Part shown: in pieces, positions 1 through 64,000 of the stretch
Numbering within the stretch: position 1 is the stretch's first letter
Layout: each line of letters opens with the position of its first letter
Assembly (NCBI GenBank): GCA_964461595.1
Contig: CAYWVB010000023.1
Location: 3,340 to 67,339, forward strand
Reading direction: 5' to 3'
Source: an uncultured Terrimonas sp.
GTDB lineage: Bacteria; Bacteroidota; Bacteroidia; Chitinophagales; Chitinophagaceae
Length of the DNA stretch: 64,000 nucleotides
Position numbers and translations under genes: made by a program
Notes under the pieces: model-generated
What the model was told of the DNA's origin: nothing
The model's input: the letters and a program-made list of their open reading frames with translations, nothing else
Database searches by the model: none

Positions 1-2088
1 TGAAATAGTATAAAGCCCGGGCACTACCAATTGGCTGGCTGCATTATCTATCTCCCGGCTTCTTTGTTCCAGCCGGTTAGCTCCTGCATAGGCATTTAAA
101 TTCCAATTGTCTGAAAAGCTTTTTTTGTAGGTCAGCATCACATCCATATTGGTCTCACGCCTGTAAATATTATCAATCTCGTATGCTCCTTTAGGCTGCT
201 CATAATTATCGTATCCCTTTTGGGCTTCCCTCGCCTCTTCATAGGCATCCCGCGTATAACGCACCATCAGCCCCAGGCCTTTTGCTATATCATAATCCAG
301 TTGTATCTTTCCCACTGTCCTGTCCCGGTTAAAGCCGGTAGGATTTTCATACGCTACGAACCAGGGATTGTTCTGCTTTAATTTATATTTTCTTTGCTTA
401 ATGCCTTCCTGTCCCGGCAGCCAGTATTCGCGCAGATCATTGATATTTACCTGGGCGCCCATTTCGTACAAACTCCTCACCGGTGATGTACGATTTCCGT
501 CAATAATGGGTCTGTTGTCGGAGCCTGACTGAGTGATATTAAAATTGGCGGTCACCCTCAATTTGTCCGACAGCTTATACAGTGTATTGAAGGAAAGCGT
601 CATGCGCTTCAGGTCGGTATTGGGCACTATGCCTTTGGTGGTTACATTGCCTGCAGACAAACGAAAGCTTCCTTTGTCGTAGTTACCGCTTACACCGATA
701 TTATTAGTATTGCTGATGCCGGTCTGAAAAAAGTCTTTAAACCTGTTGGGATAAGATACCAGCGGCACTGCTTCACCATTGCTGTTCCACAATACCCATT
801 TTTCACCCACGTCCAGTTGCGCTCCCCAGTTTTCGTTCTCACTTTCTTCCAGCACATGAGCGCCTGATTTACCGTTTCCAAACTTGTTTTGCACAGGCAC
901 GTATTTATAGGGCACGTCAAAAGTTACGGCAGTATTCACAGACACGCCTAATCCTTTTTTGCCTCCTCGCCCCGATTTGGTGGTAATGAGCACTACCCCG
1001 TTACCCGCCCGGGAACCATATAATGCGGCGGCGCTGGGGCCTTTGAGTATGGAAATATTGGCAATATCGTCAGGATTGATATCAGAAATAGCATTCCCCA
1101 TATCAGCACCGGCAAACCCGTTATTCAACTGGTTGGCAACAGGCACTCCATCAATTACAAATAAAGGCTGGTTATCATTATTAAGAGAAGTAGCTCCCCT
1201 GATAAGCACTTTCACGGAAGACCCTGCATTACCATCCATCTGCGATATCTGCACGCCAGCCACCTTTCCCGACATAGCATTGAGCACGCTTGTTTGCGGT
1301 GTTTCGGTAAGCTCATCTCCATCAATATTACCTACCGAATATCCCAGTGACCTTTTCTCTCTTTTGATGCCCATTGCCGTTACTACTACTGTTGAAAGAT
1401 CCTGCGCTTCCGGCTCCATTGTAATATTTAACCTGCTGCGGCCGGCAACGGCCACCTCCTGTGTTTTATATCCGACGATACTGAATATAATGGTGGCATC
1501 CGCATCAGCAACGCTGAGCGAGAAAGTACCATCGTTTTTCGTGACCGTTCCATTATTAGTATTCTTTTCCACTACGCTCACATCAGGAACCGGCGCACCG
1601 TTCTTATCTGTTACCTTTCCCGTAATGGTAAGTTTCATTTTCTCTGCAGGATCCGGTAATTGACCTGGCTGTAATGCAGCAATTTTTTCCTGATGATCCC
1701 GGGAAACGATGATTGTATTATTTTTTACATGATAAACGAGGTCTGTACCGGATAACAGCAGCTCAAGCGTCCGGGCAAGTGAGCGCGTACGCCTGGGTAC
1801 ATCCGGCGCACCGGCTGAAGCAATCTGCGACTCCACATAAGCAAACTTAAAGCTCGTCTGCCGCTCAATCTGCCTGAAAGCATTTTTAAGCGTTCCGCTG
1901 CTGAGCCCTACTAACACATTGATCTCGCTGAGATCCTGGGCATTACCACTACGGGCTACCAGCAGTTGTGTACTAAGCATCATTGAAAAAATCACCAGGC
2001 AGCTTAATCTCATAAACAAAGCCCATTTTCGTAAAACAATCGTAATACGGGGGATGCCAAAACACTCCCCCAAGGCAGGAATTTTCAT
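1..2088 (-). CDS. SusC/RagA-family TonB-dependent receptor with N-terminal STN signalling domain (partial; C-terminus lies beyond the left edge)
   Basis: Absent from the ORF track because it has no stop in the window. My minus-strand translation from ATG 2088 (alternative ATG 2013) gives the signal-like MRLSCLVIFSMMLSTQLLVA. It then gives the STN block SSGTLKNAFRQIERQTSFKFAY, the CarboxypepD_reg block KLTITGKVTDKNGAPVPDVSVV and the plug block VVVTAMGIKREKRSLGYSV...LIRGATSLNNDNQPLFVIDGVPV. The frame stays open to base 1. Confidence 0.9.
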   Translation of the reverse strand, partial: MKIPALGECFGIPRITIVLRKWALFMRLSCLVIFSMMLSTQLLVARSGNAQDLSEINVLVGLSSGTLKNAFRQIERQTSFKFAYVESQIASAGAPDVPRRTRSLARTLELLLSGTDLVYHVKNNTIIVSRDHQEKIAALQPGQLPDPAEKMKLTITGKVTDKNGAPVPDVSVVEKNTNNGTVTKNDGTFSLSVADADATIIFSIVGYKTQEVAVAGRSRLNITMEPEAQDLSTVVVTAMGIKREKRSLGYSVGNIDGDELTETPQTSVLNAMSGKVAGVQISQMDGNAGSSVKVLIRGATSLNNDNQPLFVIDGVPVANQLNNGFAGADMGNAISDINPDDIANISILKGPSAAALYGSRAGNGVVLITTKSGRGGKKGLGVSVNTAVTFDVPYKYVPVQNKFGNGKSGAHVLEESENENWGAQLDVGEKWVLWNSNGEAVPLVSYPNRFKDFFQTGISNTNNIGVSGNYDKGSFRLSAGNVTTKGIVPNTDLKRMTLSFNTLYKLSDKLRVTANFNITQSGSDNRPIIDGNRTSPVRSLYEMGAQVNINDLREYWLPGQEGIKQRKYKLKQNNPWFVAYENPTGFNRDRTVGKIQLDYDIAKGLGLMVRYTRDAYEEAREAQKGYDNYEQPKGAYEIDNIYRRETNMDVMLTYKKSFSDNWNLNAYAGANRLEQRSREIDNAASQLVVPGLYTIS

Positions 2089-2175
2089 ACCTTTACTTTG
2101 GTTTTTAAATGTTACCGAATATTTAAAGCTATGGCTGCTCCGACTTCCACTCTGAGCGGCCAATTTTTTTATACT

Positions 2176-3204
2176 TTACTCACAACCTTTTCCTTTGATC
2201 TCAATAGTTGACGGTCCTGCCTGTTCCCAGCTTGCATTGATGAGCGTACAAATCACATCCAGCGACTGGTGGAGACCATCGCCAGCAAAATTTGCCGTGA
2301 ACCGGCAGGTACGCAACGCTTCATGCTCAAAAAGAAAACTAACGCCATAACGGTTCCCCAGGGCAATAACCGCTTCATCAACCGTTGCATTATCGAATAT
2401 CATGTCGTTGATCTTCCATTCCGTCACTTTGTCTATATCCGCTTTGGCATAGCTGGCTTCACTGGATATTTTATCAATGACCAGCTGATCTCCTGCAGAA
2501 AGCACACCCAGTGTCTTTTTAGAGCTGTCTGATTGCACCTGCACTTTTCCGCGTGTAACGGTAACCGATACCCTCGTGTCATTATCATAGGCGCGGATGT
2601 TGAAAGCCGTACCTAATACACGGGTAATATATTTTCCCGTATGTACCTGGAAAGGTTTACGGGCGTCATGTTTAACGTCAAAATAAGCTTCCCCCGTAAG
2701 ATATACATCCCTTGAAGACTGATTGAACGCCTGCGGATAATCCAGCTTGCTGCCATCATTTAAGGTAACTATAGTACCATCAGGCAGGCTGATGGTTTGA
2801 TGCCTGCCATGCTTTGCCTGAACAGTGCCTTCTTTTGGCTGAAGCTCAGTCTTGTGCTGAAAAGCTGTTTTCCAGATAAGCACTGAAGCAAACAATACCA
2901 TGCAGGCTGCAGCGGCCATAAAGAAATGCTTCCTGCGTTTTGACAGGGATATTTTTCTTGCAAAATCAAGCTCCTGGCTGTCTATTTTCCCCTGCAATAC
3001 ATGATAGGCCCTGTTCCAGTCTACCCTGCCGTCAGGAGAACTATCAGGGTTATTATCCCATAGATTTTTAAGATCAAGCTGAACGAGATCATTATCGGAG
3101 AGCTCCGACATAAGTTTCCAGAATTCCTGCAGCTCCTGCGGGCTGGCAGATCCGGCAAGATATTTCTGAAGCAATTTTTGCAATCGTATGGGATTAGAAG
3201 ACAT
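2176..3204 (-). CDS. FecR-family anti-sigma factor
   Basis: 342 aa with a central TM segment (FFMAAAACMVLFASVLIW). It has the FecR block SLPDGTIVTLNDGSKLDYP...GEAYFDVKHDARKPFQVHTGKYITRVLGTAFNIRAY. It sits between an ECF sigma gene and an STN-SusC. Confidence 0.9.
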   Translation of the reverse strand: MSSNPIRLQKLLQKYLAGSASPQELQEFWKLMSELSDNDLVQLDLKNLWDNNPDSSPDGRVDWNRAYHVLQGKIDSQELDFARKISLSKRRKHFFMAAAACMVLFASVLIWKTAFQHKTELQPKEGTVQAKHGRHQTISLPDGTIVTLNDGSKLDYPQAFNQSSRDVYLTGEAYFDVKHDARKPFQVHTGKYITRVLGTAFNIRAYDNDTRVSVTVTRGKVQVQSDSSKKTLGVLSAGDQLVIDKISSEASYAKADIDKVTEWKINDMIFDNATVDEAVIALGNRYGVSFLFEHEALRTCRFTANFAGDGLHQSLDVICTLINASWEQAGPSTIEIKGKGCE

Positions 3205-3273
3205 ATACTACCTGTAATCTTCCCTTATGACGACAGGAAAAAACAGACAGTACTATTGATCTCAAAAAAAAAT

Positions 3274-3861
3274 TTACCTGCCGACCAGGAAGCAAAGCAG
3301 CAGTACAGCATTTATTTCATGCTCTTTAAGGTAAGAGCGGAGAGAGCGAAGTGTTTCGGCCATGGTATTGCGCACGGTATTCCGGGAAAGATGCAATTTT
3401 TCTGCTATTTCATCATAGCTAAGCCCTTCCATACGGCTGAGGGTAAAAATAACACGCCGTTGTGGGGAAAGCCGTCCGAGGGCCCTGTTGATGATCTCTC
3501 TGCATTCCCATTCCTGCAACTTGTAATCTGCCTGCTTTTCCCTTGCAGCTTCCATTTCACGGCGTACCAGCTTTTGCAACGCTGCATTGCGGGAAGCGAT
3601 CCGGAAAAAATCCAGCGCTTTATTATACGCTACTTTGTGGAGGAATGCATCCATATTCCGGATTTCTGTTATAAGTTCTCTTCCTGTCCAAAGCTTCAGG
3701 AATACATCAATCACTAATTCCTCCGCGATCTCTTTTGATTTAACAACGGTATAGAGGTAGTTATATAATTTAGCGCGATGCTTTTCAAAAAGGTCCCGAA
3801 AAGCCGCCTGGTTACCCAAAGCAATTTCCGATTGTAAAACCACATCATCCGGCATAAGCAT
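3274..3861 (-). CDS. ECF (sigma-70 family) RNA polymerase sigma factor
   Basis: 195 aa. The region 2-like stretch is LYNYLYTVVKSKEIAEELVIDVFLKLW. The region 4 HTH is LSYDEIAEKLHLSRNTVRNTMAETL. It lies directly upstream of FecR. Confidence 0.9.
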   Translation of the reverse strand: MLMPDDVVLQSEIALGNQAAFRDLFEKHRAKLYNYLYTVVKSKEIAEELVIDVFLKLWTGRELITEIRNMDAFLHKVAYNKALDFFRIASRNAALQKLVRREMEAAREKQADYKLQEWECREIINRALGRLSPQRRVIFTLSRMEGLSYDEIAEKLHLSRNTVRNTMAETLRSLRSYLKEHEINAVLLLCFLVGR

Positions 3862-4048
3862 CGTTTTGAATAATAGGGGTTTATTCGCTGTTCATTACGT
3901 ATTAAAGGAGCATTAATAAAGGTGCTCATACTCATAGCCCGGGCCAGGAATTGGCAGATGAAAGCGAATAAATGTAAGAGGTAAACGTTGTAGTAAATAC
4001 CAGGCATGCCTTGCGCCTACATTACCTTATATACCTTACCCCTTACCC

Positions 4049-4471
4049 CTATACCCTGCCATACACCTTCAACAAAAAATCCTTCGCCGTCAGCACATCA
4101 ATTTTCGAAAAATAAAAATCTTTTACGTTCTCTGTCACGAAGCAACTGCAACCGGCATGTAAGGCAGCAAAATATTGTAGTCCGTCCTCGAAATCTTTTA
4201 CCTTTTTTTCAGTAGCAGCCTGTGTAACTTCTGTCTTACCACAATCCGCAATTATTAAGTGACCCGCCAGCAAAGCGATACGTTCTTTTGCTGATACAGT
4301 GCCGTGTTTCTTTTCTGCAAAATAATAAGTGATAGCCAGGCTTACCGAAGTGGTAACAGGCTCATGTCTGTTGGCTGTGATCCAGCTCAAGACACGCGAG
4401 GCATGTGTAAACAGCGGATATTCTTTGTTTACAACGGCCACCAGGATATTAGCATCAATAAACACCTTCAC
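4049..4471 (-). CDS. PIN-domain (VapC-like) toxin
   Basis: 140 aa. It has the N-terminal MKVFIDANILVAV with the first conserved Asp, plus later acidic positions (DFEDGLQYFAA, FVTENVKDF). It starts 8 nt downstream of a small antitoxin-like ORF. Confidence 0.75.
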   Translation of the reverse strand: MKVFIDANILVAVVNKEYPLFTHASRVLSWITANRHEPVTTSVSLAITYYFAEKKHGTVSAKERIALLAGHLIIADCGKTEVTQAATEKKVKDFEDGLQYFAALHAGCSCFVTENVKDFYFSKIDVLTAKDFLLKVYGRV

Positions 4472-4479
4472 AACAGTGG

Positions 4480-4737
4480 CTATTTACGGCTTTCGTAAAA
4501 ATCTTTCTTCTTCCTTTTGGAGAGCGGCTTGCTCTTGTATTCAGCAGGGCCTTCAGCAACCATGCTTACCCACTCTTCTATGGGAATATGCTCGATATTG
4601 TTGTGCTGCCCGGTGTTAATTACCTTTTGAAGGAGTATTTCGGTAAGGCGCGACAAGCTCAATCCCTGGGATTCGGCGTATTTTTTTGCCTTTTCAATAA
4701 CAGCGGCATTAAAGCTTAAAGTAACTTTGGCATCCAT
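4480..4737 (-). CDS. Small antitoxin-like protein (RHH/DUF6364-like), partner of the PIN toxin
   Basis: 85 aa. The block VTLSFNAAVIEKAKKYAESQGLSLSRLTEILL resembles ribbon-helix-helix-type antitoxins. Its position and size are typical of the upstream gene of a type II TA pair. A TATCTTTG -7-like box lies about 20 nt upstream of its ATG on the minus strand. Confidence 0.65.
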   Translation of the reverse strand: MDAKVTLSFNAAVIEKAKKYAESQGLSLSRLTEILLQKVINTGQHNNIEHIPIEEWVSMVAEGPAEYKSKPLSKRKKKDFYESRK

Positions 4738-4798
4738 GGCAGCATATTTATACTACAAAGATAAAAAAACTGTACGTATAAATTAGCAAATTGAGAAA

Positions 4799-6643
4799 AT
4801 GTTTATAATGAAAAAGATATTTATACAAAATAATTTCAGATGGTATTGTCTGCCGGCATGTATCATGCTTTGGGCGCAATCATTTGCCCAGCCCCCTGTT
4901 GTTATTAATGCAACCGACTTTGGTGTAAAGTCTAATAGTTATGAAAATGCCGCGCCGGCGCTGCGGCGGGCAATAGATGCCTGCAGGCAATATCCCGCAC
5001 CGGTGCTGACGCTGCCTCCCGGCCGTATTGACGTATGGCCCGACAGCGCTGACAAACGGGAATTGTACATTTCAAATACCACCGAAAACGACGCCCGCAG
5101 CAAAGTAAAAAATATAGCATTGCTGCTGGAGCGCTGCAATAATATTACCATAGAAGGGCAGGGAACACTTGTAATATTGCACGGCAAAATGCTGTCATTT
5201 GCCTTGCTGGAATGTAATAACATAAAAATCCGGCACCTCGCCTTTGACTATGAACGGCCTACTATGAGCGAGATCACCATTGAAGCTGTCAGCAAAAACC
5301 GCATCGAAACAGTTTTTCATCCTGATTCCCGTTTTTCCGTGGACAGTGGTAAACTAAGCCTCTATGGTGAAGGCTGGAAGGCACATGATTATCATACCAT
5401 CCTGTTTGATCCTGCTAATGACCGCATGCACTACAGCAGCTTGCAACCTTTATTAGAAGCAACGGCCCGGCAAACAGGGCCGCATCATGTTGTTTTTGAA
5501 GGTGATTTTGAAAAAGTATCTTATAAAGCAGGCAATGTGCTGACAGTGCGTGATCCCTATCGCGATAACTGCGGCGGCTTTATAGAGCAAAGCAGGAACA
5601 TAGAACTGTATGATGTGAAAATGTATTATATGCACGGTCTGGGCATTGTTTCCCAGTTTTCTGAAAATATAACATTGAGGAAAGTTGCGGTTGCACCCCG
5701 GGCGGAAAGCGGAAGGATCATCGCTGCTTTCGCGGATTGTTTTCATTTTTCCGGTTGCCGTGGCAGCGTTATCATAGACAGTTGCCATACATCCGGCGCG
5801 CACGATGACCCGGTGAACATACATGGCACACACTTGCAAATAGCAAGGATTGATAACGCGGGAAAAATAACCGTTCGTTTTATGCATCACCAGACCTATG
5901 GGTTTCCGGCATTTTTCCCGGGGGACAGCATTGCTTTTATTGAGCCTCAAACCCTCTTGCCCAAAGGCGCGGCGATAGTAAGATCGGCAGTGCTGATGAA
6001 TAAACGCGAAATGGCGCTCGAATTAAATGCGCCTGCACCGGCATATCTTACGGCAGGTTTGTGTATAGAAAATTTAACCTGGACCCCTGAAGTGCAGATC
6101 ACTAACAGCCGGTTTGAGCGCACCAATACGAGGGGGATATTGGTAACTTCCCGGCGGAAAGTGCTTATTGAAAACAATGTATTTTATCACACCGGTATGT
6201 ATCCCATCCTTATTGCCGATGACGCCAGCAGCTGGTTTGAATCAGGAGCCGTGCAGGATGTTACTATCCGGGATAATCTCTTTGAGGGCTGCGGCTATAA
6301 CAGCGGAAGCGGCGCCATTACTATTGCTCCCGAAAATCATCAACGGGTAGCGGGACAATATGTGCATCATAATATCCGGATCACCGGGAATACTTTTAAA
6401 ACACCGGATGGCAAAGCGCTCACTGCAAAAAGTGTAGAGGGACTGCAGTTCACCGATAATAAAATCTCCGGGAATGAACAGGCGGGCCAAACAACCCCGA
6501 AAAGCGCCATATCATTAGATGCCTGCACCAATGTGATCATCAAAAAGAACAGGATAACAAATCATGTTGCGAAAACAGTTGATTTGTCGGGGATGACAAC
6601 AAAAGATATTCAAACGGACTGGAAACTGAAAACGATTCACTAA
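4799..6643 (+). CDS. Secreted right-handed beta-helix glycosidase, GH110-like (putative alpha-1,3-galactosidase family)
   Basis: 614 aa with a signal peptide. The N-terminal block is VINATDFGVKSNSYENAAPALRRAIDACRQ...LTLPPGRIDVWP. It has repeated beta-helix rungs (NITIEG, NIKIRH, NIELYD, NITLRK). The resemblance to GH110 is from memory and unverified. Confidence 0.55.
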   Translation: MFIMKKIFIQNNFRWYCLPACIMLWAQSFAQPPVVINATDFGVKSNSYENAAPALRRAIDACRQYPAPVLTLPPGRIDVWPDSADKRELYISNTTENDARSKVKNIALLLERCNNITIEGQGTLVILHGKMLSFALLECNNIKIRHLAFDYERPTMSEITIEAVSKNRIETVFHPDSRFSVDSGKLSLYGEGWKAHDYHTILFDPANDRMHYSSLQPLLEATARQTGPHHVVFEGDFEKVSYKAGNVLTVRDPYRDNCGGFIEQSRNIELYDVKMYYMHGLGIVSQFSENITLRKVAVAPRAESGRIIAAFADCFHFSGCRGSVIIDSCHTSGAHDDPVNIHGTHLQIARIDNAGKITVRFMHHQTYGFPAFFPGDSIAFIEPQTLLPKGAAIVRSAVLMNKREMALELNAPAPAYLTAGLCIENLTWTPEVQITNSRFERTNTRGILVTSRRKVLIENNVFYHTGMYPILIADDASSWFESGAVQDVTIRDNLFEGCGYNSGSGAITIAPENHQRVAGQYVHHNIRITGNTFKTPDGKALTAKSVEGLQFTDNKISGNEQAGQTTPKSAISLDACTNVIIKKNRITNHVAKTVDLSGMTTKDIQTDWKLKTIH

Positions 6644-6660
6644 TTTTAAATAACGCTTAT

Positions 6661-8211
6661 ATGAAAAGAAAAGAGTTTCTCCGTGCCTCGGGTATGTTCC
6701 CTTTTATCGCGGGCAACCTGGCCACCGGTCTTTCAGCAGATGGCAATAACATTGCATCAGAGAAAGATATCCCGGAGCCGCTTCCGGGATCAGGAGATTT
6801 TTTCTACAAGCCGGAAGGTGCGTGGGCGGGCGACTTTATACCCATGTATGCAGAAGGGAAGTTTCAACTGTTTTATCTCCATGACTGGAGGAATGAAAAA
6901 GATCACGGAGAAGGTGTTCCATGGTACAGGCTATCAACAACGGACTTTGTTACGTTTGAAGAGCATGGGCAGGTAATTCCGCGTGGCACCAAAGAAGAAC
7001 AGGATCTGTTTGTTTTCACCGGTTCCGCGTTAAGGGCTCAAAACAAATACCATATATTTTATACCGGTCACAACCATCATTTTGCTGCTGCAGGTAAACC
7101 CATGCAGGCAATAATGCATGCCACAAGTGATGACCTGCAGCACTGGACTAAAATTCCGGAGCATACATTTTTTGCGCCAAAAGACAAATATGAGCAAAAC
7201 GATTGGCGCGATCCCTTCGTGTTCTTCAATGAGGAAACAAAAGAATACAATATGCTGCTGGCGGGAAGGTTGAACAAAGGGATACCACGGCGACGCGGTG
7301 TTACTGCTGTCTGCACTTCAAAAGACCTCGTGAAATGGAAAGTACAGGATCATTTATATGCTCCCAATCAGTTTATAACCCATGAATGCCCCGACCTGTT
7401 TAAAACAGGCGACTGGTGGTACCTGATATTTTCCGAATATAATGATGTATATGCTACCCGATACCGCAAGAGCCGTTCGTTAAAAGGTCCCTGGCTCACA
7501 CCAAAGCAGGATACTTTCGACGGGCATGCCTTCTATGCAGCCAAAACCGCAACCGATGGGAAAAAAAGATTTTTGTTTGGATGGAATCCAACCCGAAGCG
7601 AGGATAAAGACAACGGCGCCTGGAACTGGGGGGGAAACCTTGTGGTGCACCAGATACATCAACAGGCCAATGGTGACCTCACGGTTCATGTACCCGATAC
7701 TGTTCGTAAAGCATTTAATAAACCCGTACAGCAGGAATTTAGATCAGGTAATGGCGAAGTGGTCGGAGCAAAGAAGGAAATAGAAATTAAAGCTGAAGGA
7801 GGATTTAATGCCATAGCGGCAGGCAAAATGCCTGACAAATGCAGGATAAGCGCTACCATTGTTTTTGAAAGATCTCCCAGAAATTTCGGTTGCATTTTAC
7901 GCGGCAGCGACGACTTCGACAAAGGATATTACATCCGGTTGGAACCCGACAGGAACAGGCTTGTATATGATATGTGGCCGCGAAGAATAAATGAGCTCCC
8001 TTATATGGCAGAACTTGAGCGGCTGGTAACATTCAGTCCGGGCACACCTGTGTTCATAGAAATATTTGTTGATGGAAATAAAGGCGTCGTGTACGTAAAT
8101 AATGCTGTTGCGATGAATTTCCGGGCATACGATATGCCCGAAGGCAACTGGGGATTTTTTGTAACAGAAGGAACAGCGCGTTTTTCAAACATTGAATTGG
8201 CTGTGCTATAA
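6661..8211 (+). CDS. GH32-like (clan GH-J) glycoside hydrolase with Tat-like signal
   Basis: 516 aa. The N-terminus MKRKEFLRASGMFPF is Tat-like. It carries the GH32 landmarks WRDPFVF (RDP motif) and ECPDLF (EC motif). The nucleophile region reads AWAGDFIPMYAEGKFQLFYL rather than WMNDPNG. Confidence 0.65.
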   Translation: MKRKEFLRASGMFPFIAGNLATGLSADGNNIASEKDIPEPLPGSGDFFYKPEGAWAGDFIPMYAEGKFQLFYLHDWRNEKDHGEGVPWYRLSTTDFVTFEEHGQVIPRGTKEEQDLFVFTGSALRAQNKYHIFYTGHNHHFAAAGKPMQAIMHATSDDLQHWTKIPEHTFFAPKDKYEQNDWRDPFVFFNEETKEYNMLLAGRLNKGIPRRRGVTAVCTSKDLVKWKVQDHLYAPNQFITHECPDLFKTGDWWYLIFSEYNDVYATRYRKSRSLKGPWLTPKQDTFDGHAFYAAKTATDGKKRFLFGWNPTRSEDKDNGAWNWGGNLVVHQIHQQANGDLTVHVPDTVRKAFNKPVQQEFRSGNGEVVGAKKEIEIKAEGGFNAIAAGKMPDKCRISATIVFERSPRNFGCILRGSDDFDKGYYIRLEPDRNRLVYDMWPRRINELPYMAELERLVTFSPGTPVFIEIFVDGNKGVVYVNNAVAMNFRAYDMPEGNWGFFVTEGTARFSNIELAVL

Positions 8212-8481
8212 ATTCAAATCACTTATTATTTTACAATGCGAAGAAAAAATATTACGGGGAATCTTTATTGACCAGGCAAAAATAACATCAATAATGGTCA
8301 AATCAGATGTTGTTCAGGAAATTCAGCGTATTATAATTTTAACTCCTAAAGTGTCTCCGCGAATATTGCTTAAACGCTTACCGCGCAGTAGCTTTACATA
8401 GCATTCAAAATGCCGGCTTCAAAAATTAATATCTTTAAAAAAAGATTTAACTTTACCCGGCCTGCTTAATTCGCTAAAACA

Positions 8482-9069
8482 ATGTACCATCACCTAACGG
8501 ATAGTGAATTGCTGAATTTGCTTCATGAAAATGACGGATCTGCATTTACCGAAATCTATGATCGGTACTGGGAAAAAATGACGATGCATGTGCTGAAAGT
8601 TATCCATTCTCCCGAAGATGCCGGGGATATAGTTCAGGAAGTTTTTCTTTCCATCTGGAAAAGGAGAGAGGAATTACTTATAACTGGTGCGCTTGGAGCG
8701 TATCTTCTGAAAAGTGTCAGAAATCTTGCAATAAAGCACATTGAGAAAAATATTTCCAAACGGAATTTCCTGTCAAGTCTTTCATGGATGCTCCGGCATA
8801 GTGAATTAGTTGCCCAGCAAAATATTGAATGTGAGGAAATAGAAGATAAAATTGCAGCAGTTGTATCAACGCTCCCGCCTAAAATGAAGGTGGTATTTGT
8901 TATGAGCCGTAATCAACAGCTCAGCTATAAAGAAATCGCCCTTCAGATGGGGATTGCGGAAACCACGGTTAAAAAGCAGGTAAGCAATGCCATCAAGATT
9001 ATTCGCCGGTCGGTTGGAGAATTATGTATTTCACTTTTTATTTGCCTAAGCTTAATGGCTTCCATGTAA
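8482..9069 (+). CDS. ECF (sigma-70 family) RNA polymerase sigma factor
   Basis: 195 aa. The region 2-like stretch is EDAGDIVQEVFLSIW. The region 4 HTH is LSYKEIALQMGIAETTVKKQVSNAIKIIR. FecR and an STN-SusC follow it. Confidence 0.9.
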   Translation: MYHHLTDSELLNLLHENDGSAFTEIYDRYWEKMTMHVLKVIHSPEDAGDIVQEVFLSIWKRREELLITGALGAYLLKSVRNLAIKHIEKNISKRNFLSSLSWMLRHSELVAQQNIECEEIEDKIAAVVSTLPPKMKVVFVMSRNQQLSYKEIALQMGIAETTVKKQVSNAIKIIRRSVGELCISLFICLSLMASM

Positions 9070-9168
9070 CCACTCCATTATTATCCTGTTTTTTTTCATC
9101 CCGTCTACTACCAACTGCCTTTTTACGGAACATAAGGTAGTAAAAGCTGTGCGTTCTAAATATTTATT

Positions 9169-10377
9169 ATGACCAATGAAGAAGCAAAAGCATTATTAGC
9201 GCGGTATAACGCCGGATTATGCTCTGAAGAAGAAAAAAAAGTCATAGAAGCATGGTATACAATGCTTGAGAAAGACAGTGATTGGAAATGGACGGAAGAG
9301 GAAAAGCAAATATTTTCCAGTTCGTTGCGCAGGCGTGTGCTTGGAAACATTGAACAGCAAAGAAGTAAAACAGTTTCTTTCAAAAAGAGAAAAGTGATAT
9401 GGGCTGTGGCTGCGTCTGTTGCCGCTGCCATTATAGTTTCTACGGTAATATATACCCTGTTATCAAATTCAGGCGCCCATCACAGCATTGCAGATACTTC
9501 AACTGCGACTACAATAGCACAGGTTAGAGATGTGTTACCCGGAAAGACAGGTGCTATTCTTACTTTAAACAATGGAGAGCAGATCTTACTTGACAGTGTA
9601 AAAAGCGGACAGTTGGCAGTTCAGGGCGCCGCAACCCTCTCAAGTAAAAAGGGCACACTTGAATATGCCGCCGCCGCAGAAGACGGGGCTGCTGCTGCCG
9701 TCTTCAATACTGTAAGCACGCCTAAAGGACGGGAATATGCGCTTGTATTATCAGACGGGACAAAAGTGTGGTTAAACTCGGCATCATCCGTTCGTTATCC
9801 CGTTATGTTCTCAGCAAGAGAGAGAGTAATAGAAATGTCGGGAGAGGCATATTTTGAAGTTGCGGCACATCGCAATAAAACCGGAGAAAAAATTCCGTTT
9901 ACCGTTCGAGTAAAACATGATGGCGGAAGTATTGAGGAAGTTCATGTACTGGGCACCCACTTTAATATCAATGCTTATGATGATGAACCCATATCTTCCA
10001 TTACTTTACTGGAAGGCTCGGTAGCGGTAACAAAACCGGGATCAAAATCTGTCACAATCGTTCCGGGGCAGCAAGCCCTGGTAGGAGAAAATATAAGTGT
10101 AAATAAAGATGCAGATATAGAAGCAGTGATGGCATGGAAAAACGGGAAGTTCCTTTTCAGAAAGGCCAATATACAAACTGTTATGCGGCAGGCGGCAAGA
10201 TGGTATGATATAGAAGTGAGCTATCCCGGTAAGATCCCGGCAGATATTTTAAGCGGAGGGCTGTCGAAAAATGTTAAACTGTCTGAGTTCCTGAAAATTC
10301 TTGAATACAGTGAAATCAATGCAGTAATACATGATAAAAGAGTAGACATAAAGCCCGCTGAACCGGGTACACAATGA
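9169..10377 (+). CDS. FecR-family anti-sigma factor
   Basis: 402 aa with a TM segment (VIWAVAASVAAAIIVSTVIYTLL). The FecR block is LSDGTKVWLNSASSVRYP...GEAYFEVA...VHVLGTHFNINAY. Confidence 0.9.
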   Translation: MTNEEAKALLARYNAGLCSEEEKKVIEAWYTMLEKDSDWKWTEEEKQIFSSSLRRRVLGNIEQQRSKTVSFKKRKVIWAVAASVAAAIIVSTVIYTLLSNSGAHHSIADTSTATTIAQVRDVLPGKTGAILTLNNGEQILLDSVKSGQLAVQGAATLSSKKGTLEYAAAAEDGAAAAVFNTVSTPKGREYALVLSDGTKVWLNSASSVRYPVMFSARERVIEMSGEAYFEVAAHRNKTGEKIPFTVRVKHDGGSIEEVHVLGTHFNINAYDDEPISSITLLEGSVAVTKPGSKSVTIVPGQQALVGENISVNKDADIEAVMAWKNGKFLFRKANIQTVMRQAARWYDIEVSYPGKIPADILSGGLSKNVKLSEFLKILEYSEINAVIHDKRVDIKPAEPGTQ

Positions 10378-10618
10378 ATGTAACCTTTTTGTTGACACAA
10401 AAAAAGCCGGCAGTGCTTACGACACTACCGGCCTGAAAGTTTGGGTCAACAATGATAACAAAGTCAGGTAAGACTAATTATTTATTCACCCAAAACAAAC
10501 CAAAAGTATGCAAATTTATGCGCACTTTGAACGGGTATTTTTTGCTATGCCCGGAACAAAAGCCAAAACACAAAAAACGTTTTATTTCAACAGGTTACGA
10601 AATGAACGGTTAAAAAAA

Positions 10619-13600
10619 ATGCTGTTTATTATGAAGCTTACTGCCATCATGTTATTGACAGTCTGTCTGCAGGTAAGCGCAAGGAGTTTCAGCCAGCAGA
10701 TCACCCTGAATGTAACGAATACTTCTCTGGAGAAAGTACTGGATGAAATTGGAAAACAAAGCGGCTACCAGTTCTTTTTTAATGAAAAACTCCTCAAAAG
10801 AACGGAAAAAGTGTCGCTTTCACTGGCAAATACTTCTTTACAACAAGCCCTTGAACTTTGTTTCAAAAATCAACCTGTTACCTATGCTATTTTCGATAAG
10901 ACTATTGTGATAAGAAAGAAAGGGGCAGGCAAACAGGGTTCAGAAGAAATACTTCCTCCCATAGAGGTAAAAGGAACTGTTACCGGAGAAAATGGTAAGC
11001 CATTGGATGGCGCCTCAATAAAATTAAGAGGAACTGACAAAGGAACCGTTACTGATTCCAGGGGGAATTTTGTATTACAAATACCAGATGCCGGCGGAGT
11101 ACTGGTAATTTCCTACATCGGGTACGAAACGGCGGAGGTGCGGGTGCCGAAATCCGGATCCGTGCAAATCAATTTAAAGCTGTCTGATTTAAAAACAGAA
11201 GAAATTGTAGTGGTAGGATATGGCACACAAAAACGAAAAGAAGTGTCGGGAGCTGTTGCTTCTGTAAAAGTAAATGAGTTGAGCGCCAACGCTACCAACA
11301 ACCTGAGCTCCGCACTGCAGGGCCGTATTGCGGGAGTATCAGTAGAATCGAACGGAGGAGCTCCGGGATCAGGACTATCCATTACCATAAGGGGATCAAG
11401 CACTTTAGGCAACAATAACCCCCTGGTAGTAATAGATGGTATTCCCTTTGGAAGCCTTGACGGGCTCAACCCCTCAGATATCCAGAGCATTGACATTCTT
11501 AAAGATGCATCAGCGGCAAATATATATGGGGCCAGAGCCGCAGGAGGAGTGATTATGGTTACCACTAAAACCGGACGGAAAAATACATCTCCCAAAATTC
11601 AGTTCAATGCTGTTTACGGGCAAAACAGTATTCCAAAAAGAATACCGGTAATGAACAGCGACCAGATCACTAAGATTTTTAATGATAATGGTGGCGCTTA
11701 CCCTGCAGGCAATGGTGTAAACACCAACTGGCAGGATGAGATATTTCGCAGCGCGCCCAATTTTAAGGCAAATGTTGATTTGACCGGCGGGTCTGAAAAT
11801 TTCCTGTACAGCCTGTCCGGAAGCTATTTGAAACAGCAGGGCGCCGTTATTCATTCAGATTACTCCAATGCCAATTTCAGGATAAAATCCGTGTATGAAA
11901 AAGGCAGGGTAAAAGTAGGCGAAACATTTATTTACAATAAAACAGGTGGCAGAGACTATACAGGCGGCAGTGCAGACCAGACGCATAGCACTATCATCAC
12001 ATCTTTGGTAGCCTCTCCTACCGTACCGGTTTACGACCCTGCAAATCCCTTAGGCGGATGGGGAATGCGCCCTGCGGCATTAAAAAACCTTACCAATATT
12101 GTCGCCTTCCTGGATGCTACCCAAAATAATAGCAACAACGCGAGTATTATTTTGGATGCGTTCGCCGAAGTGAGGCTGATTGACCAGTTGAAGTATAGGT
12201 TAAATGTTGGCTACACTACTTACCGCGGCTATCAAAATAACTACCAGGCTCCCTACGCAGATGGGAGTACAACCATTAAGAACCCACTGACAAATATGGG
12301 CTCTTCCATGAGCAATCAATGGCTGGTTGAAAATATACTTAGCTATGAGAAAACTATTGGCGTACACCATTTTTCAGCAATGGCAGGCTACTCCGCGCAA
12401 CGGGATAGCTCAAATGGCTTTGGTGTTACTGCATATTATCCTGCCTTAGGTCTGTACGGCGTATCCGCAGCCACTTCATGGGATAAGCCTAATGGTTCAA
12501 CCAGCTCCAGTTCCAGAACATCGCAGTTTGGAAGGGTGACGTATTCCTATGATGGCCGTTATTCCCTCTATGCCTCGCTGCGCCAGGATGCTTCATCCAT
12601 ATTTGATCCTGCGTATAATAGAGGAACATTTTATGGCGTTTCTGCCGCGTGGGATGTGAGCAATGAAGCATTTTTCAAACAATCATCCCTGGCAAACACC
12701 ATTGATTACCTTAAAATCCGTGGTGGTATAGGCACACTTGGGAATGACCGCATTTCATTATATACTACCCAGGCGCTGCTAAGAACCAACTTAAGCTTTG
12801 TTACAGATGGCGGAGTGGTAATCGGCACCATACCAAGCGGAGCCCAATCGCCCAGAAATCTTACCTGGGAAAAATCAAATACAATCAATATTGGATTTGA
12901 CGCCAACCTGTTGGATAACCGGCTTAATATTGTTTTCGACTGGTTTAAAAAACAGTCTAAAGGCGTATTATTAAATGTTCCTATTCCTTTAAGTACAGGT
13001 ATCAATGGCGCACCTGCTGTAAACGCCGGAAATATTGATAACAGCGGTATTGAATTAAGTGTAAATTATGGCAACAGGAAAAAAGACTGGTCGTATAGCA
13101 TAGGCTGGAATATGGCGGCAATGAAAAATAAAATGGTAGCGGTAACCATTGGTAGCGGCAACCAGCAGTTTGGAGATTTGCAAAGAGGTATTGTAGGATA
13201 TCCACTGGGTGGTTTTTTCCTGATCAAAAACCTGGGCACATTCAAAACACAACAGGAAGTTGATTCATATACCGATCACTCCGGCAATAAAATACAACCA
13301 AATGCCGAACCCGGAGATCTTAAGTTTGAGGACTATAACAATGATGGTATAATTGACAACAACGATCAGCAATATGTGGGCTCACCTATTCCCACTTTTG
13401 AAACAGGGCTTAGCGGTAATGCATCCTGGAAAAACTTTGATATCAACATATTGTTGCAGGGCGTATTTGGTAGTAAAATATATAACGGGCCACGTTACTG
13501 GATGGAAAAAATGACCGAATACACTAACTTTTCGAGCGATGCTTTAAATGCATGGTCTCCCGCCAACAGCAGTTCAAATTTTCCGCGCTTTATTTTGGCA

Positions 13601-13894
13601 GATCCTAACCTGAATGCAAGGCAAAACAGCGACAGGTGGCTTGAAAACGGTTCTTACGTTCGCTTAAAACGTATAGAATTAGGCTATACATTATCGCCTG
13701 CATTTACTAAAGACAGATTAGGCATTGCGAGCGCAAGAATTTATCTGTCTGCAGAAAATTTGTTTATGATCACAAAATACAGTGGCTTTAATCCTGACCT
13801 GGGCAATGGCGGCAATCCGTTGAGCAGGGGTAACGACTGGGGCGGTTATCCCATCCAGAGAGCGGTTATGGCAGGCATCACCCTGTCCTTTTAA
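10619..13894 (+). CDS. SusC/RagA-family TonB-dependent receptor with STN signalling domain
   Basis: The track ORF starts at 10508. ATG 10619 or 10631 (MLFIMKLTAIMLLTVCLQVSA) is the more likely start. The STN block is TLNVTNTSLEKVLDEIGKQSGYQFFFNEKLL. The CarboxypepD_reg block is VKGTVTGENGKPLDGASIKL and the plug block is VVVGYGTQKRKEVSGAV...IRGSSTLGNNNPLVVIDGIP. The protein ends in a C-terminal aromatic residue (ITLSF). Confidence 0.95.
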   Translation: MLFIMKLTAIMLLTVCLQVSARSFSQQITLNVTNTSLEKVLDEIGKQSGYQFFFNEKLLKRTEKVSLSLANTSLQQALELCFKNQPVTYAIFDKTIVIRKKGAGKQGSEEILPPIEVKGTVTGENGKPLDGASIKLRGTDKGTVTDSRGNFVLQIPDAGGVLVISYIGYETAEVRVPKSGSVQINLKLSDLKTEEIVVVGYGTQKRKEVSGAVASVKVNELSANATNNLSSALQGRIAGVSVESNGGAPGSGLSITIRGSSTLGNNNPLVVIDGIPFGSLDGLNPSDIQSIDILKDASAANIYGARAAGGVIMVTTKTGRKNTSPKIQFNAVYGQNSIPKRIPVMNSDQITKIFNDNGGAYPAGNGVNTNWQDEIFRSAPNFKANVDLTGGSENFLYSLSGSYLKQQGAVIHSDYSNANFRIKSVYEKGRVKVGETFIYNKTGGRDYTGGSADQTHSTIITSLVASPTVPVYDPANPLGGWGMRPAALKNLTNIVAFLDATQNNSNNASIILDAFAEVRLIDQLKYRLNVGYTTYRGYQNNYQAPYADGSTTIKNPLTNMGSSMSNQWLVENILSYEKTIGVHHFSAMAGYSAQRDSSNGFGVTAYYPALGLYGVSAATSWDKPNGSTSSSSRTSQFGRVTYSYDGRYSLYASLRQDASSIFDPAYNRGTFYGVSAAWDVSNEAFFKQSSLANTIDYLKIRGGIGTLGNDRISLYTTQALLRTNLSFVTDGGVVIGTIPSGAQSPRNLTWEKSNTINIGFDANLLDNRLNIVFDWFKKQSKGVLLNVPIPLSTGINGAPAVNAGNIDNSGIELSVNYGNRKKDWSYSIGWNMAAMKNKMVAVTIGSGNQQFGDLQRGIVGYPLGGFFLIKNLGTFKTQQEVDSYTDHSGNKIQPNAEPGDLKFEDYNNDGIIDNNDQQYVGSPIPTFETGLSGNASWKNFDINILLQGVFGSKIYNGPRYWMEKMTEYTNFSSDALNAWSPANSSSNFPRFILADPNLNARQNSDRWLENGSYVRLKRIELGYTLSPAFTKDRLGIASARIYLSAENLFMITKYSGFNPDLGNGGNPLSRGNDWGGYPIQRAVMAGITLSF

Positions 13895-13923
13895 TATTTA
13901 ACAACATTAAATTTTTAATAATA

Positions 13924-15558
13924 ATGAACAAGATATTTAAGCTGTCATTTATAACCATTGCGGCAACAGTAGCCGTTATAATGGGTTGTAAAAAAAGCTT
14001 TTTAGAAACCAGCAATCCTAACCAGCTTACGGAAGATAAGTTTTGGAAAACGGAAGCTGATGTAAAATCTGCCATTGCTTCTGTATATAGCCCGATGCGG
14101 CTACCGCTGAGTGGCTATTGGGGCGCTTTCAGGGGCTACCAGGATATCAATGCATTAGGAGATGATGTACTTACCATCCCCGGCGGGGAACCTTCAACAA
14201 TACAGGTAGCCAATTTCATTAATGATGCAAAAAACGGGGATACGCAGGACATATTTGCCAAGCTGTACAGTTGCATTTACCGGGCTAATTTAGTAATTGA
14301 AAATGCCGGTAACGCAAACCTGGATGCAACCTTAACAAAGAGCTATGTGGCGGAAGCGAAGTTTTTGCGCGGGTTAAGTTTTTTCATCCTGGCATCCAAT
14401 TTTGGAGATGTACCGCTTAAAGTTAGCGTGGCTCAGTCTTCGGAGGATGCTTTTCTTCCCGCTTCGCCTGCGGCCGATGTATACCAGCAGGCTATAAAAG
14501 ATTTTTCTGAAGCAGCAGCGGATCTGCCTCTTACAAGACCGGCAGGAGATAAAGGCAGGATTACACAGGGAGCTGCGATCGCCTTCCTCGGTAAAGCTTA
14601 CCTGTACGTTAAAGATTACGGAAATGCTGAAACCACGTTGGCAAAGCTGCTTACCGCACCTTTTGATTACGACCTTGTCAGCAACTACGAGGATAATTTT
14701 ACCGATAACAATGAATTTAACAAAGAATCAATCCTGGAATGGGTATACGGGCCTTATAACAGCCAGTACAGCCCGTGGAATGAAGAAAGCGGCGGTAATG
14801 CCATGTATAATTATCGCCCGCAGCTTACAGGCAGCAATGGAAGTGGCGGATGGTTTAAATACATTCCATCCCAGTTTGCCATAAAAGAATTTAAAAAAGA
14901 GCTCAGACCAAACGGCTCCGATACAAAATTTGATAAGCGGATGTATGCTACCTTCATGTGGAAGTATTCTGATTTTGGCGAAACAGATGCAACCTGGTAT
15001 AATGCAATGACGTTTGACGATTTGTGGACGGCGGCCTGGACCAGCATTGACCGGTTTGAACCGCTGTACAAGAATTTCCCTGAAGGCAAATTCCTGAATA
15101 AAAAATTTACAAACGCATTGCGCTCTGAAAGTGGTGCGGATAACTATTGGGCTGCGGTGCCCTCTACGGCCAATGTAGAGGTGATGCGTTTTGCCGAAGT
15201 GCTTCTGCTGCACGCTGAAGCAGCGCTGCTGAACAATCATCCCGACATCGCATTGCAGAGCATCAACAGGATAAGGCAAAGAGCCGGCTTATCGACCAAA
15301 GTAGCAGGTGATTTCCCGGGTACCGCTGATCTGATGGCGGAGCTGCAGCACCAGAAATTACTTGAGCTGTATTTTGAGCAAAACCGGTGGAACGATCTAA
15401 AAAGATGGTATCCCACTGCTCCGGAGCTGAAAACATATATGTCTGCTAACCTTAAACAGGGCGCTGACAAAATAGAAAGCAAGCATTATATATTCCCTAT
15501 TCCCGCTGCAGAATTGCAAACCAATAACAATCTTACCCAAAACCCATTATGGAAATAG
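13924..15558 (+). CDS. SusD/RagB-family outer-membrane glycan-binding lipoprotein
   Basis: 544 aa with lipobox VIMGC. It lies immediately downstream of SusC. The C-terminal SusD-like block is MRFAEVLLLHAEAAL...RQRAGL...ELYFEQNRWNDLKRW...IFPIPAAELQTNNNLTQNP. Confidence 0.93.
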   Translation: MNKIFKLSFITIAATVAVIMGCKKSFLETSNPNQLTEDKFWKTEADVKSAIASVYSPMRLPLSGYWGAFRGYQDINALGDDVLTIPGGEPSTIQVANFINDAKNGDTQDIFAKLYSCIYRANLVIENAGNANLDATLTKSYVAEAKFLRGLSFFILASNFGDVPLKVSVAQSSEDAFLPASPAADVYQQAIKDFSEAAADLPLTRPAGDKGRITQGAAIAFLGKAYLYVKDYGNAETTLAKLLTAPFDYDLVSNYEDNFTDNNEFNKESILEWVYGPYNSQYSPWNEESGGNAMYNYRPQLTGSNGSGGWFKYIPSQFAIKEFKKELRPNGSDTKFDKRMYATFMWKYSDFGETDATWYNAMTFDDLWTAAWTSIDRFEPLYKNFPEGKFLNKKFTNALRSESGADNYWAAVPSTANVEVMRFAEVLLLHAEAALLNNHPDIALQSINRIRQRAGLSTKVAGDFPGTADLMAELQHQKLLELYFEQNRWNDLKRWYPTAPELKTYMSANLKQGADKIESKHYIFPIPAAELQTNNNLTQNPLWK

Positions 15559-16970
15559 TGAAGCGATATTGCTCAAAGATACTGCAGGCTCAGTCTGCAG
15601 TATCTTTTTTGTTTATGCTGTTTTCAGGGTGCAGTCCCTGCGATGGTATCAAACTGGTATCGGTAAGCGACAAGACGTCATCTAATAATGTATTGATCAA
15701 AAAAATGGATGTCATCTGCAATAAAAAAGCAGATATTTTCATACGATACAGGGAAAAAGGAGATACCACATCAACATATTCCACTTCCGTTTCTCCAGAC
15801 AAAAAAGAACATTTTTTTTCTTTGCTGTATCTTAAGCCTTCCAAAGCTTATGAGTATGAAATTGTATCCGTTCAAAAAGAATGCGGGAGTACTGTAATTG
15901 GTGCAGGAAAGTTTAAGACAAAAGAAGTGCCGCCAGGCATCCAGGAAATGATAATGCCGGCTGAAATACAGCCACCCCTGCCAGATAAATTTTTAAATGG
16001 TTTTGTACTGGTTGCGCGTCGTGACCTGCCGGGACAAATGTATATAATTGATGCAAAGGGGAATATTGTTTGGTATCATACCATTAGGGATGCCGGCTTT
16101 AAAGTAGCTCATTTTACAAAAAAAGGAACCATCTTATCTTTAGCAGCTCCGCTATCCTACCCTACCAGCTATGGCGACGAGATACTGGAAATTTCCCTTG
16201 CAGGAGATACGGTGTTCCATTTAAAAAAAGGAGAAAAAGGGCTGGATAAAACCATTCACCACGATATATTCTACAACTCATCTCAGCAATTGGTAACATT
16301 GACCCTTGAAAAAAAAGTGTTTGACCTCAGCAGTGTGGGCGGTGCAAAAACAGATACCATAACCGGGGATGGGATACTTGTACTGGACAATAAGGGCAAT
16401 AAGGTTTGGAGCTGGTCAGTATTTGATGTAATAAATCCGTTGACTGATCCTCATATTCTAAAAAATAAAGCTGACTGGCTTCATGCCAACAGCCTGAGCA
16501 TAGATACAGACGGCAATTATTTGCTGTCGTTCTATCTTTCAGGGCAGATATGGAAAATTGATGCAAAAACGGGAAAGCTGATCTGGAAGCTGGGACGTGG
16601 CGGCGATTTTACTTTCCCAAAAGCCGGTCAGTTTTCTGAATCTCATGCCGTACATCGGACATCAGACAACCAATTGATACTGTTTGAAAACGGTATCAGC
16701 AAAAAACAATCATCAGTATTGACATATACATTGGATGAAGCCGCCCGCAAAGCCACGTTAGATCTTTCTATTGTATTGCCAATAAACCTTTATAGCGAAA
16801 GAATGGGAAGCGCTTACCGGGTGGGAGATACCAGTATTTTGGTTTGTAGTTCGCAGGCCAATTCCGTGTCATTGCTGGGTAAAACCGGGGAAATACTATG
16901 GCGGATAAGAACCGGGTTTATCCCTTACCGGGCGGAATTTATTGACAGGCTCCCTTTAAGACCTGAATAA
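15549..16970 (+). CDS. Arylsulfotransferase (ASST)-family beta-propeller lipoprotein
   Basis: 473 aa with lipobox LFSGC. ASST-type blocks are KTIHHDIFY, DWLHANSLSIDTDGNYLLSF and SESHAVHRTSDNQLILFENG. Its start overlaps the SusD stop by 10 nt. Confidence 0.7.
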   Translation: MEIVKRYCSKILQAQSAVSFLFMLFSGCSPCDGIKLVSVSDKTSSNNVLIKKMDVICNKKADIFIRYREKGDTTSTYSTSVSPDKKEHFFSLLYLKPSKAYEYEIVSVQKECGSTVIGAGKFKTKEVPPGIQEMIMPAEIQPPLPDKFLNGFVLVARRDLPGQMYIIDAKGNIVWYHTIRDAGFKVAHFTKKGTILSLAAPLSYPTSYGDEILEISLAGDTVFHLKKGEKGLDKTIHHDIFYNSSQQLVTLTLEKKVFDLSSVGGAKTDTITGDGILVLDNKGNKVWSWSVFDVINPLTDPHILKNKADWLHANSLSIDTDGNYLLSFYLSGQIWKIDAKTGKLIWKLGRGGDFTFPKAGQFSESHAVHRTSDNQLILFENGISKKQSSVLTYTLDEAARKATLDLSIVLPINLYSERMGSAYRVGDTSILVCSSQANSVSLLGKTGEILWRIRTGFIPYRAEFIDRLPLRPE

Positions 16971-17007
16971 AAAAGCAGCCTGTATACAAAGCATTCTATA
17001 TATAGCC

Positions 17008-17038
17008 GGAAAAGCTGTCCGTAACAGGGCAGCTTTCC
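17008..17038 (+). terminator. Candidate intrinsic terminator hairpin after the ASST-like gene
   Basis: GGAAAAGCTGTCC-GTAACA-GGGCAGCTTTCC forms a stem of about 12 bp with one bulged A and one G-T pair. CCATTTAT follows it. It lies 38 nt after the stop at 16970. Confidence 0.45.
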
Positions 17039-17116
17039 CATTTATCCGGAGAGAACCAAAATGACAGGATAATACTGTAGCTTAACAGCGCGTATTGATC
17101 ACTTAATTACAGGAAT

Positions 17117-19522
17117 ATGAATAACAGAAAATGGGCAACGGCCCTGGTATTTATTTTATGCAGTCAGTGGATCCATGCTGTGGAGCTTAAAACAGCCTCC
17201 ACTGTTATTGTTATTAACGACAAAGGCTTCTACACTTCTATCAAAGTGGAAGGCCGGGAAATTATCGGCAAGGGAGCTTACCCGTTGATCTCGGCTGTGA
17301 AAGACGGGCAGATCGTGCTTCCCGTGGCATTAAAAGTAAGCGGCAGCAAATTCCTGTTGACGATGCAGGATAACCAGGTTATTGAGCTGTTGGTGCGGCA
17401 GCAGCAGCAAGCCATAACATACGAAGTCAGTAAGATCAGCAGCGTCTATAAAACGATCGTGTTTGGCCCGGTAAAAGTGGAGCCTCATGAAGTAGTAGGC
17501 GAAGTGGTGGGCGTGACCCAGGGCGGGAATATCGCTTTTGCCATGCAGGCGATGAATATAAAGACCAATGGCGGCATTCCGCAGGAATGCGCGCCGGACT
17601 ACGGTACCTTGTTCAATTATGCAGGCGGCAACACGGATCTTTCTGTTTCGAGCACGCCGTATTACAACTTTGCAGTGGCCGATACAAAAGATGGCGCCGT
17701 GTTCCAGTTGTCGGCCAGGAACCGCTCGCAGCAGGAGTACCGGAAGGTGAACCAGGTCGAAAAAGCGCTGGTGCTTCCGGTAAATGGCGCTGAAGGGAAT
17801 ATCGCCGGCGCTAAGATCGCGCTGTTTGGCGACCAACGCAGCCGGATACTAAACCGGATCGGCAGGGTAGAAACCGAGCAGGGACTGCCGCACCCCATCA
17901 TAGAAGGTGAATGGGGCAAAGAATCAAGAGGCGCTATGCGCTCTTACCTGATCACTAATTTTTCGGAAGATGACCTGGATTTTGTTGTAGAGAAAACCCA
18001 ACGTGCAGGATTCAGAACCCTGTATCACCCCGATCCGTTCAAGACCTGGGGGCATTTTGAGTGGGTCCCATCCCTGACTAAAACCGGGGACGATGGCATA
18101 AAAGCCCTTGTGGAAAGGGCTTCAAAAAAAGGAATAAAGATAGGCGTACATACCTTGTCAAATTTTTTAACAACAAACGATGCCTACGTGACGCCGGCAC
18201 CCGGCAAAAACCTCCTTAAGCAGGGTCAGCTAAGCCTTACAGGCAGTATGGATGATACGCAGACCACACTGGAAGTTGCGGCTTCCGGCCTGTTTGATGT
18301 GCCGCTTACATTAAATGCATTGCAGATCGGCAATGAGCTGATCACTTTTGGCAAGTTTGAAAAAAATGGCGACCGGGTTACGCTTACCGGTTGCACAAGG
18401 GGCGCATTCGGCACAAAAAAAGCAGCGCACGAAAAAAGCGAGCCGTTGTATAAATTATGGGATTACCCGTACCGTACCCTCTTCCCCGACATAGCATTGC
18501 AGGACGAATTTTCTCACCGCCTTGCGGAGATATTTAATAAAACCGGGTTGAAGCAAATTTCTTTTGACGGGCTGGAAGGCTGTATGTACACCGGGCAGGA
18601 TTATTATGCCACGGCGCGGTTTGTGACGGAGTATTACAACCGGCTTCAGAATAAAGCAGACCTTATCAATGATGCCAGCCGCCTGGATCATTATCTCTGG
18701 CATATCCATACACGGATGAACTGGGGAGAGCCCTGGGGCGAAGAAATGCGCAAAGGGCAGGTGGCCAGCCGGATAAAGAACCAGGATTATTTCAGGAGGA
18801 ACCTGTTCCCGCGGATGCTGGGATGGTTCCTGGTAAGACTGGCAGAGCGCAAGTTTGAAGCCACTTCCCTCGAAGACCTCGAATGGGCCCTGTCTGAGTC
18901 GGCCGGCTTTGATGCGGGGTATGCGATGAGCATCAGTATGAAAACATTGAAAAACCACGGGCAGATCAACCTGTTGCTGGATGCGATGAAGAACTGGGAT
19001 GAGCTGCGCTATGCCAACGTATTTACAGAGGATCAGAAAAAACGGCTGAAGGATCCGGAAACGGAATGGCACCTCGAAAAAAAGGATGATAAAAATTTCC
19101 TGCTATATCCCCTGTTCATTTCAGAGCGTTTCCGCTGCAATTTGTCGGAGATGCAGCCGGGGCAGCCGGGCGGGTCCGACTGGTCGTGGAAAAGCCCGGA
19201 GGAAGGCAGTTTTGCGCTGCGGATAAAAGTAGAAGGCGAAGGAGCTATTGCCAACCCTTCCTTTACCACGCCGCTGGGAGTGGTAAAGATCGAAGGGACG
19301 CTGCAGGCCAACCAGTACATCCTGCTCGATCACCAGGGAAAAGCTACCCTTACAGATCAAAATTATAATGTGCTGAAGGAACTGAACGTACAGGGGAAAG
19401 CCCTGTTGCCTAAAGGTGCATCAGGAGTATCATTTGCCTGCGAGCTCGCAGGGGATGACCGCCCTGATGTGGTAGTACGGTACCAGACAAGGATGACCCC
19501 CGAAAAGATAAGCAAGCCCTGA
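17117..19522 (+). CDS. Secreted protein of unassigned family (paralogue 1); putative novel PUL glycosidase
   Basis: 801 aa with a signal peptide (ALVFILCSQWIHA). I recognise no family. It is homologous along its full length to ORF 19854-22157; the shared blocks are listed in the findings. Confidence 0.6.
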   Translation: MNNRKWATALVFILCSQWIHAVELKTASTVIVINDKGFYTSIKVEGREIIGKGAYPLISAVKDGQIVLPVALKVSGSKFLLTMQDNQVIELLVRQQQQAITYEVSKISSVYKTIVFGPVKVEPHEVVGEVVGVTQGGNIAFAMQAMNIKTNGGIPQECAPDYGTLFNYAGGNTDLSVSSTPYYNFAVADTKDGAVFQLSARNRSQQEYRKVNQVEKALVLPVNGAEGNIAGAKIALFGDQRSRILNRIGRVETEQGLPHPIIEGEWGKESRGAMRSYLITNFSEDDLDFVVEKTQRAGFRTLYHPDPFKTWGHFEWVPSLTKTGDDGIKALVERASKKGIKIGVHTLSNFLTTNDAYVTPAPGKNLLKQGQLSLTGSMDDTQTTLEVAASGLFDVPLTLNALQIGNELITFGKFEKNGDRVTLTGCTRGAFGTKKAAHEKSEPLYKLWDYPYRTLFPDIALQDEFSHRLAEIFNKTGLKQISFDGLEGCMYTGQDYYATARFVTEYYNRLQNKADLINDASRLDHYLWHIHTRMNWGEPWGEEMRKGQVASRIKNQDYFRRNLFPRMLGWFLVRLAERKFEATSLEDLEWALSESAGFDAGYAMSISMKTLKNHGQINLLLDAMKNWDELRYANVFTEDQKKRLKDPETEWHLEKKDDKNFLLYPLFISERFRCNLSEMQPGQPGGSDWSWKSPEEGSFALRIKVEGEGAIANPSFTTPLGVVKIEGTLQANQYILLDHQGKATLTDQNYNVLKELNVQGKALLPKGASGVSFACELAGDDRPDVVVRYQTRMTPEKISKP

Positions 19523-19853
19523 TCCTGTATTGGCAAAAAAAACATTGGGTTTGGTCAATTTTATTGTTGTACTTAATGATCCTTTTAAGAATCTTTATGC
19601 CACCTTTTTCACGGGATTAACCGGCCAGCAGGGAGCGCGGGGTACAAGGCGGATACCAGAGCTGTTTGGCAATGATATTTGGGTAAGGGGCTCTGGGTTC
19701 GCGGCAGCGCATGATTATAATGATGAGATTTATTTTTTCGGTAATTATAACGGGAAGGTACCTAACCAAACGAAACCCCGAAGGGGTGGTATATATTAAC
19801 GATGGACACAGCCCATCGAATCAGGCGTAAGCCCATCAGATAAACATAAACTG

Positions 19854-22157
19854 ATGGAAGAACTAAAATCACATTATAATATGTATCAAAATCATTTGAA
19901 AAGAATATTGCTTTCAGGAGTACTGGCTTTCATGGTATTGCATCTTTGCGCCCAGTGGGATTTCAAGACCGATTATTTTAAGATCCACATCAATAACAAA
20001 GGCTTTATCACCAGCATGAAAAGCATTGCCGCTTTCCCCCACCGTGAGTTTAGCCCTGCAGGTAAACCCTCACCGTTGATGTTATTGTATGACGGGAATA
20101 AAAAGCAGTATTACCAGCCGGTTAAGGCATCTTATCAGAAAACAGGGAACCTGGTAATCCTCCGGTTTACGAACGGATCAGTGGCGCAGATACGCTTACA
20201 ACCACAAGCCAAATACCTGAAGCTCACATTGCTGTCACTCTCCAACAGGAAAGATATTGAAGACGTGCAGTGGGGAACGTATCATACCAATATCACCAAC
20301 CTGTTGGGCGAGATCATCGGCGTGGCGCGCGATACCAGCGAAGCAGTGAATTATGCCATCGGTATGCTGGCGCTGGACGATAATACGCTTAGCGGACTTT
20401 CATCCACCGTTGGCGATGCAGCGCCTTTCCAGTATATCATTCATACACCGGATGCAAAACGGTTTCCGTTGCCTGATTCATTGCATGAAGGACAGGTATT
20501 CAGCCTTGGCGGCAATGGCATCAGTGATGTGGCGTTTTATGCCCATAAGGAACCCTGGTACCGCATTATGTATGGCGATGCCGCACAGGTGGATGCCAAA
20601 GGGCGTATCTCCATTGCTTACCACTCAAGAAACCGCACCGGAAAAAGAGAGATCCTGTTTTCGCTTATACCGCACATGGCGGCAAACACGCCCAATCACA
20701 TAGAGGTGCAGCCCCTGCCCGGCGTGGATTATATAGGATCGTCCGTAGCGCTGTGGGGTAGCCCCGACAGCACGGCGCTCTTAGATGTGATTCAAAACAT
20801 TGTTTTGTCGGAAAAGCTGCCTTATCCTACCATCAATGGTAAATGGGTAAAAGACCCTGCCGCTTACGTGCCCGACCTGCTGACCAGCGGCGGTCTGTAC
20901 GACAGCAGCATTGCCTATGCAAAGCGGTTAGGATTTAAAGCGATCAGCCTGTACGACCAGGGATTTTTAAGACCCGACCGCGGCAACGGGGGATATATAG
21001 ACGGCATACACTTTGAGAATAAGCCCATAAAAATGACAGCCGGGAATAAATCGCAAAAAGAATTTTCTGAACTGGCTGCCAGGGAAGGAATTATCATCGG
21101 GCGCACACCCATCACCAATTCGCTGGCGCCCGGTACAAAGGATGCAAGCCCCGTTCCGAGCGACAGCCTCTGTTACCAGCAGAAACGTTTGCTGGCAAAA
21201 GGTATCAGCCCTGACGATACCATCATCATTGTAAATGACCCGAAACATCTGGAAGAGATCGCCAGTTGGGAAGGACATTGCGCCAGCCTGAACATGATAA
21301 AGATCGGTAAAGAACTTATTCACTATCTTGGCGTAGCTGACAAGCCCCCTTACCGTTTGCTGAACGTACAGCGCGGTTACTGGAAAACAGCTGCGGCGGC
21401 GCATAACGCCGGCGATACGGTTTACAAATTGCAGGTTACGGTCAATTATGGATATGACGGGATCATTCCCAATATGCAGTTGCAGGATGAAATTGCAAAA
21501 TGGTATGCCGCGGTTTGCAGCATCAACGGGCTGGCATATTATGATTTTGACGGGCAGGAGTTTTTATTCAATAACGGGCACGGCTACTACTCTGCCAAAC
21601 GGTTCTTCCATAAAATGTTTGACCATGCTAAACAACTGGGCGTGCCTTATATCCGGTTTACAGGAGCTACTTTATCAGAAGGCTCCTGGCATTATCAAAG
21701 CATCTGGAATGTAGGCGGCGGAAAAAATTTGTATGATGCGGATACCCGGGAATGGGGCAGCACTACCAGCCAGGGAAAAGACCTCCGGGATGTAACCTAT
21801 TCCAATTTTTTTCCTGTAGGCATGGGCGGCAATTTTCCCATTACCGCCAAATCAACTGCAGAGCAATACGAGCATATACAAGCTATTTCAGTTGGAGTGG
21901 GCACTACTTATAGTCTTCAGTTAAACCAGAAAGATGTGGAAAGCTGTCCGCAGAAAGAAGCCATTTTCAGCGTGATCCGCACCTGGGAAGATGCACGCGC
22001 CGCCAATGCTTTTCCCCGGCGCATTAAAATGCAGTTGGCAGACCCTCAAAGAAACTGGAGGTTAGAAGCGAAAGATGCCAATACCTGGGTGTTGTATGAA
22101 ATGATCAACGGCAGTAAGGTCAACCCGGTAACGCTAACAAGAGCGCCGGGATATTAA
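19854..22157 (+). CDS. Secreted protein of unassigned family (paralogue 2); putative novel PUL glycosidase
   Basis: 767 aa. The likely start is ATG 19881 (MYQNHLKRILLSGVLAFMVLHLCAQ signal). It aligns with ORF 17117-19522 from N- to C-terminus at low identity. Confidence 0.6.
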   Translation: MEELKSHYNMYQNHLKRILLSGVLAFMVLHLCAQWDFKTDYFKIHINNKGFITSMKSIAAFPHREFSPAGKPSPLMLLYDGNKKQYYQPVKASYQKTGNLVILRFTNGSVAQIRLQPQAKYLKLTLLSLSNRKDIEDVQWGTYHTNITNLLGEIIGVARDTSEAVNYAIGMLALDDNTLSGLSSTVGDAAPFQYIIHTPDAKRFPLPDSLHEGQVFSLGGNGISDVAFYAHKEPWYRIMYGDAAQVDAKGRISIAYHSRNRTGKREILFSLIPHMAANTPNHIEVQPLPGVDYIGSSVALWGSPDSTALLDVIQNIVLSEKLPYPTINGKWVKDPAAYVPDLLTSGGLYDSSIAYAKRLGFKAISLYDQGFLRPDRGNGGYIDGIHFENKPIKMTAGNKSQKEFSELAAREGIIIGRTPITNSLAPGTKDASPVPSDSLCYQQKRLLAKGISPDDTIIIVNDPKHLEEIASWEGHCASLNMIKIGKELIHYLGVADKPPYRLLNVQRGYWKTAAAAHNAGDTVYKLQVTVNYGYDGIIPNMQLQDEIAKWYAAVCSINGLAYYDFDGQEFLFNNGHGYYSAKRFFHKMFDHAKQLGVPYIRFTGATLSEGSWHYQSIWNVGGGKNLYDADTREWGSTTSQGKDLRDVTYSNFFPVGMGGNFPITAKSTAEQYEHIQAISVGVGTTYSLQLNQKDVESCPQKEAIFSVIRTWEDARAANAFPRRIKMQLADPQRNWRLEAKDANTWVLYEMINGSKVNPVTLTRAPGY

Positions 22158-22241
22158 TAATGCAACACGAAGAATAAAAAAAACGAACCAAAGCAAACGG
22201 AACAGCCGGCGGCATTGCAGGGAATGGTAAAAAGGAACATG

Positions 22242-22985
22242 CTAATTTTCCCTTCTGCTTTCAATAATATATACAAAGCTGTCGGCCCTGTAAAAGCCTA
22301 AATTGTATTCCGTCGGGCGCTCCACCTGGTCGTAAACGAATCGTTTCCTGAATAAAACAGGGCTGCCAACGTCAAGCTGCAATTTGCCGGCTAAAAATTT
22401 GTCGGCTGCCCGGGCGCTGATCTCTTCCTTGGAAAGATTGGCAATGACCTGGTGATCTTTTTCCAGGATTTCATACAGGGGACGCTTGAAATCTTCTTCG
22501 CCTGTAAGCCCGATCCGCGGATGGAAATACGAAACAAAGTAAACGAACGGGCCTTCTGGTCTTCCTCTTAAGCGTTCTAACTTTAATACTTTTTTGTTGG
22601 CATTGATTTCAAAAAAATTAGCAATGCTTTCTTCCGGCTTTACCCAGCTTAAGCTGAGTTCAAAATTTTTGATGGGTATGCCCCGTATCGCCATTTCCTG
22701 CGAAAAGCTCAGCCAGTTCAGCGCTTTAGAGCTAACCATATTGTTCACCTTGGTGCCAATGCCCTTTTTGCGTACCAGCAGCCCTTCATACACGAGCTTA
22801 TTAATGGCCTGCCGTAAAGTGCCTCTCGATATGTTCAGCTTATGGGCAAGCTCAATTTCGTTGGGCAGGTGCTTACCCTTCTGGTACTGGGGTTGTTTTG
22901 CTATTTTTCTAAGGAGCTCTTCCGCCTGTACATGCAGGGGAATAGGACTCTTGTGGTCAATTGAAAAACTCATACGTATTAACAA
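22242..22985 (-). CDS. GntR-family transcriptional regulator, HutC subfamily (wHTH + UTRA)
   Basis: 247 aa. The N-terminal wHTH is LPNEIELAHKLNISRGTLRQAINKLVYEGLLVRKKGIGTKV. The C-terminal UTRA-like part is FSQEMAIRGIPIKNFELS...LKLERLRGRPEGPFVYFVSYF...YRADSFVY. Confidence 0.88.
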   Translation of the reverse strand: MLIRMSFSIDHKSPIPLHVQAEELLRKIAKQPQYQKGKHLPNEIELAHKLNISRGTLRQAINKLVYEGLLVRKKGIGTKVNNMVSSKALNWLSFSQEMAIRGIPIKNFELSLSWVKPEESIANFFEINANKKVLKLERLRGRPEGPFVYFVSYFHPRIGLTGEEDFKRPLYEILEKDHQVIANLSKEEISARAADKFLAGKLQLDVGSPVLFRKRFVYDQVERPTEYNLGFYRADSFVYIIESRREN

Positions 22986-23028
22986 AGGTACGATATTACT
23001 TTTTCCGGCACATTCAGGAACAATTAAA

Positions 23029-23536
23029 GGCTAATTAATATTTTGAGGTGCCCGGATGTTGCCTTTTAGCCCGGAGGGCTGGAACATGAATAGCCCCCAA
23101 CGCAGTAGGGAGTAACCGATTCGAGCCGAAACAGCCCCGCTTGCGGGGTTGAATGTCAGAAACGAATGGCAGGATAGCTATGGCGCTTTCACGTATTCGG
23201 TAAGAGAAAAAGATACCATCATTAACTATATTAAGAATCAAAAAGATCATCACACAAAAGAAACATTCTATGACGAATTCAAAGACTGCTTATAGAAAAT
23301 GGTGTGGAATTCAATGAAAAACACCTGCGCTGAACTGCTTCATTCCACCCTTTCAGGGTTGTGTTGTTTGTGTATCCTTTACTCTGAGTTGCACCCAGGG
23401 CGATGCACATTTAGTCCGCCACCGCCAGAATGACTTCGTCGGGCAGGCGTGCCGGTACGCCTGCCTGAACTGCCGAACGGCAGGCAGGGACGGGCCCTCC
23501 GGGCTTTTCCCCGGCACCTCAAAATATTAATTAGCC
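23029..23536. mobile_element. 508-bp cassette bounded by perfect 24-bp terminal inverted repeats (MITE-like / REP-like), carrying a transposase stump
   Basis: GGCTAATTAATATTTTGAGGTGCC at 23029-23052 is the exact reverse complement of 23513-23536. A second inverted pair is AGCCCGGAGGGC at 23068-23079 and GCCCTCCGGGCT at 23494-23505. The flanking 8-mers are CAATTAAA (23021-23028) and CAATTACA (23537-23544), which match at 7 of 8 positions. Confidence 0.6.
23164..23333 (+). pseudogene. C-terminal remnant of an IS200/IS605-type (Y1, RayT-like) transposase, 5'-truncated and frameshifted
   Basis: The translation is EWQDSYGAFTYSVREKDTIINYIKNQKDHHTKETFYDEFKDCL-stop. It continues in the -1 frame as LLIENGVEFNEKHLR-stop. 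The W-Q-x-x-Y-G-A-F...Y-I-x-N-Q-x-x-H-H pattern is the conserved C-terminal part of Y1 transposases. No N-terminal HUH part is present. Confidence 0.6.
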
Positions 23537-23568
23537 CAATTACACTGACCGAAAAAAAAAATGGGTAT

Positions 23569-23593
23569 AATGTATATATGTATATACATTTGA
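23569..23593 (+). promoter_or_regulatory. Candidate promoter plus operator: 8-2-8 palindrome TGTATATA-TG-TATATACA overlapping a -7 box TACATTTG
   Basis: AATGTATATATGTATATACATTTGA is identical to 41357-41381. The core GTATATAC (23580-23587) fits the HutC-type GTnTAnAC pattern. TACATTTG (23585-23592) fits the Bacteroidota -7 consensus TAnnTTTG. It lies 59 nt upstream of the GH38-like ATG. Confidence 0.5.
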
Positions 23594-23651
23594 TTAGTGA
23601 AAAGAAAATAAACTTTATTTTCCTGTTTTTCAGGCAGCCTAATTTTTTACC

Positions 23652-26327
23652 ATGAAGCGCATAATCCTCTTCCTTTTTCTTATTGCATGTACGGCAACAG
23701 CCGCGTATACCCAGTTGAATAAAAACAAGCCGGTAAACCCCAAAGTAACCGATATATGGGTGGTGTTTAAAACACATTTTGATTTAGGCTTTACCGATCT
23801 GCCTGAAAATGTTTTTAAACGCTACCGGGAAGAAATGATGGATAATGCCCTGAAAGTAATGGAGCACAGTGAAACACTGCCGAAGGAGAAGCGTTTTGCC
23901 TGGACGGTTCCCGGGTGGCCGTTAGAGGCTCAGATACTGGGGCCACTGCAAACGCCCGAACGGAAGGCAAGGATCGGGAAAGCCATCCGGAACGGAACGC
24001 TGGCCGTACATGCGCTGCCCTTTACAACACATACCGAGTCGCTCGATTATGAAGACCTGGTGCGCGGGCTGGGCTATTCTTCGGCGGTGGCAAGGAAGTA
24101 CGGCCAGCCGTTGCCCATTAGTGCAAAGATGACAGATGTGCCCGGCCACTCATGGATCATGCCTACCCTGCTAAATCATGCAGGCGTCCGGTTCTTGCAA
24201 TTAGGCTGTAACCCCGCAAGCCAGTACCCGCGTTTTCCCGAACTGTTCTGGTGGGAAGGCGCCGATGGCTCAAAAATATTATGCAATTACACGGCTTTAT
24301 ATGGTTCTGATATCCGGCCAACCCCTGGTTGGCCCTGTAAGAATTACCTGGCCATGCAAATGACCGGCGACAATCACGGGCCACCCACAGCCGGGGAGAT
24401 TGATAAGCTGCTGGCTTATGCGGCAAAAGAATTACCGGGTATAAAAATTCATTTTGGCACGCTGGATGATTTTGCGAAAGCCATATTTGCAGAAAACCCT
24501 TCGTTGCCTACGGTAAAAGGTGATTGCCCGGATACCTGGATACAGGGCCTGCAATCCAACCCGCAGGAAACAAAGCTGGCAAGGGATATCCGCCCTATGG
24601 AACCGGCACTGGACGGATTGCATACACAATTAAAAGCCTGGGGAGCGCCTGTAGCACCAATTGCCGGAAAGCTGGACAAAGCTTATGAGCAAAGTTTATT
24701 GTATGCCGAACATACCTGGGGCATGAATGCGGAATATGGCCCCCGTTACAGCTATGGAGATGCCTGGAAAAAATGGATGGATGAAGCGGCAGCTGAACCA
24801 CTGCCGGAGAACAACAATTATGCTGCGCTGAAAAACAGCGATGCCCACAATACTTCAACCGGGAGCAAACGGAAATGGCTTCGTTCTTACGAAGATAAGC
24901 GGCAATACATCCGCAACACAAACGAAATCGTAAGCACAACGCTGCACAGTGAGCTGGATATACTGGCCGCATCGGTTAACAAGCAGGGAAAACGGGTGGT
25001 TGTATATAACCCGTTGCCCTGGAAAAGATCGGGCATGATAGAAAACCCGCTGGAGAAAGGTACCTTTTTTTATGCAGCGGACATAGCACCATCAGGCTAC
25101 AGCACCTATACTGCCGATGCATTGCAGCAGGGCGGCGCCAGCAGCGATGAACAACCCGTTTTCAGTACGCCTTATTATAAAGTTATTTTCGATTTAACCA
25201 AAGGGGGTATCGCATCCTTAATGGAAAGATCAACCGGCAGAGAACTCGTGGATACCGCATCGGGCTATACGCTGGGGCAATTTATGCACGAGCGCTTCAG
25301 CTCTAACGAAGTGGATACATGGTTCAATGCGTATAGCCGCATCAAAGACGGCTGGGGACTTAACGACCTGGGAAAACCCGGAATGCCCAAGGCAGATATT
25401 GTACCATATCTGGCATTTACGCCCCGGTCATGGAAGATAAGCGTTACCCATTCCGCTATGGCTGATATAGCTGTATTGACGGCCGTTACTACAGGTGGGT
25501 TTGCGAAGGGTTACACTTTAACCTTTACGTTTCCCCGTAAAGCGCCTTATGTAGATGTGGAGTGGATGGTGGACACCAAAACCGCCGACAAACAACCGGA
25601 AGGCGGCTGGCTTTGTTTTCCGTTCAAAGTGGAACAACCTACATTTACGATTGGCCGTTTAGGTGGCCCCGTCAATCCGGCAAAAGATATTATCGCAGGG
25701 ACCAACCGGTACTTAATGGCCGTAAATACAGGGGTAGCCGTTACGCAGGCCGATCACTCCGGCATGGCCATTACGCCAATTGATGCACCGTTGGTAAGCC
25801 TCGGTGTGCCCGGCCTGTGGAAATTTGATATGGACTATGTGCCCACCATACCATCCGTATTTGTGAACCTGTACAATAATATGTGGAATACAAATTTTCC
25901 TTTATGGCAGGATGGGTCGTGGAGCGAACGGGTGCGTGTGTGGCCCGTGCCTAAAGGTTCTCAGCCAGTTTCAAACCTGGTGCAAAATGCCTGGGAAGCG
26001 CGTTTGCCCTTATTAACAGGCGTGGCAGAAGGAGAAGCCGGGAAATTACCTGCCGCAAGAGCCGGTATTTCCATTTCCCGGAAAAATGTTTTGATCACAG
26101 CCTTTGGCGATAACCCCTACGGGAAAGGAACGATCCTCCGCCTGTGGGAGCAGGCAGGCGTTTCGGGCAAATGCACGGTGCAATTTACAACGGGCATAAA
26201 TGTGAAAGCCGTTGTACCCATTGATCTGAGAGGAACGGCTATTGGTAAAAAAATAACTGTGACCAACAACGCTTTTTCTTTTAACCTGGATAAATATACT
26301 CCGGCATCGTTCCTGCTTATTTATTAA
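23652..26327 (+). CDS. GH38-like alpha-mannosidase
   Basis: 891 aa with a signal peptide. VVFKTHFDLGFTD carries an HxD metal motif. MTDVPGHSW is the D..GH nucleophile region, as in the GH38 N-domain. The size and the GH92 context fit. Confidence 0.65.
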   Translation: MKRIILFLFLIACTATAAYTQLNKNKPVNPKVTDIWVVFKTHFDLGFTDLPENVFKRYREEMMDNALKVMEHSETLPKEKRFAWTVPGWPLEAQILGPLQTPERKARIGKAIRNGTLAVHALPFTTHTESLDYEDLVRGLGYSSAVARKYGQPLPISAKMTDVPGHSWIMPTLLNHAGVRFLQLGCNPASQYPRFPELFWWEGADGSKILCNYTALYGSDIRPTPGWPCKNYLAMQMTGDNHGPPTAGEIDKLLAYAAKELPGIKIHFGTLDDFAKAIFAENPSLPTVKGDCPDTWIQGLQSNPQETKLARDIRPMEPALDGLHTQLKAWGAPVAPIAGKLDKAYEQSLLYAEHTWGMNAEYGPRYSYGDAWKKWMDEAAAEPLPENNNYAALKNSDAHNTSTGSKRKWLRSYEDKRQYIRNTNEIVSTTLHSELDILAASVNKQGKRVVVYNPLPWKRSGMIENPLEKGTFFYAADIAPSGYSTYTADALQQGGASSDEQPVFSTPYYKVIFDLTKGGIASLMERSTGRELVDTASGYTLGQFMHERFSSNEVDTWFNAYSRIKDGWGLNDLGKPGMPKADIVPYLAFTPRSWKISVTHSAMADIAVLTAVTTGGFAKGYTLTFTFPRKAPYVDVEWMVDTKTADKQPEGGWLCFPFKVEQPTFTIGRLGGPVNPAKDIIAGTNRYLMAVNTGVAVTQADHSGMAITPIDAPLVSLGVPGLWKFDMDYVPTIPSVFVNLYNNMWNTNFPLWQDGSWSERVRVWPVPKGSQPVSNLVQNAWEARLPLLTGVAEGEAGKLPAARAGISISRKNVLITAFGDNPYGKGTILRLWEQAGVSGKCTVQFTTGINVKAVVPIDLRGTAIGKKITVTNNAFSFNLDKYTPASFLLIY

Positions 26328-26347
26328 TAGTACATAAAAATGCTTGT

Positions 26348-28702
26348 ATGAATAAAAACCGGGAATCTTTACATCGGGCGCTTTTATTGCTGGCATTGAG
26401 CGTAGTTGTTTTTTGCAAACCATCTGCCGCGCAAAAAGATTTTACACAATATGTAGATCCGGCTATTGGCACAGCCCATTGCCGGTGGTTTCATTATACA
26501 CCCGGAGCGCTTCCGTTTGGCATGGCCAAGCCTGCCCCATCCACTAATGGCAGCTATGGCAATGCCAGCGGTTGGGAAGCTACAGGCTACGATTACAGGC
26601 ATACTTCTATTGAAGGATTCCCCAATTTTCACGAGTTCCAGATCGGGGGGATTGTATTTGCCCCCATTACAGGTGCCTTGCAAACCACCCCCGGAAAATT
26701 GGAATCGCCGGAAAGCGGCTACCGGTCGCGCTTCGACCGTAAAAACGAGATCAGCACAGCCGGCTATTATTCCGTTTTGCTGAGCGACTATAATATCCGC
26801 GCTGAACTGACCGCCACAAAAAGGGTGGCTTTTCACCGATACACTTTCCCCGCCACAAAACAGGCGCATATTTTATTCGATATTGGTAACCAGCAGGGCG
26901 AAAGCGGGCCGGTACAGGATGCCAAAGTATATCTGTTGCCCGATGGCAGGGTGGAAGGCTGGGTAACCACCTTGCCGGCGTATGTTCAAAAATACCAGCC
27001 CGGTGCCACCGTTACTATGTATTTTTCAGCGGTTGTCAGTAAAAAATATACCGCCTGCGGCGCTTTCAATGGTAATGCTATCCGGGAAGGCGCAAAAGAA
27101 GCCAGCGGCAAAGGCGCCGGTTTGTATCTCAGCTTTATAACGGAGGATAAGGGATCTATTACTGTTAAAGCAGGACTGTCTTACACCTCTGTTGGAAACG
27201 CCAGGAAAAATTTAGAAGAAGAATCTTCGGGGCTGACCTTCGATCAGGCAAGGGTGCAGTCTAAAAAAATATGGAACGAATACCTGGGAAGAATAGAAGT
27301 GGAAGGAAAAAACAAAGCTGATAAGGTGAAGTTTTATACCGGGCTTTATCATGCCCTGCTGGGCAGAGGGCTTGCCAGTGATGTAAACGGCGCTTATCCC
27401 AAAAATGACGGCACCACAGGGCAAATTCCGCTGAGCAAAAACGGGAAGCCGTTGCACGCGCATTATAATACCGATGCGGCCTGGGGCATTTACTGGAACC
27501 TGGCGCAGCTTTGGGCGCTGGCTTATCCCGAATATTACTCAGACTTTATCAAAAGCCAGTTGCTGGTATATAAGGACGCCGGCTGGCTGGGTGACGGAAT
27601 AGCCGCCAGCCGTTATGTTTCGGGAGTGGGTACCAATTTTGTAGGACTTGTTTTTGCCGGCGCTTATGAGGCGGGCATCCGGGATTTTGACGTGAACCTG
27701 GCTTATGAGGCTGCATTGAAGAACGAGCTGGAATGGAAAGACCGCCCGTTTGGTGCAGGAAAAATGGATGTGGACAGGTTCCGCAAATATGGATATGTAA
27801 ACCATTTGGATAGCGGCAAAGGCGGCAGCGAGCTATGGCAGTTTTCTGTTTCGCATACCCTGGAATATTCATTCAGCACCTATGCCATAGCACAATGGGC
27901 GCAACAGCTCGGCAAAAAAAAGGATTATGAAGAACTGCTCCCTCTGTCGAAGGCATGGGAAAAAGTATATGACCCGGCGTTAAAACTTGTAAGACCCCGG
28001 CTGGCCAATGGTGAGTTTGTGGATCCTTTTGATCCTTCCCAGCCCTGGCGGGGATTCCAGGAGGGCAATGCCTGGCAATACACGTATTTTGTTCCGCACG
28101 ATATTGAAGCATTAGTGAAAAAAATGGGAAAGCAAACCTTTAACCAGCGCCTCGACAGCATCTTCACCATTGCTGAAAAAGCCTTGTTTGGCGGCGGCTC
28201 CAATATTGATGCCTTTGCCGGAATAGCCGGCGTTTATAACCACGGCAACCAGCCCAACCTGCATGTTTCCTGGCTGTTTAATTTTTCCGGCAAATCATCG
28301 CTTACCCAAAAATGGGTGCGGGCTATTTGTAACCAGTTTTATGGTACCGAAGGCATACACGGCTATGGTTATGGCCAGGATGAAGACCAGGGACAGCTTG
28401 GAGCCTGGTATGTACTGTCGTCCATCGGTTTGTTTGATATAAAAGGATTGACCAGCACAGATCCGCAGATGGGCATCGGCAGCCCCTTATTCGATAAAAT
28501 AAAAATCAGGCTCAATCAAAAATATTATACCGGGAAAGCGTTCACCATTGAAACCAAAAATAACAATGATGAAAATATATATGTGCAGTCAATGTTTTTG
28601 AATGGGCAGCCGTTGCATTCACCTTTTATTGCCTGGAAGCAGGTTACAAAAGGAGGAAAGCTCAGTTTGCAAATGGGCCGCACACCTAAAGATATTTATT
28701 AG
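26348..28702 (+). CDS. GH92 alpha-mannosidase
   Basis: 784 aa with a signal peptide. GH92 landmarks are QYVDPAIGTAHCRW, GNQPNLHVSWLFNF and QDEDQGQLGAWYVLSSIGLF. Confidence 0.92.
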   Translation: MNKNRESLHRALLLLALSVVVFCKPSAAQKDFTQYVDPAIGTAHCRWFHYTPGALPFGMAKPAPSTNGSYGNASGWEATGYDYRHTSIEGFPNFHEFQIGGIVFAPITGALQTTPGKLESPESGYRSRFDRKNEISTAGYYSVLLSDYNIRAELTATKRVAFHRYTFPATKQAHILFDIGNQQGESGPVQDAKVYLLPDGRVEGWVTTLPAYVQKYQPGATVTMYFSAVVSKKYTACGAFNGNAIREGAKEASGKGAGLYLSFITEDKGSITVKAGLSYTSVGNARKNLEEESSGLTFDQARVQSKKIWNEYLGRIEVEGKNKADKVKFYTGLYHALLGRGLASDVNGAYPKNDGTTGQIPLSKNGKPLHAHYNTDAAWGIYWNLAQLWALAYPEYYSDFIKSQLLVYKDAGWLGDGIAASRYVSGVGTNFVGLVFAGAYEAGIRDFDVNLAYEAALKNELEWKDRPFGAGKMDVDRFRKYGYVNHLDSGKGGSELWQFSVSHTLEYSFSTYAIAQWAQQLGKKKDYEELLPLSKAWEKVYDPALKLVRPRLANGEFVDPFDPSQPWRGFQEGNAWQYTYFVPHDIEALVKKMGKQTFNQRLDSIFTIAEKALFGGGSNIDAFAGIAGVYNHGNQPNLHVSWLFNFSGKSSLTQKWVRAICNQFYGTEGIHGYGYGQDEDQGQLGAWYVLSSIGLFDIKGLTSTDPQMGIGSPLFDKIKIRLNQKYYTGKAFTIETKNNNDENIYVQSMFLNGQPLHSPFIAWKQVTKGGKLSLQMGRTPKDIY

Positions 28703-28760
28703 GCACCTGTGCACATTGCTATAAAATGTTTAAGAAATCATTCATTCAAACGGTACAAAG

Positions 28761-31532
28761 ATGTTTAAAAAATTGCTCTTCATTTTGTTGTTGCATTGCT
28801 GTTGTTTTTGCATATATGCCGGCCCCGGCAGCATTGCCAATAAGGCAACGGTGACCGCTTCTTCTGAAAATACGGAAAAAGGAAAAGCCGCCAACGTGGT
28901 GGATGGCATTATCCGCATAGATGGTAAAGGAGAATGGGTATCAAAAAGTACGGTTACTTTTTGGGGGCAGATTGACTATCCCTGGATACAATTGGATTGG
29001 CAGCAGCCGCAGTCCATCAACAAAATTATTGTGTACGACCGCGTTTCAGATGCTTCGCACAATGCAGGCGGTATCTTGATCTTCAGCAATGGCGCCCGCA
29101 TTCCCGTGCTGCAGATACCCAACAACGGTGCGGCTAAAGTGATCAGCTTCCCTGAACAAACCGTCAGTTGGGTACGCTTTGAAACCACCGATGCCAATGG
29201 CCCTGCGATAGGATTATCGGAAATAGAAGTATATCCCTCTCCTGCGCAGATCACTGATCCTGTTTCCTGGGTGGATCCTTATATTGAAACCACACGCGGC
29301 CGCTATTTTTACTTCGCCACAGGCAGCCAGCCCTTTGGTATGATCAGCGCGGCGCCGCTTACCCGCAACAAAAACCAGTACGGCGGCGGCTACAATTACA
29401 ATTCAACCGAAATACTTGGTTTTCCCCAGATACATTGCTGGATGATGTCGGGCATATCCCTGATGCCCGTAACCGGGAATATAGCCCTGCATAAAGGCGA
29501 GCAGGAATGGAAATCAGGATTTTCGCACGATGGCGAAATTGTGCAGCCGGGATATCACCGGCTTTACTTAGACAAGTATGATACCTGGGTAGAGCAAACT
29601 GCCGCCGACCGCATCAGCTTCTACCGCTTTACTTATACCAAAGATGCGCTGGCTAATGTATTGGTAAGCCTGGGCGGTTACCTGGGCGAGGCTACGATGA
29701 ATGATGCACGGGTAGAAAAATTGAGCAATACACGCATCGCAGGTTCTGTAAATACAACGGGACGGCTTTGGGGCGGGCCTGAAAATGTCCGCATCTACTT
29801 TGTGATTGATTTTGAAAAACCATTTGAACAATTAAATGGGTGGAGCGATAAGGAAGAGATGTTCAACATCACTGCATTAACCGGCAGCGCCGGAAAAACA
29901 GCAAGGAACAGCGGTTCAATGAGCTATTACGATGCTCCTGCAGCAGGCGTGGCCGCGCAATACCAGGTGAAGGCGGGCGATAAAATACAAATGAAAGTAG
30001 CGGTTTCTTATACCAGCATTGATAATGCAAAGCGGAATCTTGAATCGGAAAACAGCAGCTGGAATTTTGATGAGCATCGAACAGCTTCGCAAAACGAATG
30101 GAACGAAATGCTGGGGCGCATTGCTGTAAAAGGCGGAAGCGGCAATCAAAAAATAAAATTCTATACCGATCTCTGGCATGTACTGCTGGGGCGGCATAAG
30201 CTGGATGATGTGTCCGGCGACTATCCCGATAATACCGAAGGCGAGCGGCGCGGAAGTTTTACTATTAACACAAAATTCAAAGTAAGAACATTACCCAAAG
30301 ACCAAAATGGCAAAGCAAAATTTCACATGTACAATTCGGATGCATTTTGGCTGACACAATGGAACCTGAACATCCTGTGGGGCCTGGCCTGGCCCGAAGT
30401 GCTGGATGATTTTGCCGCCTCCTTAATTCAGTACGCCGAAAATGGAAAGCTGCTTCCGAGAGGTCCCTGCGGCGGCGGGTATTCTTATATCATGACAGGA
30501 TGCCCTGCTACCAACCTCATTACCTGCGCCTATCAGAAGGGGTTGCTTACTAAAAAACCGGCAGCCATAGCTTACGAAATGATGAAGCAAAACCATGCGC
30601 CGGGCGGCATGATGGGTGGAAAAGAAGAAATGGAATTTTACATTAAAAACGGATATTATCCTTCTAATGCAGGCATCAGTCTGGAGATTGCTTTCCAGGA
30701 TTGGGCGCTGGCGCAAATGGCGCAAAAATTAGGGAAGAAAAAAGATTACGAATACTTCCTGCATCGCTCGCAGGGATGGACAAAGCTATACAACCCGGAG
30801 CAAAAGCTGATTTTCCCCAAAGACAAAGAAGGGAACTGGCTGCATCGTGATGCCCTCAGCGGACATGGATGGGTGGAAGCCAATGCCTGGCAGGCTACCT
30901 GGTCGGTATCGCAGGGCATACCGCAATTGGCAAAGATGATGGGAGGCAATGACACGCTTTGCAAAATGCTCAACTTTGCATTTGAGCAGGCCAAAGACCA
31001 GGATTTTGTTTTTGGCTATGGTGCAGGATATGTTAGCTATGCCAACCAGCCCGGCTGCTCCAATGCGCATGTATTCAATTATGCCGGCCGCCCCGATCTG
31101 ACCCAGTATTGGGTGCGCAGGGTAAACGAGCAGGCTTATGGCGCCGTTACGCCCGACAAAGGTTATGGCGGGCACGATGAAGACCAGGGACAAATGGGCG
31201 GTGTAAGCGCACTAACCTCTATCGGGTTATTTAGTTTAACCGGCACCTGTTCTATCAACCCGGAGTATGATATTACCAGCCCGGTGTTTGATGAAGTAGT
31301 GATAAAACTCAATAACAACTATTATACTGGAAAAGAATTTGTGATTAAAACTTACAATAACTCCAAAGCAAATTGTTACATACAAAAAGCTGCGTTAAAC
31401 GGAGCGGCATATAATAAATTCAGTTTTTCGCATAGCGATTTTGCTAAAGGCGGTGTGCTTGAATTATGGATGGGGGCAGCGCCGGATTATTCCTGGGGCA
31501 AGGCATCCCCAACCGCTGGGGAGAAACAGTAA
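28761..31532 (+). CDS. GH92 alpha-mannosidase with N-terminal discoidin (F5/8 type C, CBM32-like) domain
   Basis: 923 aa. The N-terminal ~150 aa read ATVTASSENTEKGKAANVVDG...PWIQLDWQQPQSINKIIVYDR...IGLSEIEVY. The GH92 blocks WVDPYIETTRGRYF, ANQPGCSNAHVFNY and HDEDQGQMGGVSALTSIGLF follow. Confidence 0.9.
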   Translation: MFKKLLFILLLHCCCFCIYAGPGSIANKATVTASSENTEKGKAANVVDGIIRIDGKGEWVSKSTVTFWGQIDYPWIQLDWQQPQSINKIIVYDRVSDASHNAGGILIFSNGARIPVLQIPNNGAAKVISFPEQTVSWVRFETTDANGPAIGLSEIEVYPSPAQITDPVSWVDPYIETTRGRYFYFATGSQPFGMISAAPLTRNKNQYGGGYNYNSTEILGFPQIHCWMMSGISLMPVTGNIALHKGEQEWKSGFSHDGEIVQPGYHRLYLDKYDTWVEQTAADRISFYRFTYTKDALANVLVSLGGYLGEATMNDARVEKLSNTRIAGSVNTTGRLWGGPENVRIYFVIDFEKPFEQLNGWSDKEEMFNITALTGSAGKTARNSGSMSYYDAPAAGVAAQYQVKAGDKIQMKVAVSYTSIDNAKRNLESENSSWNFDEHRTASQNEWNEMLGRIAVKGGSGNQKIKFYTDLWHVLLGRHKLDDVSGDYPDNTEGERRGSFTINTKFKVRTLPKDQNGKAKFHMYNSDAFWLTQWNLNILWGLAWPEVLDDFAASLIQYAENGKLLPRGPCGGGYSYIMTGCPATNLITCAYQKGLLTKKPAAIAYEMMKQNHAPGGMMGGKEEMEFYIKNGYYPSNAGISLEIAFQDWALAQMAQKLGKKKDYEYFLHRSQGWTKLYNPEQKLIFPKDKEGNWLHRDALSGHGWVEANAWQATWSVSQGIPQLAKMMGGNDTLCKMLNFAFEQAKDQDFVFGYGAGYVSYANQPGCSNAHVFNYAGRPDLTQYWVRRVNEQAYGAVTPDKGYGGHDEDQGQMGGVSALTSIGLFSLTGTCSINPEYDITSPVFDEVVIKLNNNYYTGKEFVIKTYNNSKANCYIQKAALNGAAYNKFSFSHSDFAKGGVLELWMGAAPDYSWGKASPTAGEKQ

Positions 31533-31585
31533 TACCTAAAAGTTTTAAATGATCAGCTATAAATTATTTACTAATACTTATAAAA

Positions 31586-32875
31586 ATGAAAAGGTACTAT
31601 TCACTGTTGCTATTGCTGTTTCCTGCCTTTATAGCTGCCGCACAGGTAAAAATAACGGACAATAAAATACTTGGTGAAAAAATAAAGAACGATCCATATT
31701 TCCCCTTTGTAAAAGAGAAAGCGCTGGAAGTAATGAAAACAGGCTTTAATGCCGGCGACGGTTACCGCGAAGTGTGGATACGGGATTACAACACTTTTAT
31801 AGAACTGGCTGCACAGGTATATCCAAAAGAAGTATTGAAAGAAAACCTGCTGGTGTTTTTTCGCCTGCAGGGCGATGACGGCAATATCATAGACGGGTTT
31901 ACACCCGCAGCAAAAGCTGGTGATGAAATAGGTTATAACTATTCTCATTCCAAACTGGAACCCCGTTATGCAGGGCATAAAAACACGGTGGAAACCGACC
32001 AGGAGACATCACTGGTGCAGGCCGTGTACAAATACATTCAACTGACAGGCGATAAAATAATTTTAGCTGAAAAGATTGGTGACAAAACCGTGAGCGAAAG
32101 ATTGGAATGGGCCATGGATTTTTTGATGAAGCACCGGTTTAACCAAAAATACGGCCTGATCACCGGCGCCACTACAGCCGATTGGGGAGATGTGCAGCCG
32201 GAGCATAGCTGGGGAGTAGCGCTTGACAGCAATACGCACTGGGCCATTGATGTGTATGACAATGCCATGTTTGTTGTTGCGCTGAATAATCTAATGGAAA
32301 TAATTCCTTCCGCAAAGCGGAAGTGGGGCAACGTAAAAGACAGCATAACTAAAAATGTGAGGATGCATCTCTGGGATAAGAAGCAACAAAAATTCATTCC
32401 GCATATCTACCTGAACGGATCGCCGTTTCCCGCCGATTTTGATGAAAACAACATTTATTATTTTGGTGGAACAGCCGTTGCAATTGAAGCCGGCCTGCTC
32501 AGCAAAAAAGAAATTAAGGTTTCCCTTGATGAAATGATCAAGCGGGTGAAGCTCGCCGGTGCCGCTTCTATCGGGCTTACCTTATACCCTGCTTATCCCG
32601 AAGGCTATTTTGAAAACAAAGGCATGGGCCCTTATTCTTACCAGAACGGTGGCGACTGGACATGGTTTGGAGCAAGAATGATCCAACAGCTGATCAGATA
32701 CGGATTTGCAGCCGAGGCGTATGAACAAATACAGCCCATGGTGAAGCGCGTAAAAGATAACAACGGCTTTTATGAATGGTACTCTGTAGACAACAAGCCG
32801 CGTGGCTCGGGCACTTTCAGAGGGGAAGCAGGTGTTTTATATACCGCTATTGTGATGCTGGAAAATCTGAAGTAG
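31586..32875 (+). CDS. Secreted six-hairpin (alpha/alpha)6-barrel glycosidase-like protein, family unassigned (GDE_C/GH100/GH63-like motifs)
   Basis: 429 aa with a signal peptide. Its blocks are EVWIRDYNTF, NTVETDQETSLVQAVYKYIQLTGD, GATTADWGDVQ, WAIDVYDNAMFVVALNNL and YQNGGDWTWFGARMIQQL. These follow the pattern of six-hairpin glycosidases. It lacks the GH125 and GH76 signature motifs that I remember. Confidence 0.55.
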   Translation: MKRYYSLLLLLFPAFIAAAQVKITDNKILGEKIKNDPYFPFVKEKALEVMKTGFNAGDGYREVWIRDYNTFIELAAQVYPKEVLKENLLVFFRLQGDDGNIIDGFTPAAKAGDEIGYNYSHSKLEPRYAGHKNTVETDQETSLVQAVYKYIQLTGDKIILAEKIGDKTVSERLEWAMDFLMKHRFNQKYGLITGATTADWGDVQPEHSWGVALDSNTHWAIDVYDNAMFVVALNNLMEIIPSAKRKWGNVKDSITKNVRMHLWDKKQQKFIPHIYLNGSPFPADFDENNIYYFGGTAVAIEAGLLSKKEIKVSLDEMIKRVKLAGAASIGLTLYPAYPEGYFENKGMGPYSYQNGGDWTWFGARMIQQLIRYGFAAEAYEQIQPMVKRVKDNNGFYEWYSVDNKPRGSGTFRGEAGVLYTAIVMLENLK

Positions 32876-32935
32876 AAAAGTTTGCACCAGTGTAAAAACA
32901 CCAGATAAAAGTTGAATCCACTCTAATTTTGATGT

Positions 32936-35900
32936 ATGAAACCAATGAACTGTTTTTTGATTGTATGGTTATGTATACTTTCCATTAACGGCATGTCCCA
33001 AAATACGGTTTGGGAGATAGGAACGGCAGACCATTCACCCCATGAATTTGCCCTGGCGCCCGATAAGTTCAGGAGCTTCATAGCAAATGATTTTGGCTAC
33101 GAAGACAAGTATTTTTTAATTGGTTATTCAAAAGAAAACAAGGATTTTCCTTATGTGCTTCCCGGGCCCGTGGATACCTGGGGCGGCACCTGGCCAACTT
33201 CCGGGTGGAGAACCAGCCAGGTGAATATCTGGTTTGGGGTACAAAATGTGCCGGCCAAAGGCAACTATACATTGGTGATCAGGCTGGCGGATTATGCCAA
33301 GAAATTCCTGCCGTTGATCAAAGTGATGGTCAACGGGCAGGAAGAAATGATCCAATTGGATGCGCCCGGCTATGCTATTTCAAAACAGCCCTACCCGGGT
33401 CAGATGCAGCCGTTTGTTGACACGGCATCTATCACGGGAAACCTGTCAGAAGCAACGCCCCGGTCTATTGTCATTCCTATCCGCAGCAATACCATTAAAA
33501 AAGGAGGCAACAGGATATTGATAACCGTATTGCAGGGCTCCTGGATATTATTTGACCAGGTACAACTCACCGGTCCCAAAAACACATTGGTAAAACCGGC
33601 TGATGTTTTTCTTCGCAGCGTTGAACCGGCAAATTACAGCTTACAAAAAGACGGGAAAGAAGTACAGCCGCTGTTGGTGAACGTAGCGCATTTATCAGGG
33701 AATCCAAGGTTGAGCGTTGAAGTAGACGGGAACAATATATTTGATCAAATGGTTGAAGAAGGGCATTATATATTTGAAGCCCCTATGCCTTCAGTTACCG
33801 TACCGAAGAAAAGTCGTTACAAAATTTCTGCAGACGGTAAAGTTATTGAAGAAGGTACGGTTAATCGTTCTGCGCAAAAGCTGCAAACGCCGGCCGATTA
33901 TGTTGATACCCGTATCGGCACGGCGCACTCCCGGTGGATGATCGCCCCCGGCCCCTGGATGCCGTTCAGCATGGTCAAGATCAGCCCCGATAATCAAAAC
34001 CCCGGCTGGCAGGCGGGCTACGAGCCTGCATATGAAAGCATCGGCGTCTTCAGTCATATTCATGAATGGACATTAGGCGGGCTGGGCATTTTTCCCACGA
34101 ACGGGAAATTAAAAACGATCATCGGCGATGAATTAAAACCCGGTTCAGGTTATCGGTCTGCTATTGAAAAACATTCCGAGGAAGCGCCCATCGGCTATTA
34201 CAAAGTGCTGCTTAAAGATTACGGCATCAGGGCAGAGCTTACGGCAACTACCCGTTGCGCCTTTCAGCGTTATACCTTTCCCCGAAACAGGGATAGCTCC
34301 CGTGTGCTGCTGGATATGAAAGTGCCTGCTGAAAATGCCTATCAGCTGAAAAAAGTTGTTATACGGAAGGTAGGCACAAAAAGGATAGAAGGCTTCTCGC
34401 ATCAATATGCCGGGGGAATATGGAGCCACGATGCCGACCAGGATTATACCGTTCACTTTGTGGTGGAGTTTGACCAGCCCATAAAAAGAATGGGAAGCTG
34501 GATCAATAATACATTGAGCTATGCCGATACTATTGATGCAACGGATCCCGAAAAGGCAGGGATCTTTCTGGAATTTGATACCAAAGCAAATCCCGTTGTT
34601 CAAATACGTTCGGGAATTTCTTTGGTAAGCATTGCCAATGCCAGTGAGAACCTGAAAACAGAAATAACCGATCCGTTTAACTGGAGTTTTGATGCGGTTA
34701 GAAATAATCAGAAAAATGTTTGGAACGATATCTTCAATCGTGTCAGGATCACTTCAACAAACCAACTGGAAAAGGTTCGTTTTTACAATGCCATGTACCG
34801 GTCGGTTTGCAGCCGGAATATATGGAGCGATGTAAACGGTGAATGGCGGGGAACGGATGGCGCTGTTCAAAAAATAAAAGAGAAAGATGGCGTTGCGTTA
34901 GGTTGCGATGCATTTTGGAATACCTTCTGGAACCTGAACCAGTTCTGGAACCTGGTAACGCCCGAATGGAGCAGCCGGTGGGTGCGGTCGCAACTGGCTA
35001 TGTACGATGCATATGGCTGGCTGGCCAAGGGACCGGCGGGGATGAACTATGTGCCGGTGATGGTTGCCGAGCATGAGATACCGTTGATGGTAAGCGCTTA
35101 CCAGATGGGCATACGTGATTTTGATGTAAAAAAAGTATTGAGCGCCGCGGTTAAAATGCAAACAACGCCTGCCCAAAAAGTATTCAACGGTTTTGCGGGC
35201 AACAGGGACCTGACGGCATACCTGAAGCATCATTATGTGCCTTCGGATGCAGGGCGCTTTTCCAACACGATGGAATATTCTTATGATGACTGGTGTGTAG
35301 GTCAATTAGCAAAATCAATAGGTGATTCGGCAGCTTACCGCACCTTCAACGAAAGAGGGTATTGGTGGAAGAACGCAATTGATCAGAACGGGTATTGCCA
35401 CATGAAATTAAGCAACGGGGAATGGTCGCCGGATTTTGATCCGTTCCGCAGCGGCGCTAATGAACAGTATGTGGAAGGCAATGCATGGCAGCTCAGCTTT
35501 TTTGTGCCCCAGGATGTACCGGCGTTAAGCAGGATGATCGGCAAAGAAGAATTTGTAAAAAGGCTGGACTGGGGGTTCCGGCAAAGCGAGCCCTGGCGCT
35601 ATAATGGAATGAACGACCAGTATTGGGATTACCCGGTGATGCAGGGTAACCAGCAGTCAATGCATTTTGCATTTTTGTTCAACTGGGCGGGGAAGCCTTC
35701 ATTAACACAAAAATGGAGCCGTTCTGTCCTGGAACGGTATTATGGCAGCGGCGCCGCCAATGCTTACCTCGGCGATGAAGACCAGGGGCAGATGAGCGCC
35801 TGGTTTGTGATGGCTGCCATTGGCCTGTTTCAAACCGATGGCGGAAGCAGGGAGCATCCCATTTATGAAATAGGAAGCCCCCTGTACCCAAAGATTGAAA

Positions 35901-36106
35901 TTGACCTGGGAAAAAAATATGGACGCGGGGAAAAGTTCACAATAACAGCCCATAATTCCAGCAGGGCAAATAAGTATGTGCAAAAGGCAATGCTGAATGG
36001 CAAACCCTTAACCTCTTTCTTTTTCCCGGCCGGTGAGCTGCTTAAAGGAGGGTTACTGGAACTGGAAATGGGGCCTCAACCGAATGATCATTGGGGTGTA
36101 GAATAA
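32936..36106 (+). CDS. GH92 alpha-mannosidase with ~320 aa N-terminal accessory (CBM-like jelly-roll?) region
   Basis: 1056 aa. The GH92 core begins at PADYVDTRIGTAHSRW (about aa 320). Later blocks are GNQQSMHFAFLFNW and GDEDQGQMSAWFVMAAIGLF. The N-terminal region starts VWEIGTADHSPHEFAL. Confidence 0.9.
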   Translation: MKPMNCFLIVWLCILSINGMSQNTVWEIGTADHSPHEFALAPDKFRSFIANDFGYEDKYFLIGYSKENKDFPYVLPGPVDTWGGTWPTSGWRTSQVNIWFGVQNVPAKGNYTLVIRLADYAKKFLPLIKVMVNGQEEMIQLDAPGYAISKQPYPGQMQPFVDTASITGNLSEATPRSIVIPIRSNTIKKGGNRILITVLQGSWILFDQVQLTGPKNTLVKPADVFLRSVEPANYSLQKDGKEVQPLLVNVAHLSGNPRLSVEVDGNNIFDQMVEEGHYIFEAPMPSVTVPKKSRYKISADGKVIEEGTVNRSAQKLQTPADYVDTRIGTAHSRWMIAPGPWMPFSMVKISPDNQNPGWQAGYEPAYESIGVFSHIHEWTLGGLGIFPTNGKLKTIIGDELKPGSGYRSAIEKHSEEAPIGYYKVLLKDYGIRAELTATTRCAFQRYTFPRNRDSSRVLLDMKVPAENAYQLKKVVIRKVGTKRIEGFSHQYAGGIWSHDADQDYTVHFVVEFDQPIKRMGSWINNTLSYADTIDATDPEKAGIFLEFDTKANPVVQIRSGISLVSIANASENLKTEITDPFNWSFDAVRNNQKNVWNDIFNRVRITSTNQLEKVRFYNAMYRSVCSRNIWSDVNGEWRGTDGAVQKIKEKDGVALGCDAFWNTFWNLNQFWNLVTPEWSSRWVRSQLAMYDAYGWLAKGPAGMNYVPVMVAEHEIPLMVSAYQMGIRDFDVKKVLSAAVKMQTTPAQKVFNGFAGNRDLTAYLKHHYVPSDAGRFSNTMEYSYDDWCVGQLAKSIGDSAAYRTFNERGYWWKNAIDQNGYCHMKLSNGEWSPDFDPFRSGANEQYVEGNAWQLSFFVPQDVPALSRMIGKEEFVKRLDWGFRQSEPWRYNGMNDQYWDYPVMQGNQQSMHFAFLFNWAGKPSLTQKWSRSVLERYYGSGAANAYLGDEDQGQMSAWFVMAAIGLFQTDGGSREHPIYEIGSPLYPKIEIDLGKKYGRGEKFTITAHNSSRANKYVQKAMLNGKPLTSFFFPAGELLKGGLLELEMGPQPNDHWGVE

Positions 36107-36340
36107 CAGTTATATTAGCCTTGTAAGATCGCCTGAAAATTTTTAACCCTTAAAGATGAAATCGTTTTATGGTACACTATTTTTCCCACGGCGTTCAGGG
36201 GTGGAATATTAACAGAAAAAGACTAATTGCAGCTTCTGAAAAATAACTGAACTATGTTGGCAGAGAGGACGGGGCAAAAAAGCATTTATCAGGTTTCCTG
36301 CATTGTTGGATACCCTGCTATAATCCGTTTTATAGCCTGT

Positions 36341-37666
36341 TCATTTTTTCAACACTCTGTCAACAATCAGCTCGCCCACCTTCATACCCTGTGCGGCGCC
36401 GGCTTCCACACCGGTGCGGTAATGGATGCCGCCATATACCCGGCTGATGGAAGCCTCGGCGGCAGCCTCCTGAAAGGAATTGAAATGCCGCTGCATACCA
36501 ATATAACGCAGGTCGCTGGTATCCTGGAATGCAAAGTTGTTGCCATACAGGTGAGCCAATACCGTAGAAGCGGAGGCGGTGATAACGCTATGCCCGCTGG
36601 TGTACTCGGGAAATGCCGGTGTTTGCAGGAAAGGGACAAAGCTCTTACTGATGTGTTCATTGATATAGGTTACAGGACGTATTACATTGCTCCTGTATTT
36701 TTCATCCCAACAGGAAATAAATGCATCGTACAACGCTATTGCAGTTAGTGCATAGCCTTTGGCCGCCTGCACCGGGTCTGCATTGGTTTGCCTGGCTGCA
36801 ATAGCAGCAATGCCTATCCAGTGCCCGCCGGGGGTGATCTTCTTGGTGCCGAACATCAGGTGCCCCGAATGTTCGATCACAAAAGGGTTATCGTCCCAAA
36901 AACGGGCTATTTCCTTTTGTGCTTCCGTCAGGCTTTGGTTGATAGTATAAACCTCCCTGGCATTTTTATAAAAAAAACTATTGGTATCTGTACTGAATTG
37001 TGGCGGTCTGGGAGGTATAAATTGCGAGGCAGAATCCATTACCATGGTCTGCATCGTATTCCAGCACCATTCCACACCATCGGAATAATCCGGGGGGGTG
37101 GGCCGCCATTTGCCAGGATCTTTGCTGCCCAGATGTTTAGGTTTCCCTCTTGATGCAAGATACCCGTCATCATTAGCCCTTGCCAGTATTACGGCAGCAA
37201 TGCTATCGCCAAAAGCAACAGAGCGCTGGTAAGTTTCCTTGTCCAGCTTTTCTTTAAACGTCTGATGAACGAAATCTTCCTGCGCTTTGAGGGAATCAAC
37301 TGAAAAGATTTTAACATTGCGGGTTACGGTAAAAAAAGCTTCGGATGCGGCCAGCGTAAAATCATAAGGCTTGTCTTTTTCCGGTTCAGGCATTTTGCCA
37401 AAGCCGCGCAGCTTTCCTGTAATGGAAGCCGCGCCTTCTTTGCTGAAGCGAATGGCTTCATACGCCGCCAGGGAAGTATATGCATATAGCCTTGCTGCCA
37501 CCGGTGGTGTAAATACATCGTAAATAATGATATGGGTAAGTAAGTCCTCGTTTTGATGCAGGATATCTGCATCCGATACCGGGGTGGTTGTTTTTTTTGA
37601 GCTGCAGCTGACGAGCAGCAGCATATAACCAGCGCCTAAAATAACACTCAGGGTTTTCTTTTTCAT
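36341..37666 (-). CDS. PAP2-superfamily / vanadium-dependent haloperoxidase-like lipoprotein
   Basis: 441 aa with lipobox LLVSC. PAFPEYTSGHSVITASAS and ISRVYGGIHYRTGVEAGAAQG form the PAP2 / vanadium haloperoxidase active-site signature. Confidence 0.8.
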   Translation of the reverse strand: MKKKTLSVILGAGYMLLLVSCSSKKTTTPVSDADILHQNEDLLTHIIIYDVFTPPVAARLYAYTSLAAYEAIRFSKEGAASITGKLRGFGKMPEPEKDKPYDFTLAASEAFFTVTRNVKIFSVDSLKAQEDFVHQTFKEKLDKETYQRSVAFGDSIAAVILARANDDGYLASRGKPKHLGSKDPGKWRPTPPDYSDGVEWCWNTMQTMVMDSASQFIPPRPPQFSTDTNSFFYKNAREVYTINQSLTEAQKEIARFWDDNPFVIEHSGHLMFGTKKITPGGHWIGIAAIAARQTNADPVQAAKGYALTAIALYDAFISCWDEKYRSNVIRPVTYINEHISKSFVPFLQTPAFPEYTSGHSVITASASTVLAHLYGNNFAFQDTSDLRYIGMQRHFNSFQEAAAEASISRVYGGIHYRTGVEAGAAQGMKVGELIVDRVLKK

Positions 37667-37680
37667 TGTTGTAATTTTTT

Positions 37681-40600
37681 TTATAACGGTATTGTTCTTT
37701 TTGCGCCCTTTCTGTCTGTAATTACAACCGATTTTATGGCAGCGCCCAGGCTCAGGAATTTTGCCGATTGCGAAAGAAAAGAGGAGCCGCTATAAAACTC
37801 CTGTCTTTGCTTTTTCCCGTCTTTAAATAAAATATCGGCAATTACATCTTCGGGTTGCAGCGGGATACAGGTATTGTTCTTTTTTAATTCAAATAATTTT
37901 AGCGTCCCCCTGTTTTGTGTGGCTGCCAGCAGGTATTGATTGCTTTTGGTTCTCAGCTTTACCAACCCCTTCCCATTGCCCGGAATAAAAATCCCGCTTT
38001 CAAGAATGGATTGCGGAATAAAATTGCCTTTCCCGTCGCCCTTGAGCACCAAGCCATTTAAGGCATCGTAGCGGCCAATGGTTACATCAGTGCCGTAGTC
38101 ATTCGTGCTGATGGCTACATCAAGATTTCCATCCCCGTCAAAATCGTCTGTTACCATTCCATTCAGCGCCGATAACTGGGCCATAAAGGGTAAAGGAACA
38201 AGCGTAAATGTTCCGTCGCCGTTGTTCCGGCAATAGGAGGAGCTGAAGTTATTGGCAGTAAGCTTCAATGCATCTTTCCATTGCTCCGGGCTGAACAACT
38301 GGTCTATTGTTGCTGTAGCATAGGATTTGTAATTCTGGAATTTTGACCTCATGCCAATAATTTGTTTAACCATATCATCCCGCCCTGCGGCAGGGAATGC
38401 TTTTTTACCCGTATCGGACTGGCTTGCCGGCAGGAACAGGGTGGGAATGGCATCATAGCTTCCATTGTTATCAAAATCTTTGGCATAAATGGCAGCAGGA
38501 TATTGCCGGCTGGTTTTATAAAAAGAGTTTTGCCCAAGATTACCGGCTATAAAATCTATATCGCCATCGTTATCAAAATCACCAGCCGCCAGGCCGTTCC
38601 AACTGCCCGTTTCGTCTGATATCCCTGTTTGTGCCGTTATGTTCTTAAATACTCCCTTTTCATTTTTCAGAAAAGTGAGCGGCATCCATTCTCCCGCCAA
38701 CACTATATCCGGCCACCCGTCTTTATCAAAATCGGTAACAAGCGCATCGCATATCAATCCGATATTATGGAGATCTTTCGCTACCTGACCGGTAACATCC
38801 GTGAATTGTATTTGCCCGTTCTTTGAATCATTGCGGTAAATAAAGCTGGAAACCGGCTTTGGATAATTCCAGGGGTCAACCCTGCCGGCCACAAACAGGT
38901 CAAGGTCTCCGTCTTTATCATAATCAAAAGCCCTTACACAGGATTTACTAACATAGTTTTGCGGCAACGCCAGTGAATCAGGCAAAAAATCCCCTTTACC
39001 GTCATTAATAAAAAACCGATCCTGGTAAGCCTCGCTGTTGGGTTTACTTTCGTAGCCGCCATGTGAAATATAAAGATCAGGATCTCCGTCATTGTCCGCA
39101 TCAAATAAAACAACGCCCATATCCTGGAACTGTATATTGGCATTTTCGGCAGGTGGCGGTACAATTGTTTTTTGCAGGAATGCGCCGTTGTCCTGTTGCA
39201 ATAAAGCAGTAGTTCCCAATGATGAATTGCCGCCGATAATAAGATCGTCTAACCCATCGCCATTGACATCGCCGGCTGCAAGCGGGGGTCCGTATTCAGA
39301 GAGTTTATGCGGTAACAATTTTTGAATGCTGAAATCAATATAATCCGTTTGCGAATGTTTGTAGGTAATACCCGACGCTGTTGTTATTTCTTTGAAAAGA
39401 TTCGTTTGTGTCAATGCGGGACGCAGCCAGTTGTACCGTTCTTTTGCATCTGTTTTAAGTACCTTTAAGGTTTGATCGGGCTTTATGTTTTTCAGTACCT
39501 GCTTATTGCCATCCGGCCATTTTATAACTACAGAATCAATGTTCGAAATTTCACCAAGGCCAAAATGCGGGTTTAACTGAATGCTGGACAGGTAGCCGCG
39601 GTAGGGTGTTTGTTCATAAGCCTGATGCTGGTTGCCGTAATAGAGCTCAATCCATGTTCCCAGCCCATGCAGATTCAGCGAATCGCCTGTTAATTGCAGT
39701 GATAGATAATGCTTGTTTGGGGGTCTGGCATCCATGAGGGTGTTTTCGTATACGGAGGCCTCATCATTAATATTATTGACCACCATATCCAGATCGCCGT
39801 CATTATCTAAGTCGGCATAAGCGGCGCCGTTTGAAAAAGTAGGGGCGCCTAAACCCCAGTTAAGCGAAACGTCCGTAAAGCAGCCGTTGCCCATATTACG
39901 AAAGGCGTAGTTATGCAATTTCACTTCAGGTATCTGTGCCAGCGTATTCGCCTGTGGCGTAACGGGAGCGGCTTCCTGGCGGTAGGCTATAAAATCGCGA
40001 TCGGTTACATCCTTGGGAAAACCATTGGTTACAACCATATCACGCCATCCGTCATTGTCAAAATCCGCTACCGAGGGGCACCAGCTCCAGTCGGTTTCCG
40101 CTACCCCCGAAAGATACCCGATATCGCCAAAAACAGGATCGCCTATAGAATCATTGTCATTGAGCCTCGGTCCTTCATTGAGCTGGATAGTGTTCCGTAC
40201 ATACTGGTACTGGTATTTAAAAAAATCGTTGAGCTGGAAGGTTTGATAACTGCTCGCCGGCAGCATCATTTTCTTACGATAATTGTCTTCCGGGTTCATA
40301 TCCAGCTCTATAATATCCGACAACCCGTCGTTGTTGATGTCAATGATATCCTGCCCCATCCCGTTAGCCGAGGTATGTTTAAAATAGGAAGTGGCTTTGT
40401 CGGTAAAGGTGCCGTTGCCATTGTTGATATAAAGCAGGTCGTTGGCAATAAAATCATTGGTTACAAAAATATCTTTCCATCCGTCTTTATTAATATCCGC
40501 AATGGTTGCCGCATGTCCATAGCCTTCAATGGTTACGCCGGCTTCCCGGCTTACGTCTGTGAACACCGGATGCTTCAGGGCAGCGTTCCAGTCGTTCCGG

Positions 40601-41292
40601 TAAAGCCGCCCTGTGCTGGGAAAGCTGCCATCGGTAATTTTCTCTTTAAAGACTGAAGGGTTTACATCTCGGAGGATTTCATTTACCACAATATATACAT
40701 CCAGGTCGCCATCGTTATCATAGTCAAAAAAATCGGCCATGGTAGAATGGGTCGTATCATCAAGCCCGTAAGCGGCAGCTTCATCTTTAAAGACGGGGAT
40801 CCCATTCTTATCCAATCCTTTATTAATGTATAAAATATTCTTTCGTTTTTGCGGGTCTTTATCCATAGAGGCGCATACATATAGATCCATCCACCCGTCA
40901 TTATTAATATCCACCACTGCCACTCCCCTGCACCAGCGGCCTTCCCCGTCTGTGCCCGCTATACCCGTAATATCTTCAAAGCGAAGCTCACCCCTGTTCA
41001 GGTACAGCCTGGAGGATACCCTGTTCCCTGTAAGATAAACATCCTGAAATCCGTCATTATTAAAGTCCCCTATGCCAACTCCGCCGCCGTTGTAAATATT
41101 GGTAACATCAACAGGGTTCAGCGAATCCGTTTCCACTATTGTATTGTTGAAGGTAATCCCGGAATGCCCGGAAGACAGAAGCTGAAAAAGAGGATGCTGC
41201 TGTTGGCAGGAGGCAATCAATAATGCTGCTAAAAGTAAGCAGGAGTTACAGTGTAACCGGCTCATAAGCAAATGGTTTAAAATATGCCTCAT
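37681..41292 (-). CDS. VCBS/FG-GAP repeat protein with ASPIC/UnbV-like regions (CRTAC1-family lipoprotein)
   Basis: 1203 aa with lipobox LIASC. It has many calcium-binding FG-GAP-type repeats (DFNNDGFQDVY, DINNDGWMDLY, DYDNDGDLDVY, DLDNDGDLDMV, DADNDGDPDLY, DFDGDGNLDV). UnbV-like stretches are GTWIELYYGNQHQAYE and QEFYSGSSFLSQS. Confidence 0.85.
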   Translation of the reverse strand: MRHILNHLLMSRLHCNSCLLLAALLIASCQQQHPLFQLLSSGHSGITFNNTIVETDSLNPVDVTNIYNGGGVGIGDFNNDGFQDVYLTGNRVSSRLYLNRGELRFEDITGIAGTDGEGRWCRGVAVVDINNDGWMDLYVCASMDKDPQKRKNILYINKGLDKNGIPVFKDEAAAYGLDDTTHSTMADFFDYDNDGDLDVYIVVNEILRDVNPSVFKEKITDGSFPSTGRLYRNDWNAALKHPVFTDVSREAGVTIEGYGHAATIADINKDGWKDIFVTNDFIANDLLYINNGNGTFTDKATSYFKHTSANGMGQDIIDINNDGLSDIIELDMNPEDNYRKKMMLPASSYQTFQLNDFFKYQYQYVRNTIQLNEGPRLNDNDSIGDPVFGDIGYLSGVAETDWSWCPSVADFDNDGWRDMVVTNGFPKDVTDRDFIAYRQEAAPVTPQANTLAQIPEVKLHNYAFRNMGNGCFTDVSLNWGLGAPTFSNGAAYADLDNDGDLDMVVNNINDEASVYENTLMDARPPNKHYLSLQLTGDSLNLHGLGTWIELYYGNQHQAYEQTPYRGYLSSIQLNPHFGLGEISNIDSVVIKWPDGNKQVLKNIKPDQTLKVLKTDAKERYNWLRPALTQTNLFKEITTASGITYKHSQTDYIDFSIQKLLPHKLSEYGPPLAAGDVNGDGLDDLIIGGNSSLGTTALLQQDNGAFLQKTIVPPPAENANIQFQDMGVVLFDADNDGDPDLYISHGGYESKPNSEAYQDRFFINDGKGDFLPDSLALPQNYVSKSCVRAFDYDKDGDLDLFVAGRVDPWNYPKPVSSFIYRNDSKNGQIQFTDVTGQVAKDLHNIGLICDALVTDFDKDGWPDIVLAGEWMPLTFLKNEKGVFKNITAQTGISDETGSWNGLAAGDFDNDGDIDFIAGNLGQNSFYKTSRQYPAAIYAKDFDNNGSYDAIPTLFLPASQSDTGKKAFPAAGRDDMVKQIIGMRSKFQNYKSYATATIDQLFSPEQWKDALKLTANNFSSSYCRNNGDGTFTLVPLPFMAQLSALNGMVTDDFDGDGNLDVAISTNDYGTDVTIGRYDALNGLVLKGDGKGNFIPQSILESGIFIPGNGKGLVKLRTKSNQYLLAATQNRGTLKLFELKKNNTCIPLQPEDVIADILFKDGKKQRQEFYSGSSFLSQSAKFLSLGAAIKSVVITDRKGAKRTIPL

Positions 41293-41356
41293 AAAATTTT
41301 TTTGCCCGTCGGGTTAAAAAAAATTTGGCGGCAAAAATTTTTCTGTTACATTTGGC

Positions 41357-41381
41357 AATGTATATATGTATATACATTTGA
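41357..41381 (+). promoter_or_regulatory. Second copy of the 25-nt palindromic promoter/operator sequence
   Basis: AATGTATATATGTATATACATTTGA is identical to 23569-23593. Its -7 box TACATTTG is at 41373-41380, and an additional TACATTTG is at 41347-41354. It lies 91 nt upstream of the SusC ATG, in the divergent region shared with the VCBS gene. Confidence 0.5.
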
Positions 41382-41471
41382 ACAAATATACATAAAAGGA
41401 TCTGAAAGTATTGCCGAAGCTCAGCGTTTTTTTAACCGGAATGTGATTTTTTTAAACTATAAACTACAGCT

Positions 41472-44400
41472 ATGAACTTAAAACGACTGCCTGGTATTTG
41501 GCCAAAGGCTAAATACGCGCTTTGCGGCATTCTGCTGCAAAGCATCCTGAGTACAGCTATCGCGAATAGCGGCCCGCTTACATCAGGTTATCCGGTGCCT
41601 GGTAATAGGGCATATTGGTTAGACCAATTGGTGAAGGGGCAAATAACCAATGATAAAGGAACGCCACTGGCGGGTGTTAGTGTTACCGAAAAGGGAACAA
41701 CCAACACGGTGGCTTCCGATAATGACGGGAGGTACACTATCCGGGTAAAAAATGCCGGTAGTATACTGGTATTCTCGCATGTGGGCTACCTGAACGTGGA
41801 AATCAAAGCAGGCGCATCGCCTGTTACCGATGTAAAAATGGAATTGCTTTCAACCAACCTGGAAGATGTGGTAGTGGTAGGATATGGCACCCAGAAGAAG
41901 AAAGAGCTGACCAATGCGGTAGTGCAGGTGTCGGGAAGTGAAGTGAAGAAAACACAATCGGCTTCCCTGTCGAACGCGCTGTCAGGAAGGCTGGCCGGTT
42001 TGTTTGTGAACCAGCGAAGCGCACAGCCTGGGTTTGATGATGCCCAGATCCTGGTTAGGGGAGCCAATACCTACCGGAACAGTTCGGCATTGATCGTTAT
42101 TGATGGAGTAGCTAATGCAGATCCCGACGGGCTGAACAGGATGGACCCTAATGACATTGAATCTATCTCTGTATTAAAAGATGCTTCTGCTGCCGTTTAC
42201 GGAGCGCAGTCGGCCGGAGGCGTTATCCTGGTAACCACCAAAAGGGGTAAAAGCGGGAAGGCGTCTTTTGATTTTTCTACCACGCACTCTTTCCAGTCCC
42301 CTACAATGAGAACTAAGTCGGCAGATGTATTCGAATATATGAATGTGCTGAACGAAAGAAGAGCATTGGAGAATAAACCTCCGGACTTTCCTGAAGAGAT
42401 CGTTAATGCATTTAAGACAGGAACAAGAAGGGCAGAAGACTGGTATGCTGCGCTTGTTGATCCACCGGCAAAACTGTCAAGACAATCGCTTACCATGCGC
42501 GGCGGCACAGAAAAGGTAAGATATTTCGTTTCTCTTGGAACAACATCGCAGGGAGGTATTATGCGGGGTGATAATAAAACAAAATTGAGGCAATATAATG
42601 TAAGAAGTAATATTGATGTAAACGTTACCCAAAACTTTGAAGTTGGAGTAGATATTTCTTACAGGGAAAAAAATACGCAAACGCCGCAGGGCGGGTCGGG
42701 CGAGATTGGTTCTTTTGCGAGCACCAGCCCGTTACAGGAAGCCTATATTGGTGGTGATTACCGCTATCCCGGTGAAGGCTGGTCGCATTTAAACCCGGCG
42801 GCAAGACTGCTCAGCCCCGGCTACCGGCACTACAAGTTTGACCTGGCCACCGGTATCATCCGCCTTAAATACAATATACCATTTGTGAAGGGTTTGGCAC
42901 TGGATGGTTTTGCATCCATTGATAAAACCATGAACTATGATAAATCTTTTGACTATACCTGGTTTTATTGGGAAAGAGGCGCCAACCCGGGAGAAGTAGT
43001 AAAGAAAACATCAAGAACGGTAGAAGATATCGGGCTTAAAGAAAATTTTGCGCAAAGCCAGCGGTTCACAGGTAACCTCAAGCTTTCTTACAATGCTATT
43101 TTCGGAGATCATAAAATAGCAGCCTTTGTGGCCTACGAGCAAATGGACTATAAGGATAACTTTTTCTGGACCAGCCGCCTGGGCTATGCATCTCCATTGA
43201 TTGACCAGCTTTCTGCCGGTAGCAGCGACCGCCAGAACTGGAATAATAATGGTGGCGCTACCGAGTCGGCAAGGCGTAATTATTTCGGAAGGGTCAGCTA
43301 CGATTTCAGGGAAAAATACCTGCTGGGCTTCAGCGCCCGGTATGATGGCTCGCCTATATTTCCGAAGGATACACGCTTTGGGTTCTTCCCCCAGGTATCT
43401 GCGGGGTGGGTACTCAGCCGTGAATCGTTCATACCTCAAGACCTGTTCAGCAACCTGAAGATAAGGGCATCCTGGGGAAGACTGGGTAACGACCGTGTAA
43501 ATCCCTTCCAGTATATTGGCGCTTACGGCTATTCCGCAGGATGGGTTGTTGATGGTAAGGACGTTCAGGGCATTGCGCCCACATCAACCCCCAATCCCCA
43601 TATTACCTGGGAGGTTAGTGAAAAGACAGACCTTGGATTGGAGCTGGGCTTCCTGGAAAACAGGCTGACTTTCGAGTTTGACGTATTTAATTCTGCTACT
43701 TCCCATATCCTGGGGCAACGGCAGGCTTCCATACCAAGCTATACAGGGCTGGTGCTGCCGGATGAAAATATCGGGAAAATGAACAGCAAGGGCTTTGAGA
43801 TACAGGGGGGGTATCGTCAAAACTTCGGGCGTGTAAGTTTCAGGGCTAATGGAAATATTTCTTATGCCCGGAATAAAATCATCTATTTTGACGAAACACC
43901 GCAGGCAGAACCTTATCAGAAACTGGAGGGCAACCCGCTTAATTCCATATTAGTATATAAGGCGACCGGTATTTACAGAACCGATGCGGATATTACCAAG
44001 TACACCAGCTATCCCGGAGCAACAAAAGGAGGATTGATATATGCCGATCTTAATAATGACGGAGTAATAAATGGAAATGACCGGTACCGGTTCGACGCTA
44101 CCGGCTTTCCTAAAATGCAATTTGGCCTCACGCTCGGACTGAATTATGAAAATTTTGATTTCACCATGCTCCTGCAGGGGCAGAACGGAGCCAAATGGCG
44201 TTTAAGCAACGGCTTTAATTCCGGAGCCGGCGGCAACGGGCTGGAATACGTAGCATTTAATTCTTACTCCTTAGATAATACAAATGCCATACTGCCAATG
44301 ATCCAACCTACAGGGCTGGCTGCTTCCGATGCTGATTTTTGGTACCATAACGCATTTTGGGCCCGTTTTAAATCAGTGGAGCTGGGATATACGCTTCCAA

Positions 44401-44582
44401 GAAGATTATTGTCGAAAGTTAAAATTGCCGACGTAAGGATTTACCTGTCTGGTGACAACCTGTTTATGTTGTATAATAATCTTAAAAAATACGGAGCCGG
44501 CGATCCTGAATTTTTGTTAGGCAACGGAGGGGCTTATCCTAATATGAGGTCTTTAAATGCAGGCGTTAATATAACTTTCTAA
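41472..44582 (+). CDS. SusC/RagA-family TonB-dependent receptor (no STN domain)
   Basis: 1036 aa. The CarboxypepD_reg block is VKGQITNDKGTPLAGVSVTEKGT. The plug block is VVVGYGTQKKKELTNAV...VRGANTYRNSSALIVIDGV. It ends in a C-terminal aromatic residue (NITF). Confidence 0.95.
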   Translation: MNLKRLPGIWPKAKYALCGILLQSILSTAIANSGPLTSGYPVPGNRAYWLDQLVKGQITNDKGTPLAGVSVTEKGTTNTVASDNDGRYTIRVKNAGSILVFSHVGYLNVEIKAGASPVTDVKMELLSTNLEDVVVVGYGTQKKKELTNAVVQVSGSEVKKTQSASLSNALSGRLAGLFVNQRSAQPGFDDAQILVRGANTYRNSSALIVIDGVANADPDGLNRMDPNDIESISVLKDASAAVYGAQSAGGVILVTTKRGKSGKASFDFSTTHSFQSPTMRTKSADVFEYMNVLNERRALENKPPDFPEEIVNAFKTGTRRAEDWYAALVDPPAKLSRQSLTMRGGTEKVRYFVSLGTTSQGGIMRGDNKTKLRQYNVRSNIDVNVTQNFEVGVDISYREKNTQTPQGGSGEIGSFASTSPLQEAYIGGDYRYPGEGWSHLNPAARLLSPGYRHYKFDLATGIIRLKYNIPFVKGLALDGFASIDKTMNYDKSFDYTWFYWERGANPGEVVKKTSRTVEDIGLKENFAQSQRFTGNLKLSYNAIFGDHKIAAFVAYEQMDYKDNFFWTSRLGYASPLIDQLSAGSSDRQNWNNNGGATESARRNYFGRVSYDFREKYLLGFSARYDGSPIFPKDTRFGFFPQVSAGWVLSRESFIPQDLFSNLKIRASWGRLGNDRVNPFQYIGAYGYSAGWVVDGKDVQGIAPTSTPNPHITWEVSEKTDLGLELGFLENRLTFEFDVFNSATSHILGQRQASIPSYTGLVLPDENIGKMNSKGFEIQGGYRQNFGRVSFRANGNISYARNKIIYFDETPQAEPYQKLEGNPLNSILVYKATGIYRTDADITKYTSYPGATKGGLIYADLNNDGVINGNDRYRFDATGFPKMQFGLTLGLNYENFDFTMLLQGQNGAKWRLSNGFNSGAGGNGLEYVAFNSYSLDNTNAILPMIQPTGLAASDADFWYHNAFWARFKSVELGYTLPRRLLSKVKIADVRIYLSGDNLFMLYNNLKKYGAGDPEFLLGNGGAYPNMRSLNAGVNITF

Positions 44583-44594
44583 AATTTACTTAAT

Positions 44595-46442
44595 ATGAAA
44601 TCATTGAGAAGTTTAAATAAGCGGGCAGTGAAAATTTCCTGTATGCTCTTTGCAGGGCTGTTGCTAATTCTGGTTGCCTGCAACAAGAATCTGCTGGACA
44701 AAAAGCCATTGGATTCCCTGACGGATGATGCTGTTTTTTCCGATGCCACCTTTCTGCAGGACTATGTATATAACGTGTACAACGGGATGAAGCCGATATG
44801 GTATCCCGGCACCGGCGGCTTTGAAGCCCTGACCGATGTTGCCGTATCGCAACCGGAAACCCACGACCGGGCTGCCGGCATCCGCCAGTATATTGAAGGC
44901 AATATTTCGCCCGATAATATCAGGGATCTTACCGATATCTGGAACTTTGAATATGGCTATATCCGGAAAGCGAATGTTTTCTTCGAAAAAATAGCGGACT
45001 CTCCGATAGATGCTGCAGTACTTGATCCGATGAAAGGGCAAATGAATTTTTTACGGGCATGGATGTATTTTGAACTGGTGAAAACATTTGGCGGAGTGCC
45101 GCTTATTACCAGCAGCTATAAACTGGATGACGCCGATTTTGACGCTGCAAGGAGTACGTATGATGAATGCATAAAATTTATTGTGGATGAATGTGACCTG
45201 GCAAGCACTTTATTAAAAGATCAAACGCCCGCTGCCGGTAAAATTTCCAGCGCCGCTGCCGTGGCTTTAAAAGCGCGGGTGTTACTGTATGCCGCAAGCC
45301 CTTTAAATAATCCTGCCAATGATATAACCAAATGGCAGGCAGCAGAGGTGGCAACCAGGGCCGTTTTTGATTTAGGGTTTACGCTGCACCCCACACATGA
45401 TGATCTTTTTACAAGACCCGTAAAAACAGATGAGATCATCCTGGGAAAATCCCATACCGCGGGTACCCGCATACCCGACTGGGGCTTTAACTACGATTAC
45501 TGGCCAAGCGGTTTTGATGCAAGGCAACGGATCATGCCCACCCAGACTTTTGTGAATATGTTTCAACTAACGAACGGTCAATATCCTTACCTGGCAGATG
45601 GCGTAACGGTAAATCCGTTGTCGGGGTATGATCCTCAGCACCCTAATGTGAACAGGGATCCCAGGTACTACAGCGATATTATTTATCCCGGAGCGGGTCC
45701 TTTTACCATCAATGACGGTGCAAAAAGCACGCTAAGGGTATATGAATATTGGGAAGACGCCAATCCTAATCCGGATAATGCGGCGCCTTATCAAAATCCT
45801 AATAAAACTGATCCTAAAAACGGGCAAACACTATACGATTTTGGACGCGATTCAAAAACATACTGGGTAAAGGGCTTAACCCCTTTTCACTGGAAAGTTC
45901 AAACCGGCTATACCTTCAAAAGGCTGCTGGATTTTAGCGGCCCGCGTGCAAGCTTTGATTATGATTATAACCAGGCCATCTGCTTTTTAAGGTTAGCGGA
46001 GTTTTACCTGAACTATGCAGAGATCCAGATAGCCCTGGGCAATGAAGCGATCGCCCGCGAGTACATTAATAAAGTAAGAAAAAGACCATCGGTTAATATG
46101 CCCGATATTACCAGTTCCGGCGCCGACCTCGTTAGGGATTACAGAAACGAAAGGGCCATTGAATTGCACCTGGAAGACCATCGCTTTTATGACCTGATGC
46201 GCTGGAAAGCCGCTCCGGGAAATATTGATATTCCCATAAGGGGCCTTACCAGCGTGACAATGGACTGGACCGGCGCCGCAGCAGGCGACTGGGTGGGTAA
46301 ACTATCATACACCTACGGCGTTATTGATGCCGCAGAAACCAGGAAGCCCTGGAAAGGCGACTATTATTACCTGCTGCCCATCCCAAGAGACGAGATCAAA
46401 AAAAGCCATGATAAGATCGTGCAAAACCCGGGTTACCAATAA
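44595..46442 (+). CDS. SusD/RagB-family lipoprotein
   Basis: 615 aa with lipobox LILVAC. It lies 12 nt after SusC. SusD-like blocks are FLRAWMYFELVKTFGGVPLI, LRLAEFYLNYAEIQIALG and ERAIELHLEDHRFYDLMRW. Confidence 0.93.
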   Translation: MKSLRSLNKRAVKISCMLFAGLLLILVACNKNLLDKKPLDSLTDDAVFSDATFLQDYVYNVYNGMKPIWYPGTGGFEALTDVAVSQPETHDRAAGIRQYIEGNISPDNIRDLTDIWNFEYGYIRKANVFFEKIADSPIDAAVLDPMKGQMNFLRAWMYFELVKTFGGVPLITSSYKLDDADFDAARSTYDECIKFIVDECDLASTLLKDQTPAAGKISSAAAVALKARVLLYAASPLNNPANDITKWQAAEVATRAVFDLGFTLHPTHDDLFTRPVKTDEIILGKSHTAGTRIPDWGFNYDYWPSGFDARQRIMPTQTFVNMFQLTNGQYPYLADGVTVNPLSGYDPQHPNVNRDPRYYSDIIYPGAGPFTINDGAKSTLRVYEYWEDANPNPDNAAPYQNPNKTDPKNGQTLYDFGRDSKTYWVKGLTPFHWKVQTGYTFKRLLDFSGPRASFDYDYNQAICFLRLAEFYLNYAEIQIALGNEAIAREYINKVRKRPSVNMPDITSSGADLVRDYRNERAIELHLEDHRFYDLMRWKAAPGNIDIPIRGLTSVTMDWTGAAAGDWVGKLSYTYGVIDAAETRKPWKGDYYYLLPIPRDEIKKSHDKIVQNPGYQ

Positions 46443-46547
46443 CAGAGCATTCCTCCTGACAGTCATAAAAACATTTATATTGACAGGAGCCCGGCAAACA
46501 GTTTTCTTTGGATGAAGTAGTTGAATGATTTTGGATACTGATATTTT

Positions 46548-46605
46548 ATGTCCCGCAGATCGTGCAGTCCTTCCGCCAAAGGAGGGAGCGCAGTCTGCGG
46601 GACAT
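46548..46605. repeat. Strong intergenic hairpin (12-bp perfect outer stem plus 7-bp inner stem)
   Basis: ATGTCCCGCAGA at 46548-46559 is the exact reverse complement of TCTGCGGGACAT at 46594-46605. Inner TCCTTCC can pair with GGAGGGA through one G-U pair. It sits between the SusD stop (46442) and the next ATG (46705). Confidence 0.6.
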
Positions 46606-46704
46606 TTATGCGAATGTATTTACCTTAGCCATCCGGGCTGCAGGATGATTTACCCGGCTTTTATATGATATAACACCAGGCAAACAGCAAGGGAAAACAT
46701 TTTT

Positions 46705-48012
46705 ATGGAGACGATGAAATACAGGCTACTTATTATTATCGCTTTTGTGTGCGCAGGAACGGCTGCCGCTCAAAGCAAACGCAGGCTTGCACAGGAAATC
46801 CTTGCCGACAAAAAGCTGGACACCGTCAGCCTGATGGCAGAACGTTTGCTGGCAAAAGGCTTTACGGCGGGAGATGGTTACCCGCAGGTTTGGATCAGAG
46901 ACCTGAATACGTTTATTGAAACCTCCTGTAAAGTGTACAGTATTGACACCATCAGGAAAAACCTCCTTACCTTCTATTACCTGCAGCAACCCAACGGCGA
47001 AATAGTGGATGGCTATGTATTGACAGGACATGTGACCTGGGATGATCCTAATATTTACACTTCGGCATTAGACCCGCTGCATGTAGGGTTTAAGAACACC
47101 GTAGAAACCGACCAGGAAACCTCCCTCATACAGGCATTTGGAAAATATATCAGCATAACGGGCGACCGGTCGGTTTTGCAGGAAATGATTGGCGGGAAAA
47201 CCGTTTTGGAAAGAATGAAAGCCTCCGTTGACTACCTGCTGCAGCACCGCTTTGCTGAAAAATACCGGTTGCTGACCGGCGCTACCACGCAGGACTGGGG
47301 AGATGTACAGATTGAAGGAGGTGCAACGGTTGACGTTGATAGTAACACGCATTGGGCAATAGACGTGTACGATAATGCCATGTTCGTACTGGCATTGAAT
47401 GACCTGGCTGCATTTTCAGATAACGCTGCTGAAAAAGAGCGGTGGCTCCGGTTAAAACAACTCACGGAAAACAATATACGCAAATACCTTTGGGACGATA
47501 AGCGGTGCAAATTTATCCCTCATGTATACCTTAAGGATTCGCCTTTCCCGGCTTCATTTGTTGAAAATCTCATCTGGTTTCACGGCGGCACTGCCATCGC
47601 TATAGAGGCAGGGCTTTTATCAAAAAAAGAAATCAGGAAAACAAATCATCAGATGCTGGAAAATGTAAGGCAGTCCGGCGCCCCGTCAATCGGGCTAACC
47701 GTTTATCCTCCTTACCCGGAAGGTATTTACAAAGGTTCTGACGTTTCAAAGCCATACATCTATCAAAATGGTGGCGACTGGACCTGGTTTGGCGGGCGTA
47801 TGATACAGCAACTGGTTGCTCATGGTTTTGTACAGGAAGCATACCATGAAATGCAGCCGATGATTGACCGGGTATTACGCAATAAGAAATTTTATGAGTG
47901 GTACAGTGTTGACGGGAAGCCGCAGGGAAGCGGTGATTTCAGGGGTAGCGCCGGCGTGCTGGCAAAAGCCATAGCGATGCTGCGCGCCTGGGCAGAAGAA
48001 AACAGCAGGTAA
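46705..48012 (+). CDS. Secreted six-hairpin glycosidase-like protein, paralogue of 31586-32875
   Basis: 435 aa with a signal peptide. It shares long identical blocks with the first copy: VWIRD, KNTVETDQETSL, TGATT.DWGDVQ, SNTHWAIDVYDNAMFV, GGTA.AIEAGLLSKKEI, YQNGGDWTWFG.RMIQQL and FYEWYSVD.KP.GSG.FRG.AGVL. Confidence 0.55.
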   Translation: METMKYRLLIIIAFVCAGTAAAQSKRRLAQEILADKKLDTVSLMAERLLAKGFTAGDGYPQVWIRDLNTFIETSCKVYSIDTIRKNLLTFYYLQQPNGEIVDGYVLTGHVTWDDPNIYTSALDPLHVGFKNTVETDQETSLIQAFGKYISITGDRSVLQEMIGGKTVLERMKASVDYLLQHRFAEKYRLLTGATTQDWGDVQIEGGATVDVDSNTHWAIDVYDNAMFVLALNDLAAFSDNAAEKERWLRLKQLTENNIRKYLWDDKRCKFIPHVYLKDSPFPASFVENLIWFHGGTAIAIEAGLLSKKEIRKTNHQMLENVRQSGAPSIGLTVYPPYPEGIYKGSDVSKPYIYQNGGDWTWFGGRMIQQLVAHGFVQEAYHEMQPMIDRVLRNKKFYEWYSVDGKPQGSGDFRGSAGVLAKAIAMLRAWAEENSR

Positions 48013-48016
48013 GGAT

Positions 48017-50779
48017 ATGGCAACCGGCTTCACCAGTAAAATTATTATGAGGATGAAAGCATTAAAACTAATGTTCTTTTTAATGTTACCCGCCCTGCTG
48101 CAGGCGCAGATCAGCGCCGTTAATGCCGGGAAGGGAACAGCCAACAATACGGTTACCGATATCGTCATTGTGTTTCAAATGCATTTTGACATCGGGTACA
48201 CCGATTGGTCAGATGGCGTACTGCAGAAATATGCCGGCCCGATGCTGGAAAAAACGCTGAACTTTATAGACCAGACTGCATCGCTGCCCCGGAGCGAACA
48301 ATTTGTGTGGACGCTTCCTGCCTGGCCCCTGCAATATATGCTTGATCATTGTGCTCCTGCTGATAAGCCGCGGTTAGAAAAGGCAATTAAGGAGCAGCGT
48401 ATCATTCCATTAGCAACACCGTTTGATGTGGAAACAGAAGCGAGCGACATGGAAAATCTTACGCGAGGATTGTCGTTTTCAAATAATATCAATCACCGCT
48501 TTGGACTGAAACTCTCCAGGGACGCCAAGTTTACCGATGTGCCGGAACATTCGTGGTTCATTCCCACTTTATTTAAAAATGCAGGCGTGGATATTCTGCA
48601 TATAGGCTGTAATGCCGGCTCGGCTTCTCCCGATGTTCCTACTTTGTTCTGGTGGCAGGGGCCCGACGGTTCAAAGCTGCTCACCTTTTACTGGGCAAAA
48701 TATTACGGTTCGGGAGTTTTACCGCCCGAAGACTGGCCGCACAAAACATGGCTGGCCATGATCGCCACGCATGAAAATACAGGAGCGCCTGATCCCGAAG
48801 AGGTAGCGGCTGTATTAAAAGAAGCCAGGGAAAAAATGCCCCATGCGCGCATACACATTGGCAGGCTTTCCGATTTTTACGATCTGCTGATGAAGGAAAA
48901 TCCCAAGCTGCCGGTTGTTAAAGGCGATATGCCCGATACGTGGATACATGGCTTTATGTCAATGCCTGAAGAGGTAAAAACCAATAAAATTTTTCAAAGA
49001 GAAACCTATCTTACCGAACAACTGAATACCCAGATGAATGTATGGAAAGGGAAAAACCTTTCCATAGATAAGTATATCAACAAGGCTGCAGAAAATATGT
49101 TGCTTTTTGATGAACATACTTTTGGCGGAGCTATTTCCCACGGGCATCAGCTCTCCTGGAAATATGGCGATGAATTTGATATTAACAGGGCTGAAGGCAA
49201 TTATTACTTCCTGGAAAAATCGTGGCAGGAAAAAGCAGCCTATACAAAAATAGCCGAAGGACAAATTTGGCCAATCAAACGGAACCTGCTTTTTCAGTTG
49301 GTGAAATCCGTGAAAGAGAAATCACCGCACGTTACCGTTTACAACGCTTTGCCCTGGCCAAGAAGCGGGCGTGTAAAATTGTTTGAGAGCTATTATGAAA
49401 ACGACGGGCATCCGGTGCCGCCGATCAATGCCGTAAAAGATATGGGAACCGGTAAAATTATTCCTGCATATCAAGACCACAATTTGCTTTCTTTCGATGC
49501 AACAGAAATTCCCGCCGGCGGATACAAGACTTTTCTTGTATTGGATACCAATCTTGCAGTGGCTTCAACAATGCAGGCAGATAAACAACGCAATATTTTT
49601 GAAAATAAATATTTTAAGCTGACCATCAATCCCGAAACCGGAACATTGCAATCTGTTGTTGACAAACAAAATAATCGGGAATTAGTGGATGCTGAAAGCA
49701 AATACGCTTTTGGCGAATATGTGTATGAGCAATTAGGACAAAATGATGTTGCGGCATACAACAAAAATTATGTTAAGCCCGGCAATGATTGGGCATATCC
49801 TGAATTTATAAGGCCGAAGGAACAATTACCTAACAAAGAAACCTTGCGGTTCTTTGGCAAATGTAACAAAATTGAATGGCTGGAAAATAAAGGCATGATA
49901 CGAGCCACGGCTATGTGCCGGTTGAACGACAGCAGCGCACAGCAATATCTGGTCAGCTATAGCCTGTATGAAAACGAGCCTTATATTGAGATCACCATAG
50001 GAATAAACGGAAAGAAAGGCATACCCAATCCTGAAGCCGGATGGATGGCATTTCCGTTTGCTTTGAATAAACCGGAGTATCGTTTGTTGCGGACAGGCGG
50101 TATCGTAGATCCGCAAAAAGACCTGGTCAGAAATACCAATCACGACTTTTACTTTTTGAATACGGCAATGGCCATGTATGATGCGGACGGAGGTATCGGG
50201 CTGAATTGCCCGCACACACCCGGGATAAGCATAGACCGGCCGGGGATCGGGAAATTTTCTCCCGAAAGAACGCTTTCTACGGGCACGGTGCTATCCAATT
50301 TGTATAACAATGTTTGGGGCACCAATTTTACAGAATGGACAGACGGCTCACATGCTGCAAAGTTTTATATCTGGAGCTATAAAAGCTATAATGCAGGATC
50401 GTCGCTAATAACGCCGGCAGAAGAAACACGCACACCGCTATCTGCAGCTTTTTATGCTCCTACCGGGTTGGTGTATGCTTATAACTACGAAACCACAGGA
50501 GCATTACCCAATACGCAAAGCGGGCTTGAGCTGGACCGTAAGGGAGTGCTGGTGACTTCCTTTAATAAAAAAGGCAATGAATCGGTCATCCGTTTTTGGG
50601 AAGAAGCCGGCAGTGCCGGAACCTGTACGGTAAAGCTGCCGAAGAATGTTTCCTGTAAAAAAGCATACCTGTGCGATTTAAGAGGGCGCCTATTGGATGA
50701 TAAAGGCATTCCTGTTCTGAACAATTCTTTTTCATTTGAGATCGGTGCCAATCAGCCGCGGACCTTTATACTGAAATAG
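48017..50779 (+). CDS. GH38-like alpha-mannosidase, paralogue of 23652-26327
   Basis: 920 aa. The likely start is ATG 48047 or 48053 (MRMKALKLMFFLMLPALLQA). IVFQMHFDIGYTD and FTDVPEHSW correspond to the HxD and D..(G/E)H regions of the first copy. LFWWQGPDGSKLL matches LFWWEGADGSKIL. Confidence 0.62.
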   Translation: MATGFTSKIIMRMKALKLMFFLMLPALLQAQISAVNAGKGTANNTVTDIVIVFQMHFDIGYTDWSDGVLQKYAGPMLEKTLNFIDQTASLPRSEQFVWTLPAWPLQYMLDHCAPADKPRLEKAIKEQRIIPLATPFDVETEASDMENLTRGLSFSNNINHRFGLKLSRDAKFTDVPEHSWFIPTLFKNAGVDILHIGCNAGSASPDVPTLFWWQGPDGSKLLTFYWAKYYGSGVLPPEDWPHKTWLAMIATHENTGAPDPEEVAAVLKEAREKMPHARIHIGRLSDFYDLLMKENPKLPVVKGDMPDTWIHGFMSMPEEVKTNKIFQRETYLTEQLNTQMNVWKGKNLSIDKYINKAAENMLLFDEHTFGGAISHGHQLSWKYGDEFDINRAEGNYYFLEKSWQEKAAYTKIAEGQIWPIKRNLLFQLVKSVKEKSPHVTVYNALPWPRSGRVKLFESYYENDGHPVPPINAVKDMGTGKIIPAYQDHNLLSFDATEIPAGGYKTFLVLDTNLAVASTMQADKQRNIFENKYFKLTINPETGTLQSVVDKQNNRELVDAESKYAFGEYVYEQLGQNDVAAYNKNYVKPGNDWAYPEFIRPKEQLPNKETLRFFGKCNKIEWLENKGMIRATAMCRLNDSSAQQYLVSYSLYENEPYIEITIGINGKKGIPNPEAGWMAFPFALNKPEYRLLRTGGIVDPQKDLVRNTNHDFYFLNTAMAMYDADGGIGLNCPHTPGISIDRPGIGKFSPERTLSTGTVLSNLYNNVWGTNFTEWTDGSHAAKFYIWSYKSYNAGSSLITPAEETRTPLSAAFYAPTGLVYAYNYETTGALPNTQSGLELDRKGVLVTSFNKKGNESVIRFWEEAGSAGTCTVKLPKNVSCKKAYLCDLRGRLLDDKGIPVLNNSFSFEIGANQPRTFILK

Positions 50780-50894
50780 AATTTTTCAAAGCATATGTTG
50801 TGTTAGAAAAATAAGAAAGGGATAACATTTTTTTGAGTTGAGCCAGTAGTTAAACGCCAAATAAAACCGTTTTTAATACAATTAAATACAAAAG

Positions 50895-51866
50895 ATGAAA
50901 GAGTCTTTAGATACTATTGATCTGGCACAATACGGAACCCCGGTATCACAGCTATTCAGGCAGCCTGTTGCTGCGGAAGAATGGGAGCCGTATATCCTGG
51001 ATAAGGAGCAGGTGCAGTTTTACGAAGCGAATGGATTCCTTTCGGGGATTAAAATACTTTCGGATGAGCAGGTTGACTGGCTCAACAAAGAGCTGGAGAC
51101 CCTGCAAGCCATCAGCGGGGAAGGAAGGAAATTGTTTTATCACTATGAAAGTAACGAATCTGAAAACCCGGATAATGTGCTGTTTCATGCAATCGGCGGA
51201 TGGCGGGTAACGCCGGGATTTCATGATCTCATCTGGAGCCCTGCTTACCGGATGGCGGCTTACCAGTTGCTGGGCAGTCCGTTCCGGTTATTCCATGATC
51301 AGTTGTTTTGTAAGCCTGCCAGGCATGGCGGCGTTGTGGCCTGGCACCAGGACTTTTCTTACTGGACCTTCACAAAGCCTATGCACCATCTTACCTGCTG
51401 GATTGGGTTGGATGATGCCACTAAGGAAAACGGCTGCCTGTATTATATTCCCGGCAGCCATAAATGGGGATTGCTTCCCGTCACCGGGCTTGCAGGAGAT
51501 ATGGATGCCGTAAGGAGTGTACTGACCGATGAACAGAATAAAGTTTTTGATAATAAAGTGGCCAATGAGTTGTCCCGCGGGTATGCAAGCTTTCATCACC
51601 CGCTGATGATGCACGGTTCTTACGCCAACTACTCCGAAAGACCCCGCAGAGCCGTTGTGCTGAATGCGATGGAAAGTCATACCTTCGGCAATACAACGGG
51701 CTATGCACGTATGGATGCCCTACGCAGTTTTCCCCCGATGCCGCAGGATCAGCTACTTGACAGCCATTTCTTTCCCCTTTTGTTTGGTGCGGATGAAACC
51801 ATGGCGTTGCTGAACCGCGATATCCCTAAAGTAAATGCCGCTGCCTTATATAACCTGAATAAATAA
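50895..51866 (+). CDS. Phytanoyl-CoA dioxygenase (PhyH)-family Fe(II)/2-oxoglutarate oxygenase
   Basis: 323 aa with no signal peptide. WHQDFSYW carries the HxD iron ligands. Other blocks are YIPGSHKWG and SFHHPLMMHGSYANYSERPRRA. Confidence 0.8.
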   Translation: MKESLDTIDLAQYGTPVSQLFRQPVAAEEWEPYILDKEQVQFYEANGFLSGIKILSDEQVDWLNKELETLQAISGEGRKLFYHYESNESENPDNVLFHAIGGWRVTPGFHDLIWSPAYRMAAYQLLGSPFRLFHDQLFCKPARHGGVVAWHQDFSYWTFTKPMHHLTCWIGLDDATKENGCLYYIPGSHKWGLLPVTGLAGDMDAVRSVLTDEQNKVFDNKVANELSRGYASFHHPLMMHGSYANYSERPRRAVVLNAMESHTFGNTTGYARMDALRSFPPMPQDQLLDSHFFPLLFGADETMALLNRDIPKVNAAALYNLNK

Positions 51867-51872
51867 ATAAAA

Positions 51873-53228
51873 ATGAATAATGCAGATCAACATATAGCCG
51901 TTAATAAAAAATTCATCCTGCTGGTGAGTTTTGTTGCCGCTTTGGGTGGCTTACTGTTTGGGTTCGATACGGCTATTATATCAGGCGCCATCCCCTATAT
52001 AAAAGAGTTCTTTAACATGGATGAATATGTGCTGGGCTGGTCGGTCAGCTCTATTCTTATCGGCTGCGCGGTAGGCGCACTACTGGCAGGAAGGATAGCG
52101 GATCTTTACGGGCGGCGCAGTTCCTTAATTATATGTGCGGTATTGTTTGCCGTTTCAGGTTTGGGAGCCGGGCTGGCCAATCACCTGTCCGTGTTTATTG
52201 CATTCCGGTTAATTGGCGGACTGGGTGTAGGCGCAGCGGCAATGGTTTCACCTATGTACATTGCCGAACTGGCGCCGGCGCATCTGCGGGGCCGGCTGGT
52301 AGCCTGCTATCAGCTGGCTATTGTATTTGGTATCCTGGTGGCATATATGGTGAATTATATTCTGGATGACTGGGGCGCCAACAACTGGAGGTGGATGTTC
52401 GCTTCCCAGGTCATCCCGGCTGTTGTCTTTCTTCTTTTATTGTTGCTGGTGCCCGAAACACCCCGCTGGTTAATAATGAAAGGCAGGGAACAAAAAGGCA
52501 GGGCTGTGCTGGAAAAAATAATGGAGGGCCCTGTGGTAGATACTGAAATGGTGCAGATCAGGAACAGTTTCAGAAACGAAGGTCATACCATAACCCTGTG
52601 GCATTTGTTTAAGAAACCTTATAGCAAGGTATTATTTATAGGTATTATTACAGCCGTTTTTCAGCAGGTTACCGGAATTAATGCGATCATTTATTATGCG
52701 CCCGTCATCTTTAAAGAAACAGGTATAGATTCTTCTTCTTCCCTGCTTCAGACCATTGTGATCGGTATTGTAAACATCATCGCCACGTTTGTGGCTATCG
52801 GGCTCGTGGATAAAATAGGCAGAAAGAAATTATTGTTAGCGGGTAGTTTTTCAATGGGTATATCGCTGATCGCCATAGGTCTCTGCTTTCACTTTAATTA
52901 TTTTGAACATTACCTGGTATTGATTTTCATGCTTCTTTATGTGGCCTCTTTCGGCTCCACTCTGGGTGCAGTGGTTTGGGTGTACCTTGCCGAAATATTT
53001 CCCAACCGCATAAGAAGCCTTGCCTTGTCTGTGGCAACGCTGGCCTTATGGCTGGCCGACTTTGTAGTAACGCTGAGCTTCCCGATCATGGCAAAAGAGC
53101 TGGGCACTTCGTTCACCATGATCTGCTACGCCGTATTGTGCGCAGCGGCATTTATTTATTTCCTGGTAAAAATAAAAGAAACGAGGGGAAAGACGCTTGA
53201 AGATATTGAAACTTTATTCAGCAAATAG
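51873..53228 (+). CDS. Sugar-porter-family MFS transporter (sugar:H+ symporter)
   Basis: 451 aa and multi-TM. Sugar-porter signatures are GRIADLYGRRSSL, VPETPRWL and IKETRGKTLEDIE. Confidence 0.88.
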   Translation: MNNADQHIAVNKKFILLVSFVAALGGLLFGFDTAIISGAIPYIKEFFNMDEYVLGWSVSSILIGCAVGALLAGRIADLYGRRSSLIICAVLFAVSGLGAGLANHLSVFIAFRLIGGLGVGAAAMVSPMYIAELAPAHLRGRLVACYQLAIVFGILVAYMVNYILDDWGANNWRWMFASQVIPAVVFLLLLLLVPETPRWLIMKGREQKGRAVLEKIMEGPVVDTEMVQIRNSFRNEGHTITLWHLFKKPYSKVLFIGIITAVFQQVTGINAIIYYAPVIFKETGIDSSSSLLQTIVIGIVNIIATFVAIGLVDKIGRKKLLLAGSFSMGISLIAIGLCFHFNYFEHYLVLIFMLLYVASFGSTLGAVVWVYLAEIFPNRIRSLALSVATLALWLADFVVTLSFPIMAKELGTSFTMICYAVLCAAAFIYFLVKIKETRGKTLEDIETLFSK

Positions 53229-53301
53229 CTGAGAATTATTTTACATGACCGGAATATTACATAACAGATACAGATAATAAAAGACAGATTAAAACTATTG
53301 T

Positions 53302-55029
53302 ATGAAAGGATATAATAAGCGGCCCTGCATTCACACTGATGGCTTTATACGCCAGGGCTGGGCGCAGGTACTGGAAGTAATGGAAACAGCATTGCAGCAA
53401 AAGGATCTTCTTGTGGTGGATTGCTATACCGGCGTTTATGCCGGAAAGATCGCAGCGCAATTAAAGAAGCTGCCGGCTACTTTACGGATAGAAACACAAG
53501 CGTTATTTAAAAGTGAAGAAGAGATCAGGGCTATGACAGCCCCCTATATTACCGATGACGAATTGTTTGGCTACATGACCTCCCTGAGCTTAAGTGATTA
53601 TTTTGATGAAGAAAAACTGGATGCCGCACGCAGCGCAATTGCAAAGCATAGGGGAAAGGTTATTGTTTTTGGACCGGGGGCGGGAATGATTGCTTCCGGC
53701 GGCATTACGGTGTATGCCGATATGCCCCGGTGGGAAATACAAATGCGTATGCGAAAAAATGAGGTTTGCGGGCTGGGGGTAAATGACCGGCAGGAGTATA
53801 TTGCAAGCCAGTATAAAAGAGGACTGTTCAACGACTGGAAAATTCTGGACGCGCATAAGCAAACCCTCTATAACAGGGTGGATTACTGGCTTGATACCAC
53901 CAGCCACGAAACGCCCTGCATCATTGATCAGTCCACTTTTTTTTCAGGCATGAATAAAGCGGCATCCGGTCCCTTCCGGGTAGTGCCCTTTTTTGATCCG
54001 GCTCCCTGGGGCGGACAATGGATGAAAGAAGTTTTCGACCTCGACCGTTCGGCAGTCAATTATGGATGGGGCTTTGATTGTGTGCCCGAAGAAAACAGCT
54101 TACTCTTTTGCATAGGAGGCGCCGAATTTGAAACGCCCTCTATCAATCTCGTATTTTTAAAGAGCAGGGAATTATTAGGAGCGCATATTGTGGCAACCTT
54201 TGGAAAAGAGTTCCCGATCCGTTTCGATTTTTTAGACACGATGGACGGAGGAAACCTGAGCCTGCAGGTACATCCCACAAAAGAATTTGCCCGCAAGGCC
54301 TTTGGCATTCCATACACCCAGGACGAAAGCTACTATATGTTAGATGCCGGGGAAGATGCTTTTGTTTACCTGGGATTGAAAACAGGCGTTGATAAAAATG
54401 CGTTGCTCAGCGATCTGGAAGCATCGGTGGATACGCAAAAGTTTGATGCAGACAAGTATGTCAATAAAATCCCGGCAAAAAAGCATGATCATTTCCTGAT
54501 ACCGGCCGGGACGATTCATTGTTCGGGGAAAAATTCGATGGTGCTGGAGATCAGCGCCACGCCATTCCTGTACACCTTCAAGTTGTGGGACTGGGACAGG
54601 CTTGGCCTGGATGGCCGCCCGCGGCCGGTTAATATTGAAAGAGGAAAGGAAGTACTGAACTGGCAAAGAGATACCGGCTTTACACACAATGAACTGGTAA
54701 ACCGGTTTACTGTATTGCAGTCGGGCGACGGCTGGACAGAGGAACGGACAGGGTTGCATGAGCTGCAGTTCATTGAAACAAGAAGACATACATTTACCAG
54801 GGCGGTGGAACATAAAACAAATGACACCGTCAATGTGCTGAACCTGGTAGAAGGAGATGCCGTAGTAGTGGAAAGTGCGGAAGGCGCGTTTGAGCCGTTT
54901 GTGGTGCATTACGCCGAAACATTTATTATTCCGGCCGGTATAAAAAAATATACGATAAAGCCTTACGGAAGTTCGGAAGGGAAAGCGTGTAAGACCATTA
55001 AGGCGTATGTCCGCGCTGATTTTCAATAA
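53302..55029 (+). CDS. Class I mannose-6-phosphate isomerase-like cupin protein with ~200 aa N-terminal extension
   Basis: 575 aa. PMI-type blocks are PAPWGGQWMKE, NLSLQVHPTKEFA, ESYYMLDA and HFLIPAGTIHCSG. I do not recognise the N-terminal third. Confidence 0.7.
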   Translation: MKGYNKRPCIHTDGFIRQGWAQVLEVMETALQQKDLLVVDCYTGVYAGKIAAQLKKLPATLRIETQALFKSEEEIRAMTAPYITDDELFGYMTSLSLSDYFDEEKLDAARSAIAKHRGKVIVFGPGAGMIASGGITVYADMPRWEIQMRMRKNEVCGLGVNDRQEYIASQYKRGLFNDWKILDAHKQTLYNRVDYWLDTTSHETPCIIDQSTFFSGMNKAASGPFRVVPFFDPAPWGGQWMKEVFDLDRSAVNYGWGFDCVPEENSLLFCIGGAEFETPSINLVFLKSRELLGAHIVATFGKEFPIRFDFLDTMDGGNLSLQVHPTKEFARKAFGIPYTQDESYYMLDAGEDAFVYLGLKTGVDKNALLSDLEASVDTQKFDADKYVNKIPAKKHDHFLIPAGTIHCSGKNSMVLEISATPFLYTFKLWDWDRLGLDGRPRPVNIERGKEVLNWQRDTGFTHNELVNRFTVLQSGDGWTEERTGLHELQFIETRRHTFTRAVEHKTNDTVNVLNLVEGDAVVVESAEGAFEPFVVHYAETFIIPAGIKKYTIKPYGSSEGKACKTIKAYVRADFQ

Positions 55030-55138
55030 TACTACAGGGACGGGAAATAGTTGTCACTGTAAGATTGCCTGCTGGCACAATGGAATAATTACAGTAATGG
55101 CAGAATAGATCTTGTGTAGTAAATCAATATACAACCAA

Positions 55139-55283
55139 ATGAAATTCAAATACACGTTATTATGCCTCTGCATTATCGTGGGATCACAATTTTTCTCGCA
55201 AAAAACAGCCCGTTGATTATGTTGATGCCGATCGCCTTAGTACGTGTCTCACGTACCATCGCCAGGAATTTTTCTTAAGTTAA
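55139..55283 (+). pseudogene. Possible 5' stump of a secreted glycosidase (GH92-like N-terminus), frameshifted
   Basis: ATG 55139 gives MKFKYTLLCLCIIVGSQFFSQKTAR-stop, which is signal-peptide-like. Shifting +1 at the A6 run (55200-55205) gives KKQPVDYVDADRLS.... Compare PADYVDTRIGTAHS and FTQYVDPAIGTAHC at the starts of the GH92 cores in this window. Confidence 0.3.
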
Positions 55284-55404
55284 CGGGTATGGTGTCTTAC
55301 TGACCGGGAAGTTGTATCTGGAGCAAAAAATTGAAATACACCCTTTCAGTTTGCTTAAAGAAAATTTAATATATCTTTATAGCATGCCATAAATTCAAAT
55401 TGGG

Positions 55405-56418
55405 ATGATAAGTATTAGACCATCTTATCAGGAACTGAATAAAACATACTATTCCGATACCTGCAAGCCACTTGTGGCAGCATGGAAAAAAGGAAGGGTA
55501 ACGCTTGAAGCGTGGGCGCGTTCGAGCTACCCGGCAACTTACAAAATGGAAAACGGGGTCTTGCCTTGTGTAAGCAGCGTTGGTTATTGGGATGCTACTT
55601 TTCAACAGGACTGGGGCCTGAACTGGCATAGAAATGAAGGGATAGAGATCACTTTTCTTGAAACAGGCACCATGCCGTTCTCGCTCGGTAATGATCAGTA
55701 TGTTATTCATCCCAACGAGGTTACCATTACACGACCCTGGCAACCGCATAAGCTGGGTGATCCTTATATCGGCATAGGCAAGCTGTATTGGGTTATACTG
55801 GACGTGGGAGTTCGCTGTCCTCACCAGGAATGGAAATGGCCTCCATGGATAACGCTTACTGAAAAAGACCTTAATGAGCTTACCGGGATGTTGCGCCAAA
55901 ACGAACAACCCATCTGGAAAACCAACCAGGAGATCAGGAAGTGCTTTCAAAAAATTGGTAACGTGATTACCTGCGACAGATCGGGAGAGAAAGAATCGTG
56001 GGTTGCCATTTATATTAATGAGTTACTGATGCATTTTCTTGAATTTTTCAGAAATGGCCCTTTTCAATGGGACGAGAGTTTAGTGAACAGCAGCAGAACG
56101 GTGCAGCTTTTTATCAAAGACCTGCGCAACAGCTATTTTGAACCCTGGACACTGGAGCGCATGGCCGAGTATTGTGGGCTGAAGGCTACCCGTTTTGTAC
56201 ATTATTTCAGGCAATTGACTAATATGACACCCATGAATTATCTCACGCATGTACGGTTGGAAACGGCAGCAGATCTCCTGGTAAGCCAGCATGCCAAGGG
56301 TATTAATGAAATTTGTTATGATTGTGGTTTTACAAGCAGCCAGTATTTCTCAACTGTATTCAGGAAGCAATACGGATGTTCCCCTACTGCCTACCGTTAT
56401 CATCACTTAAAAAACTAA
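55405..56418 (+). CDS. AraC-family transcriptional regulator (cupin sensor + HTH)
   Basis: 337 aa. The C-terminal AraC HTH is LERMAEYCGLKATRFVHYFRQLTNMTPMNYLTHVRLETAADLL...ICYDCGFTSSQYFSTVFRKQYGCSPTAYR. Confidence 0.88.
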   Translation: MISIRPSYQELNKTYYSDTCKPLVAAWKKGRVTLEAWARSSYPATYKMENGVLPCVSSVGYWDATFQQDWGLNWHRNEGIEITFLETGTMPFSLGNDQYVIHPNEVTITRPWQPHKLGDPYIGIGKLYWVILDVGVRCPHQEWKWPPWITLTEKDLNELTGMLRQNEQPIWKTNQEIRKCFQKIGNVITCDRSGEKESWVAIYINELLMHFLEFFRNGPFQWDESLVNSSRTVQLFIKDLRNSYFEPWTLERMAEYCGLKATRFVHYFRQLTNMTPMNYLTHVRLETAADLLVSQHAKGINEICYDCGFTSSQYFSTVFRKQYGCSPTAYRYHHLKN

Positions 56419-56503
56419 TCGCTTCTCTCCGATCCTTTTTTTGTGCAAATTTCTTCATTGAAATTAATTGAACAGTTATAGCTTTTTTTTGAAATAGTAT
56501 TGT

Positions 56504-56517
56504 GTTATCCGGATAAC
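56504..56517. promoter_or_regulatory. Perfect 14-nt palindrome GTTATCCGGATAAC upstream of the MFS gene (candidate operator)
   Basis: The sequence is self-complementary, checked by eye. It is flanked by a second inverted pair, TAGTATT and AATACTA. It ends 21 nt before ATG 56539. Confidence 0.4.
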
Positions 56518-56538
56518 GGAGTTAATACTATACGATAT

Positions 56539-57807
56539 ATGGAAACAGCTATCAACAAAAGGCGGCTTTTCAATGCATGTAGCCTTGCCCTCGTTGTTAC
56601 AGCGCTCACTTTTGCCATCAGGGCAAATCTTATGGGTCCATTGGGACAGGCGTTCGGGCTTACCTCAAAAGCGATCGGCGAAATAGCCTCTGCGGCATTC
56701 TGGGGATTTACGGCTGCCATGTTTGCCGGCGGGCTTTTATGTGATGCAATAGGATTGGGAAAAATGTATATGCTGGCATTCATCGGCCACGTAGCGGGGA
56801 TTATTCTTACCATTTATGCTACCGGCTACTGGTCGCTCTTTGTGTCAACCCTGTTCGTGGGCCTGGGAAATGGCTTCGTTGAATCTGCCAGCTATGCAAT
56901 GGTCAGCAGCATGTATACCACCGACAAAACGAGAAAGATCAACGCGTGGCATATCTGGTTTCCGGCAGGGATAGTGATCGGCGGCGTACTGGCTTACCTG
57001 CTGACATTGCTGGATCTCGGCTGGAAAATACAGATGGCGGTAATGCTGCTCCCCACTATTATGTATGGGATCATGTTCCTGAAGCAGCAGTTTCCTAAGT
57101 CCGAACGTGTTTCAATGGGCGTTTCAAACAGGGAAATGGCCAGGGAATGCCTGCGGCCGCTTTTTATCTTTATGCTGTTTTGCATGTTCCTTACGGCCGC
57201 TACCGAACTTGGCACCAATCAGTGGATCGTTGAACTGCTCTCTGCAGTTGGTGTGCCTTCCATACTGTTATTGGTTTTTATTAACGGGATCATGACAGTG
57301 GGGCGGGCAAATGCGGGGTTTATCCTGCAAAGGCTGTCTCCTGCCGGATTGTTACTGCTCTCCGCTATATTTTCTTTCACGGGGTTATACTGGCTGGGCT
57401 CTGCAGAAGGTTATGTCACTTTCGCCGCAGCAGGAGTTTTCGCAATAGGTATTTGTTTTTTCTGGCCCACCATGATCGGTTTTGTATCTGAAAGACTTCC
57501 GAAAACAGGGCCGCTGGGATTATCTTTAATGGGAGGAGCCGGATTAATGTCCACCGCAATTGTACTGCCTTATTTTGGACAATTGTATGATCATCAGCTT
57601 TCATCTCTTGCCGGCCCGGACAGCGGTGTATTGCCGGAGCAGGTAAAACTGGCAGCAGGGTCACGTACACTGCTATATATATCTGTCATCCCTGCTGTAT
57701 TGATAATCGCATTTGGCATATTGAATTTTCAATTACTAAGGGCCAGGACACTTTCAAAAATTAAACCACTAAAAAACAACAATGGCAAAATTCAGAATTA
57801 CACTTAA
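56539..57807 (+). CDS. MFS transporter (substrate unknown)
   Basis: The track ORF starts at TTG 56500. ATG 56539 (METAINKRRLF) is more plausible. The protein has about 12 hydrophobic segments and no sugar-porter signature motifs. Confidence 0.8.
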   Translation: METAINKRRLFNACSLALVVTALTFAIRANLMGPLGQAFGLTSKAIGEIASAAFWGFTAAMFAGGLLCDAIGLGKMYMLAFIGHVAGIILTIYATGYWSLFVSTLFVGLGNGFVESASYAMVSSMYTTDKTRKINAWHIWFPAGIVIGGVLAYLLTLLDLGWKIQMAVMLLPTIMYGIMFLKQQFPKSERVSMGVSNREMARECLRPLFIFMLFCMFLTAATELGTNQWIVELLSAVGVPSILLLVFINGIMTVGRANAGFILQRLSPAGLLLLSAIFSFTGLYWLGSAEGYVTFAAAGVFAIGICFFWPTMIGFVSERLPKTGPLGLSLMGGAGLMSTAIVLPYFGQLYDHQLSSLAGPDSGVLPEQVKLAAGSRTLLYISVIPAVLIIAFGILNFQLLRARTLSKIKPLKNNNGKIQNYT

Positions 57808-58627
57808 CATGGAGTATTGCCGCAGTGCAGACATGGGTTTTGAAGCAGGGGTTAAACAAGCGGCTGAAATAGGGTATCGCTACATTGAACCTATGGTACA
57901 TACCGGCTGGGAACTGCTTAGTGAAGTGGGGTACTTTCATTCTTTTTCTATGGAGGAAGACCCGCTACTGATGAAAGAGATCTGCGATCGCTATGGCATT
58001 ACTGTCAGCAGCCTCAGCGGACATAGTCCCCTGATGAAGCCCGAAGCTGCAGTAAGCCGCCTGACAAGGGCGATTGTCCTTGCAGATGCCCTGAAAGCCC
58101 CCTTTGTGAATACCGATGAAATGATAAAACCAGACTGGATGGATGATCATTTTGCACATGAAGTGATGAAATACACGCTCACAAAGGCTAACCAGGCTGC
58201 TCAAAGACACGGGGTATATATCTGTATCGAACCTCATGGTGTTTTTACCAGCACTGCCGAAGGCTTGATGCGCATTGTCAACCTGGTAAAATCTTCCTGG
58301 ATCGGCGTTAACTGGGATACAGGCAATTCTTACCTCGCCGGTATAGAAGACCCTTATGATGGGTTACGAAATGTACGTGACTACGTGTATCATATTCATG
58401 CAAAAGATATTAGTATGAGCCACGGAGAAAAAGAAAGAGGAAAAGTATTCGGTACTCCTGTTGGCTGTGCATGTGGCGAAGGTATGGTAAACTGGGATAA
58501 GGTTTTTGAGATCATGGAGCCCGTAGACAGGGAAATCTTCCTAAGTGTGGAATGCGGCAAGATAGACGAGGCTGAACGGAGCCTGCGATTTTTAGAAAGC
58601 AAACTCGGCGGTTTGCTGATCAGATAG
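57782..58627 (+). CDS. Sugar phosphate isomerase/epimerase (xylose-isomerase-like TIM barrel)
   Basis: 281 aa with no signal peptide. Its blocks are YIEPMVHTG, YICIEPHG, VNWDTGNSYLAG and HIHAKD. The alternative start ATG 57809 lies just after the MFS stop. Confidence 0.82.
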   Translation: MAKFRITLNMEYCRSADMGFEAGVKQAAEIGYRYIEPMVHTGWELLSEVGYFHSFSMEEDPLLMKEICDRYGITVSSLSGHSPLMKPEAAVSRLTRAIVLADALKAPFVNTDEMIKPDWMDDHFAHEVMKYTLTKANQAAQRHGVYICIEPHGVFTSTAEGLMRIVNLVKSSWIGVNWDTGNSYLAGIEDPYDGLRNVRDYVYHIHAKDISMSHGEKERGKVFGTPVGCACGEGMVNWDKVFEIMEPVDREIFLSVECGKIDEAERSLRFLESKLGGLLIR

Positions 58628-58673
58628 CCGGATAAAAATATTAACCTACTACAATAAAACCAAAACCATTACA

Positions 58674-61600
58674 ATGGAAAATTTAACGCGTTTTAGCTAT
58701 TTTTTTATGCTATGCCTGTTTGCATGGAGTAGCAGCTATGCACAGAAGAAAACCGTCTCCGGTAAAGTAACGGAGCTTGAAAGCGGAAAACCGATCCCCG
58801 GCGTGAACGTCACCGTAAAAGGAGCAACAGCAGGTGTTTCAACCGGCGCAGCCGGAGAATATACGATCGCACTCCCGGATGGAGCGAAAGTTTTGATCTT
58901 CTCATCTGTCGGCTATACTCCCCGTGAAATACCGGTAGGCGGACGGGCGGTAATTGATGTTACTTTAGAGACGCATGTTCAAAGCCTTAAAGAAACAATT
59001 ATTGTCGGGTACGGAGTGCAGCGAAGAAGCGAGGTGACCGGCTCGGTCAGCGTGGTTTCAGGAAAGGAGGTAGAGGAATATCCCGCATTTAATGCCTTAC
59101 AGAGCTTAAGAGGCAAGGTGTCGGGCGTAAAGATCTCTACAAATTCAGGCTCCCCCACCGGGAGTAACCGCGTTGTTATTCGCGGGATCGGCACGATCAA
59201 TGCATCCACCAATCCCTTGTATATAGTAGATGGGGTGGCCTTAGACAATATTGAGACCATGAACCCAAATGATATCCAAAGCATTGAGGTGCTCAAAGAC
59301 GCTTCAGCAACAGCTATTTATGGTTCAAGAGGCGCCAACGGGGTTATATTGGTAACCACCAAAAGAGGAGGTACTGAGAACGGGCTCAGACTTGAATATA
59401 ATGGGGATTTCAGCCTCGGAAGATTAGCACGGAAAATAGATGTGATGAACGCTAAGGAGTTCATGGAAGTGCAACGGATCGGTTATGAAAATGCGCCCAT
59501 TTTCAAAAATTATGCGCCTGGTCATGCGCCGGTAATGGATTTGAGTGACAGGCGGATATTTGATGAGCACGGTAATCCCTTATATGATACGGATTGGCAG
59601 GAGGAGGCTACCAGAACAGCGCTGTCGCATAATCATCAGGTGAGTATCAGATCAAAAGGAGAGTCCGGTTCTTTCGGCGCTTTCCTGAATTATACTGATG
59701 CAGAAGGTATCTATCTCAATTCCTGGACCAAGCGGGCTAGCGCTAAATTGGTTTACGATGCATCGCTGGCAAAATGGCTGTCATTTGGCGCCAATACAAC
59801 GATAACTAAAACATGGGCAAATAACGTTTCTGAAACAGGCGGCGGTTTCCATGCCTCAAGAGCCATAACTGAAGTGCCCCCGATTTTCCCTGTTAAATGG
59901 CCGGATGGTACATGGTCTAACAGCACCCAGATATCGGGCTTCACATTCGAAGGACAGCCTAACCCTGTACACCGGCTCCTGGAAGAAAAGAACCTGGCTA
60001 ACGGGACACGGTTGTTTGGTAACTTATTTCTCGATTTTAAATTGACTTCTTATCTTCAATTCAGGTCCCAGGTCGGTATCAATAATTATTTATCCGAAAA
60101 CCGGTATTACGCACCCACCAATATGATTACCGTGGGGTTCCCGGATGGGTATGCCAGTATCAGCAACGGGAAACAAACTTACTGGCAGAATGAGAATTAT
60201 TTTACCTATACACGACAGTTTGGATCGCACAGGTTGAATGGAGTATTAGGAGCAAGCTGGCAGCAAAACCTTGCCAGCGGGAACGCGATGAGCGCAAGAG
60301 GCTTTACCAATGATTTCTTCAATTTTAATAATATAGGTGCAGCTTCTATCCAGAATCCATCATCATCCTATGCCAACGACTGGTCAATGAATTCTTATTT
60401 CAGCCGTGCCACTTATACCTACAAAGACAGGTACACAGCTACTTTTTCGGGAAGAATGGACGGATCTTCCCGTTTCGGAAAGAACAATAAATACGGCTTT
60501 TTCCCATCGGGTGGAATATCCTGGCTGGTTTCGAATGAAGACTTCATGAGAAATGTAAAAGCCATAGATCACCTTCGGCTGCGGGCATCTTTCGGCGTGA
60601 CCGGTAATACAGAGATCGGGCTGTATCGTTCGCTGGCAACTGTTGGCTCCGGTACAACCCTCGTTGGCGGGCAAAGAGTAGCCAGAAGCTTTGCACAACG
60701 TCTTCCAAACTCTGATCTTGAATGGGAAAGAACACGACAGTTCGATGCAGGTATTGAATTAACCATGTTTAACCAGGCGCTGTTACTGGAAGCCGATTAC
60801 TATAATAAGTTGACCTATAATCTGATCCTGGACCGCCCTATACCCACCTCTACAGGTTTTGGCTCGATCACAGACAATATTGGTTCAGTATCCAACAAAG
60901 GCATTGACCTTAAACTGACTACCAGGAATATAAACAGGGAAAACTTTACCTGGTCTACTACCCTCAACTTCAACTATAATAAAAACCGGATTGAAAGCCT
61001 TGGGCTAAACAACGAAGATATTTTTCCCGGCCCCAACTGGGTTGCAGGAAGCCAGACTATCTTACGGGTAGGCGAGCCTGTCAGCTCATTTTGGGGATAT
61101 GAAAGATTAGGAATATGGGGCAGTAATGAGGCAGAGGAAGCGGCTAAGGTTGGCGCTATCCCCGGAGAAGCAAAGCGGTCTACTCAAAAGACCATTATCG
61201 GGAAAGGGATCCCCGATGTTACCGGAGGGCTGTTTAACCGGTTTAATATCGGGCGCTTTGACGCGCTGATAGACTTGCAGGTTTCTTTAGGCGCCGATAT
61301 CATGCAGCAATTTCTTGCAACCGCTGAGGATCGCCAGGGACTCACTAACGGGATCAGCACCCAGCTCTACGATGCATGGACATCTGACAAGCAGAATACA
61401 ATGGTTCAGCGGATACGCCACACCGTACTTTCCGGTCAAAACCTTCAGCCTGACACCCGCTGGATTTGCGATGGCTCTTATCTCAGAGGCAACCTGTTCT
61501 CAGTAGGGTATAATTTTGGTCAAAGAATGCTCGCCTCGATGGGATTGAGCCAGCTAAGAGTTAGCCTGAGCCTCGAAAATGCATTTGTTATTAATTCCAA

Positions 61601-61727
61601 AGACTTTAAAGGATATGATCCGGAATCTTCAACCTGGCATGGCGATAATTTTGGGCAGAATATCTTTTTCTATGAATATCCCAAAGCCCGGACACTCACA
61701 TTTGGATTAAATGTCCGCTTTAAATAA
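58674..61727 (+). CDS. SusC/RagA-family TonB-dependent receptor (no STN domain)
   Basis: 1017 aa with a signal peptide. The CarboxypepD_reg block is VSGKVTELESGKPIPGVNVTVKG. The plug block is IIVGYGVQRRSEVTGSV...IRGIGTINASTNPLYIVDGV. Confidence 0.95.
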   Translation: MENLTRFSYFFMLCLFAWSSSYAQKKTVSGKVTELESGKPIPGVNVTVKGATAGVSTGAAGEYTIALPDGAKVLIFSSVGYTPREIPVGGRAVIDVTLETHVQSLKETIIVGYGVQRRSEVTGSVSVVSGKEVEEYPAFNALQSLRGKVSGVKISTNSGSPTGSNRVVIRGIGTINASTNPLYIVDGVALDNIETMNPNDIQSIEVLKDASATAIYGSRGANGVILVTTKRGGTENGLRLEYNGDFSLGRLARKIDVMNAKEFMEVQRIGYENAPIFKNYAPGHAPVMDLSDRRIFDEHGNPLYDTDWQEEATRTALSHNHQVSIRSKGESGSFGAFLNYTDAEGIYLNSWTKRASAKLVYDASLAKWLSFGANTTITKTWANNVSETGGGFHASRAITEVPPIFPVKWPDGTWSNSTQISGFTFEGQPNPVHRLLEEKNLANGTRLFGNLFLDFKLTSYLQFRSQVGINNYLSENRYYAPTNMITVGFPDGYASISNGKQTYWQNENYFTYTRQFGSHRLNGVLGASWQQNLASGNAMSARGFTNDFFNFNNIGAASIQNPSSSYANDWSMNSYFSRATYTYKDRYTATFSGRMDGSSRFGKNNKYGFFPSGGISWLVSNEDFMRNVKAIDHLRLRASFGVTGNTEIGLYRSLATVGSGTTLVGGQRVARSFAQRLPNSDLEWERTRQFDAGIELTMFNQALLLEADYYNKLTYNLILDRPIPTSTGFGSITDNIGSVSNKGIDLKLTTRNINRENFTWSTTLNFNYNKNRIESLGLNNEDIFPGPNWVAGSQTILRVGEPVSSFWGYERLGIWGSNEAEEAAKVGAIPGEAKRSTQKTIIGKGIPDVTGGLFNRFNIGRFDALIDLQVSLGADIMQQFLATAEDRQGLTNGISTQLYDAWTSDKQNTMVQRIRHTVLSGQNLQPDTRWICDGSYLRGNLFSVGYNFGQRMLASMGLSQLRVSLSLENAFVINSKDFKGYDPESSTWHGDNFGQNIFFYEYPKARTLTFGLNVRFK

Positions 61728-61744
61728 TTAAAATCTAATTAATC

Positions 61745-63301
61745 ATGAAGAAGTATATATTTATCATAACAGCATTGTTAATGTTTTCCTGCAAACGGTT
61801 CCTGGTGGAAGAACCTAAAAGTGAGCAGTCGTTAGATCAGTTTTTTAAGTCGCCCGGGGAAGGCAGGAGTTTTGTAAATACACTTTATAAAAGCGGCGCT
61901 ACCGGTTTCTACGACCCTGGTGGTTTTACAGGGAGTATTGTAATGATGGGAGGATACATATCGGGGCTGTTTGACAATGAAGCAAAAGGGGAGAGAATTG
62001 AGCCGCTCCGCGCACAAAATTTATCATTCAATGCGCAAAACATGTCGGAATACCTGGACAGGTGGTGGTCAAGCGCTTATAGCGCTATTGCAACAGCTAA
62101 TACGGCAATCAAATATATTCCGAATATTCCCGGCATATCCGATATTGAAAAAAACCAGTTATTAGCAGAAGCAAAATTCTTTAGAGCATTTAATTATTTT
62201 TTCCTGGTAAAAAATTTTGGCGGGGTTCCCCTCGTAACAGAACCCTATTTTAGTACGGAAGGTATTTATGTGGATCGCGCACAAACAAGCGAGGTGTACC
62301 GCCTTATTGTTGATGACTTAGAATGGGCGGTTAACCAGGGCGGACTTTCTAACAATAGTTTTGTTGCCAATAATTTTAGAGTTACAAAAGGCGCCGCTTC
62401 TGCTTTGCTGGCTGATGTGTACTTACAGATGTCCGGCTATCCTTTACATGAAGAAAGCAACTATGCCAAAGCTGCTGTGACAGCACGGTCAATTATTAAT
62501 GGCGGTAGCCATCAGCTCATCCCCAACGGGGCTTTGCCGGAAAAAAGCGCCTATAATGTAATGCGTACTTCAGATAAAGAAAGTGAATATGTTTTTTCTA
62601 TCGAGTTTGATCCGATAATATATGGCGTTTCGAGCCCGAGCGTATCCCTCCCGGGTAGTATAAGACCTCCCGGCTTAAAATATTCCCGAACCTATAATGC
62701 TTACAGACCTACGGATCAGTTTATTGCCCTGTATGATGCAACGAAGGACATAAGGGTCCAAAATCAGCAACTGTTTTTCAAATCAGTTGACGTAAAAGGG
62801 GAACACTTTGAATTTGGTGAATATGCGCCCTATTTGTTTTATGATACCGTTGCCCTGTATGAAACTGCCAAAGGCGGGCAGGACATGCGGGTATACCGGT
62901 ATGCAGAAGTTTTATTGATTGCTGCAGAAGCCATTGCATTCACTGAAGGGGTTACCCAGGAAGCGGTAAAATACCTGGCAGATGTGAGAGCCAGGGCATA
63001 TTGGACTACAAGCAGAAATGATATAGAAAGCCAGTTATCGGCCTTAAGCAAAGAGGAATTTATTAAGGAAGTATGGAAAGAACGGTATCGTGAGTTAGCC
63101 CTGGATTACCGGATATGGTCTGATATTCAACGTACACGTTTATACCCGGTGGGGAGCGCCGGAGGGAATGTGAATTTTGTTAACGTGGTGGGGCATACCA
63201 ATCCATGGGGGGCAACCTATAAGGAGCAGCATCTCCTCTACCCCATCTCTGATAACGAGCTGCAACGCAATCACAAACTTGAGCAGAATCCGGGCTATTG
63301 A
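61745..63301 (+). CDS. SusD/RagB-family lipoprotein
   Basis: 518 aa with lipobox LMFSC. It lies 17 nt after SusC. Its blocks are FFRAFNYFFLVKNFGGVPLV, YRYAEVLLIAAEAIA, ERYRELALDYRIWSDIQR and LYPISDNELQRNHKLEQNPGY. Confidence 0.93.
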   Translation: MKKYIFIITALLMFSCKRFLVEEPKSEQSLDQFFKSPGEGRSFVNTLYKSGATGFYDPGGFTGSIVMMGGYISGLFDNEAKGERIEPLRAQNLSFNAQNMSEYLDRWWSSAYSAIATANTAIKYIPNIPGISDIEKNQLLAEAKFFRAFNYFFLVKNFGGVPLVTEPYFSTEGIYVDRAQTSEVYRLIVDDLEWAVNQGGLSNNSFVANNFRVTKGAASALLADVYLQMSGYPLHEESNYAKAAVTARSIINGGSHQLIPNGALPEKSAYNVMRTSDKESEYVFSIEFDPIIYGVSSPSVSLPGSIRPPGLKYSRTYNAYRPTDQFIALYDATKDIRVQNQQLFFKSVDVKGEHFEFGEYAPYLFYDTVALYETAKGGQDMRVYRYAEVLLIAAEAIAFTEGVTQEAVKYLADVRARAYWTTSRNDIESQLSALSKEEFIKEVWKERYRELALDYRIWSDIQRTRLYPVGSAGGNVNFVNVVGHTNPWGATYKEQHLLYPISDNELQRNHKLEQNPGY

Positions 63302-63321
63302 TTACAGAAATATTTGACAAT

Positions 63322-64000
63322 ATGAAACCCAACTATTTGTTCAATGTAATGTTCTTTTCCTGTATGTGTGTTGCCCTGGCATTACACACACAGGCTCAGC
63401 CCGCGTACCAGGAGACAGGGCTGACAGATAAAACAGCTTTTAAGGATAATTCCGCTAATTGGAAAATCGCAGGAGATATATGGTACAACCCGTTCAGGAA
63501 CAAACTGAAGGAGGAAGCGGGAACAGGCATATTGGTTAATATACCATCGGGCAACAGCGAGGCCCCGCTTATTTCTAAAATAGAACACGGGAACCTGCTG
63601 CTTGACCTGGATTTTATGCTCGCTCCGCATGCTTCGGTAACCGTTTATTTGCAGGGAAGATACGGTATACGCCTGACCGATAGCTGGACAGACAAAAATT
63701 CCATTACACAAGCCTGCGGAACGATCCTCAATGAGAATTTGAAATCAGATGCCGGTGAAACGCAGCGTGCCCTGAATATCTCTCCGCGTTCAAACGTAGC
63801 GAGAGCCCCCGGATTGTGGCAACACCTGCAGGTGGTTTTCCAGGCGCCGCAGTTTGATGCAGACGGAAATAAAAAATCTAATGCGCGCTTATTACAGATT
63901 GCTCTAAACGGTGTTCTCATCCATGAAGATATAATACTGCCGGGCATCGCTTCGGATGGGCCCTATAATAATGAAAGCAAAACAGGCCCGCTTGTTTTTT
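63322..64000 (+). CDS. Secreted DUF1080 / 3-keto-disaccharide-hydrolase-like (LamG-fold) domain protein, partial (runs off the right edge)
   Basis: Absent from the ORF track because it has no stop. ATG 63322 gives the signal peptide MKPNYLFNVMFFSCMCVALALHTQA. The pattern NWKIAGD...GNLLLDLDFMLAPHASVTVYLQGRYGIRLTDSW...LWQHLQVVFQAP...IALNGVLIHEDI follows the DUF1080 layout. Confidence 0.6.
   Translation, partial: MKPNYLFNVMFFSCMCVALALHTQAQPAYQETGLTDKTAFKDNSANWKIAGDIWYNPFRNKLKEEAGTGILVNIPSGNSEAPLISKIEHGNLLLDLDFMLAPHASVTVYLQGRYGIRLTDSWTDKNSITQACGTILNENLKSDAGETQRALNISPRSNVARAPGLWQHLQVVFQAPQFDADGNKKSNARLLQIALNGVLIHEDIILPGIASDGPYNNESKTGPLVF

Follow-up and report, generated by a model that had tools for sequence, protein, structure and literature searches.

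The glycoside hydrolases of clan GH-D (GH27/31/36) have their nucleophile, an Asp residue, at the end of strand 4 of the barrel, and the same is true of GH13 (clan GH-H), in which a domain B is located between strand 3 and helix 3. GH76 enzymes have an (alpha/alpha)6 barrel, and GH99 and GH195 are small single-domain barrels. Like the proteins described here, the GH163/GH185 (DUF4838) and DUF4091-type beta-hexosaminidase-like proteins, once large 'DUF' families of TIM barrels, are found in glycan loci of Bacteroidota and Firmicutes (N-glycan/mucin). GH195 is a new family of endo-alpha-1,3-mannanases, GH99-like, found in alpha-mannan PULs together with GH92 (PMC13063451).

The window analyzed in this work, the whole stretch of 64,000 nucleotides from an uncultured Terrimonas sp., includes two ORFs on the + strand, P1 (paralogue 1, 17117–19522, 801 aa) and P2 (paralogue 2, 19854–22157, 767 aa), both of which were found where the original prediction had placed them. 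Our favored interpretation places P1 and P2, with moderate confidence, among the carbohydrate-active enzymes of the periplasm, as members of two subfamilies of an unannotated family; they would hydrolyze non-mannose or unusual linkages by a GH-D-like retaining reaction.

The P1 and P2 genes and their locus

The PUL context proposed for these genes was confirmed. The upstream machinery (8482–15558, + strand) was identified by Pfam matches to the ORFs and consists of an ECF-sigma factor (8482–9069), a FecR anti-sigma factor (9169–10377), a SusC protein with an STN domain (10508–13894), and SusD (13924–15558), all on the + strand. SusD and P1 are separated by the gene (15549–16970, + strand) for a beta-propeller protein of the ASST-like type (Pfam Arylsulfotrans, 5e-27), which is probably a lipoprotein (..FSGC); its orthologue adjoins the P1-like gene in one of the homologue loci (L011). 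P2 is followed by a GntR/UTRA regulator on the - strand (22242–22985; Pfam UTRA 6e-26, GntR 2e-13), divergent from a glycosidase block located downstream (23652–36106, + strand). The Pfam matches in this block are, all on the + strand, GH38N/DUF5054 (23652–26327), GH92 (26348–28702), DUF7402-GH92 (28761–31532), and CBM-like-GH92 (32936–36106). The ORF between the last two (31586–32875, + strand) codes for a 429-aa protein with no family assigned, for which neither a Pfam nor a PDB match was found. It belongs to a pair of paralogues of about 430 aa present in the window (31586–32875 and 46705–48012, 54% identical), one of which has a weak (alpha/alpha)6-type match (GDE_C). The frequency of terminator-like sites around P1 and P2 did not exceed that in shuffled sequences, and promoter-like sites showed a modest excess (15 versus 9.5 ± 3.2 in shuffles) under a sigma-70 model, which does not represent Bacteroidota promoters.

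Both proteins begin with signal peptides, as had been proposed, and their N-termini look like substrates of signal peptidase I (SPI) rather than lipoprotein signals; a periplasmic location is therefore predicted. In P1 the signal comprises approximately residues 1–21 (17117–17179, + strand; ...WIHA-VELK) and includes no lipobox. The start of P2 is most likely M10 (19881, 758 aa), the position at which a 100% identical database protein (P0121) and the orthologues begin. SPI-like N-termini are found in the whole P1 clade and in the majority of P2-clade proteins, and lipoprotein signals in many members of a third group, subfamily 3. P1 and P2 thus combine an SPI signal with a SusC/SusD locus, as is expected of periplasmic glycosidases encoded in PULs.

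Family membership and annotation

The amino acid sequences of P1 and P2 were compared by BLASTP and found to be those of divergent paralogues (25% identity, 41% positives, 747 columns, E=2e-41). All five blocks of shared motifs quoted in the original prediction are present in the alignment, which spans residues 10–667 of P1 and 27–751 of P2. The end-to-end correspondence that had been claimed holds for P2 but not for P1, where about 134 additional C-terminal residues (668–801), modeled as one more beta-sandwich, have no counterpart in P2.

The family consists of 1,301 clusters at 50% identity, distributed among Bacteroidota, Firmicutes, Actinobacteria, and Poribacteria; its hosts include soil Chitinophagaceae and Sphingobacteriaceae as well as the gut bacteria Parabacteroides, Phocaeicola, Prevotella, Lachnospiraceae, and Oscillospiraceae. 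Three subfamilies could be distinguished: the P1 clade, which is the canonical one (1,389 homologues of P1 were found), the P2 clade, divergent and highly conserved, and subfamily 3. The homologues of P2 number 962, and the best 120 of these 962 are all at least 73% identical to it across Chitinophagaceae and Sphingobacteriaceae. Two to four paralogues from different subfamilies can share one locus, and the tandem arrangement of P1 and P2 recurs throughout Niabella and Chitinophagaceae. In long members the core is fused to F5_F8_type_C, Laminin_G_3, CBM_4_9, GH101_dom-5, Ig-like, or FIVAR modules, the first of which is a discoidin-type carbohydrate-binding module.

The lack of a family assignment, another component of the original prediction, was borne out. 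Neither P1 nor P2 had a significant match in Pfam-A (2025) or NCBIfam (June 2026), and no chain deposited in the PDB up to 2026 was matched by phmmer or profile searches; these databases served as proxies for CAZy, and the term 'unclassified' is used here in that sense. Pfam searches of P1, P2, and 41 relatives produced no match to Glyco_hydro_31, Melibiase, or Melibiase_2 at E<=1, nor to Alpha-amylase (GH13), Glyco_hydro_76, or Glyco_hydro_99. When a profile built from 61 sequences of the family was compared using hhalign to a bona fide GH36 enzyme and to a neighbor protein with a weak Melibiase match, the probabilities were 0.17% (E=0.34) and 0.1%, respectively.

Three candidate identities were considered and rejected. 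UniRef attaches the labels 'DUF4091', 'GH101-related', and 'DUF5703' to a few homologues, but Pfam scans of those same proteins did not return these families, and we took the labels as cluster-label noise. Identity with GH163/GH185 was discarded since these families correspond to DUF4838, to which P1, P2, and the 41 relatives have no match; in the Pfam scan PF16126, PF13320, and PF11308 (DUF4838, DUF4091, and GH101-related) were matched by 0 of 43 members. GH195 was set apart by its published description, GH99-like and of a different architecture.

It is unlikely that what was found is just an annotation gap, i.e., that the family is already established in CAZy as one created, for example, in 2023–2026 or as a deeply divergent subfamily of GH31 or GH36. 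The GH numbering now reaches at least GH195, and the few UniRef cluster names just mentioned ('DUF4091', 'related to GH101', 'DUF5703') evoke glycosidase-related DUFs, but none of the 43 members run against Pfam, those with the UniRef labels among them, was assigned a family, and this agrees with the negative Pfam-A, NCBIfam, and PDB results. Apart from those labels, the NCBI and UniRef names of the listed members are 'hypothetical', 'uncharacterized', or taken from accessory domains, the latter being the sole source (discoidin, NEW3, or Ig) of the names of distant members. In addition, no characterized member of the family was found in the literature searched, nor anything relevant on the newest GH family numbers or on DUF5054. 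The CAZy classification of the family has probably not yet been made.

Predicted fold and genomic neighborhoods

The AlphaFold2 (AF2) models of P1 (pLDDT 82.8, pTM 0.78) and P2 (pLDDT 78.7, pTM 0.82) both consist of a (beta/alpha)8 barrel, interrupted after strand 3 by a beta-domain and flanked by beta-sandwiches on its N- and C-terminal sides. In P1 the N-terminal all-beta domain comprises approximately residues 22–240 (17180–17836, + strand; DSSP of the model, pLDDT mostly >90), the predicted catalytic barrel residues 265–645 (17909–19051, + strand; secondary structure of the model), and the C-terminal beta-sandwich region residues 650–801 (19064–19519, + strand). The beta-domain of P1, approximately residues 346–447 (18152–18457, + strand), is inserted between strand 3 and helix 3 of the barrel and includes E407, R428, and H438. 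It shows a weak likeness to the Pfam family Rcc01698_C (E=0.003). Of the 43 members scanned, 18 matched Rcc01698_C, the best value being 3e-6 in one long member.

In the Foldseek searches, the top ranks for both models went to GH36 and GH31 enzymes, with E values of 1e-9 to 1e-12 and 7–11% identity. The best match of P1 was the GH36 structure 9ayu (3.3e-12), followed by GH31 enzymes at about 1e-8, and those of P2 were the GH31 structure 5aee (1.8e-9) and 9ayu (7e-9). This best class includes, in GH36, the Flavonifractor plautii alpha-galactosaminidase (9ayu/9awt/8x1b) and the Arabidopsis alkaline alpha-galactosidase (7exf), and, in GH31, 5aee, the ER alpha-glucosidase II (5f0e), FjDex31A (6jr6), and a sulfoquinovosidase (6pnr). 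GH27, GH66, and GH13 enzymes ranked lower for both models. The alignments, including those to the top-ranked GH36 and GH31 enzymes, cover most of the chain. Whole-chain TM-scores were only about 0.2–0.4 (0.26–0.40 for clan GH-D), with large rmsd, and the match is therefore one of architecture level only. What the models have in common with clan GH-D is a barrel located between N- and C-terminal beta-sandwiches; they differ from it in the low identity, the absence of Melibiase and Glyco_hydro_31 matches, the non-significant hhalign result, and the insertion of some 100 residues after strand 3. The location of this insertion is that of domain B in GH13, a likeness of topology only. GH13 and pyruvate-kinase-type barrels were second-tier matches (E 1e-6 to 1e-4), and pyruvate kinase itself, whose TIM barrel carries a domain B, was among those of P1. 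The differences with GH13 are the lack of an Alpha-amylase match and the region IV His/Asp pair, which was not identified in P1 or P2. The fold matches of P1 and P2 are to clan GH-D, in contrast to the GH163/GH185 and DUF4091-type proteins, which resemble GH20 and use a substrate-assisted mechanism. The likeness to GH31/GH36 alpha-glycosidases indicates that P1 and P2 are probably enzymes, and the family is, on these models, a probable unclassified family of glycoside hydrolases.

The neighborhoods of the homologues supported a strong association with glycan utilization, since every one inspected had a PUL or adjacent ABC sugar transporters. These are the same kinds of glycan loci in which clan GH-D enzymes are found. 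In 20 of 79 P1-like loci a SusC gene was found no more than 10 kb away, and the Firmicutes loci encode ABC sugar permeases. The expected co-occurrence with GH92, however, did not hold up: a GH92 gene was found within 10 kb of the P1-like gene in 5 of the 79 loci and in none of the eight closest Niabella/Chitinophagaceae loci. GH38-like/DUF5054 and GH29 genes are commoner neighbors than GH92. The orthologues are accompanied by GH2/GH29, GH38-like/GH43, or GH3/GH2/GH20 genes and, elsewhere, by GH95/GH20/GH97 together with fucose-type catabolic genes.

These observations give no support to the proposal that P1 and P2 have an endo-acting role that sets the specificity of a mannosidase PUL, and they tie the pair neither to mannan in particular nor to endo cleavage. 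In its strongest form, one or both would be endo-alpha-mannanases, functional analogues of GH76, GH99, or GH195, that initiate the cleavage of yeast or fungal alpha-mannan and thereby define the diet served by the PUL. We consider this improbable. The PUL does have no recognizable endo-enzyme, as originally reported (Pfam detected no GH76, GH99, GH18, or GH85), and the P1 and P2 genes come directly after SusC/SusD and ahead of the GH38-like and GH92 genes. However, the families that carry out such cleavage belong to alpha-mannan PULs with GH92, whereas most homologues of P1 and P2 have no GH92 gene nearby and the orthologues are paired with the other glycosidases just listed. Some members of the structural class do act as endo-enzymes (for example, the dextranases 6jr6 of GH31 and 8iub of GH66), but many of the best fold matches are exo-acting alpha-glycosidases. 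GH76, GH99, and GH195 were absent from the top 50 fold matches, and their folds differ from the GH-D-like three-domain barrel of the P1 and P2 models (GH195 was compared by its description). The lipoprotein signals of many subfamily-3 members make surface enzymes possible, but those of P1 and P2 are of the SPI type, and the window has other candidates for an endo-acting role, namely the pair of ~430 aa paralogues and the ASST-like lipoprotein.

Conserved residues and the proposed activity

The polar residues conserved family-wide in the barrel are, in P1, K268, H345, D355, D484, E487, W528, E538, N562, and R631, with conservation levels of 86–98% in 109 representatives that share about 28–54% identity with P1. 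D484 (codon 18566–18568, + strand; ISFDGLE), the candidate nucleophile, is found at the C-terminal end of barrel strand 4, directly behind the strand formed by residues 480–482, which comes after helix 3 in the model. Its P2 equivalent, D566 (codon 21549–21551, + strand; YDFDGQE), comes after strand 551–556 of the P2 model, the numbering of which is that of the ORF minus 9. This residue is invariant in all three subfamilies and is Asp in 94% of the 109 divergent representatives, the remainder having Glu or Asn. It would occupy the nucleophile site of clan GH-D and GH13, and the hhalign alignment with GH36, although non-significant, places D484 on the Asp of the GH36 'KWD' motif.

The second catalytic residue is less clear. 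E538 (codon 18728–18730, + strand; NWGEPWG) is the candidate acid/base on account of its conservation in the P1 clade and subfamily 3; it is Glu in 86% and Asp in 7% of the 109 representatives, and its location in the loop after strand 5 echoes that of the acid/base of GH13. However, in the P2 clade this position is Arg, with a Glu one position on, and most subfamily-3 members have Gly in place of E487. The assignment of the acid/base is therefore weak. The only acidic residues invariant across the three subfamilies are D484, E407, and E589. No family-wide invariant Asp was found between P1 residues 488 and 585, nor was a conserved Asp located at the strand-6 position of the clan GH-D acid/base, in a region modeled with pLDDT <50; values below 50 also apply to the loops that carry the best-conserved residues (528–568 in P1 and 612–647 in the P2 model). 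With invariant acidic residues in a TIM-barrel glycosidase architecture, the models are of a catalytic rather than a purely binding type. At the sequence level, the analysis revealed no match to a characterized family, no fold restricted to binding, and no lack of association with glycan loci, the three results that the original prediction had named as grounds to abandon it.

The P2 clade has undergone a uniform set of replacements. In P2 the segment IGRTPITNSLAPGT (21105–21137, + strand) takes the place of the family motif GVHTL...ND, so that H345 and D355 correspond to T418 and T428. Each of these two positions is Thr in 18 of 19 P2-clade sequences, compared with His and Asp in all 42 sequences of the P1 clade and subfamily 3. 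In total, four barrel residues otherwise invariant, H345, D355, W536, and E538, are replaced by T, T, V, and R, and the clade carries an extra loop of 10 residues. The uniformity of the four replacements indicates a remodeled active site, and, taken with the loop, the sequence changes point to P2 not being a redundant copy of P1 but having specificity for another sugar or linkage.

An alternative is that the two proteins have no catalytic activity and serve in glycan binding or as scaffolds, their glycosidase fold having degenerated, with P2 perhaps the catalytically dead partner of P1. The loss in P2 of four residues invariant elsewhere in the family and an acid/base that cannot be assigned are compatible with this idea, which we nonetheless regard as quite improbable. 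Conservation throughout the family extends to the strand-4 Asp and to many polar residues of the barrel, and the strong constraint on the P2 clade, with at least 73% identity across bacterial families among the best 120 of 962 homologues, together with its uniform replacements, fits an altered function and not decay. Furthermore, CBMs are attached to family members, as is usual for enzymes, and surface binders of the SusE/F type are all-beta lipoproteins, whereas P1 and P2 have no lipobox and are built around a (beta/alpha)8 barrel in which acidic residues are conserved. Least likely of all is a carbohydrate-active function other than hydrolysis on the same barrel (glycoside phosphorylase, transglycosylase, or alpha-glucan-lyase-like), known in the matched structural class from GH13 branching enzymes, 4-alpha-glucanotransferase, and sucrose phosphorylase, since many of the strongest fold matches are hydrolases and a signal peptide with a periplasmic PUL location is typical of hydrolases.

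If P1 and P2 are the periplasmic hydrolases that we favor, the most likely mechanism would be a retaining double displacement, in which the invariant strand-4 Asp (D484 in P1, D566 in P2) would act as nucleophile and a Glu in the loop past strand 5 (E538 in P1, possibly E633 in P2) as general acid/base. Oligosaccharides would be imported by SusC/D, and in the periplasm each of the two proteins would then remove, by exo or debranching action, its own set of linkages or decorations, unusual or not involving mannose, on which the neighboring GH92 and GH38-like mannosidases cannot act. A broader interpretation, which we put forward more tentatively, is that they represent a new CAZy GH family, a distant branch resembling GH-D that is not recognizable by sequence, with at least three functional subfamilies that co-occur in single PULs. 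It might act on a linkage without an assigned enzyme family that is common to N-glycan/mannoprotein-type and fucosylated heteroglycans, and the catalytic apparatus of the P2 clade would be rearranged, with the equivalents of H345, D355, and E538 lost and a new loop Glu acquired.

New GH families are described every year, and the finding is in this sense incremental and does not reveal a biological system of a new kind. Should P1 and P2 prove to be enzymes, annotation at present overlooks a family of more than 1,300 clusters (50% identity), and the glycan degradation pathways predicted for its loci consequently miss one step. Knowledge of the activity would complete the models of PULs that include GH38-like/DUF5054, GH29, GH2, GH20, and GH92 genes, would probably add one more family to CAZy, and may provide linkage-specific tools for glycan analysis. 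The arrays of P1, P2, and subfamily-3 genes would constitute a natural experiment on the divergence of specificity on one scaffold.

Paralogy and distribution of P1 and P2

The amino acid sequences encoded by the plus-strand ORFs P1 (17117-19522, 801 aa) and P2 (19854-22157, 767 aa) were compared by BLASTP, and they align over 747 columns with 25% identity and 41% positives (E=2e-41). The original prediction described divergent paralogues aligning end to end at low identity. Every motif pair that it quoted is present in the alignment, and these pairs, together with the E-value at this identity, indicate that P1 and P2 are genuine, old paralogues. The low identity was confirmed, but the alignment is not fully end to end: it joins P1 residues 10-667 with P2 residues 27-751, and P1 runs on at its C-terminus for about 134 residues more. 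The true start of P2 is most probably M10 (19881), where P0121 (758 aa), a database protein of identical sequence, and the orthologues also begin. The 331-nt spacer (19523-19853) includes a short GC hairpin, ACCCCGAAGGGGT, at 19775-19787 with a terminator-like score on both strands; P1 and P2 may therefore be separate transcription units.

Searches retrieved 1,389 homologues of P1, 962 of P2 and 1,544 of subfamily 3, a third subfamily found adjoining a P1 homologue in Niabella hirudinis. When 1.84 billion cluster representatives were searched exhaustively with HMMER, the family comprised 1,301 clusters at 50% identity (E<=1e-3), or 327 at E<=1e-30, with a common core of approximately P1 residues 50-660. 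A scan of one genome per species found 576 relatives in Bacteroidota (Niabella, Sphingobacterium, Pedobacter, Parabacteroides, Phocaeicola, Prevotella, Muribaculaceae) and in Lachnospiraceae, Oscillospiraceae, Paenibacillus, Cohnella and one Poribacteria MAG. The nearest named relatives of P1 are from Niabella (87% identity), which places the window in a Niabella-like member of the Chitinophagaceae. In long members the core is fused to F5_F8_type_C (a discoidin-type carbohydrate-binding module), Laminin_G_3, CBM_4_9, GH101_dom-5, Big_2/4 and FIVAR, an arrangement typical of carbohydrate-active enzymes that are secreted.

Family assignment, predicted fold and putative active site

As anticipated, P1 and P2 could not be placed in Pfam: scans of Pfam and NCBIfam gave no significant match, and no PDB chain matched either protein (phmmer) or the family profile. 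The sole recurrent weak signal, at P1 residues 400-442, was Pfam Rcc01698_C, a C-terminal domain from a gene-transfer-agent or phage-tail-like protein of Rhodobacter. This domain was matched in 18 of 43 family members (best E=3e-6, in a Paenibacillus member). The weak match corresponds to the motif IGxELI...RGxxGTxxxxH in a beta-domain inserted in the barrel (P1 aa 346-447, window 18152-18457; P2 equivalent, 21105-21458). In the source databases homologues are called 'hypothetical' or are named after accessory domains (discoidin, NEW3, Ig). UniRef cluster names on the homologues P0136, P0147, P0189 and P0482 ('DUF4091 domain-containing', 'Glycosyl hydrolases related to GH101 family', 'DUF5703 domain-containing') look propagated and misleading, since direct Pfam scans of P0136 and P0189 do not reproduce these domains. 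GH76, GH99, GH195, GH163, GH185, DUF4091 and the GHL families were also considered, and by domain matches or fold P1 and P2 fit none of them.

AlphaFold2 models of P1 (pLDDT 82.8, pTM 0.78) and P2 (pLDDT 78.7, pTM 0.82) both show an N-terminal all-beta domain, an alpha/beta barrel, the inserted beta-domain (about 100 residues, between barrel strand 3 and helix 3) and a C-terminal beta-sandwich, with a second such sandwich in P1. When the models were searched independently against the PDB with Foldseek, as the original prediction had proposed, clan GH-D enzymes ranked top for both. The best P1 matches were GH36 alpha-galactosaminidases (9ayu/8x1b/9awt, 3e-12 to 3e-11), followed at about 1e-8 by many GH31 enzymes (glucosidase II, FjDex31A, sulfoquinovosidase, GAA) and then by GH66, GH13 and pyruvate kinase. 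P2 matched GH31 5aee (1.8e-9) and GH36 9ayu (7e-9), then Arabidopsis GH36, GH27 and GH13. With identities of 7-11% and whole-chain TM-scores of 0.2-0.4, the modelled likeness is one of architecture and not of family membership. In line with this, a comparison by hhalign between the family profile and an authentic GH36 protein (from locus L070; Melibiase 2e-147) was not significant (probability 0.17%); in the sole alignment reported, the Asp of the family's DFDG motif falls opposite the nucleophile Asp of GH36 KWD, which is suggestive only. A less probable alternative is that the family is an already-classified CAZy family. P1 and P2 resemble clan GH-D alpha-glycosidases in predicted architecture and probable mode of action, but they failed every sequence-based membership test that was run, and the family is probably unclassified.

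Less probably, P1 and P2 could be non-hydrolytic enzymes or non-catalytic binders. Among 109 divergent representatives a polar set is conserved at 86-98%: K268, H345, D355, E407, R428, H438, D484, E487, W528, E538, N562 and R631 (P1 numbering). D484 (D566 in P2) is invariant across all three subfamilies and in both models lies directly after the strand following helix 3, at the end of barrel strand 4, the nucleophile site in GH13, GH27, GH31 and GH36 enzymes. E487 is retained in the P1 and P2 clades, whereas most subfamily 3 members have Gly there. Neither the P1 clade nor subfamily 3 varies at H345, D355, W536 or E538; in the P2 clade these positions are uniformly T, T, V and R, the next position is a Glu (E633), and a loop carries an insertion of 10 residues. 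With at least 73% identity across Chitinophagaceae and Sphingobacteriaceae, the P2 clade is highly conserved in its own right, and P2 looks like a protein with a specificity-shifted active site rather than a decaying copy. E538 is tentatively the acid/base of P1, as the loops with W528 to G569 are poorly modelled (pLDDT <50). If P1 and P2 are glycoside hydrolases, a retaining double-displacement mechanism with D484/D566 as putative nucleophile would be most likely, as would different specificities of the two paralogues.

Localisation and genomic context

All P1-clade N-termini examined, and most of those from the P2 clade, carry a signal peptidase I (SPI) signal peptide without a lipobox. Unlike these, many subfamily 3 proteins carry a lipoprotein box with acidic or lysine-rich residues after it. 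In the standard model of Bacteroidota glycan-utilisation loci (PULs), SPI enzymes process oligosaccharides in the periplasm after import, whereas the endo-enzymes that define specificity are usually lipoproteins at the cell surface. The SPI signals thus argue against the proposal that P1 and P2 are endo-acting enzymes, such as endo-mannanases, that set the specificity of an alpha-mannosidase PUL.

The genes around P1 and P2 are as first described, with added detail. Upstream are an ECF-sigma/FecR pair and an STN-domain SusC; between P2 and the glycosidase block (GH38N/DUF5054, GH92, GH92, a 429-aa ORF and GH92, in order) is a minus-strand GntR regulator. An arylsulfotransferase (ASST)-like beta-propeller gene (15549-16970), probably encoding a lipoprotein (..FSGC), lies between SusD and P1, immediately before P1, and overlaps the SusD stop by 10 nt; its orthologue (83%) precedes the P1 homologue in locus L011. 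Two secreted proteins of about 430 aa (31586-32875 and 46705-48012; 54% mutual identity, E=3e-162), one in each of two adjacent PULs, have homologues close to P1-P2 in both L012 and L014. The first had no match in Pfam or PDB, and the sole match of the second was a weak one to GDE_C, of the (alpha/alpha)6-barrel type. GH76 and GH125 folds are also (alpha/alpha)6, and both proteins are further unassigned glycosidase candidates. The window also encodes two GH38N+DUF5054 proteins (23652-26327 and 48017-50779), three SusC/SusD pairs (10508/13924, 41472/44595, 58674/61745), GH32, a GLAA-B/beta-helix protein, a PhyH dioxygenase, a sugar MFS transporter, a large minus-strand FG-GAP/ASPIC protein and a 575-aa ORF (53302-55029) with weak phosphomannose-isomerase cupin matches only.

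A survey of homologue neighbourhoods firmly tied the family to glycan-utilisation loci, as expected. Arrangements include SusC-SusD-GH2-GH29-P1-like in Parabacteroides; SusC/D-GH38N/DUF5054-P1-like-GH43 in Sphingobacterium, where GH97 and a module for fucose-type catabolism are close by; SusC/D-GH3-P2-like-GH2-GH20 around the P2 orthologue P0161; GH95...GH20-P2-like-GH97 in Pedobacter, with aldo-keto reductase, MR_MLE, SSF and rhaM; GH116-like, GH36, ABC transporter, P1-like, GH3, GH18 and GH78-like in Lachnospiraceae; and a two-component system, ABC transporter, P1-like and DUF5054 in Paenibacillus. All ORFs within 10 kb of the P1-like gene were clustered for 79 loci. PUL machinery was represented by SusC (20/79), SusD (14/79), FecR (9/79) and ECF-sigma (8/79). 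The commonest glycosidase neighbours were DUF5054/GH38-like proteins and GH29 (9/79 each), followed by GH127-like (7/79), GH120-like, GH92 and GH2 (5/79 each); an SSF transporter was found in 7/79. GH38N+DUF5054 partners (L004, L017, L020, L023, L024, L029, L032, L040, L042, L086) span Sphingobacterium to Paenibacillus; none of the papers in the literature library searched mentions DUF5054. Seven of the eight closest Niabella/Chitinophagaceae loci keep the P1-P2 tandem, and none has GH92 within 10 kb. Arrays of three to four paralogues from different subfamilies occur in L012, L013, L029 and L056; L012 (Niabella hirudinis, 10001-20408) encodes a P1-like protein, an 830-aa subfamily 3 member, a P2-like protein and a second P2-like protein (59% identity). 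The varied neighbours and the low frequency of GH92 show that the family is a portable module and is not mannan-specific, contrary to the association first proposed.

The evidence best supports P1 and P2 as periplasmic glycoside hydrolases from a family that is unannotated and has a predicted clan GH-D-like architecture. With low confidence, the recurrent partners (GH38-like/DUF5054, GH29, GH2, GH20, GH3, GH18, GH92) suggest that the substrates are heteroglycans of N-glycan or mannoprotein type, or other fucosylated ones. The family is probably a new GH family that uses an already known scaffold, a moderately surprising finding that is useful and testable.

Follow-up and report, generated by a model that had tools for sequence, protein, structure and literature searches.

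A predicted HutC-type GntR operator shared by two separate mannoside loci, and a probable Chitinophagaceae counterpart of the predicted ManR regulon

Why should two separate mannoside loci carry the same 25-nt sequence ahead of their first genes, and which protein is likely to recognize it? The 25-mer, AATGTATATATGTATATACATTTGA, occurs exactly at positions 23569–23593 and 41357–41381, both on the + strand, of the window, i.e., the whole 64-kb stretch of DNA analyzed here. No third copy with up to three mismatches is found in the 64 kb. No match was found in 100 dinucleotide shuffles of the sequence; that is, 0 copies are expected by chance and 2 are seen. The resemblance between the copies is confined to the 25 nt, and the flanks are unrelated. 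Copy 1 ends about 58–59 nt from the ATG at 23652 of a GH38-like/DUF5054 gene, and copy 2 ends about 90–91 nt from the ATG at 41472 of a SusC-type gene. An initial annotation of this DNA had reported an identical 25-mer at two promoters, with spacings of 59 and 91 nt to these genes; an exact search and the gene starts agree with it on both counts. We take the 25-mer to combine the operator of the adjacent HutC-type GntR protein with a Bacteroidota −7 element, and the genes it precedes to be the Chitinophagaceae counterpart of the predicted ManR regulon. From the sequence comparisons that follow, we give this reading a probability of roughly 0.8.

The genes downstream of the two copies are as follows. 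Target unit 1 extends from bp 23652 to 36106 on the + strand, and by Pfam it encodes a GH38-like/DUF5054 protein, a GH92 protein, a GH92 protein with an F5/8C domain, a 429-aa protein, and a GH92 protein with a CBM-like domain. The common strand and the short gaps suggest that these genes form one operon. The orthologue of the 429-aa protein has a GH94-like match. Target unit 2 extends from bp 41472 to 55029, also on the + strand, and by Pfam and NCBIfam it encodes SusC (41472), SusD (44595), a GDE_C-like protein, a GH38-like protein, PhyH, an MFS sugar transporter, and a 575-aa PMI-like protein; its extent as an operon is a prediction of the same kind. The SusC of unit 2 lacks an STN domain. 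The earlier calls of a GH38-like/GH92 operon and of a SusC belonging to a second PUL were confirmed by Pfam, which finds the gene at 23652 followed by three GH92 genes. On the − strand, a possible divergent target occupies bp 36341–41292, with an FG-GAP/ASPIC gene (37681–41292) and a PAP2 gene (36341–37666).

The regulator gene lies at bp 22242–22973 on the − strand. It had been placed at 22242–22985 and described as a HutC-type GntR gene. The description holds: Pfam finds a GntR winged HTH domain (PF00392, E 1.9e-13, residues 21–80) and a UTRA effector domain (PF07702, E 6e-26, residues 110–237). The UTRA domain places the protein in the HutC subfamily rather than in the FadR subfamily. The start is taken to be the ATG at 22973, giving 243 residues, because the orthologues begin there. 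Orthologues of 243 aa are 72–90% identical and occur in Chitinophaga, Terrimonas, Niastella, Flavihumibacter, Agriterribacter, Pedobacter, Mucilaginibacter, and other genera. The conservation of the protein is unusually high. It aligns with NagR/YvoA and DasR over its full length (E 1e-20 to 1e-24). Just ahead of the gene, TAATATCG at bp 22991–22998 on the − strand (TAATATTG in orthologues), about 18 nt before the ATG, is likely to be the −7 box of the regulator’s own promoter. The sequence aaaaaGTAATATTG is kept immediately 5′ of the start codon in most orthologous loci.

The 25-mer contains an inverted repeat, AATGTATATA-TG-TATATACATT. It had been described as an 8-2-8 repeat; the repeat is real, yet it is longer, 10-2-10, and it is not the conserved unit. 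The 10-2-10 form follows from the Chitinophaga-type spacers, which are ATAT or TATA. Neither the 8-2-8 nor the 10-2-10 palindrome was retained as the functional unit, as both are absent from Pedobacter/Mucilaginibacter-type sites (ATGTACAAACATATAAACAT). What is conserved is ATGTA-NN-TACAT, a palindrome of 12 bp in which 4 nt separate GT from AC; family-wide it takes the form ATGT-N4-ACAT. In the window, the palindrome is ATGTATATACAT, with the GT-N4-AC core GTATATAC; its central TA is not conserved in other genera (e.g., GTACAAAC). The published HutC consensus is NyGTMTAKACNy, with a GT/AC spacing of 4 nt (PMC4494728). The core GTATATAC, which had been held to match a HutC-type GTnTAnAC pattern, fits this consensus exactly.

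The palindrome is accompanied, at a distance of 4 nt and on just one of its sides, by a third half-site. Of 141 unique ATGT-N4-ACAT sequences, selected for the palindrome and for nothing else, 66 are joined by an exact ACAT (or mirrored ATGT) on a single side and one is joined by it on both sides, where an extra half-site is expected in 1–2%. Many GntR operators have weaker additional half-sites 7–12 nt from the center (PMC4494728); here, the third half-site is 12 nt from it. In operator 1 (bp 23569–23593), the core 20-mer, ATGT ATAT ATGT ATAT ACAT, extends from bp 23570 to 23589, with the extra half-site ATGT at bp 23570–23573 and the palindrome ATGTATATACAT at bp 23578–23589. In operator 2 (bp 41357–41381), the core 20-mer extends from bp 41358 to 41377 and the palindrome from bp 41366 to 41377.

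If the 25-mer is the regulator’s operator, similar sites should accompany the regulator gene elsewhere. Loci with orthologous regulators were collected, seven by exact-protein look-up and 80 by a scan of a genome collection; after de-duplication, 83 non-redundant loci of the Chitinophagaceae and Sphingobacteriaceae remained. The steady neighbors of the regulator in these loci are GH92, GH38-like, Sugar_tr transporter, and SusC/SusD genes, and a gene for a ROK-domain protein of about 890 aa. In C. lutea and C. eiseniae, the sequence TCAAATGTATATACATAT(G/A)TACATAT lies between the regulator gene and the divergent GH92/GH38 operon; read on the opposite strand, this is the 25-mer of the window, altered at one or two positions. 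In the same comparison, similar sites are also found 5′ of the ROK-PMI gene.

The motif ATGT-N4-ACAT-N4-ACAT is present without mismatch within 300 nt 5′ of the regulator gene in 34 of the 83 loci, and with at most one mismatch in 45. The corresponding counts in control 300-nt windows elsewhere in the same loci are 5 and 9 of 820. Several of the control-window matches are genuine additional sites. In 21 of the 83 loci, e.g., those of the Agriterribacter type, the best sequence 5′ of the regulator gene has three or more mismatches. A good site directly 5′ of the regulator is thus missing in about one locus in four, and autoregulation is not universal. The motif was also recovered when no prior assumption was made. 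That is, when palindromes with all 4- and 5-nt half-sites and spacers of 0–6 nt were enumerated, ATGT-N4-ACAT came out on top, being present in 53 of the 83 loci.

A PWM was trained only on sites 5′ of the regulator in other genomes, with the window excluded, and has the consensus wATGTAYRwACATAtnwACATa. The window copies score 30.8 bits (operator 1) and 30.4 bits (operator 2), and the next-best position in the window scores 7.4. Outside the training regions, the PWM finds 78 sites of at least 14 bits, versus 2.7 in block-wise dinucleotide shuffles, and 52 sites of at least 22 bits, versus 0. The sites in these loci are almost all intergenic. They lie 5′ of genes for GH92, GH38-like, ROK-PMI, and PMI-like proteins, for the 429-aa GH94-like protein, and for a SASA esterase; others lie 5′ of SusC, FG-GAP/ASPIC, and sugar-transporter genes and of the regulator gene itself. 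In other genomes, too, the motif precedes the orthologues of the unit-1 genes. A weak 12-mer match at bp 46614, between SusD and the next gene, was dropped, having no PWM score.

The gene content points to a metabolic role. The neighbor of about 890 aa in relatives combines a ROK kinase with a mannose-6-phosphate-isomerase-like module in one polypeptide. The 575-aa protein of the window (bp 53302–55029) is 36% identical to the C-terminal PMI-like part of this fusion, and the same holds for 591-aa proteins encoded beside the regulator in Mucilaginibacter and Pedobacter. Since the neighbors include ROK-PMI and PMI-like genes, the gene set is that of α-mannoside breakdown and of mannose uptake and conversion.

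Both window sites are conserved islands in other genera, which answers the question of whether they are kept upstream of orthologous operons. For site 1, CAAATGTATATACAT is invariant in nine orthologous intergenic regions from six genera, the flanks being unalignable. For site 2, the half-sites and an upstream TAYATTTG are kept in seven aligned SusC-upstream regions. Positional orthologues of site 2 lie 5′ of SusC in Agriterribacter, Terrimonas, Chitinophaga, and other Chitinophagaceae loci, and the order FG-GAP/ASPIC, site, SusC is conserved in loci L018, L020–L022, L024, L026, L029, and L034. The motif is also retained with more distant regulators. In two relatives from the Bacteroidia, Acetobacteroides and Prolixibacter, the regulator is 45–52% identical and a similar motif is found. 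In Acetobacteroides (‘Alistipes sp. ZOR0009’), the operon runs GntR-MFS-GH92-GH94-like-PMI-like, and the site TTGTTTAAACATGTAAACAA (17.7 bits) lies just 3′ of the regulator gene. Prolixibacter has a 17.1-bit site 100 nt 5′ of the regulator; mannoside genes were not found near the regulator in this locus. The proposal that one regulator links two separate mannoside loci is thus strongly supported by phylogenetic footprinting, in which the motif accompanies the regulator gene in both families.

The initial annotation had further suggested that the regulator adds a second control layer to a PUL with its own ECF sigma factor. That PUL is a separate ECF-sigma/FecR/SusC(STN)/SusD cluster at bp 8482–22157, with the ECF sigma gene at 8482 and the FecR gene at 9169. 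The PWM scan of the window, which finds two sites only, places no operator near bp 8482–22157, and in relatives the GH38/GH92 operon adjoins the regulator without any ECF PUL. The second-layer idea is therefore unsupported. The situation of the second PUL is different, as it has neither an STN domain nor a sensor; the GntR protein may for this reason be the main specific regulator of unit 2.

How do the operators lie with respect to the promoters? TAnnTTTG boxes are overlapped by 75 of 117 strong sites (64%); among 3360 positions drawn at random, 84 overlap one. In sites of the Chitinophaga type, the box that closes the palindrome is TACATTTG, and an invariant CAAA is seen in the alignment of site-1 orthologues; in Pedobacter-type sites, the operator itself forms the box TATGTTTG. 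Within both copies of the 25-mer, TACATTTG fits TAnnTTTG. At site 1, it is the sole candidate −7 box (bp 23585–23592), and a clear −33 TTTG is not seen. At site 2, there are two TACATTTG boxes, one just upstream of the 25-mer (bp 41347–41354) and one inside it (bp 41373–41380). The upstream box forms part of a candidate SusC promoter at bp 41324–41354 on the + strand, with a −33 TTTG at bp 41324–41327 and a spacing of 19 nt, and of the two boxes it is the better fit to a Bacteroidota sigma-A promoter. In the seven aligned site-2 regions, the upstream TAYATTTG is invariant and the 25-mer’s TTTGA tail is not kept. Since the conserved box is the upstream one, what operator 2 covers is probably the start of transcription and not the −7 element. 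For the overlap of palindrome and −7 element that had been proposed at both promoters, each copy does contain TACATTTG; the TAYATTTG kept among site-2 orthologues lies upstream, at bp 41347–41354. A leftward TAnnTTTG, reading CAAATATA on the + strand, abuts operator 2 at bp 41383–41390 and could serve the FG-GAP and PAP2 genes. Given this box and the conserved gene arrangement, control of these genes by the regulator is possible. A scan for sigma-70 promoters and terminators gave noise, at shuffle level; the sigma-70 model is not applicable here.

Site 1 has been moved in this lineage. A 508-bp inserted element with 27-nt terminal inverted repeats occupies bp 23029–23536, between the regulator gene and operator 1. 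It carries a C-terminal remnant of an IS200-like Y1 transposase (Y1_Tnp, 21.2 bits, the last 28 profile positions). A single copy exists in the window; all six same-species contigs have the element, and the orthologous intergenic regions of other genera lack it. With the element in place, the distance from the regulator start to site 1 is about 596 nt (bp 22974–23568), as compared to about 100 nt in relatives. That is, the insertion moved site 1 away from the regulator’s own promoter, and we speculate that it may have weakened autoregulation in this lineage.

Of the systems known from comparative genomics, the closest in gene content is ManR (BT2103), a GntR-family regulator of Bacteroides thetaiotaomicron whose regulon has been predicted (Ravcheev et al. 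2013, PMC3878776; RegPrecise). The ManR regulon includes pmi-manK, which encodes a PMI/ROK kinase fusion, GH92 genes, a mannose transporter, SusC/SusD, and a GH38 mannosidase (PMC3878776). The likeness, a comparison of gene content only, is that a GntR-family protein accompanies the same set of genes here: relatives of the window regulator adjoin genes for a ROK-PMI fusion, a sugar transporter, GH92, and GH38. There are differences. The hosts of ManR are gut Bacteroides, whereas here they are soil Chitinophagaceae and Sphingobacteriaceae; the ManR transporter is of the FucP type, whereas here it is a Sugar_tr MFS protein; and the window itself has a PMI-like gene and no ROK kinase, unlike the pmi-manK fusion. 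No paper naming BT2103 was found besides PMC3878776, so ManR seems never to have been tested by experiment.

The mechanistically nearest case shown by experiment in the phylum is AusR of Zobellia galactanivorans, a GntR-family repressor of an alginate PUL (Dudek et al. 2020, PMC7641319). AusR has one to three operators over the −7 box TAnnTTTG, its regulon is spread over distant loci, and its own gene is controlled more weakly (PMC7641319). AusR belongs to the FadR subfamily, recognizes TKGT-N2-3-ACMA, and governs alginate use, whereas the regulator described here belongs to the HutC subfamily, with a GT-N4-AC operator and a mannoside/mannose regulon. By analogy, the regulator would work as AusR does without belonging to its subfamily.

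The structurally nearest solved proteins are NagR/YvoA of Bacillus subtilis and DasR of Streptomyces, which share the winged HTH and UTRA domains (structures 4U0V, 4WWC, and 4ZS8). Their HutC-type operators are palindromic with GT and AC 4 nt apart, as here, yet the half-site here, ATGTA..TACAT, is unlike the dre core. In addition, the NagR/DasR regulon concerns GlcNAc and chitin, whereas the present one concerns mannosides, and the one-sided, obligatory-looking third half-site and the Bacteroidota −7/−33 context are unlike what is found for NagR and DasR. The dre core of DasR and NagR is of the GGTCTAGACC type, and both proteins are repressors freed by effectors. Repression here may likewise be lifted by a sugar or sugar-phosphate effector.

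A model for the regulation can be proposed from these features. A dimer of the regulator would bind the 12-bp palindrome ATGTATATACAT through its core GTATATAC, and the third half-site, ATGT, 4 nt upstream, would probably recruit or stabilize a further subunit. For the GH38-like/GH92 operon, the palindrome of site 1 would overlap the −7 box TACATTTG. That of site 2 would cover the start of transcription and/or the −7 box of the SusC/SusD-GH38-transporter-isomerase operon, with a leftward −7 box for the FG-GAP/PAP2 genes beside it. As the operators overlie the −7 box or the start, bound protein would block RNA polymerase; for all site geometries, repression by steric exclusion is expected. A mannose-derived effector binding to the UTRA domain would release the protein, so that both loci are induced together. 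Our guess from the content of the regulon is that the effector is mannose or mannose-6-P. The binding itself, its stoichiometry, and whether it represses are here predictions from DNA and protein sequences.

Might the regulator, once bound at these sites, activate transcription, or act in both directions, instead of simply repressing it? The lack of a visible good −33 TTTG at site 1 could suggest a promoter that needs help, and the orientation of the sites and their distance to the genes vary among loci. Such an arrangement is nonetheless improbable, since the 64% of strong sites that lie over a −7 box or at a start site are incompatible with classical activation, and since NagR, DasR, and AusR are all repressors released by effectors.

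Slightly less probable still is that the motif is bound by another factor, such as a global carbon regulator or the AraC protein encoded at bp 55405, with the GntR protein recognizing something else. The co-occurrence of motif and GntR gene is correlative, and a co-inherited factor is formally compatible with it. The motif, however, follows the GntR gene over two families and into the 45–52% identical Bacteroidia relatives, whatever other regulators are nearby, and the GT-N4-AC geometry is typical of HutC proteins. A global factor does not fit a regulon so narrow, consisting of mannoside and mannose genes only, and an AraC gene is absent beside the sites in the other loci inspected.

The motif is of low complexity, being built of TA and CA steps, which raises the question of a dispersed repeat. 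In an exact scan of metagenomes with the family consensus ATGTAYAWACATATAWACAT, 120 stretches matched, and 117 of these were TA/CA microsatellite-like DNA from unrelated organisms. Outside the lineage, the motif sequence alone is therefore not specific, and as a survey of the regulon the scan gave no information. The only matches with unique flanks, L105, L166, and L200, all lie beside regulon genes. It is very unlikely that the two window copies stem from a recent duplication of a promoter fragment, from gene conversion, or from a small dispersed repeat, without a regulatory role. This reading draws on the abundance of such sequences in microsatellite DNA and on the TTTGA tail, which belongs to the 25-nt identity but is not conserved in site-2 orthologues. 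Against it, the window has only two copies, with dissimilar flanks; positional orthologues of either copy are found in other genera, which makes both sites old; and sites of this kind hardly ever fall within genes, always keeping close to the same gene families. A local conversion of the tail at site 2 is possible and would not abolish function.

It is just as improbable that the palindrome acts as RNA, as a 5′ leader hairpin attenuating or stabilizing the transcript: the 10-2-10 repeat could fold, and site 2 may be partly transcribed, but only the 4-nt half-sites are kept and the spacers change without compensation (ATGTACAAACATATAAACAT), so no stable hairpin is conserved, and the site-1 element, lying upstream of and over the −7 box, would not be transcribed. 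The RNA-hairpin, dispersed-repeat, and other-regulator readings were all rejected on this evidence.

Returning to the reading of the 25-mer as the operator of the adjacent HutC-subfamily regulator, a bolder version can be stated, as follows. The regulator would bind a three-half-site operator as more than a simple dimer, or asymmetrically; the spacer would have co-evolved as a −7 box; and a single cytoplasmic one-component repressor would be the master switch of α-mannoside PULs across several Bacteroidota orders. We regard this version as tentative, and the odds are against it. If it is true, a one-component repressor, and not a hybrid two-component or ECF system, commands α-mannoside PULs, and no HutC-type PUL regulator would have been defined before it.

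GntR/HutC repressors with palindromic operators at promoters are textbook material, and the concept is unchanged by the present work. What the analysis offers is a testable regulon for the use of α-mannosides and mannose, as in fungal mannan and high-mannose glycans, in soil Chitinophagaceae and Sphingobacteriaceae, two families in which PUL regulation has hardly been studied. The ManR prediction is extended from gut Bacteroides to other orders, and the operator of about 20 bp and its PWM are usable for annotation and for building inducible promoters. The arrangement of the two loci would mean that a SusC/SusD locus without a sensor of its own can be coupled to a distant glycosidase operon via one cytoplasmic repressor.

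The gene of the ManR-like GntR/HutC-type regulator probably has its own -7 box (the Bacteroidota promoter element) in a conserved sequence, aaaaaGTAATATTG, judging from its retention in most orthologues approximately 20–30 nt 5′ of the regulator ATG, at about positions 9965–9980 of the compared loci. The candidate box in the window is TAATATCG, on the minus strand at 22991–22998. Between the regulator and operator 1, the predicted site preceding the GH38-like/GH92 operon, lies a 508-bp element (23029–23536) that has 27-nt terminal inverted repeats, GGCTAATTAATATTTTGAGGTGCCCGG, and contains the C-terminal remnant of an IS200-like Y1 transposase. Its insertion point has the regulator's promoter on one side and operator 1 on the other. 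The element occurs once in the window and is present in all of the same-species contigs (L208–L213); it was not found at the orthologous loci compared from other genera.

Operator 2, the predicted site preceding the SusC/SusD operon, is flanked directly 5′ by a second TACATTTG (41347–41354), conserved in every aligned orthologue, and directly 3′ by a leftward TATATTTG (41383–41390). Thus, two or three promoter elements of divergent genes may surround this site or be covered by it.

The operator sequence is of low complexity, as we are reminded by the metagenome contigs of the consensus scan (L088–L207): their exact matches to the consensus 20-mer lie mostly inside long TA/CA microsatellite-like tracts, and the content of these contigs is unrelated.

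No ManR-type site was found at the third cluster of the window (55405–63301), apparently an independent locus. Its products are an AraC regulator, an MFS transporter, a xylose-isomerase-like TIM barrel protein, and SusC/SusD. In the separate ECF-sigma PUL, the segment 15549–22157 encodes an arylsulfotransferase-like (ASST) β-propeller protein, along with two large proteins, of 801 and 767 aa, that match nothing in Pfam or NCBIfam.

Bacteroidia relatives of the regulator with 45–52% identity retain a recognizable TGT-N4-ACA-N4-ACA site (L215, 10771–10790; L214, about 9892–9914). In Acetobacteroides, MFS, GH92, GH94-like, and PMI-like genes share the regulator's orientation. Terrimonas pollutisoli (L010, L012) carries in one genome two paralogous regulator copies that share 90% and 87% identity with the window protein. 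Each copy is preceded by its own predicted operator, ~112 nt upstream, so that cross-talk is possible. In the Agriterribacter/Terrimonas-type loci L018, L020–L022, L024, and L026, no operator lies upstream of the regulator gene, and the sole strong site, at a distance of ~4.6 kb, falls between FG-GAP/ASPIC and SusC. This arrangement suggests that the group either lost autoregulation or never acquired it.
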